Positions 1 to 24,000 of a stretch of 24,000 nt of DNA are shown one piece after another. This stretch comes from Dyadobacter chenwenxiniae (GTDB taxonomy: Bacteria; Bacteroidota; Bacteroidia; Cytophagales; Spirosomataceae). The notes under the pieces are model-generated. The model did no database searches. It was given only the letters and a program-made list of their open reading frames with translations, and had not been told where the DNA came from. Position 1 is the stretch's first letter, and each line of letters begins with the position of its first letter. Both the position numbers and the translations under genes were made by a program. The stretch spans positions 4,965,066 to 4,989,065 of the forward strand of contig NZ_CP094997.1 of NCBI RefSeq assembly GCF_022869785.1, in the 5' to 3' direction.

Positions 1-794
1 AACCCAAGTCGGTCAGGATCCCCCGGTTGAAAGTTTTCAATCGTGGTGGCCAGTTTGCCGTTTGCTAGTTGCGTAATAGCGGCTTCATAGGGATGATCCA
101 GACAGAGAACAACGTAGCCATGAATTGCCAGGCCAACAGCAAGGCTGGTATAAAACGCGCGCGCGGCTCCATAGCCTGGCAGAAAAAGCACAACAGGCCA
201 CTTTTCCCGAGCTTTTGCTGGTGCTGCATTTATTAATGCATAAGTATCAATTTGATCGTAGTGGTCCATTAAAAAGCTTGGTATAACACTCACCTTTGGC
301 GGTAAAGTGGGCAACCCATCCAGGTAAAGTGAGTGGGTTCCTTTCGCGTCCCCTTGTGTTGGGTACCAAGCTTGAACAATTACATTTCTCTTATCAAAAG
401 GGTCCTCGCTTATTTGTTCAGCTCTGGTTGAATCTACCCAGCGAAAAATCTGGGTTCCGACAGAATACTTGCCGACAGGCTTTGTTAAACTAGGAACTGG
501 TAGAAAAATAGCCCAGGGCACCAGGGCAACGACCGTTAAGATCCCTAAACTAAGGTGCAGAAGTTTTCGACGCGATCCTAGTTTGCCGTAGATTGCGATC
601 ATCAACAAACAGCTCTGCAAATAAGTTGGAATATATTGCCAATAGAAACCTTTCCAAAAAAATTGAATTACTAATAAAAGGGCTAGTAAGCCTGTTGAAA
701 TAGTCAGTATGCTGTTGGCCCGCTTAGAAGAGATTATTACATAGACTGTAGTGATCGCCAGCATTACCAAAATCAGGATATCCAAGCTATTCAT
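1..794 (-). CDS. Alpha/beta hydrolase (PAF-acetylhydrolase / dienelactone-hydrolase-like) with N-terminal membrane helices. Only the 5' part is present and the gene runs off the left edge.
   Basis: I hand-translated the reverse strand from the ATG at 794..792 and found no stop down to position 1. The N-terminus is MNSLDILILVMLAITTVYVIISSKRANSILTISTGLLALLLVIQFFWKGFYWQY (hydrophobic helices). It continues VGKYSVGTQIFRWVDSTRAE..VIVQAWYPTQG..KWPVVLFLPGYGAARAFYTSLAVGLAIHGYVVLCLDHPYEA, the typical N-terminal half of this hydrolase family. It is absent from the ORF track because it has no stop inside the window. Confidence 0.6.
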   Translation of the reverse strand, partial: MNSLDILILVMLAITTVYVIISSKRANSILTISTGLLALLLVIQFFWKGFYWQYIPTYLQSCLLMIAIYGKLGSRRKLLHLSLGILTVVALVPWAIFLPVPSLTKPVGKYSVGTQIFRWVDSTRAEQISEDPFDKRNVIVQAWYPTQGDAKGTHSLYLDGLPTLPPKVSVIPSFLMDHYDQIDTYALINAAPAKAREKWPVVLFLPGYGAARAFYTSLAVGLAIHGYVVLCLDHPYEAAITQLANGKLATTIENFQPGDPDRLG

Positions 795-1093
795 AGATTA
801 TAGCAGCAATTTAAAAACAAATTTAAGATGGATTGGTCGCAGTAAAGATCCTAACAGAATCACCGAAGTGGGTTACCTACTCTCCCAACTCACCGATCAA
901 CTGAGATAAGAAAACTGAAAACTAGTCATTGTGCAGTTGTCAAATTTATGCTAAAATTAGCAATCCGTTAGTAATGAGTTATTGAAAAAGCAAAGGATAC
1001 CCACTCACTAGAAATCATAGTCGTAAAAATTAAAAACAGTAAGTCGGTACCTGTGCGGTTCAATTAGGTACTAGTTCTCTTATTTACATGTAT

Positions 1094-1609
1094 TTATAAC
1101 CTTTTTGAGAGTACTATTAGATGATTACATTTAATTCCATGATCAAATAGTGGTTCATTATAGTTGTTAATGTTACTGTCAAAATAATGCTTGACGAGGT
1201 AATCATATTCAAATCCCATTTTCTGATAAAGATATAGTGGCCCTATATTAGGGGTAGAAGTAGCAATAAGAATGGTTTTATATCCTTTCTGTTTAGCAAT
1301 TTGAAAGGAATTTTTTATCATTTTTGTTCCAATTCCCTGACCTCGCATATTCTCAGCAACGGCAAGATTTTTTATCTCAATAGTTTCGGAATTCACAGTG
1401 ACAAGTACACAAACTCCAATTGTTTCATTTTCAATCACTGTAAGATAGGTTTCTCCGCTTGATAGATAACTATCAACTAGTTTTTTCGAAGGATCAGCAT
1501 CTAACAGTAAATTGTAAGGAATTTTGTCGTTATCGTTTAACATCCTAATCTGGGAACTAATTACTAACTGGCTTTCTTTTTCTGGTAATTCCATAATCGT
1601 TAATAACAT
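1094..1609 (-). CDS. GNAT family N-acetyltransferase
   Basis: The 187-aa track ORF contains the acetyl-CoA motif MRGQGIGTKMI followed by GYKTILIATST..LYQKMGFE. The track start at 1657 is a TTG. The first ATG (MLLTIMELPEK) is at 1609 and another is at 1594. The gene is markedly AT-rich compared with its neighbours. Confidence 0.8.
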   Translation of the reverse strand: MLLTIMELPEKESQLVISSQIRMLNDNDKIPYNLLLDADPSKKLVDSYLSSGETYLTVIENETIGVCVLVTVNSETIEIKNLAVAENMRGQGIGTKMIKNSFQIAKQKGYKTILIATSTPNIGPLYLYQKMGFEYDYLVKHYFDSNINNYNEPLFDHGIKCNHLIVLSKRL

Positions 1610-1666
1610 TTTAGGGCGGGTCGTTTTGACTATATCATTGTTGTTGCCATTGGTCAAATAGCAATA

Positions 1667-1698
1667 ATATCCGCCTCGGAAATGTTCGGAGCGGATAT
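1667..1698 (-). terminator. Putative intrinsic terminator downstream of the DUF4242 gene
   Basis: Inverted repeat ATATCCGC (1667-1674) / GCGGATAT (1691-1698). On the minus strand it is followed by the T-rich run TATTATTGCTATTT. It lies 44 nt after the stop at 1742. Confidence 0.35.
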
Positions 1699-1741
1699 GG
1701 CCATAACAACCTTTATCTTCGCGATGGAATTGTGCCTGCTA

Positions 1742-2020
1742 CTAGGTATTTGCGCCGGTAGTGGGATCAATGATGGTTTTAACTTCCGCAATGGAATTAA
1801 TTGGGAAATTTCCAAGCCGGGCGTGCTCTCGTATCACCTCCTCTGACTCAGCAATGTGGACACAGTAAAGTTTATCATTTGTCACAAATGATTGTATCCA
1901 ATGATAAGGCACACCGAGTTCGCTGACTGTGGCGCACGATAATTGCGAGATAGCCTGCAATTCTTCTCCAGAAAGATTTCCCAAACCAGGAATATCTCGT
2001 TCGATAACAAATTTTTTCAT
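1742..2020 (-). CDS. DUF4242 (SCO4226-like) small protein
   Basis: 92 aa. MKKFVIERDIPGLGNLSGEELQAISQ..YHWIQSFVTNDKLYCVHIAESEEVIREHARLGNFPINSIAEVKTIIDPTTG matches the conserved pattern of the DUF4242 family as I recall it. A TACCTTTG box on the minus strand (2051-2058) lies 31 nt upstream of the ATG. Confidence 0.8.
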   Translation of the reverse strand: MKKFVIERDIPGLGNLSGEELQAISQLSCATVSELGVPYHWIQSFVTNDKLYCVHIAESEEVIREHARLGNFPINSIAEVKTIIDPTTGANT

Positions 2021-2158
2021 GTGATTTTTTATTTGTTTACAATTTGGTCACAAAGGTATCGCGCACTGGTTATATGGATTTTGGTATTATTGCCCATATT
2101 ACTAAGCAAAATTCCCTATTTTAGAATAGCAGGTGCATTTAATTTTCATCGAAACCAT

Positions 2159-3661
2159 CTACTTACTACTATTAGGGATTACAACAGAATGGAATCCATT
2201 TTGCAAGACAAATTCAAATACGGCTCCCTTTCCCGGTTCACTTAAAACCTCAATGGAAGAATGATGTAATTCAAGGATCTTTCGGACGATAGCCAACCCC
2301 AGTCCTATCCCATTCGAGGATGCGATATGCAGGTCGGCCTGTTTGTAGCGTTCGAAGATCTGCTCCTGATATTCCTTGGCTATCCCCACGCCGGTGTCCG
2401 TAACTCTTACCCTAACGCCGTTGCCGAGTTCGAGGAGGCCTACTGATATTTGCCCGCCATCCGGAGTAAATTTGAAAGCATTGTCAAGCAGGTTTTGGAA
2501 AACCCGCTCTGTCAGTGCGATATCCGCGAATACCGTCGGCAGAACGATGGGTGCTTCGAGTGTCAGGCGGATACTGCGTTCCGTGGCTTTCAGCTGGTAG
2601 GCACTGACAATGTCAGAGACCAGCTCGCCTATCGGAAACAGCTCTTTTTGCGGTGTAACGACATTGGCTTCCAGTTTCGAGTATTGGAACAATTGATCCA
2701 CCAACCCGGAAAGCCTTTTAGTGCCCTCGTGGACAATGGATAGATACCGGTCGGTTTCCGCGTGGGACAGGGAATCACCTTTGATCATCAGCGTTTCCAC
2801 ATAACCCTGCATAATCGAAAGCGGCGTCCGCAAGTCATGCGACACATTCGCGATCAGCTCCTGACGGAACCGATCGGCCGCAGTGATCTTTTCGATGTTA
2901 TCGACAATGACATCGGCCATATCATTGAAGGTAGAAGTGAGTACACCCAGATTACCCTTTGCGTAGCCACGTATCCTAGCTGAGTAGTCTCCATCCTTGA
3001 AGGTTTTCACTACGCCCGCAATGCTGCAGATGCTATCAGTGATCAGAAAAAAAGTCACTACCCCCACCACAAACGCCCCTAGCAGGGCCGCAAAAAATAT
3101 GTAAACAGCTAGCCGGAAATAAAGGTCATCATTGAGCGAGCCGAGAATCTCCTTTTGCTTTTCGCTTGCGAGTACCGCATATACATACCCCGCCACCTTC
3201 CCATTTTCAAAAACAGGTGCGACAGAGAAAATGCTTGCTTCGTCGGGATTTTTAGGATTATCTCCCAGCGGCCGCTTGCTTGAATCGGCCGCCAGCCATT
3301 CCCTGACCTTGGCCATGTCGACTTTGTTCATTTGAACGGTAGCTTGGGGTACTACATAATCGGTGATCTTGCCGAGTGTATCGAGCAGGTATACTTCCAC
3401 ACTCGGATTGGCCACCATCGTTGCATGTATGATATCGTGCGTAACCGTCGTATCAGGCTTTCCGTTTTTGATAGGTTGGGTAAAAGAGGCAAGGTGCCCC
3501 GCAATGTCACCATAAAGCTGCTGATGAGCGGCCATGTAATACGATTTGGAAAACCGCGATCCAATTAAGACGAACACCAGGGCAAGCACTAGTAAAAGGC
3601 TCGCAAATACGCCGCTGATCTTCCAGAATAAAAGGTTTCCACGGATGGTTTTTACAGACAT
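2159..3661 (-). CDS. Sensor histidine kinase (two TM helices, roughly 150-aa periplasmic loop, HAMP, HisKA, HATPase_c)
   Basis: H-box NVSHDLRTPLSIMQGY, N-box LLDNAFKFTP, G-boxes DTGVGI and GIGLGLAIV. Hydrophobic segments are ISGVFASLLLVLALVFVLIG and LAVYIFFAALLGAFVVGVVTFFLI. I chose the ATG at 3661 (MSVKTIRG...), which lies 1 nt after the regulator stop. The track start at 3691 would overlap the regulator gene. Confidence 0.9.
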   Translation of the reverse strand: MSVKTIRGNLLFWKISGVFASLLLVLALVFVLIGSRFSKSYYMAAHQQLYGDIAGHLASFTQPIKNGKPDTTVTHDIIHATMVANPSVEVYLLDTLGKITDYVVPQATVQMNKVDMAKVREWLAADSSKRPLGDNPKNPDEASIFSVAPVFENGKVAGYVYAVLASEKQKEILGSLNDDLYFRLAVYIFFAALLGAFVVGVVTFFLITDSICSIAGVVKTFKDGDYSARIRGYAKGNLGVLTSTFNDMADVIVDNIEKITAADRFRQELIANVSHDLRTPLSIMQGYVETLMIKGDSLSHAETDRYLSIVHEGTKRLSGLVDQLFQYSKLEANVVTPQKELFPIGELVSDIVSAYQLKATERSIRLTLEAPIVLPTVFADIALTERVFQNLLDNAFKFTPDGGQISVGLLELGNGVRVRVTDTGVGIAKEYQEQIFERYKQADLHIASSNGIGLGLAIVRKILELHHSSIEVLSEPGKGAVFEFVLQNGFHSVVIPNSSK

Positions 3662-3662
3662 A

Positions 3663-4394
3663 TTACAGGTCTTCATTAAATCGGTAGCCAATGCCCCAGG
3701 TGGTTAATACAAATGACGGATTGGAAACATCCACTTCAATTTTTCCTCTGAGCCGGTTAATATGTGTGTTAACCGTATGCTCATAGCCTTCGAAATCGTA
3801 ACCCCAAACCAGACTCAGCAGCTGTTTGCGGCTATAACTCCTGCCAGGATTGGAAGCCAGCAGGACGATCAGCTCAAATTCACGCGGCGAAAGCTCGATG
3901 CGCTCCCCGAGTAGCATAACTTTACGTTTCTCAATATCGATTTCAAGACCGGCAATGCTGATCTGCGGTGGCCGCGGCGTGCTATACCTGGCCTTTTCTT
4001 CGCTCCGGCGAAAAATGACGCGTACACGTGCAATAAATTCCCTGATGCTGAAGGGTTTGGTAAGGTAATCGTCGGCGCCTGTTTCAAGGCCCATAACCTT
4101 ATCAATTTCTTCTGACCGCGCAGTAAGCATCATTATTGGCGTTTGTCGGTCGTTCTGCCTTACCTTTCTGCACACTTCCATCCCATTCATGCCTGGCAGC
4201 ATTACATCCAGGATAATCAGCTCGAATGCCGAATCCAATGCCCTCTCAAGACCATTCTGCCCATTTTTTTCAGCAACCACCTTACATCCCAGATCAGATA
4301 GATGGATGGTCAGCAGCTCTGTGATATTGCTGTCGTCCTCAATGATCAAAACATTTCTTGTATCCATTTGCCCCCTGATTTTCTGCAAGTTCAT
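3663..4394 (-). CDS. OmpR/PhoB-family response regulator (receiver domain plus winged helix)
   Basis: VLIIEDD, LIILDVMLPGMNG, ADDYLTKPFS and the C-terminal LSPREFELIVLLASNPGRSYSRKQLL..VNTHINRLRGK..TTWGIGYRF. The alternative start M10 (MDTRNVLIIEDD) at 4367 is equally plausible. Confidence 0.9.
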   Translation of the reverse strand: MNLQKIRGQMDTRNVLIIEDDSNITELLTIHLSDLGCKVVAEKNGQNGLERALDSAFELIILDVMLPGMNGMEVCRKVRQNDRQTPIMMLTARSEEIDKVMGLETGADDYLTKPFSIREFIARVRVIFRRSEEKARYSTPRPPQISIAGLEIDIEKRKVMLLGERIELSPREFELIVLLASNPGRSYSRKQLLSLVWGYDFEGYEHTVNTHINRLRGKIEVDVSNPSFVLTTWGIGYRFNEDL

Positions 4395-4422
4395 AAATAA
4401 AACAGCACAAAAACCGGTGTGA

Positions 4423-4430
4423 TACTTTTG
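4423..4430 (+). promoter_or_regulatory. Candidate Bacteroidota -7 promoter box (TAnnTTTG) for the spondin/YHS/DoxX operon
   Basis: TACTTTTG matches TAnnTTTG exactly and lies 76 nt upstream of the ATG at 4506. I saw no convincing -33 TTG element, so this is weak. Confidence 0.25.
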
Positions 4431-4505
4431 TTATAATTCCGTAACGCCGGTGGGATATCGTCTCCGTTGTTTTGCATCATTCCAACACGCAAAACACAAC
4501 CGGAT

Positions 4506-5792
4506 ATGATCAAACCACTGCTTGGGCTATCGCTGACAGCCCTTATTTTCAGTTCTTGTACGAAGGACCACGATCCTCAACCACAGCCGAGGACTATTTC
4601 AATCGAGAATGTCCTTGACAGCAGACCGTTGGTACAGTCGGGAACATTCAAGGGGGCCGGCGCTCCCCCTGTAATCCTGCCCGGGCAATCCATATCTTTC
4701 TCATTTTCGGCATCCAAAAACCAGCGCCTGACCTTCGCCACCATGTACGGGTGGAGCAATGACCTGTTTTTTGCACCAGAAAATCCGGGTATAAGGCTCT
4801 ATGGTGACGACGGAACGCCCATTACAGGAGAAATTTCGTCGAAGATCAAACTATGGGATAACGGGACAAGGGTGAACGGCAAACCAGGAATGGCCCTCGT
4901 GCACCCTGGCACGGCAGAAGCTGCGAAACGAAACATCAAGGAAGTGAATGGCATGGACGACTATGGCCATGCATTTCTGCCCGCATCGCAATTGATGAAG
5001 GTGTCGCTAAATTATGACGGCAGTTCAATGTTCACTGTCACGATCAAAAACCAGTCAGGCGGTACGGCTAACGAAACACCATTCAGTCCAGGCAACTGGG
5101 CGATTTCCTATGTGGCGGGCAACGACCTGCTTTTGCCCGAACCGATCTATTCCAAAGATAAGGCTACAACGGAAGCATTGACACGCATTGCCGAAGCAGG
5201 CGACAATGGACCAATGAGTGCAATGCTGACCGGTCTGACAGGCATATTCACTCCGCTGTCGCCAATCCTTGTGATTGTTTACAACGGTAGTGAAAACCCT
5301 TTTTTCAAGTCCGGGGAAAACGACAGGGGCGAAGGATTGAAGGAATTGGCACAAAAAGGCAATGCCGACATGTTGGCTAAGGCCTTGACGGGTAAGGGTG
5401 GCGTTAAAAATGTTTACGTTCTCAAAGAACCTAACAGCACTGTGTTGTTGCCTAAAATCGGCGGAAATCCCGGCGGCAAAGTTTCCCAGTCACTGTCACT
5501 TATGCCCGGCGACCGCATCGCGATTGCAACCATGTACGGATTTTCGAACGACTGGTTTTTTGCCCCGAAAGGCAATGGTATTGACGGAAGCACCACGGGA
5601 GATGTTTCCAGCTCCATCGGATTATATGATAATGGTACGGCCATTGACCAATTTCCCGGTGCAGGTATTACCCAGTTTAATCTGGCTGGAACGCCGTTGG
5701 CAGAGAGTAAAGCCATTGCTCTGGTCCCCAACCCTAACCAATTCACCACGCTGCCAGCGATCGGCAGCATGATCAAAGTTACGCTGCAATAA
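4506..5792 (+). CDS. Spondin_N-like secreted lipoprotein with internally duplicated modules
   Basis: The ATG at 4506 gives MIKPLLGLSLTALIFSSC, a signal peptide with a lipobox Cys. There are two copies of the ATMYG(W/F)SND(L/W)FFAP...(L)(W/Y)DNGT module and two TP(F/L)SP modules. The segment TPLSPILVIVYNGSENPFFKSGENDRGEGLKELAQKGNADML resembles bacterial spondin-domain proteins. The track start at 4467 is a TTG. Confidence 0.75.
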   Translation: MIKPLLGLSLTALIFSSCTKDHDPQPQPRTISIENVLDSRPLVQSGTFKGAGAPPVILPGQSISFSFSASKNQRLTFATMYGWSNDLFFAPENPGIRLYGDDGTPITGEISSKIKLWDNGTRVNGKPGMALVHPGTAEAAKRNIKEVNGMDDYGHAFLPASQLMKVSLNYDGSSMFTVTIKNQSGGTANETPFSPGNWAISYVAGNDLLLPEPIYSKDKATTEALTRIAEAGDNGPMSAMLTGLTGIFTPLSPILVIVYNGSENPFFKSGENDRGEGLKELAQKGNADMLAKALTGKGGVKNVYVLKEPNSTVLLPKIGGNPGGKVSQSLSLMPGDRIAIATMYGFSNDWFFAPKGNGIDGSTTGDVSSSIGLYDNGTAIDQFPGAGITQFNLAGTPLAESKAIALVPNPNQFTTLPAIGSMIKVTLQ

Positions 5793-5837
5793 CCCACGCC
5801 TCGCTGTGGCAATGCAACGGGTTTTAAATTCAATCTA

Positions 5838-6305
5838 ATGAAAAAGCAAATCAGCATTTTTTTATTGCTCGCGCTCGGTCTTGGACAAGCCTTTGCGCAA
5901 ACGGTCGAGATTCGTAAAAAGCAATTTAACCTGGAAGGTTCCGGGCTGGCGATTCAAGGCTATGATCCGGTTGCATATTTTACGATGAACAAGGCACTTG
6001 AAGGTAAAAAGGAGTTTTCGACCAACTTCAACGGAACTGTCTATCGGTTTATGTCCAAACAGAACCGGGATGAATTTGCGGGTAACCCTGCCCGCTACGA
6101 ACCTCAGTATGGCGGCTGGTGTGCATTTGCAATGGGCAAGAAAGGGGAAAAGGTGGAAGTTGATCCCGAAACTTTCAAAGTCATTGACGGTAAGCTTTAT
6201 CTTTTTTACAATAAGTATTTCAACAACACCCTTAAAAGCTGGAATCAGGACGAAGCCCGTCTAAAAGCGCAGGCGAATAAGAACTGGAGCAAATTTGTAC
6301 CTTAA
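5838..6305 (+). CDS. Secreted YHS-domain protein of the Cys/Sec '(seleno)protein' type, copy 1
   Basis: Signal peptide MKKQISIFLLLALGLGQAFA. Motifs GYDPVAYF, YRFMSKQNRDEF..NP and PQYGGWCAFAM, then DGKLYLFYN. The conserved Cys is encoded by TGT. Confidence 0.8.
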   Translation: MKKQISIFLLLALGLGQAFAQTVEIRKKQFNLEGSGLAIQGYDPVAYFTMNKALEGKKEFSTNFNGTVYRFMSKQNRDEFAGNPARYEPQYGGWCAFAMGKKGEKVEVDPETFKVIDGKLYLFYNKYFNNTLKSWNQDEARLKAQANKNWSKFVP

Positions 6306-6320
6306 AATCCAAAATACATC

Positions 6321-6761
6321 ATGAGAAAAATTATTTTAGCAACGACTTTCATACTAACTGCATTGGGCAGTTATGCTCAAAAATCAGAGATATTCGCACC
6401 CGGTGGCAAAGCCATTAAAGGATATGACGTAGTGGCATTCTTCAAAGATGCCGGACCTGTTGCCGGGGCCGATAGCTTATCCTACCAATACAAAGATGCC
6501 CAGTGGCTATTTGCCAACCGCGCCAACCTGGATGCATTCAAAGCAAATCCCGACATGTATATGCCCCAATACGGCGGCTATTGTGCCTACGGAACATCCC
6601 AAGGTCACAAAGCTCCTACTGAAACGGATACCTGGACCATCGTCAACGATAAATTATACTTCAATTACAACCAGAAAGTGAAGGAAAACTGGTCGAAAAA
6701 GTGGGATGAGCTCATTAGGAAAGCCGATACAGAGTGGCCACTGATCAAAGACAAGCAATAA
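6321..6761 (+). CDS. Secreted YHS-domain protein, copy 2 (diverged tandem paralogue)
   Basis: Signal peptide MRKIILATTFILTALGSYA. Motifs GYDVVAFF, NP and PQYGGYCAYG, then NDKLYFNYN. It starts 15 nt after copy 1. Confidence 0.8.
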   Translation: MRKIILATTFILTALGSYAQKSEIFAPGGKAIKGYDVVAFFKDAGPVAGADSLSYQYKDAQWLFANRANLDAFKANPDMYMPQYGGYCAYGTSQGHKAPTETDTWTIVNDKLYFNYNQKVKENWSKKWDELIRKADTEWPLIKDKQ

Positions 6762-7159
6762 TGAGGCGTAAAACTCAAAAGACCTGGACATGGCTGCTCA
6801 GATTGGCCTCCGCCGGGATCATGCTTCAAACCGTGTTCTTCAAATTTACCGCAGCCCCGGAATCCGTTTACATCTTTTCCAGTCTGGGGATGGAGCCATG
6901 GGGCCGTATACTGGTCGGCGTTTTTGAACTGGTCGCTTCGGTATTGATTCTGGTGCCACGCACCACAGCTTACGGAGCCTTGGTGGGGATCGGCGTAATG
7001 ACCGGCGCGATATTTATGCACCTTACACGTCTGGGTATTGAAGTGCAAGGCGATTCGGGGCAGCTGTTTATTTACGCGGTGCTGGTGATGGGAAGCTGTT
7101 TGATTCTGGCCTATTGGCAACGTAGCAGTTTGTCAGGCATTAGAATGCGTGAACATTAA
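6761..7159 (+). CDS. DoxX-family integral membrane protein
   Basis: MRRKTQKTWTWLLRLASAGIMLQTVFFKFT..GRILVGVFELVASVLILVPRTTAYGALVGIGVMTGAIFMHL is a four-helix DoxX-like pattern. Its ATG overlaps the YHS-2 stop (TAATG at 6759-6763). The track start at 6734 is upstream and lies inside YHS-2. Confidence 0.75.
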   Translation: MRRKTQKTWTWLLRLASAGIMLQTVFFKFTAAPESVYIFSSLGMEPWGRILVGVFELVASVLILVPRTTAYGALVGIGVMTGAIFMHLTRLGIEVQGDSGQLFIYAVLVMGSCLILAYWQRSSLSGIRMREH

Positions 7160-7212
7160 TTGATCAGCCGGTGCCTTGCGAGGTACTGGCTGATTTTGAC
7201 CATACGATTGAT

Positions 7213-7719
7213 ATGAACAGACTAATAACAACATCACTGATTCCACTGCTGGAACAACTCGGCGATGTCCTGAGCAGGCTTAGCGATGTGCAGTATATCA
7301 GCAAAATTCCCGTATTGTCGGAAGCTTCGCTGGGTATGCATGTGCGGCACATCATTGAGTTTTTCCAGGAGCTCGAACAGGGCTATCTTGTCGGCTGTGT
7401 GGATTACGATGCCAGACGCCGGGAAAAGGCTATTGAAAACCACCTGGATTGCGCTATATTAAAACTCCGCCAAATTATCGCGAACCTCAAATATGATAAT
7501 AAAACACTGCTGCTGGCTTATAAACCGAGCAGCGGAACGCCGAATTTTCATGTTCAGACTAGCTACGAGCGCGAGCTGCTGTACAACCTCGAACACACAG
7601 TGCACCATATGGCGATATTGAAGATCGGTATCAGAGCTATATCTACCATTGAGCTGGCTGAGGATTTCGGCGTTGCCAATTCGACAATCCGATACCATCA
7701 GGATAAATGTGTACAGTAA
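7213..7719 (+). CDS. DinB-superfamily (DinB_2-like) protein
   Basis: Helical-bundle His pattern LGMHVRHIIEFFQEL ... NLEHTVHHMAILKIG. ATG at 7213. The track ORF begins at a TTG at 7171. Confidence 0.65.
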   Translation: MNRLITTSLIPLLEQLGDVLSRLSDVQYISKIPVLSEASLGMHVRHIIEFFQELEQGYLVGCVDYDARRREKAIENHLDCAILKLRQIIANLKYDNKTLLLAYKPSSGTPNFHVQTSYERELLYNLEHTVHHMAILKIGIRAISTIELAEDFGVANSTIRYHQDKCVQ

Positions 7720-9494
7720 CCTACATCCCGGCTGAAAACAGCATTTTCCTCACCTCTAACCGGGACGAACGCATTGACCGGGCTCCGGCAGTGCCGCCCG
7801 AGTGCTATTGCGTAAATAAAATTGAAATGATCTACCCCAAAGATGCGCAGGCAGGCGGGACATGGATCGTTCTGAACGGTGACCGTTCGGCAGCAGTGCT
7901 CTTAAACGGCGGTTTTAAAAATCATTCTTACCAGACGCCGTACCGCAAAAGCCGGGGACTCATCATGCTGGATATAATGGGTACAAATTCGCCTGCCGAC
8001 CATTTCCAGGCTATGGACCTTAAAGCCATTGAGCCATTCACCATCATTCTTTTAACCCAAGGAAGACTTCGGCGTTGCACGTGGGACGGGGACCATAAAC
8101 ATCTCACTGAGCTCGACGCGACCAAACCACATATCTGGGCGTCAGTAACATTATATGACCGCGATATGCAATTACAACGTGAAAACGCCCTAATACAGTG
8201 GCTCAAAGAGACCAGGCCGGTAAAACCGGAAGCTGTGGCGGACTTTCACCTAGGCGCCAACATGAGGTATGAGACCAGCAATGCGCCTCATAATGCAAAT
8301 ATCCGGACGGTGAGTGTCACCTTGTTAGCGCTTTCGACTGACAGGCGGGCTAGCGTGCTTTATCATGATCTGCACTCGGGCGAAGTCGCTGCCAAACGCA
8401 TGCAAACACAGGCTCCTGGCACGCCATTATTGTTTAACAGTTTTTATTGGAAAACCCGGAGATTTTGGATCCGTCTCAGACATTGGGAATACTGGCCATT
8501 CGCATGCTTGTATCTTCCCCTGGTCCCGCTGTGGTTATGGCTCAGCTTGCGGGCCCGGTCATTGTTGTTTTTCAGTGCGGCAAATCCCGGGATAGCATAC
8601 TCCGGTTTTATCCAGGAACGCAAAAGCGATATTTACCCATTATTGCCGGAAGGGTTATATCCAAAAGGCGTACTTTGCAAAACCGGAATGTCGGCTGGGG
8701 AGATCAATTCGGTGCTCCGCGAGTCCTCTCTTGATTTCCCTTTGATTGCCAAACCCGATATCGGCGAGCGCGGCATTCAAGTTGAACTTTTACGTAAGCC
8801 GGCTGACTTGGACACCTATCGATCTCGCACCAAGGTCGACTTTCTATTACAGGAGTATATCGACTATTCCCATGAGATCGGCATTTTTTATTACCGTATT
8901 CCAGGAAATAAAAACGGGCAACTATCAGGTATTGTCGGGAAAGAGTTTTTAAGCGTGACCGGAGATGGACAGACCAGTCTGCTGTCTCTACTGATGCAAA
9001 ATGACCGAGCTGTTTTGCAGCTGCACGCATTGGCCGCTGTCTTTGGCGATCAATTTGATAACATTCCTGACTCAGGGGAGATACTTACCCTGGTACCGTA
9101 CGGCAATCATATCCGTGGATCCAGGTTCATTGACCTGCATAGCCGCATAACACCTGGCCTAACAGATATGATCGATAAGGTATGCACACAGGTGCCCGGC
9201 TTTTATTTCGGCAGACTGGATATCCGCTTTAAAAATTGGGAAGAACTCGAAGCCGGAAGACATTTTTCGATCATCGAATTGAATGGTACAGGCAGCGAAC
9301 CCACACACATTTACGACCCCGCCCACTCGTTGTTTTTCGCATGGAAGGAGATTTACCGACATTGGAAAATCGTTTTCAAGATCAGCATGATCAATGCTCA
9401 TAATGGCAAACAGCCTTTGATGAGCCTGAAAGAAGGTTTGGAAATGAAAAGGGCGCACGACAAGCATTTAAATCTAATGCAAGCCCAACATTAA
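7707..9494 (+). CDS. Fusion protein: NRDE/TANGO2-family domain with N-terminal Cys, a hydrophobic segment, and an ATP-grasp ligase domain
   Basis: The N-terminus is MCTVTYIPAENSIFLTSNRDE, with Cys2 and the literal NRDE motif. GGTWIVLN, AAVLLNG, KSRGLI and EPFTIILL are collinear with TANGO2/NRDE proteins. Residues 263-281 (WPFACLYLPLVPLWLWLSL) are hydrophobic. The C-terminal half has ATP-grasp hallmarks: FPLIAKPDIGERGIQVELL, LLQEYIDYSHEIGIFYY and FSIIELNGTGSEPTHIYDP. The ATG overlaps the DinB gene by 13 nt. Confidence 0.75.
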   Translation: MCTVTYIPAENSIFLTSNRDERIDRAPAVPPECYCVNKIEMIYPKDAQAGGTWIVLNGDRSAAVLLNGGFKNHSYQTPYRKSRGLIMLDIMGTNSPADHFQAMDLKAIEPFTIILLTQGRLRRCTWDGDHKHLTELDATKPHIWASVTLYDRDMQLQRENALIQWLKETRPVKPEAVADFHLGANMRYETSNAPHNANIRTVSVTLLALSTDRRASVLYHDLHSGEVAAKRMQTQAPGTPLLFNSFYWKTRRFWIRLRHWEYWPFACLYLPLVPLWLWLSLRARSLLFFSAANPGIAYSGFIQERKSDIYPLLPEGLYPKGVLCKTGMSAGEINSVLRESSLDFPLIAKPDIGERGIQVELLRKPADLDTYRSRTKVDFLLQEYIDYSHEIGIFYYRIPGNKNGQLSGIVGKEFLSVTGDGQTSLLSLLMQNDRAVLQLHALAAVFGDQFDNIPDSGEILTLVPYGNHIRGSRFIDLHSRITPGLTDMIDKVCTQVPGFYFGRLDIRFKNWEELEAGRHFSIIELNGTGSEPTHIYDPAHSLFFAWKEIYRHWKIVFKISMINAHNGKQPLMSLKEGLEMKRAHDKHLNLMQAQH

Positions 9495-9761
9495 CTACGT
9501 TTTCAAAAGGAAGCCGTGCCCTGGGTACCGATTTTTCAATTAAGAAATCAGATTCGCAAAGAAGGTTAAGTTTGCGCCGGTGAACTCCTAATCGAAAGGG
9601 CTGCCTGTTTTGTGCGCGAAAGTAATTTTTCCGTCATTCACTCAGAGCCTTCGCAACAACAATAACATAACGCACAATAATATACGTAACTGATGTGTTT
9701 CAAAAATTTGGTAACCCCGAAGGGCAACACATAACTGTTAATCTCTTATAAGAACTTGCTT

Positions 9762-10373
9762 TCAGGGATTGATTTTTGAGAATATATACACAGCCGTGTA
9801 AGGAACGTCGACGGTTTCCAGCGCATTGCCTGGCGGGACAGCAGGTGCCCTCCCTCCTTTCGTTGCAATGCGCTGAATATAATCGGTATCTTCAAATCTG
9901 CCATTGGGTATTGTTCCTGTCTTTGGCATTAAGAGCAGCCAATCGATGTGCTGCGGATCTACGCTAGCAGTTTTCGCCGGAGAAAACTGCTGGCCTACGA
10001 TCAACGAATTCGTCGCATCAACCGTCCAGGATGGCCCGCCAAAATGCCGTCCCACTTTCGCATTTGAAACAGCGAATAAATCAGCTTCTGGCTCAATAAA
10101 TACCCATTCATATGCTGTCGGATAGCTATTCTGTCGTTCCTGAGCCTTGTATTTTTGCACGCCTTCTGCAAAATAAACTGCCACTGGACTGTTTCCACTA
10201 GGATTAGCGGGCAATGCTACCGCCGCAGGGATAGGCAATGCCAGAGCCTGGGAAATTTTAAAAGCTGGCGATGACGTGTCCGGATCAACATGGTCGGTAC
10301 ATGCGGTCAGAAAGACTGCGGCGAATACAGCCATTCTCACCTGAGCTGTGAACGAATGAAATATTTTGAACAT
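9762..10373 (-). CDS. DUF3455-like secreted lipoprotein
   Basis: Signal peptide and lipobox MAVFAAVFLTAC. GRHFGGPSWTVDATNSLIVG..IDWLLL..TDYIQRIATKGGRAPA..VDVPYTAVYIFS follows the DUF3455 pattern as I recall it. Confidence 0.7.
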   Translation of the reverse strand: MFKIFHSFTAQVRMAVFAAVFLTACTDHVDPDTSSPAFKISQALALPIPAAVALPANPSGNSPVAVYFAEGVQKYKAQERQNSYPTAYEWVFIEPEADLFAVSNAKVGRHFGGPSWTVDATNSLIVGQQFSPAKTASVDPQHIDWLLLMPKTGTIPNGRFEDTDYIQRIATKGGRAPAVPPGNALETVDVPYTAVYIFSKINP

Positions 10374-10401
10374 TGTAATCAGTGTTTACACCATGAATGG
10401 A

Positions 10402-10932
10402 TCACGGTAATTTAGTATTGTGAGGAGCGAATATGCCGTGCGTATTATCCAGTTCAACCCAGGCATGCAACGTCCACAAATTAAATTCTGTGTTGATCTC
10501 CCATTCATCGTCCTTACCCGTAAAACCTTCGGGGACAGCAGGCGGATTTTTTATGTCCTTGATAGGCGTGGCGTACTCGACTGCTACCAGTTTCATTGTA
10601 TCCTTACCATAAGGCGCATACAAGAGTATTTCGGGCTTTCCTATTTCGAATTTATTGTCTAGCAGATCTGTATTCAGGTAATGAAAACCCATTTGCGTCC
10701 GGTAACCCGTTACTTCCTGATCGTAACCTTCTGCAATAGCTTTGTTCAGATCCCGGAAAGGAATAACGGCCTGCCGGACCTGATTTAGTTCCTGCTCCAC
10801 CACTGGGTCGTGATCCTTCCGCTGCTCTTCGGTGCAGGATGTGAAGAAAATACTTATGGCACCGACGAAAAGGTAGGTAGGAAAGTTTTTGACCAAAGTC
10901 AGGTATGCATTAAAGTTTAATGTTGTTTTCAT
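10402..10932 (-). CDS. Hypothetical lipoprotein (no family recognised)
   Basis: 176 aa with signal peptide YLFVGAISIFFTSC followed by the acidic TEEQ. The conserved-looking core is AIAEGYDQEVTGYRTQMGFHYLNTDLLD..KPEILLYAP..KLVAVEYATP..LWTLHAWV. It sits in the same tight cluster as its neighbours. Confidence 0.6.
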   Translation of the reverse strand: MKTTLNFNAYLTLVKNFPTYLFVGAISIFFTSCTEEQRKDHDPVVEQELNQVRQAVIPFRDLNKAIAEGYDQEVTGYRTQMGFHYLNTDLLDNKFEIGKPEILLYAPYGKDTMKLVAVEYATPIKDIKNPPAVPEGFTGKDDEWEINTEFNLWTLHAWVELDNTHGIFAPHNTKLP

Positions 10933-10983
10933 TTTAATAATTATCAGTAGATGAATTTTTCTGAAATGATTTGCCCCTGTTGA

Positions 10984-12456
10984 CTATAAATTCTGGTACC
11001 AGATTTCGCCCAAGCTATTCACTGCCCATGGTGTTCCGAGGTGGTTAACAGCCAGGGTAACCGCAGTTCCCGGCATGAGGCTCCAATCCACCCCGTTCCA
11101 CCGAGATAAGGTATAACCTCCGTAAACAGGGGTGCGGCCCGTAATGTAAACTGAGCCTTCGGGCCCGGCGAAAATATCAGTAGCTAAGCCAGGAACCTCT
11201 GACCAGTGTGCGCCGCTACCGCCCAGGAAGAAAATTTTACCCGTATTGTCGACTATCCATGGCATACCCTGCGCTCCTGCTGCAATACGCACTGCTCCGC
11301 CGGGCAATTGGGTCCAGTTGCTACCATTCCACTTGTATATGCAATTACCTCCCGTAGCTGCGGCCCCGCCGATCATATACACCGAACCATCGCCCGCCGC
11401 CGCAATGTCTTTGGCAGACCCCGGCATTCGATCCCATAAACGTGTATTGTAATTATAACGGTAAATTCCACCTACAGAGTTAATAATCCAGGGTACATCG
11501 CCTGCCCCCGCCGTAATCTTTCTCGCCGATCCGGGCAACTTGAACCATTGATTGAATGAGCCGAGTTGATAGATACCAAAATCAGCGCCTATGGGATCTT
11601 TACCAATGGCAAACACCGACCCCAGCGGCCCTACCGCAATATCAGTGGCAGAGCCGGCCATCTGGATCCATTCTCCATTGGGATACATTGCCTGGACAGC
11701 CTTCTTGTCCCCAAAAGTGAAACCCGTCCAGTTGCTTACTACGGAGTTCATGACTGAATGAAGGTCAGAATTTGGTGTACCGGGAATTGGCTTCTCAATG
11801 ATGCCGTCCTGATGCAGGTCAGTATGCGCAATACCCAGCGTATGTCCCAGCTCGTGGGCCATCGTAGTCAATTTTTGTTCCGTGGGAATGTAGCTATACT
11901 TCAAATTGATGATAATGCTTGAACCAGGCTTTCCTTCAAGGTAAGGAAACTGAGCGACGGCTATTTTATCACTTGTAGCATCAATTCTGGCCACGATTTC
12001 CATGTCCGCCCAACGGAGCTCACTCACCTCCGAAAATTTGACTTTGACACCTTTCAGGAGATTCCATTGCGCTAAAGCAGTTCTTGTGACCGCAACCCAT
12101 TCTGGTGGAGTACCTGGACGCATATAAATTTTGATATTCCGCACCCAGGTATCGGACACGAGCCAACGTCTGCGACGATGTGCGCTGGCCAGATTTACGT
12201 TATCCTTGTATTGCTTCTCAGCCTCCGTTTTAGATATTAAAATATCACCTTCAATGACAAACGTGGTATCCCTTGAATTATAAACGACTGCTTTTTCCGA
12301 TGTACCCATCGCCTCGGTAAGAAAACCTTTTAACACTTCAATGGATATCGAATCACGGATTTCCTTGGGAACGACTGTTTCAACTGGAACAGCGTCCTGG
12401 TGACAGGCATACATACATAGGGTAGCGAAGATTACTAGCAGGACATTTTTTTTCAT
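10984..12456 (-). CDS. Metzincin metalloprotease (M57 'HEIGH'-like) fused to a six-blade tectonin/tachylectin-like beta-propeller
   Basis: Signal peptide MKKNVLLVIFATLCMYAC. Zinc site MAHELGHTLGIAHTD (HExxHxxGxxH) with a downstream SVMNS Met-turn candidate. Six W-x-x-(M/L/V)-(P/A)-G-x-A-x-x-I-x-x-G repeats begin at W263, W304, W341, W381, W418 and W458. Confidence 0.8.
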   Translation of the reverse strand: MKKNVLLVIFATLCMYACHQDAVPVETVVPKEIRDSISIEVLKGFLTEAMGTSEKAVVYNSRDTTFVIEGDILISKTEAEKQYKDNVNLASAHRRRRWLVSDTWVRNIKIYMRPGTPPEWVAVTRTALAQWNLLKGVKVKFSEVSELRWADMEIVARIDATSDKIAVAQFPYLEGKPGSSIIINLKYSYIPTEQKLTTMAHELGHTLGIAHTDLHQDGIIEKPIPGTPNSDLHSVMNSVVSNWTGFTFGDKKAVQAMYPNGEWIQMAGSATDIAVGPLGSVFAIGKDPIGADFGIYQLGSFNQWFKLPGSARKITAGAGDVPWIINSVGGIYRYNYNTRLWDRMPGSAKDIAAAGDGSVYMIGGAAATGGNCIYKWNGSNWTQLPGGAVRIAAGAQGMPWIVDNTGKIFFLGGSGAHWSEVPGLATDIFAGPEGSVYITGRTPVYGGYTLSRWNGVDWSLMPGTAVTLAVNHLGTPWAVNSLGEIWYQNL

Positions 12457-12543
12457 AGCATTTGAATTTGGTTTGAGAGATTAGTTAAAAGAGTATGACA
12501 ATCTGATCCCATAAAAAGGATAAGTGTAAAAAAGTTGAGTATG

Positions 12544-13590
12544 TTATCGATGAATTTTTCGGATGCGTGAGTTTCTGACGTCTGCTACGAAAATATTCCC
12601 GGCAGCATCCATGGCAATTCCGCTGGGCTGATTGAATTTGGCCTCGTCGGCAGCGCCATCTGCAAAGCCGACCGTGCCATTACCTGCGATGGTGCTCACT
12701 ATACCTTCCGGGGTAACTTTTCGAATGGCGGAATTCAAATCCCCTATATATAAATTTCCGTCTTTGTCTATGGCAATTCCTTCCGGGTTATGAAACCGCA
12801 CTTCGCCACCCTTTCCATCGATATATCCGATTTCCGACGTGCTGCCAGCAAGCACACTGACTGCTCCCTCAGGAGTAACTTTCCGTATCACAAACCCGCC
12901 AGTGTCAGCCACATACAGGTTTCCTACTTTATCTATTTCAATACCTTCCGGGAATCCAAAACCAGTAGCAAATGTGCTGACGGTCCCATCCTGGGTTACT
13001 TTTCGAATGCAATGGTTGGCGCCGTCGCTCACATACAAATTTCCTTGCGGATCGAGCACTAAGTCAGCCGGAAAATTAAACTGTGCTGCCTTGCCTACAC
13101 CGTTTTTAAATCCGATAACACCGTTGCCTGCAATGGTACTGACGACTCCGTCACGACTGATTTTACGGATCAAACTATTACCAGAGTCCGCCACAAAAAC
13201 ATTTCCGTTGCCATCAACCACTAATCCATGCGGATAGCTGAATAACGCTTCGGAAACTGACCCGTCATTACTTCCGAAAATGCTGTCCCCTGCAACAGTT
13301 GTGACAATGCCATGAGGTGTGATCTTCCTGATCCGATTGTTATTTCCATCGGCCACGTAAACATTCCCGGCGGCGTCTGTGGTTAAACCATAGGCATCTG
13401 AAAAAGCAGCATCCTTCCCGTCTCCGTCAGCAAAGCCATAGATTCCGCTACCAGCGAGGGTGCTCACTGTGTATGGCCTTAAAACCTCGTCAGCGGGTGG
13501 CGGTTCCACATTTTCAACAATACTACTGCATGATCCTGCAATTAATAAAGCCATCGTTAAAAGCAAGTTGGATATAAATGTCGTGTGCAT
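12544..13590 (-). CDS. NHL-repeat beta-propeller lipoprotein (six repeats)
   Basis: Six repeats of the form G(L/I)xxDxxGN(V/L/I)(Y/F)(V/I)(A/S/G)DxxNxxIRK(I/V)(T/S)xxGxVST(I/V)AG. The ATG at 13590 gives MHTTFISNLLLTMALLIAGSC and lies 2 nt after the upstream gene's stop. The track start at 13614 overlaps that gene. Confidence 0.85.
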   Translation of the reverse strand: MHTTFISNLLLTMALLIAGSCSSIVENVEPPPADEVLRPYTVSTLAGSGIYGFADGDGKDAAFSDAYGLTTDAAGNVYVADGNNNRIRKITPHGIVTTVAGDSIFGSNDGSVSEALFSYPHGLVVDGNGNVFVADSGNSLIRKISRDGVVSTIAGNGVIGFKNGVGKAAQFNFPADLVLDPQGNLYVSDGANHCIRKVTQDGTVSTFATGFGFPEGIEIDKVGNLYVADTGGFVIRKVTPEGAVSVLAGSTSEIGYIDGKGGEVRFHNPEGIAIDKDGNLYIGDLNSAIRKVTPEGIVSTIAGNGTVGFADGAADEAKFNQPSGIAMDAAGNIFVADVRNSRIRKIHR

Positions 13591-13592
13591 AG

Positions 13593-14822
13593 TTACCAGT
13601 AGCTTAACCACCATTTGGTAGATTGATTGGCTCTCTTATATTGATCGAACTTCTTGCAAATCGGATACAGTATCAAAACCACCGCTATCCAAATGATGTA
13701 TACGATTGGCAAATTGAAACCATAACCCTTCAAAGCAATTGCGTTGTTAACGCTGGTCGTTAATATCATATCCGCCCATTCATAACCGGATAGCACTGCC
13801 GCACCCATTGCCATCATGTGAATCAAATACAAGTGGGCTAGGTAGTAGAACATGGGTACCCGTCCGAACACACTTACCACCGATGACCATTTACCAGAAG
13901 GTTTTTCAATCAATGCAAGAAAAGTAAGTGCCGGCCCAAGCGTCATGAGTGCATAAAGCAGCGACGGCGGATACTTGCTGACATTTAAAAAAGAAAGCAA
14001 ACTGAGTAGGCCGGATTTTTGTAATGACCAATGCGCGGCGTCACCATACCAGTTATTACATCTTAAAATAACAAACAGCACCATGGCCCCAAGCCCCACG
14101 TAGATGAATGTGGCCCTCCTTTTCGCGGAATGATAATTAGATAGGTATAAATTGCCCACGGCATAGCCCGTTGCCATAATACCAAGCCAGGGTAGCAATG
14201 CATATCGGACTGAAAAGGAGAAGTTTCCAAAAGTGAAGTAACCCGGCTCGTGGATCAATGCCCATAAAAACGATCCAAAACCACCACCGGGAACATTCAC
14301 ATTATCCAGCAAATTGTGACCCGCAATTAGTAAGATGCCCACTACGGAAATGACTTTTTTATTCAGATAAATAATGGCTGACATAAAAACCATACTCACC
14401 CCCGTTACCCAGATTACTGCCAGATTGAAATAAGGATACGAAGGATTGAATGTCCATTCAAATGTCACAATAAAGCATTCAGCCAGAATGAGCCATATGC
14501 CTCTTATCAGCAGGAAAAAAGATAATTGTTTTCGGCTTCGCTTTGCGCCATACAGACAAGCTGAAATACCTGCAAGGAAAATAAATATAGGCGCACAGAA
14601 ATGTGTAATTAATCTAGTGAAGAAAAGAGCAACATTGGTTTGCGTCAAATCTGTGGGACTGTAAAAGAAAGCATCAACATGGAAGTAATCCCGCACATGA
14701 TCCAGCGCCATTACTATCATTACTATACCTCTTAACAAGTCGATAGCGTAAATCCTTTTGCTTTTTAATGCAAGGGGCTCTTGATTATTAATTGGATATG
14801 CTGATTTACTAATTGTTGACAT
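13593..14822 (-). CDS. DUF1624 / heparan-alpha-glucosaminide N-acetyltransferase-like polytopic membrane protein
   Basis: RIYAIDLLRGIVMIVMALDHVRDYF is the signature N-terminal helix, followed by roughly ten hydrophobic segments. The track start at 14840 is a TTG. The first ATG (MSTISKSAY) is at 14822. Confidence 0.8.
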   Translation of the reverse strand: MSTISKSAYPINNQEPLALKSKRIYAIDLLRGIVMIVMALDHVRDYFHVDAFFYSPTDLTQTNVALFFTRLITHFCAPIFIFLAGISACLYGAKRSRKQLSFFLLIRGIWLILAECFIVTFEWTFNPSYPYFNLAVIWVTGVSMVFMSAIIYLNKKVISVVGILLIAGHNLLDNVNVPGGGFGSFLWALIHEPGYFTFGNFSFSVRYALLPWLGIMATGYAVGNLYLSNYHSAKRRATFIYVGLGAMVLFVILRCNNWYGDAAHWSLQKSGLLSLLSFLNVSKYPPSLLYALMTLGPALTFLALIEKPSGKWSSVVSVFGRVPMFYYLAHLYLIHMMAMGAAVLSGYEWADMILTTSVNNAIALKGYGFNLPIVYIIWIAVVLILYPICKKFDQYKRANQSTKWWLSYW

Positions 14823-14997
14823 AAATTGAGTGTGTTCCAATGAATCGATCTATATGAATATTCCGGTCGGCTAATGAAGATTTAAATGCTGATGAATGTG
14901 CTGATTAAAGCAGAAAAACTTGTTGATGCAAAACAAGTGCAGAATCTTGTTACCGATATAAGAGGTATTCCCTATTTTGCAATATTTGCCACTCCTA

Positions 14998-15024
14998 TAT
15001 TACAATTCAAGCAACTATTACAAT
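14998..15024. repeat. Perfect 9-bp direct repeat TATTACAAT x2 in the divergent promoter region
   Basis: TATTACAAT occurs at 14998-15006 and 15016-15024 (18-nt period), about 65-90 nt upstream of the LuxR-type regulator ATG. It may be an operator. Confidence 0.3.
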
Positions 15025-15089
15025 AATTGCTACGTATCCACTCAAACGTGTAAACAAGAGGCTTACACTCCTACTTTAATCAATTAGCC

Positions 15090-17687
15090 ATGGAATTAAT
15101 AGAACGATCGGGTTTTTTGACCCGGCTAAACACCCAATTTGATGATACCATAAACGGAGAAGGTCATTGCATTTTACTGAGTGGTGAGGCCGGAATGGGC
15201 AAGACTTCGCTCGTAAAGGCATTTTGCAATGAGCGGAAAGGAGATTGCATGATTTTCAAAGGTACCTGCGATGCATTATTTACGCCCCGGCCACTGGCAC
15301 CGTTATACGATATCATCTGGCAACTTGGAAACGACACATTAACTCAGACAGGAAACAAAGGCAGTCGCGGCGACCTATTTGCTGATTTCCTCCACGAAAT
15401 GAAAAATTTGGCGGAACCTTCGGTCATCATTTTCGAGGACATACACTGGGCTGACGAAGCAACCCTGGATTTTATCAAATTCCTCAGCAGGCGTATCAAT
15501 CAACTACGGTGCCTGTTTATTCTCACCTATCGGAATGACGAAATTCATTCCCGGCACCCATTGCGAAATCTTTTAGGCCAGTTACCCATTGACTCATTTT
15601 CGCGTCTTGAGCTCCTACCTCTTTCCAAGCATGCGGTGGACAGGATGGCTGCTGAGAAAGGATATAGCGGCGAGGACGTTTACGAAATATCCGGCGGTAA
15701 CCCATTCTATGTCACCGAGATCCTGGCGAGCTATAGTAGCGGGCTACCCGAAAGCATCAAAGACTCCATACTTTCTGTTTGTGCCAGGCAAAGTGACGAA
15801 ACCCGCAATGTGTGGGAGATCCTTTCGGTAGCACCGACGGGATTAGAGATCAAATACCTTGAAAAGATTGTCCCCACTTACACACGGATGATCATGCAGT
15901 CATTGGATTGTAAAATCCTGTTGTTGAAAGCAGATAAGCTATTTTTTAAGCATGAATTGTATCGTCGCACGATTGAATCGTCTATTTCACCATTCGCCAA
16001 AACGGCGCTAAATAAAAGCATCCTCGATCTGCTGCTGGAAGCCGACGAACCGGAGCAGGAAACAGAACGAATTATCCACCACGCCGAACGGGCTAATGAA
16101 TATGATCTGATGCTCCGTTACATTCCGGTGGCTGCTCGCCAGGCCATTAGCCTCGGAGCCCATCAGGAAGCGGCTAAGTTGTATTGTACAGCCATAACTT
16201 ATTACAAAGGCCAGGATATGGCCAGGCTCATTCATTATTACGAATCTTACGCCTATGAATGCTATTTGACCAACCAGACACGAGAGGCGATTAAATATCA
16301 GGAAAAGCTGCTGGCCCTATTCCAGCAGCAAAATGATGTGGAAAAAATTGGCGATTGTATGCGTTTCCTTTCCCGTTTGTGGTGGTTTGAAGGCAACCGC
16401 ACCGAGGCCGAAAAATATGGATTTCAGGCCGTCGAAGTTCTGGAAAAACAGCCTGACTCGCAGGTCAAGGCGCAGGCATTCAGTAATATATCTCAATTAA
16501 AAATGCTTTCGCACCAGCCACATGAATGTATGGCCTGGGGACAGCTTGCCATTGCCATGGCCAAGAAGCTCGATGACATGGAAACGCTTTCTCACGCGCT
16601 CAACAATGTCGGCACCGTTCAGATGGAGATGCCGGAACTGAAACAGTTAGGGGCCAGTGTATTGCAGGAAAGTCTCCATATCGCATTGAAAGGTTCTTTT
16701 CACGAACACGCCGCCCGTGCCTACACCAACCTGGGCGCAAGTTCAATCCGGCTTAAAGATTTTGCATTCGCAAAAAAAGTACTGGATGAAGGAATTCAAT
16801 ATTGCGAAAAACGCGAGCTCGATTCCTGGACCAATTATATGCTGTCGCTCAATGCAAGAATGGACATGGAAACCGGCGCATGGGACGACGCTTACCGAAC
16901 TGCGGAACAACTCCTCGCAAACGACGAACATCCGTCTGTCGTAACCATCGGGCCGATGATCATCGTTGGGACCATTAAAATGAGAAGAGCAGAAGCAGGG
17001 GCACTTCCAATTTTACTCCGTGCGCAGGAAAAGGCATTTGAGACAATGGAATTACAAAGGATCATCCCCGCAATGGTTGCCTTACTTGAATATGAATGGC
17101 TTACAGGCGAAAAGGTCTTGAGCAACCAAGAGTTGGACAGGACCATTGAGATGACTGAAACAATGGGTAATATTTATGAAAACTCTGAATTTTGTTTCTG
17201 GCTGCTAAAAGTCAGGAGTCAGAAAATATCCGTTGACGGCCTTTATGAAAAATACAAGTCCTGCAACCATACCCTGGCTACACGGACTACACAATTTTGG
17301 CACGTTGCAGGATGTCCGTACGAAGAGGCCCTAACCCTGTTCGACGGTGAGGAACTGGATAAAAGCAATGCGATCAAACTCGTCCAGAAAATGGGCGCAA
17401 CAGCTACGTATCAAAAGCTTAAGTCACTGATGCTCGCTTCAGGTATCAGACGTATCCCACGCGGAATGAGGCAAACGACAAGTTCTAATGTCGCCAATTT
17501 GACACTTCGCGAATTGACTGTGCTGCAACTGCTGAAAGAAGGTATGCAGAATAAGGAAATCGCCTCGAAGTTGTTTATTTCCTCTAAAACAGTAGATCAC
17601 CATATCTCTGCATTGCTGGTCAAACTCAATGTAAATTCCCGTGTTAAGGCTGTCAATGAAGCTTTGAAACTCGAAATTTTAAAATAG
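15090..17687 (+). CDS. Large LuxR-family regulator (AAA/STAND ATPase, TPR-like helical repeats, C-terminal GerE/LuxR HTH; MalT/LAL-like)
   Basis: Walker A LLSGEAGMGKTSL and Walker B VIIFEDIHWADEATLDF. There is a long helical-repeat middle region. The C-terminus LTLRELTVLQLLKEGMQNKEIASKLFISSKTVDHHISALLVKLNVNSRVKAV is a LuxR HTH. Confidence 0.9.
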   Translation: MELIERSGFLTRLNTQFDDTINGEGHCILLSGEAGMGKTSLVKAFCNERKGDCMIFKGTCDALFTPRPLAPLYDIIWQLGNDTLTQTGNKGSRGDLFADFLHEMKNLAEPSVIIFEDIHWADEATLDFIKFLSRRINQLRCLFILTYRNDEIHSRHPLRNLLGQLPIDSFSRLELLPLSKHAVDRMAAEKGYSGEDVYEISGGNPFYVTEILASYSSGLPESIKDSILSVCARQSDETRNVWEILSVAPTGLEIKYLEKIVPTYTRMIMQSLDCKILLLKADKLFFKHELYRRTIESSISPFAKTALNKSILDLLLEADEPEQETERIIHHAERANEYDLMLRYIPVAARQAISLGAHQEAAKLYCTAITYYKGQDMARLIHYYESYAYECYLTNQTREAIKYQEKLLALFQQQNDVEKIGDCMRFLSRLWWFEGNRTEAEKYGFQAVEVLEKQPDSQVKAQAFSNISQLKMLSHQPHECMAWGQLAIAMAKKLDDMETLSHALNNVGTVQMEMPELKQLGASVLQESLHIALKGSFHEHAARAYTNLGASSIRLKDFAFAKKVLDEGIQYCEKRELDSWTNYMLSLNARMDMETGAWDDAYRTAEQLLANDEHPSVVTIGPMIIVGTIKMRRAEAGALPILLRAQEKAFETMELQRIIPAMVALLEYEWLTGEKVLSNQELDRTIEMTETMGNIYENSEFCFWLLKVRSQKISVDGLYEKYKSCNHTLATRTTQFWHVAGCPYEEALTLFDGEELDKSNAIKLVQKMGATATYQKLKSLMLASGIRRIPRGMRQTTSSNVANLTLRELTVLQLLKEGMQNKEIASKLFISSKTVDHHISALLVKLNVNSRVKAVNEALKLEILK

Positions 17688-17829
17688 GGAGTATTGTCGC
17701 ATAATATGGGGATCATCACCATAGTCGGGCTAGTCAACTGCATGTAGCTTTGTCCTGGTAGTTCGTCAACCCGGCTTGCGTTTGGAAGACGGTCTTCTTC
17801 ATCAAAATTTTAGATTTGTTATAAGCAGA

Positions 17830-17865
17830 TCCGGCACAGAAGTTTTCCGTGCCGGACTTTTATCG
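17830..17865 (+). terminator. Intrinsic terminator-like hairpin
   Basis: TCCGGCAC (17830-17837) and GTGCCGGA (17849-17856) form an 8-bp GC-rich stem with an 11-nt loop, followed by CTTTTAT. It lies 143 nt downstream of the LuxR-type gene stop. Confidence 0.5.
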
Positions 17866-17969
17866 TAAATCGTAATTCTACGAGAAACATCAGCAAGTTG
17901 CCACAATCGGAATTATCTGAAGACATCGCTATCCGAATATTCAGTTTATAATCTATTGCAACTTTTATT

Positions 17970-18012
17970 GCAACAAAAACAAAAAAGACTTAGCAAATTT
18001 TGCTAAGTCTTT
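17970..18012 (-). terminator. Intrinsic terminator of tRNA-Arg
   Basis: AAAGACTTAGCA (17984-17995) and TGCTAAGTCTTT (18001-18012) form a 12-bp perfect stem with a 5-nt loop. It lies just 3' of the tRNA on the minus strand and is followed there by TTTTTTGTTTTTGTTG. Confidence 0.6.
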
Positions 18013-18022
18013 GATTTTCAAG

Positions 18023-18096
18023 TGGTCACGTAGGGATTCGAACCCCAAACCTCCTGATCCGTAGTCAGGTGCTCTATCCAATTGAGCTACGCAACC
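18023..18096 (-). tRNA. tRNA-Arg (anticodon ACG)
   Basis: The reverse complement is GGTTGCGTAGCTCAATTGGATAGAGCACCTGACTACGGATCAGGAGGTTTGGGGTTCGAATCCCTACGTGACCA. It folds as a 74-nt cloverleaf: acceptor GGTTGCG/CGTGACC, D arm GCTC/GAGC, anticodon stem CCTGA/TCAGG with loop CTACGGA, and T arm TGGGG-TTCGAAT-CCCTA. The discriminator is A and no CCA is encoded. Confidence 0.9.
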
Positions 18097-18146
18097 TTTT
18101 TCCCTTTCTTTTGCGGCTGCAAATGCCTAACCGTTTCTGAATTGGA

Positions 18147-18177
18147 CTGCAAAGATAGGAAAAGCGCGTCTTTGCAG
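18147..18177 (-). terminator. Hairpin between the enoyl-CoA hydratase gene and the tRNA (possible terminator)
   Basis: CTGCAAAGA (18147-18155) and TCTTTGCAG (18169-18177) form a 9-bp perfect stem with a 13-nt loop, 45 nt after the stop at 18222. No clear T-run follows. Confidence 0.3.
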
Positions 18178-18221
18178 CAAATGGTTAAAGTGAAAAAACT
18201 TGAAAAAGTTTAACTTTAATG

Positions 18222-19001
18222 CTAGCGGCCTTGAAAATCAGGACTTTTCTTTTGTAGAAATGAGGCGATTCCTTCCTGGGCGTCGTACGTTTTGAACAAA
18301 CGCTCCTGGTTTTCGAGCTCGTGTTGCTGCATTTTGGCCAGGTCTGACTGGAACGATTCGTTCATGACCAATTTCATTGCGCCTATGGCCTTCGTTGGGG
18401 CGTTGCGGTAGTAAGCGGCGGTTTGCTCGATTGCTGCATCGAGTTTGTCGGCTGGCACGGATCTGCTGATCAGGCCGATGCTGGCGGCTTCCGGAGCATA
18501 GATTTTCCGGCCGGTCGAAGCGATTTCGAAGGCGCGGGCGATGCCGACCAAGCGCGGCAGGAAGAATGTGGCGCCGGCGTCGGGCATCAGGCCGATTTGG
18601 ACAAAAAGTAAACTTAAATAAGTGTCCTCGCGGGCGATTACCAGGTCGCAGGCCAGGGCAAGCGAACACCCTGCTCCTACTGCCAAACCATTGAGCCGAC
18701 AAATCACTGGCTTTGGAATGGTGCGGATGGCCTGGATCATGGGATTATAATATTCCCGTAAAATCTCCCCGGCACCTTTACCCGATCCTGCGGTTTCTTT
18801 CAAGTCTGCGCCTGAACAAAATGCTTTGTCTCCCTCGCCGGTGATGATGAGCACGCGCACGGATTCGTCGTTTTCAGCGGCTTTTATTGCGACGGTGATT
18901 TCGCTGATCAACGCAGGGCTCAATGCATGGTAAACCTGCGGCCGGTTCAATGTGATCCTGGCAACGCCATTGGTGTTTTCGAAAAGTAGGTGCTGATACA
19001 T
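18222..19001 (-). CDS. Enoyl-CoA hydratase/isomerase (crotonase superfamily)
   Basis: 259 aa with ARITLNRPQVYHAL, VLIITGEGDKAFCSGADLKE, PKPVICRLNGLAVGAGCSLALACDLVIA and GLMPDAGATFFLPRLVG, which is the canonical crotonase fold pattern. Confidence 0.9.
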   Translation of the reverse strand: MYQHLLFENTNGVARITLNRPQVYHALSPALISEITVAIKAAENDESVRVLIITGEGDKAFCSGADLKETAGSGKGAGEILREYYNPMIQAIRTIPKPVICRLNGLAVGAGCSLALACDLVIAREDTYLSLLFVQIGLMPDAGATFFLPRLVGIARAFEIASTGRKIYAPEAASIGLISRSVPADKLDAAIEQTAAYYRNAPTKAIGAMKLVMNESFQSDLAKMQQHELENQERLFKTYDAQEGIASFLQKKSPDFQGR

Positions 19002-19020
19002 TGCCGTGAAGTGTTTTTTG

Positions 19021-19659
19021 TCAAAAGAAAAAATAAACCGTCAGGCTACTTACGAAGGCGCCGCAAATGACGCCAACTAAAATTTGTGCAGGCGTGTGCG
19101 CATTCAAATGCAGCCTGGCGCTGAGCAGCCAGCCCGCGATCAAGACAGTAAATATTAAAGGGATAAGCAGTTGCGCATCATCGTGACGCATTAACAGGCC
19201 CGTCAACATGCCGATTGTGCCTCCTATGCCGGTTGCGTGTGCGCTGATTTTCCAAAACAAACTCACCACAGTGACAATGAGTAACGAAACAGTGGCAGCG
19301 CCAAGAATAATTGAGATTTGCGGGGCAAGTTCGCTAATGGGTTGAAGCTTCCAGCCAAACAGGTAAGTGGCCAGGCCGTAAATAATGATACAGGCGAGGT
19401 AAGGCAATCTGCGCTCGGCGAGATCGTCCACGTGCATCGTGCTGATAATGCCCATTTTTTGAAAATAATAAACAACCAATGTGGGCGCGATGAATGTGTT
19501 CAGGAATAAAAGCATCAGCAGGCTGCCCAGTGCCGGAAGTTCGAGAGCGCTGACGCCGACAAGTTCAGGGGAAATAAGAAATAATAGTGCGAATAAATAA
19601 GTCGTAAGAATCAGCGGATGAAATGCTACTGATAATATGAGTGCGATTCGATTGTTCAA
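19021..19659 (-). CDS. Polytopic membrane protein, PAP2-superfamily-like with degenerate motifs
   Basis: There are about six hydrophobic helices. Motif remnants are ERRLPY (KxxxxxxRP-like), KISAHATG (PSGH-like) and SARLHLNAHTPAQILVG (SRxxxxxHxxxD-like, with D replaced by Q). The only start codon at the 5' end is a TTG at 19659. It lies 19 nt upstream of the hydratase gene. Confidence 0.5.
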   Translation of the reverse strand: MNNRIALILSVAFHPLILTTYLFALLFLISPELVGVSALELPALGSLLMLLFLNTFIAPTLVVYYFQKMGIISTMHVDDLAERRLPYLACIIIYGLATYLFGWKLQPISELAPQISIILGAATVSLLIVTVVSLFWKISAHATGIGGTIGMLTGLLMRHDDAQLLIPLIFTVLIAGWLLSARLHLNAHTPAQILVGVICGAFVSSLTVYFFF

Positions 19660-19780
19660 GGGAGAATGTCTTTAATCGGATATTGATTGACAAAATTACG
19701 CTGAAAACCAGTCTGCACAAGAGTCAGTTCCCATAGAAAAGTAAGTTAGGCGCACGGAATAGGTTTTCGTAGGGTAATTT

Positions 19781-19788
19781 GTAATTTT
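19781..19788 (+). promoter_or_regulatory. Candidate -7 promoter box (TAnnTTTG) for asnS
   Basis: TAATTTTG lies 64 nt upstream of the asnS ATG. I found no clear -33 element. Confidence 0.25.
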
Positions 19789-19851
19789 GCGCCTCATTCG
19801 GAAAGCCGGATTCACAAGCATTCAGTACATTAAGATTGAAACCAAAAGAAA

Positions 19852-21288
19852 ATGGGACCGCAGCAAATTAAAGACATTTTACAGACTTCTCCTGAAAACC
19901 AATCCGTTACAGTTAAAGGATGGGTCAGGACAAAACGTGAGAGCAAAAACGCGATTTTCATTGCGTTGAATGACGGTTCAACCATTCATAATATTCAGGC
20001 CGTGGCCGAGCCCGGCCAGTTTTCTGCTGAACTGCTAAGCACCGTCACGACTGGTTCCTGCCTTAAAATAACGGGACAACTGGTTGAATCACAGGGTTCT
20101 GGTCAGGCTGTTGAAGTTAAAATCGAAGATATCCTGGTTTACGGAACGGCCGATCCTGAGACCTTTCCTTTGCAGCCTAAAAAACATTCCCTCGAATTTT
20201 TACGCGAAATAGCGCATTTGCGCCCTCGTACGAACACATTCAGCGCCATTCTGCGCATTCGTCACGCGTTGGCATTTGCAGTACATCAATATTTCAATGA
20301 TGGCGGATTTTTCTATCTGCACACACCTGTTATTACGGCTTCGGATGCAGAAGGTGCGGGTGAAATGTTCCGGGTTACGACATTAGATCTCAATAAATTA
20401 CCAAGAACGGAAGAAGGCGCGATCAATTTCAAAGAAGATTTCTTTGGGAGAGAGGCTAATCTGACGGTTTCCGGTCAGCTTGAAGGCGAGCTGGGTGCGA
20501 TGGCACTTTCCAAGATTTATACATTCGGACCAACATTCCGCGCGGAAAATTCCAACACAACGCGCCATTTGGCTGAATTCTGGATGATCGAACCTGAAAT
20601 GGCGTTTTTCGAGCTGGAAGACAATATGGATCTGGCAGAGGATTTTGTGAAAAAAGTGATCACTTATGCTTTGAATAACTGCAAAGACGATCTTAATTTC
20701 TTGCAAAACAGGTTGGCAGAGGAAGAAAAGAACAAGCCACAAAACGAGCGTTCTATCCCACTTCTCGAAAAACTGAGTTTTGTAGTTGATAATCCTTTCG
20801 AGCGCCTGACTTACACGGAAGCCATTGATATTTTATTGAAATCAAAACCACATAAAGAAAAGAAATTCCAATATCCGGTGGGCTGGGGAATTGACCTTTC
20901 CAGCGAGCATGAGCGTTATTTGGTTGAAAAACATTTCAAGAAACCGGTTATACTCACCAATTATCCAAAAGAGATCAAGTCCTTTTACATGAAACTGGAC
21001 GAGGATGGCAAAACGGTTCGTGCGATGGATGTTTTGTTTCCCGGCATCGGTGAAATCATTGGCGGAAGCCAGCGTGAAGAGGATTATGATAAACTTTTAG
21101 GTCGCGTACACGAGGTCGGCATCGATCCCCAAAACCTTTGGTGGTATCTGGAAACGCGCAAATTCGGAACCGCGCCGCACTCCGGTTTCGGACTTGGATT
21201 TGAGCGTTTGGTGCTGTTTGTGACGGGTATGAGCAACATTCGTGACGTAATTCCATTCCCGAGATATCCGAAAAGCGCAGAGTTCTAA
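19852..21288 (+). CDS. asnS: Asparagine--tRNA ligase
   Basis: 478 aa. N-terminal OB-fold [25 protein letters not shown]. Class II motifs [21 protein letters not shown] and GGSQREE, then [33 protein letters not shown]. Length and sequence are typical of bacterial AsnRS. Confidence 0.95.
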
Positions 21289-21307
21289 CAATATTTTGAA
21301 GTTTTTT

Positions 21308-21327
21308 GGTAACCCTGTTACCTTTTT
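21308..21327 (+). terminator. Intrinsic terminator after asnS
   Basis: GGTAAC (21308-21313), loop CCT, GTTACC (21317-21322), then TTTTT. It lies 20 nt after the asnS stop. Confidence 0.45.
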
Positions 21328-21329
21328 AA

Positions 21330-21739
21330 GAAGCTACTTTTGCTCTTCCCATATTATTATTTATGCTATCTGGTTGCAGTTTCGGAGATGGGAATATTTG
21401 GATAATCCCAAAGGATTTTAAAGGGTACATCGTAATAATTTTCAACCAAAAATCAGGGGTATTACCAAAACAAGAAGGCCGAAAAATCATGTATGAAATC
21501 CACGCTAAAAGTATTTTGGAACATAACTTGAAATAAACACAGGAAGGCGAGAGTTTGCAGAATATTATTATGAAAAAGTAGCACCGCGATATAAGCTGCC
21601 CTCATATAACATATCAAAGGAAATACCAAAGGAGACTATTGTTGGTTTTGAAGAAGTATCTGGCATATCCTATAAAGACGATGAAAGTAAGGAGGAGGTA
21701 AGATTCTCATATTTCTACATCGGCACCAATCAGAGATAG
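21330..21739 (+). pseudogene. Decayed small lipoprotein gene (start region lost, one frameshift)
   Basis: Frame 0 reads ..ATFALPILLFMLSGCSFGDGNIWIIPKDFKGYIVIIFNQKSGVLPKQEGRKIMYEIHAKSILEHNLK and stops at 21534-21536. The only ATG, at 21363, lies inside the signal-peptide-like stretch. A second frame opens at 21527 and stays open for 70 codons: LEINTGRREFAEYYYEKVAPRYKLPSYNISKEIPKETIVGFEEVSGISYKDDESKEEVRFSYFYIGTNQR, with its stop at 21737-21739. That frame contains no ATG, GTG or TTG. The two frames overlap only within CTTGAAATAA. Confidence 0.45.
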
Positions 21740-21828
21740 GACTGAAACCAAACAATCTTTGTGCTTGCGCGCGGAGCAACAACGACCATTTTATGAAGAT
21801 CAGATAGCTATCTAATTACAGTGGGAGA

Positions 21829-21875
21829 TTCGGCCAAACTCAATTTTGTAACTAACGCTATTGAGTTTGGCCGAT
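21829..21875. terminator. 16-bp perfect hairpin between convergent genes (probable bidirectional terminator)
   Basis: ATCGGCCAAACTCAAT (21829-21844) is the exact reverse complement of ATTGAGTTTGGCCGAT (21860-21875), with a 15-nt loop. It lies 27 nt beyond the stop of the T9SS cargo gene at 21902. Confidence 0.5.
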
Positions 21876-21901
21876 GTTCGAGGATAGCTTACTGTTTAAG
21901 A

Positions 21902-22930
21902 TTATTGATTAACCACGATTTTATAGGTGGTTTCCGATCCATTGGTGTTTGTCAATTGTACCACATAAATGCCATTCGGCATACCCTTCACATTCACTTT
22001 TGACGAGGGCTTACCAGCTGAACGGTAAACTTCTTTTCCATCAGAACCGACAATCTTCACTTTCGAAATCTTGCTCCAATCAGCAGCTTGAATTGTCAAT
22101 TCCTCCGAAACAGGATTAGGGTACGTGTAGGTAGCAACCCCCTCAAACTTAACAGTACGAATCCGGCTATAAGCGCTCGTTCCATCTCTGTCAATCATAT
22201 GCAAACGATAAAGGTTATCACCCTCCAGTGGATCATTATCAACTGCAACATAGTTGACCTGCGCCTTACTTTCACCCGTTGCAGCCACTGTCTGAATTGT
22301 TTTCCATTTTTTTCCATCAAAACTACGCTGTACATCGAAGCGGTCGCTGTTGGTTTCTTCGGTTGTGGCCCAGGTCAATGATGCAGTTTTTCCTTCACTT
22401 GAAGCATTGAATTCTTTTAGCGTTACCGGGAGGTTTACCTCGACAGGTGTGGTTGTTGTGCTATTGTCATTACCAGTGTCGTTTCCCGGAGTTTGGCCTG
22501 GATCTGCAAAACCAAGGTTTGCCACTATAATCCCGTTACCGACCTTATTTCCAGTAAACAGAATATGAAAACTAATACAAGTTGCATTTTCAAGGGGAGG
22601 GTTGTACAGTAAACGAACCGAATGGCTGCCCGGAATATTCTCAAGTGAGAGGATCGTAAAATCGCTTAGGGGAGTTCCATCACTATTTACGACTTCGGTA
22701 ATTGTTAGATTCTCTGAAAAGCTTATTAGTGGTCGTATTCTATTAGCAGGAGCAGTTATCGGATCTGGATCATCATTGCATATCGTCACGTCAATTGCGC
22801 CTGTCTCGTAGTTGAGAATTGATGATTGTAAAGGCGTAATATTTATGCCGATATCCTGTGCATGTGCAAAATTGAAAATGCAGGTGCAAGCGGCAATTAG
22901 ACTACTAAGTAAAAGTGTTTTGATTTTCAT
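21902..22930 (-). CDS. Secreted surface protein with a T9SS C-terminal sorting domain
   Basis: Signal peptide MKIKTLLLSSLIAACTCIFNFAHA. The middle module is LPVTLKEFNASSEGKTASLTWATTEETNSDRFDVQRSFDGKKWKTI..YRLHMIDRDGTSAYSRI. The C-terminal roughly 75 aa, YPNPVSEELTIQ..VKIVGSDGKEVYR..GMPNGIYVVQLTNTNGSETTYKIVV, is a type A Por/T9SS tail. Confidence 0.85.
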   Translation of the reverse strand: MKIKTLLLSSLIAACTCIFNFAHAQDIGINITPLQSSILNYETGAIDVTICNDDPDPITAPANRIRPLISFSENLTITEVVNSDGTPLSDFTILSLENIPGSHSVRLLYNPPLENATCISFHILFTGNKVGNGIIVANLGFADPGQTPGNDTGNDNSTTTTPVEVNLPVTLKEFNASSEGKTASLTWATTEETNSDRFDVQRSFDGKKWKTIQTVAATGESKAQVNYVAVDNDPLEGDNLYRLHMIDRDGTSAYSRIRTVKFEGVATYTYPNPVSEELTIQAADWSKISKVKIVGSDGKEVYRSAGKPSSKVNVKGMPNGIYVVQLTNTNGSETTYKIVVNQ

Positions 22931-23017
22931 TGTTCATTTTGAATTAAAGGATCGACCTAAAAATTGAATAGTATTGCATTGGCCTATATATAGCACGGGT
23001 CTTTTTGTTGACAGGCC

Positions 23018-24000
23018 TTAATTTGTGGAAATAGATGTCACTATCGCGTTGTTGCGCGAATCTTTATCACCACCCGTCTTACCAATTAGTGTTGCTTTTA
23101 TATTCTGGCCAGTACCGGGTGTGACTCCTTCATTTGGCTTTATCGTGAAACCAACAACCGCTTTCCCTTTTGCAGGAATGGGTGTTGTGGAAGACGCGGT
23201 GATATAACTGGCATTTTCTGAAAACGTCCAGTTGCTATTTTGGTTAGGCGTACCTCCTTGAAATACATCAGAGACACCGCTCACAGTTGGATAAGTTATT
23301 TTAAAACCTCCAACTTTGTTTATACGAAATGTGACAGCTCCTGAAGTAGGTACGCCACTGTTTTCAAAAAGGTTAACCACAAAATCCTTGCTTGCCTCAG
23401 TAACAACTATTGCATTGATATCCAGAGAAGGACTCAGGTCGGGGCAATCGCTTATTTGAACGGTAACCAATGAGGTAGAGAGGTCCGTATTAAAGCACGA
23501 ATTGTGCTTATCATACCAAAAAGCAAAATACTGCCCATCCCCCGCAGCAGCAATATGCGCATCAGTTAAATTTAGAGGTTCGCTATGATACTGGGATTGC
23601 TGCCAAACCACAACACATGACGGACATGGCGGAGTACCAGCGACAACAAAATCATTCAGATTGACAGTGGCCTCAGGACACTTATTCGTTCCCTTATTAA
23701 TGGGTTGTATTAACGCTACTTGGGATAAACCGGCGTCACATGCGCTAATTGCACTGTGTCCGATATCCAGGCCCAGGTAGCCCGTCAGTTGTCCGCCTTC
23801 TCCTGAAAAGGCTACGACTGCAGTGGTTCCTGTTGCTGTAAACTCCAGAACCTGGGGAATCCAAGTGCTGACATTACCAAATCCTGGCCCACCGCCTGGT
23901 TGAAACTTGGTTACGTTTATTCCCGAACCTCCAGAGACAAGACCTAGCTTCGCTTGCGTACCAAAGCCCAGATTGCCGACTCTTAATGAAATCACATTGT
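23018..24000 (-). CDS. Surface protein with a DUF11/CARDB-like C-terminal Ig-type domain. Only the 3' part is present and the gene continues past the right edge.
   Basis: The frame stays open to position 24000. The track start at 23995 is an internal GTG and no signal peptide follows it. The Cys-rich middle region is NKCPEATVNLNDFVVAGTPPCPSCVVVW..NSCF. The C-terminus DLSPSLDINAIVVTEASKDFVVNLFENSGVPTSGAVTFRINKVGGFKITY..GKAVVGFTIKPNEGVTPGTGQNIKATL resembles DUF11-type repeats. Confidence 0.6.
   Translation of the reverse strand, partial: NVISLRVGNLGFGTQAKLGLVSGGSGINVTKFQPGGGPGFGNVSTWIPQVLEFTATGTTAVVAFSGEGGQLTGYLGLDIGHSAISACDAGLSQVALIQPINKGTNKCPEATVNLNDFVVAGTPPCPSCVVVWQQSQYHSEPLNLTDAHIAAAGDGQYFAFWYDKHNSCFNTDLSTSLVTVQISDCPDLSPSLDINAIVVTEASKDFVVNLFENSGVPTSGAVTFRINKVGGFKITYPTVSGVSDVFQGGTPNQNSNWTFSENASYITASSTTPIPAKGKAVVGFTIKPNEGVTPGTGQNIKATLIGKTGGDKDSRNNAIVTSISTN

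Follow-up and report, generated by a model that had tools for sequence, protein, structure and literature searches.

The window, a 24,000-nucleotide stretch of the Dyadobacter chenwenxiniae genome, carries two divergent gene sets at positions 1,742 to 9,494. On the minus strand, an OmpR/PhoB-type response regulator gene (RR; 3663–4394) lies 1 nt upstream of a sensor histidine kinase gene (HK; 2159–3661, ATG at 3661), and a gene for a small DUF4242/SCO4226-like protein (1742–2020) lies 3' of the kinase gene. A divergent intergenic region of 111 nt (4395–4505) leads from RR to the plus-strand set, which encodes a spondin-domain lipoprotein (4506–5792; lipobox ...IFSSC), two secreted paralogues of the YHS (seleno)protein family (YHS1, 5838–6305, with a signal peptide, and YHS2, 6321–6761), a DoxX-family inner-membrane protein (6761–7159), a cytoplasmic protein of predicted DinB fold (7213–7719) and an NRDE–ATP-grasp fusion (7707–9494). 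From the spondin gene to the fusion, the spacers are 45, 15, -1, 53 and -13 nt: the YHS2 stop and the DoxX start share 1 nt, and the DinB-like stop lies over the NRDE start in a 13-nt overlap (ATGTGTACAGTAA, 7707–7719). The nine open reading frames and plus-strand spacers, recomputed here, are identical to those of an earlier sequence-only reading of this DNA. Such spacing suggests that the plus-strand set could be transcribed as a single mRNA; the hairpin found past the end of the fusion gene does not reach significance (z = -0.58).

This arrangement is a local version of a widespread Bacteroidota gene cluster. To characterize it, we examined 59 genome loci with enough flank around the fusion and 32 metagenome loci around YHS1, and analysed neighbour clusters over 112 loci in total. 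A YHS(1–2)–DoxX–DinB-like–NRDE–ATP-grasp core is kept in Cytophagales, Chitinophagales, Sphingobacteriales and Flavobacteriales. Across this phylogenetically non-independent sample, the fusion-anchored loci contain the DinB-like gene in 58 cases, DoxX in 51, YHS in 46–47 and a LysE-type exporter gene in 32, and the YHS1-anchored loci contain DoxX in 27, NRDE/ATP-grasp in 26, DinB in 25 and LysE in 17. In the fusion-anchored set, DinB-like, DoxX and LysE always share the strand of the fusion, as does YHS in 42–43 of its loci; LysE follows directly 3' of the ligase in most lineages, and the DoxX/DinB junction is the exact point at which extra genes are inserted. The two halves seem able to work apart, since about 8 of the 59 loci have the DinB-like/NRDE/ATP-grasp trio but no YHS or DoxX, and about 5 of the 32 metagenome loci have YHS–DoxX but no trio. 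Conserved from both anchors, the core is a real functional cluster, as the sequence-only reading had supposed, and one previously undescribed. Its notion of a six-gene operon needs revising, for although the core order is kept the unit is not fixed: spondin is found at 3/59 loci, and NRDE and ATP-grasp are mostly two genes.

Only Dyadobacter, Chitinophaga and a few further loci carry the spondin lipoprotein and the two-component system (TCS; 3–4 of the 59 loci), the place of the TCS being taken at other loci by an ECF sigma factor or a Crp-type regulator. The Dyadobacter/Chitinophaga clusters have gained a lineage-specific first gene, divergent from an OmpR-type TCS with a periplasmic sensor. 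The kinase matches HisKA and HATPase_c in Pfam, shows two hydrophobic transmembrane segments (aa 8–41 and 179–219) flanking a periplasmic loop of some 140 residues, and shares 67–80% identity with its orthologues at loci L001–L004. The regulator matches Response_reg and Trans_reg_C and falls below every NCBIfam equivalog cut-off. The spondin protein scores 209 bits against NF038123 (cut-off 40) in three stretches, with no match in Pfam; its gene carries an internal deletion at L003, and a different lipoprotein takes its place at L085. The DUF4242 protein matches PF14026 ("Nickel responsive protein SCO4226-like", E 3.6e-20), and tblastn found it neither beside the orthologous TCS at L001–L003 nor at any other locus. 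Although the sequence-only reading counted it among the set, it is probably outside the conserved system.

Within the intergenic region, a conserved plus-strand block (4418–4474) is a candidate RR operator plus Bacteroidota-type promoter. It comprises three in-phase TG(T/G)(G/T)ATA heptamers (TGTGATA 4418–4424, TGTTATA 4429–4435, TGGGATA 4451–4457), a perfect TAnnTTTG motif (TACTTTTG, 4423–4430) and a TTGTTTTG box (4467–4474); a direct repeat (CCGGTGTGATA/CCGGTGGGATA) has a spacing of 33 nt. When seven TCS-bearing loci were aligned (the window, L001–L004, L081 and L085), G-TGTGATACTTTTGTTA, GGGATA and TTTG were invariant, and the block was retained at L085 despite the different first gene there. 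An 18-mer of the block occurs once in the window (0.02 matches expected by chance) and is restricted to loci having this TCS. The arrangement resembles the pho box, in which PhoB/OmpR-type operators consist of 7-bp direct repeats phased by 11 bp: here TGTGATA-N4-TGTTATA is followed by a third copy 22 bp on, placing all on one helix face, and the heptamers adjoin an OmpR-family regulator gene. Unlike the pho box, the heptamer sequence differs and a promoter motif is embedded, and because TAnnTTTG sits within the heptamer pair the block could be a promoter and not an operator. Control by the adjacent kinase and regulator, proposed earlier for the whole set, is plausible where the TCS is present, the heptamer block standing in the divergent intergenic region at 7/7 TCS-bearing loci examined.

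Both YHS proteins belong to NF041384, "YHS domain-containing (seleno)protein" (141.6 bits for YHS1 and 145.4 for YHS2, cut-off 70), and share 32% identity; YHS1 is identical (100%) to a D. chenwenxiniae protein. Cys95 of YHS1, in a GGWC motif, is invariant among 74 homologues, with GGYC as the YHS2 counterpart, and this Cys is the only invariant one in the family, in which neither His nor Met is invariant at any position. YHS selenoproteins carry the family motif GxU (PMC13188914), and the YHS Cys occupies the Sec position. The neighbouring DoxX matches PF07681 and PF13564, each over its cut-off, and has 3–4 hydrophobic segments. As in the M. tuberculosis DoxX–SseA–SodA complex, Acidianus DoxDA and B. 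subtilis MhqP/CatD, a DoxX membrane protein is found in a redox, thiol or quinone stress context, whereas the neighbourhood here lacks SseA (rhodanese), SodA, DoxA and a dioxygenase and offers single-Cys YHS proteins as partners instead.

The family calls of the sequence-only reading hold throughout, although that for the DinB-like protein required a structure model, since the window protein has no match in Pfam or NCBIfam, DinB_2 matching weakly in 23 of 36 orthologues. The AF2 model (pLDDT 93.5) predicts a DinB fold for the product of 7213–7719: the best 13 PDB matches in Foldseek are all DinB/YfiT (TM 0.42–0.67, best E 1e-3), with 2f22, 3gor and 3dka as top structures. Residues H43, R45, H46, E49, R120, E121, H128, H131 and H132 are invariant, and His residues are the metal ligands of the DinB fold. 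The 13-nt overlap with NRDE, present at 61/69 loci, points to translational coupling of the two genes.

The fusion, 98% identical to a protein from Dyadobacter sp. CY107/D. fanqingshengii, joins two genes that are separate and adjacent in about 60 of 80 loci; the fused form noted from the sequence is present in the window without being the rule, and the two parts are either fused or adjacent, mostly with a gap of 0–18 nt. Its N-terminal domain (7707–8430, aa 1 to ~240) is a TANGO2/NRDE-like Cys-Ntn hydrolase domain (PF05742, 38 bits against a cut-off of 22.6) with invariant Cys2 and N18-R19-D20-E21 motif, and Foldseek aligns it to human TANGO2 (8sv7 and 9bwa; TMt 0.61–0.63) and isopenicillin-N acyltransferase. 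The C-terminal part (8436–9494, aa ~244–595) has a sub-threshold RimK ATP-grasp match in Pfam and is assigned as an ATP-grasp carboxylate-amine ligase domain by Foldseek (CphA1/2, GshF, Ddl, ArgX) and by profile (CphA2 7ta5 at E 1.8e-6, 8fxh, and GshAB 3ln6). It contains IAKPDxGxRG, QEYI and RLD…IELN motifs, invariant ATP-grasp K/D/E/N motifs and a Trp-rich helical N-terminal segment, and its hydropathy shows no transmembrane segment. The best structural and profile matches, the cyanophycin synthetase G-domain and the C-terminal ATP-grasp of GshF, share with it the vtGDGxSTI lid insert and the Mg/ATP motifs at only ~13–19% identity; unlike them, the window protein has neither the CphA M and N domains nor a gamma-glutamylcysteine ligase domain, and its N-subdomain is Trp-rich and helical. 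Human TANGO2 has been proposed as a Cys-Ntn hydrolase with catalytic Cys2, N25, D27 and N157, its heme binding being reported as nonspecific (PMC13044924), while the sole experimental study on a bacterial homologue, Shewanella HtpA, reports heme binding and raised cytochrome c content, not hydrolysis (PMC10470608). The window domain is a member of this PF05742 family and differs from TANGO2 and HtpA in being fused to or adjoining an ATP-grasp ligase and in overlapping a DinB-fold gene, contexts for which we found no report in the TANGO2 literature searched. The invariant Cys2/NRDE set together with the obligatory ATP-grasp pairing or fusion points to amide-bond chemistry.

Genes inserted in or beside the cluster include AhpC/TSA with a signal peptide (8 loci), MsrB (5), DUF1223 (3), DM13 (19) and YceI (11), and ECF sigma factors are found at 18 loci, with a soluble RsrA-like anti-sigma of about 91 aa (C…HxxxCxxC). 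LysE exporters and outer-membrane barrels also recur, and a CoaB-like cysteine-ligase-family gene appears at only 5/59 loci. Metal transporter and chaperone families are absent from the annotated recurrent neighbour clusters, and this accessory set suggests redox and not metal. Of the metal and redox flavours offered by the sequence-only reading, the redox/thiol side is reinforced by these genes and by the YHS Cys at the Sec position, and the metal side finds no support; the cluster most likely handles envelope/thiol redox stress, not metals.

That unrelated genes lie by chance beside a two-component system is scarcely credible: spondin, TCS and DUF4242 do vary between loci, but the core order is kept from both anchors, in dozens of genomes of four orders, and the 13-nt overlap is conserved. 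A Cu/Ni module, with YHS as a binder of copper in the periplasm, DUF4242 and the DinB His triad as Ni/Zn sites and the kinase as a metal sensor, is improbable. It draws on the classical association of the YHS domain with copper and its tie in Pfam to copper-ATPase domains, on the nickel-responsive label of DUF4242, on the metal-binding His residues of the DinB fold, and on the full-length alignment of HK and RR with TIGR01386 and TIGR01387, which are heavy-metal families. Against these stand the bit scores, 129 for HK against TIGR01386 (cut-off 292) and 192 (cut-off 279) as the second heavy-metal score of the TCS, both lower than those against WalK, PhoR and MtrA; the single invariant YHS Cys; the missing DUF4242 synteny; and the absence of P-type ATPase, RND/Cus, multicopper oxidase and CopZ-like families among annotated recurrent neighbours at the 112 loci.

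Even less probable is heme or cofactor delivery, with NRDE/TANGO2 as an HtpA-like heme trafficker serving envelope redox proteins (DM13, YceI, barrels). The heme binding of HtpA and the recurrence of DM13 domains and lipid-binding YceI proteins fit such a role, but heme binding by TANGO2 itself appears nonspecific, cytochrome c, Ccm and heme-biosynthesis families are absent among annotated recurrent neighbour clusters, and the invariant Cys2/NRDE set with its ATP-grasp pairing favours amide-bond chemistry. One paper is also said to challenge the heme-trafficking role of TANGO2. More weight, though it is still unlikely, goes to a small peptide-like metabolite (for storage, signalling or as an antioxidant dipeptide) made and exported by DinB-like, NRDE, ATP-grasp and LysE, with YHS–DoxX as a separate neighbouring unit. 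The resemblance of the ATP-grasp domain to peptide ligases (cyanophycin synthetase, GshF), LysE directly 3' at 32/59 loci, the separate occurrence of the two halves and the entry of extra genes exactly between them all suit such a product; precursor-peptide and tailoring genes are, however, absent from annotated neighbour clusters, and the halves are co-located on one strand at 46–51 of 59 and 26 of 32 loci, in four orders and under several regulators, which is hard to account for without shared function.

We tentatively favour, at a little short of an even chance, a TCS-controlled, two-compartment redox/thiol stress module with a cytoplasmic ligase/amidase/DinB unit. The kinase would sense an envelope signal, and the phosphorylated regulator would bind the heptamers and activate the plus-strand operon. 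On the periplasmic side, redox activity may reside in the YHS Cys, a position occupied by Sec in other phyla, with DoxX connecting it to the membrane via quinone or thiol exchange. The cytoplasmic ATP-grasp ligase would make an amide-linked small metabolite, possibly a thiol, the NRDE Cys-Ntn hydrolase would cleave the type of bond that the ligase makes, and the DinB-fold protein, through a His-bound metal, could act on this metabolite, for example by thiol transfer; LysE, where present, would export the product or a conjugate.

Two known systems seem the closest working analogies. One is the mycothiol/bacillithiol route, with its DinB-fold S-transferases (MST/BstA), conjugate amidases (Mca/Bca) and mercapturate export: the window cluster likewise pairs a DinB-fold protein with an amide hydrolase, has an exporter in most lineages and, reminiscent of the sigmaR regulon, is placed at some loci under an ECF sigma factor with a redox-type ZAS anti-sigma. 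Structures resembling the DinB model include MST (8f5v), and the window protein gave no match to the MST and BstA models. The amidase is of TANGO2 Cys-Ntn type in the window and an LmbE-type zinc enzyme in the thiol route, which, unlike the window cluster, has no obligatorily attached ATP-grasp ligase; a thiol or S-transferase role is proposed by analogy. The other is GspSA (glutathionylspermidine synthetase/amidase), which combines an N-terminal Cys-nucleophile amidase and a C-terminal ATP-dependent carboxylate-amine ligase in one polypeptide, so that the same amide bond can be made and broken, with oxidation of the amidase Cys as a possible means of tuning the balance. The likeness is one of architecture only, the sequences being unrelated and the amidase fold being CHAP in GspSA and Ntn/TANGO2 in the window fusion. 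The cluster offers a testable lead on the function of the TANGO2 family.

A core of YHS, DoxX, DinB-like, NRDE and ATP-grasp genes forms a genuine conserved cluster in Bacteroidota. Our anchor was the fusion, the window protein (7707-9494, plus strand) that joins an N-terminal NRDE/TANGO2-like domain to a C-terminal ATP-grasp ligase domain. A scan of one genome per species returned at least 586 loci encoding a relative, and the best 80 of these at least 586 loci were analysed by tblastn and all-against-all ORF clustering; all carried Bacteroidota names, from four orders, except two MAG records labelled Brevundimonas and Chitinophaga pinensis. Neighbours were counted in the 59 loci whose flanks reached at least 5 kb upstream and 2.5 kb downstream; these loci are mutually related, so that the counts are not independent events. 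DinB-like genes were present in 58/59, DoxX in 51/59 and YHS in 46-47/59, and a LysE-type exporter lay directly downstream on the same strand in 32/59. Further neighbours were a Crp-type regulator (21 loci), a DM13 protein (19), an ECF sigma factor (18), an anti-sigma factor (17), YceI (11), two families of signal-peptide-bearing, beta-rich, Phe-ending proteins taken as outer-membrane barrels (nine each), secreted AhpC/TSA (eight), MsrB (five), a CoaB-like protein (PF04127; five) and DUF1223 (three). In a metagenome scan anchored on YHS1, the first of the two secreted YHS paralogues, the 32 loci that extended at least 4.5 kb downstream carried DoxX (27), NRDE/ATP-grasp (26), DinB-like (25), Crp (23) and LysE (17). 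The sequence-only reading had treated all plus-strand genes as one set; the core of that set stands, and its first gene, encoding the spondin-domain lipoprotein (3/59), does not belong to it. Spondin and the minus-strand histidine kinase and response regulator (hereafter this TCS; orthologues in 3-4/59) are additions specific to some lineages. The DUF4242 gene, also counted earlier as part of the system, is rejected as a member, since tblastn gave no syntenic match at any other locus, even at three further Dyadobacter loci whose flanks were long enough.

Several individual loci depart from this arrangement. The spondin gene of one Dyadobacter MAG lacks residues ~65-375 (L003:8094-8402), a hint of decay, and in Chitinophaga arvensicola (L004:5339-5593) the regulator gene matches in its C-terminal third only, which suggests decay of lineage-specific parts. 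Locus L085 lacks NRDE and ATP-grasp but keeps LysE and MsrB, as if the cytoplasmic unit had been deleted; between its DoxX and LysE genes is a short ORF (L085:5114-5428) that preserves a DinB-like remnant, 'GEHIRHI'. Besides its usual ATP-grasp gene, another locus has a second paralogue upstream of DoxX (L015:7210-8250), with 34% identity to the window domain. The stand-alone CoaB-like gene, a member of the phosphopantothenate-cysteine ligase family, separates YHS2 from DoxX at L008:8367-9050 and in four other Mucilaginibacter/Pedobacter loci, and hints at cysteine ligation chemistry. One predicted outer-membrane beta-barrel family of ~309 aa (L004:7146-8075, L017:4057-4983, L018:7221-8117 and seven more) had no Pfam or NCBIfam match; it has an invariant QGCSDAGxC directly after the signal peptide, and its usual partner is the DM13-domain protein.

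Within the window, an ORF map reproduced the earlier coordinates and the plus-strand spacers of 45, 15, -1, 53 and -13 nt, and most family calls were confirmed. On the minus strand lie DUF4242 (1742-2020, 92 aa; PF14026 'Nickel responsive protein SCO4226-like', E 3.6e-20), the kinase (2159-3661, ATG at 3661; HisKA and HATPase_c) and the regulator (3663-4394; Response_reg and Trans_reg_C). The receiver and winged-helix Trans_reg_C regulator and the HisKA/HATPase_c kinase place this TCS in the OmpR/PhoB family, and hydropathy indicates two transmembrane segments flanking a ~140-aa periplasmic loop in the kinase. On the plus strand, spondin (4506-5792) matched NF038123 in three stretches (209 bits, cut-off 40), with no Pfam Spondin_N match in the profile search. 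YHS1 (5838-6305; motif GGWC) and YHS2 (6321-6761; GGYC), 32% identical to each other, belong to NF041384 (141.6 and 145.4 bits, cut-off 70). DoxX (6761-7159) matched PF07681 (32.7 bits, cut-off 23.6) and PF13564 (32.9, cut-off 26.3) and has three to four hydrophobic segments by hydropathy, as a multi-pass membrane protein. The NRDE domain of the fusion matched PF05742 (TANGO2/NRDE) over aa 10-119 (38.0 bits, cut-off 22.6). The fusion shares 98% identity with a Dyadobacter sp. CY107/D. fanqingshengii protein, YHS1 matches one from D. chenwenxiniae at 100% identity, and a PDB sequence search with YHS1 and spondin gave nothing significant. The sole Rfam match across the whole window was a minus-strand tRNA (18023-18096), with no riboswitch in the operon leader. 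A candidate intrinsic terminator after the fusion (9516-9528) was discarded, as it folds no better than shuffled sequence (z = -0.58); the sole indication of an operon end is a convergent gene at 9762-10373. The rest of the window, 9762-24000, looks unrelated, encoding a DUF3455 protein, an NHL propeller, an HGSNAT-like acyltransferase, an enoyl-CoA hydratase, a T9SS-tail protein, an M57 peptidase with a tectonin domain (10984-12456), a LuxR-type STAND ATPase (15090-17687) and a class II aaRS (19852-21288). Beyond DUF4242 lies a GNAT acetyltransferase (1094-1657); a GNAT gene just upstream of YHS1 in metagenome locus L088 is probably a coincidence.

The DinB-like window protein (7213-7719) had no Pfam or NCBIfam match, so its earlier assignment was judged by other tests. 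DinB_2 was weakly matched by 23/36 orthologues (best E 1.2e-4), and homologues are publicly annotated as 'DinB family', some with a precomputed PF12867 match. An AlphaFold model built with 62 homologues (pLDDT 93.5) returned DinB/YfiT structures as all 13 best PDB matches (2f22, 3gor, 3dka, 2qe9, 6iz2 and others; TM 0.42-0.67, with modest E values of 1e-3 to 0.3), and the protein is predicted to adopt the four-helix-bundle DinB fold. PF04978 (MST) was matched by only 2/36 orthologues (best E 0.044), outside BstA/MST membership. Residues H43, R45, H46, E49, R120, E121, H128, H131 and H132 are invariant, and the arrangement of H43/H46 with H128-x3-H132 would fit the DinB-type metal-binding His triad. 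In 61/69 loci the stop of this gene and the NRDE start share exactly 13 nt (7707-7719 in the window, ATGTGTACAGTAA), which argues for coupled translation. The overlap also accounts for the C[AV]Q ending that the DinB-like protein conserves, because the overlapping NRDE start ATG-TGY-ACN-GTN (M-C-T-V) forces the codons; its conservation needs no separate function, and the idea of a LysW-type or S6-type ligation tail for the ATP-grasp enzyme was set aside.

NRDE and ATP-grasp are encoded by separate adjacent genes, with gaps mostly of 0-18 nt, in ~60 of the 80 loci (within L012-L080) and are fused in 17 (L001-L011, L017, L020, L026, L028-L030) from Dyadobacter, Chitinophaga, Puia, Pedobacter, Mucilaginibacter, Daejeonella and Agriterribacter. 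Their joining is a Rosetta-stone type fusion limited to some Cytophagales, Chitinophagales and Sphingobacteriales lineages. In the fusion model (pLDDT 89.8), the NRDE domain shows the four-layer alpha-beta-beta-alpha Ntn fold of TANGO2/NRDE proteins; by Foldseek it resembles human TANGO2 (8sv7, 9bwa; TMt 0.61-0.63, E 1e-8) and also the Cys-Ntn enzyme isopenicillin-N acyltransferase. C2, R19, D20 and E21 do not vary among 60 homologues, and conservation of N18 is at least 90%. The window residues Cys2 and N18-R19-D20-E21 correspond to human Cys2 and N25-R26-D27-E28, which a 2026 crystal-structure paper proposed as the catalytic set of a Cys-Ntn hydrolase, with amide hydrolase activity unproven even for human TANGO2 (PMC13044924). 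The ligase domain matched cyanophycin synthetases (CphA), the GshF ATP-grasp domain, Ddl and ArgX in fold (Foldseek E 2.5e-9 to 1e-6), and CphA2 (7ta5, E 1.8e-6; 8fxh) and GshAB (3ln6) by profile, sharing with the latter two a vtGDGxSTI insert. It retains the motifs KPDxGxRG, QEYI and RLD…IELN, and K349, D505, E524 and N526 are invariant, their ATP/Mg roles being assigned by motif resemblance. It fell below the RimK family cut-offs (PF08443, 17.4 bits against 21; TIGR00768, 17.2 against 143), with weak RimK profile matches in 12/24 orthologues. A transmembrane helix considered between the two domains (WEYWP…WLWLS) was rejected, no 19-aa Kyte-Doolittle window exceeding 1.5, and hydropathy gave no transmembrane segment anywhere in the fusion; the segment is modelled at high confidence within the ligase N-subdomain and may make peripheral membrane contact.

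The 111-nt divergent region between regulator and spondin (4395-4505) contains a block whose elements, in order G-TGTGATACTTTTGTTA, GGGATA and TTTG, do not vary among Dyadobacter, Chitinophaga and two metagenome contigs. The 18-mer occurs once in the window, against 0.02 matches expected by chance. The block as a whole reads as three heptamers, TGTGATA (4418), TGTTATA (4429) and TGGGATA (4451), spaced by 11 and 22 bp, as is typical of the phasing in OmpR/PhoB operators. Only 5/160 loci, all with this TCS, match the heptamer pair written as a strict degenerate pattern. A sixth TCS-bearing locus, L085, has a two-mismatch version outside the pattern, and its first downstream gene encodes a different lipoprotein, not spondin; the block therefore travels with the TCS and not with spondin. 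We regard it as a candidate operator for this orphan envelope-sensing TCS. The third heptamer is followed, after 9 nt, by a TTGTTTTG box (TAGTTTTG in L085), and a perfect Bacteroidota -7 motif, TACTTTTG, lies at 4423-4430, inside the first heptamer pair; either may be the promoter, and the regulator may activate or repress. Differently arranged TCS genes related to these (regulators 49-56% identical) adjoin the cluster in L017 and L055. The leader also contains a perfect 8-nt inverted repeat (4468-4475/4489-4496, TGTTTTGC / GCAAAACA), which is at best partly conserved in related loci and not conserved in L001, L003 and L004.

What, then, does the cluster do? The sequence-only reading had linked it to metals as well as redox chemistry, and the metal half has fared poorly. 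Metal handling is weakly supported: this TCS falls below the curated cut-offs of the heavy-metal families (TIGR01386/TIGR01387, CusRS/CopRS; kinase 129 bits against 292.6, regulator 192 against 279.2) and was rejected as a member, no metal transporter family recurs among the annotated neighbour clusters, and the YHS family has a single invariant Cys (Cys95) with no invariant His or Met as ligands. That Cys occupies the Sec position (GxU) of selenoprotein members (PMC13188914; PMC1976440). Some relatives, one of them annotated Cyclobacteriaceae, encode tandem double-YHS proteins of ~270 aa (P0244, P0248, P0257-P0259), in which the two paralogues form a single chain. The known DoxX–SseA–SodA and DoxDA partners (rhodanese SseA, SodA, DoxA) were absent from the annotated recurrent neighbour clusters. 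The ~91-aa anti-sigma factor, in whose inspected sequences no hydrophobic segment is obvious, carries C…HxxxCxxC, a signature shared with redox-sensing ZAS proteins such as RsrA, although the motif alone is no proof of redox sensing. Such an RsrA-like sigma/anti-sigma pair is the regulator in about a third of loci. On balance, a redox/thiol theme is somewhat favoured over a metal one. A role of the NRDE/TANGO2 domain in heme trafficking, based on a study of Shewanella HtpA (PMC10470608), is disputed by later work (PMC13044924), and no hemoprotein genes were found among the annotated recurrent neighbour clusters.

Chance juxtaposition is excluded for the core. The strongest rival holds that YHS–DoxX and the cytoplasmic part (DinB-like, NRDE and ATP-grasp) are two independent neighbouring units, and each half does occur alone in a minority of loci. 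Core gene order is nonetheless maintained under at least three regulator types and with differing inserted genes, and the core genes very probably form one functional system. Its two-compartment composition is conserved: a secreted/membrane part of YHS and DoxX, often with DM13, YceI, outer-membrane barrels, AhpC/TSA or MsrB, and the cytoplasmic part, often with LysE. We rate the system as a putative stress-inducible redox or detoxification operon. The reading as a redox/thiol stress module is inferred from the accessory genes, whose functions are classic oxidative-damage or thiol-redox ones, and from the RsrA-like pair, together with two analogies.

A more specific scheme can be sketched by analogy. 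When a Cys-nucleophile amidase is joined to a carboxylate-amine ligase, as in GspSA, one and the same amide bond can be both formed and cleaved; a DinB-fold protein, an amidase and an exporter together recall the mycothiol/bacillithiol S-conjugate route. The ATP-grasp ligase would build a small metabolite with an amide linkage, possibly a thiol, for use by the DinB-like protein; the NRDE domain would cleave it or its conjugates; LysE would export a product; and the YHS Cys and DoxX would carry out matching chemistry in the envelope. This particular ligase/amidase/transferase cycle is a tentative proposal. The joint reading, in which DinB-like, TANGO2-like and ATP-grasp proteins (and LysE) constitute an undescribed Bacteroidota pathway that makes, uses and recycles such a metabolite, possibly a new low-molecular-weight thiol or its conjugates, and thereby supplies or buffers a periplasmic YHS–DoxX redox pair, is more speculative still and, taken whole, unlikely.

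Full-text literature searches returned no paper on this gene combination; the parts are known families, but their combination appears not to be described in the papers searched, nor do the link between TANGO2 and ATP-grasp and the overlap of DinB and NRDE. With fusion relatives in at least 586 species-representative genomes, the cluster ties together four poorly understood families (selenoprotein-type YHS, DoxX, DinB and TANGO2/NRDE), so that one solved function would annotate thousands of genes, and it brings with it a defined candidate operator for an orphan, envelope-sensing TCS. What human TANGO2 does at the molecular level is disputed, the contenders being heme trafficking, acyl-CoA binding and Ntn hydrolysis (PMC13044924, PMC10470608). 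A TANGO2 homologue conservedly paired or fused with a predicted active ATP-grasp ligase, and overlapping a DinB-like gene by 13 nt, offers a guilt-by-association clue, a lead testable in vitro with soluble bacterial proteins. If the joint pathway reading is true, the conserved adjacency or fusion to an ATP-grasp ligase would show TANGO2-family proteins to be amidases of amide bonds made by ATP-grasp enzymes, and would give a biochemical handle on the disputed human function.

Follow-up and report, generated by a model that had tools for sequence, protein, structure and literature searches.

A gene of Dyadobacter chenwenxiniae encodes, in one chain, an NRDE/TANGO2-type domain with an N-terminal cysteine, a Trp/Pro-rich hydrophobic helix and a divergent ATP-grasp domain; it represents in fused form a conserved module with three parts, a DinB-fold protein, an NRDE Cys-Ntn protein and a membrane-anchored ATP-grasp protein. 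The best explanation of this protein, to which we give a probability of about 40%, is that of a membrane-bound ligase/amidase pair that remodels the head groups of N-acyl-amino-acid lipids. Positions are counted within the window, i.e., the whole stretch of 24,000 nucleotides that was analysed (GCF_022869785.1 NZ_CP094997.1:4965066-4989065). The gene and its parts are as follows:

7707..9494, plus strand: NRDE::ATP-grasp fusion gene, 595 aa (open reading frame, full-length homologues, AlphaFold2 pLDDT 88.5)
7707..8411, plus strand: NRDE/TANGO2-type Cys-Ntn domain, residues 1-235 (Pfam PF05742, Foldseek, invariant columns)
8442..8480, plus strand: basic amphipathic helix, residues 246-258, WKTRRFWIRLRHW, before the anchor (model; family conservation)
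8484..8549, plus strand: WEYWP motif and Trp/Pro-rich hydrophobic helix, residues 260-281, predicted membrane anchor (hydropathy, invariant columns)
8604..9326, plus strand: ATP-grasp core, about residues 300-540 (Foldseek, family-level Pfam, motif alignment, invariant columns)
9330..9482, plus strand: two long C-terminal helices, residues 542-592 (model secondary structure; conserved across the family)

The protein opens with MCTVTYIPAENSIFLTSNRDE, and full-length homologues with 46-98% identity are found in Dyadobacter, Larkinella, Chitinophaga, Puia, Pedobacter, Olivibacter and others. The natural fusion that the preliminary description had proposed is genuine and not an assembly artefact, because the best 120 database matches are fusion-length proteins (558-623 aa) from many independent genomes and metagenomes; an assembly-created fusion is ruled out by more than 120 fused homologue clusters across independent assemblies. 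Among these best 120 matches, 119 begin with CTV after the first residue (118 MCTV, one VCTV), the one exception being a 558-aa protein with a shorter N-terminus (P0016). The AlphaFold2 model of the full protein has modest inter-domain confidence (pTM 0.61), and its two halves match TANGO2 and ATP-grasp structures, respectively, in Foldseek searches.

The N-terminal half had been assigned to the NRDE/TANGO2 family from its Cys2 and NRDE motif, and this assignment was borne out by Pfam TANGO2 (PF05742), which matched residues 10-119 with 38 bits in the full protein and 40.6 bits in the N-terminal half (gathering cut-off 22.6), in an alignment that covers only profile positions 13-127 of 257, i.e., the N-terminal ~110 residues of the protein. 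In an alignment of 46 sequences, M1, C2, T3, V4, T5, R19-D20-E21 and N67 are invariant and N18 of the NRDE motif is at least 90% conserved, and the N-terminus reads [M/V]CTV in all 78 module loci. Foldseek matched this half to human TANGO2 (8sv7 and 9bwa; E 2e-9 to 1e-8, probability 1.0, TM on target 0.60-0.62) and directly to isopenicillin-N acyltransferase (2x1d, E 1e-7), and judged by the predicted model it is an NRDE/TANGO2 domain with the alpha-beta-beta-alpha Ntn-hydrolase fold. For human TANGO2, a Cys-Ntn hydrolase activity on fatty-acid derivatives has been proposed, with catalytic residues that include Asn75, Asn157 and Lys166, and the structural relatives of NRDE proteins cleave non-peptide acyl amides (PMC13044924). 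The invariant N67 lies in the motif VLLNG and is plausibly, by sequence, the counterpart of Asn75.

A different role has been reported for the Shewanella protein HtpA, a membrane-associated TANGO2 homologue involved in haem trafficking (PMC10470608), and by this precedent the NRDE domain could deliver haem to envelope proteins, with the ATP-grasp domain as an accessory and the periplasmic DM13 and YceI neighbours possibly related to the cofactor. We regard such haem handling as very unlikely, as the haem role of TANGO2 is itself disputed (PMC12782551, PMC13044924), the catalytic Cys-Ntn residues C2, R19, D20, E21 and N67 are invariant in the fusion family, there are no linked cytochrome-c maturation genes, and it would not explain why a ligase, DinB and lipid acyltransferases are coupled to the NRDE domain.

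The hydrophobic segment noticed at residues 263-281 was confirmed by the hydropathy scan, in which no other stretch exceeded a 19-residue Kyte-Doolittle mean of 1.2 (the segment reaches 1.49), and its Wimley-White octanol energy is -16.5 kcal/mol. W260, E261, W263, P264, P271 and W276 are invariant, the same WEYWP/hydrophobic element is present in stand-alone relatives and in those fused to LysE, to VTT or to ABH-VTT, and stand-alone ATP-grasp homologues keep the preceding helix (residues 246-258) at their N-terminus. That the segment is a mere linker is ruled out by its being the conserved N-terminal signature of a large family of membrane-associated ATP-grasp proteins; from sequence it is predicted to be a membrane anchor.

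The C-terminal half is a divergent ATP-grasp domain, as had been claimed, and this is based on structure matches, family-level Pfam matches and invariant motifs. Foldseek returned cyanophycin synthetase, GshF, Ddl and ArgX (7wae, 3ln6, 7ta5, several Ddl entries and 3vpb; E 1e-7 to 2.6e-10). The invariant motifs are K349 in PLIAKPDIGERG, Q382/E390 and R503-x-D505...E524-x-N526; they are kept in the wider family (K99, Q132, E140, R253, D255, E274 and N276 in the numbering of alignment A4), and a sequence profile search of the PDB aligned them to ArgX and GshF. Of the two halves submitted to profile searches, then, only the NRDE half scored above a cut-off, whereas on the window protein no curated ATP-grasp model did so (RimK/ATP-grasp 17-18.5 bits against a cut-off of 21). 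No Pfam model covers the family of hydrophobic helix plus ATP-grasp domain, the precomputed Pfam field being empty in 120 of 120 stand-alone homologues; tested at the family level, RimK matched 16 of 21 members (best E 1e-6), PF02222 9 and TTL 7.

The nearest sequence families, RimK, TTL and ArgX/LysX, together with cyanophycin synthetase as the top structural match, could suggest a tail ligase of the RimK/TTL/LysX type that extends the C-terminus of a protein or small peptide with amino acids at the membrane, the NRDE domain then trimming them. This is improbable, as TIGR00768 (the RimK family) gave only 17 bits on the window protein against a cut-off of 143, a conserved gene for a small peptide or carrier protein was not found in the module loci, the NRDE structural relatives act on acyl amides other than peptides (PMC13044924), and the linkage to lipid synthases described below would be left unexplained. 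It is hardly credible that the protein is a paralogue of the peptidoglycan D-alanine--D-alanine ligase, the name that RefSeq gives to the stand-alone form: many stand-alone homologues are so named by NCBI and UniRef and Ddl structures are among the Foldseek matches, but Dala_Dala_lig_C is matched weakly and by only 5 of the 21 members, no Ddl appeared in the PDB sequence profile search, and only ~55 residues plus the hydrophobic helix precede the ATP-binding K349, the N-terminal substrate domain of Ddl being missing. The operon context is also unrelated to murein synthesis.

Directly upstream lies the gene for the DinB-fold protein, which overlaps the fusion gene:

7213..7719, plus strand: DinB-fold metalloprotein gene, 168 aa from the ATG at 7213, an upstream GTG at 7171 being possible (homologue Pfam, AlphaFold2, Foldseek)
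7707..7719, plus strand: dual-coding overlap of 13 nt between the DinB stop and the NRDE start, ATGTGTACAGTAA (sequence; conservation in relatives)

The window copy of this protein has no Pfam match, and among 44 homologues DinB_2 was matched by 28 and DinB by 14. Its AlphaFold2 model (pLDDT 93.9) yielded a Foldseek top list of DinB/YfiT structures only (2f22, 3gor, 3dka, 2qe9, 6iz2 and 1rxq; TM on target 0.62-0.68), so that the earlier designation as DinB-like is upheld by fold and by homologues alike. H43, H46, E49, E127, H128, H131 and H132 are invariant, and these include the His metal triad H46, H128 and H132. The translational coupling that had been noticed is real: the DinB stop codon lies at 7717-7719, 74 of 78 related loci likewise overlap by 13 nt, and in 69 of the 78 the DinB protein ends in CAQ or CVQ.

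Further genes and elements surround this pair:

6734..7159, plus strand: DoxX-family membrane protein gene (Pfam DoxX_2 and DoxX)
5838..6761, plus strand: two tandem genes for secreted YHS-domain (seleno)proteins, 5838-6305 and 6321-6761 (NCBIfam NF041384, 142 and 145 bits)
4467..5792, plus strand: spondin-domain lipoprotein gene (NCBIfam NF038123, 209 bits)
2159..4394, minus strand: OmpR-type response regulator (3663-4394) and histidine kinase (2159-3691), divergently transcribed (Pfam)
9516..9528, plus strand: weak terminator-like hairpin followed by a T-run, 22 nt past the stop codon (consensus scan)

DoxX stands upstream of DinB in most Bacteroidota loci, and it is also present in Acidobacteriota and metagenome loci; one or two YHS genes precede DoxX in most loci. 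The spondin family (f31) is found ahead of YHS in loci L009-L013, and the spondin-domain gene possibly heads this transcription unit in Dyadobacter and in some Chitinophaga. The response regulator/histidine kinase pair, to which no specific subfamily could be assigned, is conserved beside the cluster in Dyadobacter, Chitinophaga arvensicola and Puia, and the two are candidate regulators of the cluster. The hairpin was detected in a consensus scan in which the total of terminator-like sites in the region was no higher than in shuffles.

A survey of 78 Bacteroidota species loci revealed that adjacency rather than fusion is the common state: NRDE and ATP-grasp are split adjacent genes in 54 loci, with a gap of 0-12 nt, and fused in 21, which form one clade; the fused form is a derived minority. 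In the remaining three loci (L079, L085 and L086) NRDE has been lost in frame, and it is also absent beside some LysE::ATP-grasp genes; because NRDE is lost in some lineages, the ligase is not strictly dependent on NRDE in cis. The hydrophobic helix with its ATP-grasp domain is also fused to LysE, to DedA/VTT, and to alpha/beta-hydrolase plus VTT. The module varies in order and fusion, e.g., DinB-NRDE-[ABH::VTT::ATPG] in one locus (L092), DinB-DoxX-[VTT::ATPG]-TANGO2 in an Acidobacteriota metagenome-assembled genome and DinB-VTT-NRDE-ATPG in several metagenome loci, and it is usually accompanied by DoxX, secreted YHS proteins and either LysE or DedA/VTT as a small polytopic membrane protein.

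Outside Bacteroidota, the DinB-NRDE-ATP-grasp module, frequently accompanied by DoxX and YHS, adjoins genes resembling the aminolipid synthase genes OlsB, OlsA and OlsF, a linkage seen in 18 of 22 well-flanked metagenome loci, drawn from a sample of the 80 best matches to one VTT-type query that is not unbiased. In these 22 loci, OlsB-like genes were counted 18 times, OlsA-like 15, DinB 17 and NRDE 13, and OlsB, DinB and NRDE occurred together in 11. In one locus (L095) the start of the ATP-grasp gene overlaps an OlsA-like acyltransferase gene by 4 nt, and in another (that of P0252) an OlsF-like gene adjoins the module. Pfam PF13444, PF01553 and PF19576 were confirmed in these neighbours, whose best NCBIfam matches are OlsB, OlsA and OlsF, with scores below the equivalog cut-offs. 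No OlsB-, PlsC- or VTT-like gene was found within about 10 kb in the 89 Bacteroidota-type loci, the window included, where the neighbours are of a periplasmic redox type (YHS (seleno)protein, DM13, YceI, peroxiredoxin, MsrB, CMD and thioredoxin).

Since the module occurs in Ols-type operons of other phyla, membrane amino-acid lipids are indicated rather than a soluble thiol. The latter would belong to a low-molecular-weight thiol or soluble redox pathway, in which the ATP-grasp domain makes an amide-linked thiol conjugate, the NRDE domain serves as its amidase, likened to glutathionylspermidine synthetase/amidase (GspSA) or to the Mca/Bca S-conjugate amidases, DinB acts as a thiol S-transferase, and a LysE exporter feeds periplasmic redox proteins. 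We consider this pathway unlikely and weaker than the lipid head-group reading. The DinB fold with its His triad, which has mycothiol S-transferase and YfiT among its structural matches, speaks for it, as do the redox-type neighbours in Bacteroidota, which besides those named include DoxX and ECF sigma/anti-sigma; one LysE::ATP-grasp gene lies within an AhpC/MsrA/Grx-reductase cluster, and the amidase cysteine of GspSA offers a redox-switched precedent (PMC6272389). A CoaB-like cysteine-ligase paralogue lies within the operon in Pedobacter and Mucilaginibacter, but this gene is restricted to some lineages and no thiol-biosynthesis gene is consistently linked; by prediction the ligase always has a membrane anchor, and its fusions to DedA/VTT, LysE or alpha/beta-hydrolase recur.

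The same preliminary description had compared the gene set to EgtA/EgtC/EgtB of ergothioneine synthesis, and this part of it did not hold, whereas its folds, fusion and coupling did. The shared traits are a DinB fold in EgtB and a Cys2 Ntn-type amidohydrolase in EgtC. EgtB, however, needs an FGE-sulfatase domain, which the 168-aa DinB protein lacks, EgtA is a GCS2 ligase and not an ATP-grasp enzyme, and the NRDE domain is not a class-II GATase; neither EgtB-type FGE-sulfatase nor GCS2 EgtA nor EgtD methyltransferase genes were found in 169 related loci, and a glutamate-cysteine ligase was not found nearby.

For the remodelling of lipid head groups, the pairing of an amide-cleaving nucleophile with an amide-forming ligase, put forward at the outset, stays the best mechanistic frame. 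The enzyme would sit at the cytoplasmic face of the inner membrane, where the ATP-grasp half would phosphorylate the free carboxylate of an N-acyl-amino-acid lipid head group (ornithine-, lysine- or glycine-type) and then join an amine to it, giving an extended head group, the chemistry required for Ser-Gly lipids or taurine-ornithine lipid. After removal of Met1, the NRDE cysteine could act as an N-terminal nucleophile that hydrolyses or transfers an amide of the same lipid class, as in the related acid ceramidase, NAAA, bile-salt hydrolase and isopenicillin-N acyltransferase. Having synthetase and amidase in one chain might let the cell control how much of the modified lipid it contains. Transport of the substrate or product might fall to LysE or DedA, and DinB could contribute a metal-dependent step, as a hydrolase, transferase or oxidase. 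If the helix truly spans the membrane once, the two catalytic domains would face opposite sides of it, which counts against this scheme.

More broadly, and doubtfully, the module could be a system not yet described that remodels the head groups of bacterial amino-acid lipids, in which the ligase extends the head group and NRDE hydrolyses or transacylates the lipid amides. If so, the membrane ATP-grasp family would be the missing ATP-dependent ligase that extends aminolipid head groups, adding serine to glycine lipid to yield flavolipin, or taurine or another (possibly sulfur-bearing) amine to ornithine lipid. NRDE/TANGO2 proteins would act on lipid amides as hydrolases or transacylases, which would be the first operon-anchored biochemical function for the TANGO2 family, and the redox-type neighbours (DoxX, the YHS selenoprotein family and DinB) could tie to a membrane-anchored protective lipid. 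The related clusters that adjoin amino-acid-lipid genes in other phyla thus give a testable idea of the role of this poorly understood family.

Among known systems, the ATP-grasp half shares its fold and the Lys...Arg-x-Asp...Glu-x-Asn motifs with the RimK, LysX-ArgX, Ddl, GshB and cyanophycin-synthetase ligases, and the acyl-phosphate mechanism of the superfamily is expected. Unlike these ligases, the family of the Dyadobacter protein has the WEYWP helix and a short alpha/beta segment in place of the usual N-terminal substrate domain, carries two additional C-terminal helices, and is membrane-associated with its own set of fusion partners (LysE, VTT, ABH). The NRDE half has PF05742, Cys2, the NRDE motif and the Ntn fold in common with human TANGO2 and Shewanella HtpA, whereas identity to human TANGO2 is ~12% and the Dyadobacter domain has a ligase as its fusion partner (in relatives, as its translational neighbour) and shows the coupling to DinB. 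Acid ceramidase, NAAA, bile-salt hydrolase and isopenicillin-N acyltransferase, which cut or transfer acyl-amine amides, have the same fold class and N-terminal Cys nucleophile; the likeness is structural, with none at the sequence level, and these enzymes mature by autoproteolysis or by removal of a signal or propeptide, whereas the Dyadobacter cysteine directly follows Met1.

To our knowledge, neither DinB nor NRDE nor the hydrophobic-helix ATP-grasp family is a described aminolipid enzyme. With the OlsBA, OlsF, GlsBA and OlsHI systems the homologous module shares OlsB/OlsA/OlsF-like genes as operon partners, and OlsI, an alpha/beta-hydrolase, recalls the alpha/beta-hydrolase fusion partner of the ligase family; the Bacteroidota module is not linked to aminolipid synthase genes, and the link elsewhere is one of gene neighbourhood only. 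The ATP-dependent transfer of taurine to the carboxyl of ornithine lipid, which makes cerilipin, has no known gene, and glycine lipid is an intermediate toward Ser-Gly lipid with no enzyme named for the addition of serine (PMC12971839); the predicted ligase chemistry matches the orphan taurine transferase. The closest parallel in architecture is found in E. coli GspSA and trypanothione synthetase-amidase, single chains of ~600 aa like the Dyadobacter protein, with an N-terminal Cys amidase and a C-terminal synthetase of the ATP-grasp type that jointly form and break one amide bond (PMC6272389, PMC2427367). The amidase of GspSA has a CHAP/papain-like fold, whereas Pfam and Foldseek found an NRDE/Ntn fold and no GspA-homologous CHAP amidase in the N-terminal domain of the Dyadobacter protein, so the likeness is one of convergent architecture and not of homology. 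GspSA is also soluble, in contrast to the Dyadobacter enzyme with its hydrophobic anchor between the domains, the substrates of which are probably lipidic.

The NRDE::ATP-grasp fusion gene of the window is an uninterrupted ORF of 595 codons, which opens MCTVTYIPAENSIFLTSNRDE and has the following surroundings:

2159-4394, minus strand: divergent pair of an OmpR-type regulator and a histidine kinase
4467-5792, plus strand: spondin-domain lipoprotein gene, upstream of the YHS genes
5838-6761: two tandem secreted YHS-domain (seleno)proteins (NF041384, 142-145 bits)
7213-7719, plus strand: DinB gene
7707-9494, plus strand: NRDE::ATP-grasp fusion gene
9762-10373, minus strand: DUF3455 gene
10402-10932, minus strand: unannotated 176-aa lipoprotein-like ORF
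10984-12456, minus strand: M57 metallopeptidase fused to Tectonin repeats
within 9762-17687: NHL-repeat protein gene and HGSNAT-like acyltransferase gene
15090-17687, plus strand: 865-aa AAA+/LuxR regulator

Profile searches of PDB sequences, with the fusion and with the DinB protein, yielded no significant match, and folds had to be compared instead. An AlphaFold2 model of the fusion protein, with 46 homologues as input (pLDDT 88.5, pTM 0.61), was searched using Foldseek. Its N-terminal half resembled human TANGO2 (8sv7/9bwa, TM on target 0.60) and also the Cys-Ntn enzyme isopenicillin-N acyltransferase, and the Pfam TANGO2/NRDE model PF05742 covers residues 10-119 at 38-40.6 bits against a cut-off of 22.6, which bears out the NRDE/TANGO2 domain recognized in the preliminary description. 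As read from the sequence, the predicted catalytic constellation of this Cys-Ntn domain is intact at C2, R19, D20, E21 and N67. The C-terminal half of the window protein, taken alone, gave RimK-type matches that were all sub-threshold. That it is an ATP-grasp domain, as had been proposed, follows from the Foldseek matches of the model to cyanophycin synthetase, GshF, Ddl and ArgX (E down to 2.6e-10), from the invariant residues K349, Q382, E390, R503, D505, E524 and N526, which align to the nucleotide- and Mg-binding motifs of ArgX and GshF, and from Pfam matches at the family level, where 21 diverse members yielded RimK (16/21), PF02222 (9/21) and TTL (7/21). The hydrophobic segment noted at residues 263-281 proved to be the sole strongly hydrophobic stretch of the protein by hydropathy (Kyte-Doolittle mean 1.49; Wimley-White octanol energy -16.5 kcal/mol). 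The ATP-grasp domain, with catalytic residues predicted to be intact, is tethered to this hydrophobic element, and each element of the original observation is confirmed.

The breadth of the ligase family was followed by searching residues 251-595 against 1.84 billion representative proteins, with 2812 matches at E <= 1e-3 and 1133 at E <= 1e-30. Most of these are proteins of ~345-360 aa that carry the WEYWP motif and the hydrophobic helix at their N-terminus, and the hydrophobic segment is therefore an N-terminal signature of the family rather than a linker. A membrane-spanning helix would place the NRDE part on one side of the bilayer and the ATP-grasp domain on the other; since the NRDE part lacks a signal peptide and depends on removal of its Met in the cytoplasm, and the ligase depends on ATP, the predicted anchor is more likely to be monotopic or re-entrant. 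Further architectures were LysE::ATP-grasp, VTT::ATP-grasp (VTT being a DedA-type membrane domain), alpha/beta-hydrolase::VTT::ATP-grasp and ATP-grasp::MORN. Members of the module (DinB, NRDE and membrane ATP-grasp genes) have repeatedly been joined by fusion, among themselves and with polytopic membrane proteins. The WEYWP-type family has no Pfam model, and the stand-alone form is named “D-alanine--D-alanine ligase” in UniRef and mostly so in RefSeq (P0270, P0429, P0460, P0482 and others). A Ddl identity is not supported by the shortened N-terminal region without the Ddl N-domain, by the weakness of the Ddl matches and by the gene context; for these reasons, and given the missing Pfam coverage, the label is probably an over-annotation that has spread through thousands of entries. 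One LysE::ATP-grasp fusion, 46% identical to the C-terminal half of the window protein (locus L089, 1-11700), has neither DinB nor NRDE nearby and lies in a long same-strand cluster with CMD, an aldo-keto reductase, an AhpC-like protein, a Rieske-TPP enzyme, a Na/H exchanger, MsrA, an alpha/beta-hydrolase and a glutaredoxin-fused pyridine-nucleotide disulfide reductase.

The best database match to the fusion (98% identity) came from Dyadobacter fanqingshengii / sp. CY107, and the best 120 matches, of 558-623 aa, were spread over Dyadobacter, Larkinella, Chitinophaga, Puia, Flavitalea, Pedobacter, Olivibacter, Sediminibacterium and many metagenomes. Among these 120 the N-terminus was MCTV in 118 and VCTV in one, the exception being a 558-aa protein (P0016) with a shorter N-terminus. 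An assembly artefact, the concern raised in the preliminary description, is ruled out, because many independent full-length homologues share the length and N-terminus and because the fused forms make up one coherent clade. One genome per species was scanned with alignment A1, which returned at least 598 relatives, all from Bacteroidota save for evidently mis-binned MAGs. Contigs filed under the Proteobacteria names Brevundimonas vancanneytii (L043) and Citrobacter freundii (P0038) carry a typical Chitinophagales-type operon and are most likely mis-binned or mislabelled MAGs. The best 80 of these at least 598 loci were annotated by our own ORF calls and HMMs, and 78 could be classified. NRDE and ATP-grasp were separate adjacent genes, 0-12 nt apart, in 54/78 (Flavobacterium, Ferruginibacter, Sediminibacterium and others), fused in 21/78 (Dyadobacter, Chitinophaga, Puia, Pedobacter, Mucilaginibacter and others), and NRDE was absent from 3/78. 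The fusion is thus real, yet it is one state among several of a module, the commoner state being that of adjacent split genes. In a neighbour-joining tree of the ATP-grasp module, computed without bootstrap, all fused forms fall into one clade, the three NRDE-less forms are nested within it and the split forms are basal. In the NRDE-less loci of Parachryseolinea silvisoli, Dawidia cretensis and a Cytophagales MAG, DinB is followed directly by an ATP-grasp gene of 357-364 aa (L085 10034-11128, L086 10004-11095 and L079 9989-11062). The ORF of Parachryseolinea and Dawidia starts with MRTVT/MRTVA, which, from sequence, looks like a vestige of MCTVT left by an in-frame deletion of NRDE from a fused ancestor. 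NRDE is also missing beside the LysE::ATP-grasp genes of some loci.

The upstream gene had been described as DinB-like and translationally coupled to the fusion, and both points hold. The window copy of its product has no Pfam match; 28/44 homologues match DinB_2, and a model of the protein (pLDDT 93.9) gave top Foldseek matches exclusively to DinB/YfiT structures, with H43, H46, E49, E127, H128, H131 and H132 invariant. The TAA of the DinB gene lies at 7717-7719, so that 13 nt, ATGTGTACAGTAA, are common to the DinB and NRDE genes, and this overlap of DinB stop and NRDE start is kept in 74/78 loci, a tight translational coupling of this NRDE subfamily to a DinB metalloprotein. The invariant M-C-T-V at the NRDE start dictates, in the overlapping frame, a DinB C-terminus of C-A/V-Q-stop. 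The seeming conservation of the C-terminal Cys in DinB may thus stem from dual coding and not from a function of the residue. The coupling of DinB to the ligase appears tighter than that of NRDE, because in one locus (L091 266-2539) a DinB gene of this subfamily (GQHTRHIIEF, NLEHVIHH) and a LysE::ATP-grasp gene lie 3 nt apart, in this order and with no NRDE between them.

Outside Bacteroidota, the module was found as DinB-NRDE-[alpha/beta-hydrolase::VTT::ATP-grasp] (L092), as DinB-DoxX-[VTT::ATP-grasp]-TANGO2 in an Acidobacteriota MAG, and in a locus where an OlsB-like N-acyltransferase gene is followed by an OlsA-like acyltransferase gene with a 4-nt overlap with the ligase gene (L095); one further locus has an OlsF-like neighbour. 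OlsB, OlsA and OlsF are aminolipid synthases. A metagenome scan with an alignment of VTT-type ATP-grasp proteins returned 536 relatives, of which the best 80 loci were examined; being the top matches to one query, they are a sample biased to one clade of the ligase family. Among these 80 an operon recurs with OlsB-like, OlsA-like, DinB, NRDE and [alpha/beta-hydrolase::]VTT::ATP-grasp genes, often with DoxX and YHS. In the 22 well-flanked loci (at least 3 kb upstream and at least 2.5 kb downstream of the ligase gene), the OlsB-like gene was present in 18, DinB in 17, the OlsA-like gene in 15 and NRDE in 13, while OlsB-like, DinB and NRDE genes occurred together in 11/22. The lipid-synthase neighbours are supported by Pfam (PF13444, PF01553, PF19576+PF13444), and their best NCBIfam matches are OlsB, OlsA and OlsF, all below equivalog cut-offs. 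In other phyla the homologous module is thus linked in operons to genes like those for the synthesis of acyloxyacyl amino-acid lipids; OlsB-, PlsC- and VTT-like (or OlsA/OlsF-like) genes were sought within ~10 kb of the Bacteroidota loci, and none was found. The Acidobacteriota locus (L093 2070-4869) carries, on the same strand and 5′ of the module, an Amidohydro_1-family amidohydrolase with a faint match to HutI-type imidazolonepropionase, together with a gene of the aromatic amino-acid/histidine ammonia-lyase family (PF00221), which may be coincidence or a hint at amine or amino-acid supply.

Our preferred reading, to which we give a probability of about 40%, is that the module acts on aminolipids as head-group ligase and amidase. 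In the ligase step, the free carboxylate of the aminolipid head group would be converted to an acyl phosphate and then joined to an amine, and the NRDE part would hydrolyse or transfer an amide of the same lipid class.

The usual order in Bacteroidota is one or two YHS (seleno)proteins, DoxX, DinB, NRDE and ATP-grasp, with LysE in about half of the loci; the window has no LysE gene 3′ of the ligase, unlike many relatives. Each window YHS protein has a single Cys, within a GG[WY]CA motif, at the position that is reported as selenocysteine in some members of the NF041384 family. The spondin lipoprotein and the divergent two-component pair are kept beside the cluster in Dyadobacter, Chitinophaga arvensicola and Puia; typing of the pair with NCBIfam gave generic OmpR/histidine kinase matches only, with no metal-sensor or other specific sensor type. 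The genes 3′ of the fusion (9762-17687) are unrelated in orientation and content. Recurrent neighbours, assigned by eye or Pfam, were DM13, YceI, outer-membrane barrels, peroxiredoxin, MsrB, CMD/AhpD and thioredoxin, with the regulators ECF sigma/anti-sigma, Crp and AraC, and the Ferruginibacter group adds an alpha/beta-hydrolase. Among the Bacteroidota loci, Pedobacter and Mucilaginibacter only have a stand-alone CoaB-like paralogue (phosphopantothenate--cysteine ligase domain; 185 bits to the CoaB half of TIGR00521), which sits between YHS and DoxX (L002 5403-6071; L021, L034 and L045; family f38) and was seen once in a metagenome (L139). It is intriguing given the reported pantothenate/CoA connection of TANGO2, but lineage-restricted. 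This paralogue, the redox-type neighbours and the DinB fold would suit the main rival explanation, a pathway for a soluble thiol or redox metabolite, which we consider unlikely in view of the membrane anchoring of the ligase, its fusion partners and the linkage to lipid-synthase genes. The thiol and aminolipid explanations could be compatible if the added amine were sulfur-bearing.

The role of TANGO2, the loss of which causes severe human metabolic disease, is contested between haem trafficking, acyl-CoA/lipid metabolism and a Cys-Ntn hydrolase activity, and to our knowledge bacterial genome context has barely been used on this question. A bacterial NRDE subfamily that is coupled to DinB, adjacent or fused to a ligase, and located within OlsB/OlsA-type aminolipid operons in several phyla offers evidence of an independent, comparative kind for enzymatic action on lipid amides, and genetically tractable systems in which the role of the family can be tested. 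The folds are already known; what is new is the conserved module, the fusion series, a large membrane ATP-grasp family (thousands of clusters) outside Pfam, and the link to aminolipid operons. Our literature searches found no paper that joins NRDE/TANGO2 with an ATP-grasp enzyme or describes the module, including searches on ATP-grasp with ornithine lipid/aminolipid, DinB/DoxX and YHS/DoxX, and a study of bacterial TANGO2 does not mention it (PMC10470608).

Action on aminolipids fits several published observations. In a 2026 structural paper TANGO2 was proposed to be a Cys-Ntn hydrolase of fatty-acid derivatives, akin to acid ceramidase, NAAA, bile-salt hydrolase and isopenicillin-N acyltransferase (PMC13044924). 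The gene for the ATP-dependent transfer of taurine to the ornithine-lipid carboxyl is not known, glycine lipid is an intermediate of Ser-Gly lipid whose serine-adding enzyme has not been named, Bacteroidota have lipids with di- and tripeptide head groups, and GlsB homologues are reported in the four module-carrying Bacteroidota orders (PMC12971839). The module supplies candidate genes for two reactions that are orphans in bacterial lipid biology, the attachment of serine to glycine lipid and the ATP-dependent transfer of an amine to the carboxyl of ornithine lipid. The analogy to EgtA/EgtC/EgtB suggested earlier did not stand, as the defining features of those enzymes were absent on testing, and the same was found for homology to glutathionylspermidine synthetase/amidase. 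The latter is the closest architectural precedent, with an N-terminal Cys amidase, the cysteine of which is redox-switched (PMC6272389, PMC2427367), and a C-terminal synthetase; its amidase fold differs from that of NRDE, and the likeness is therefore one of convergence, not homology.
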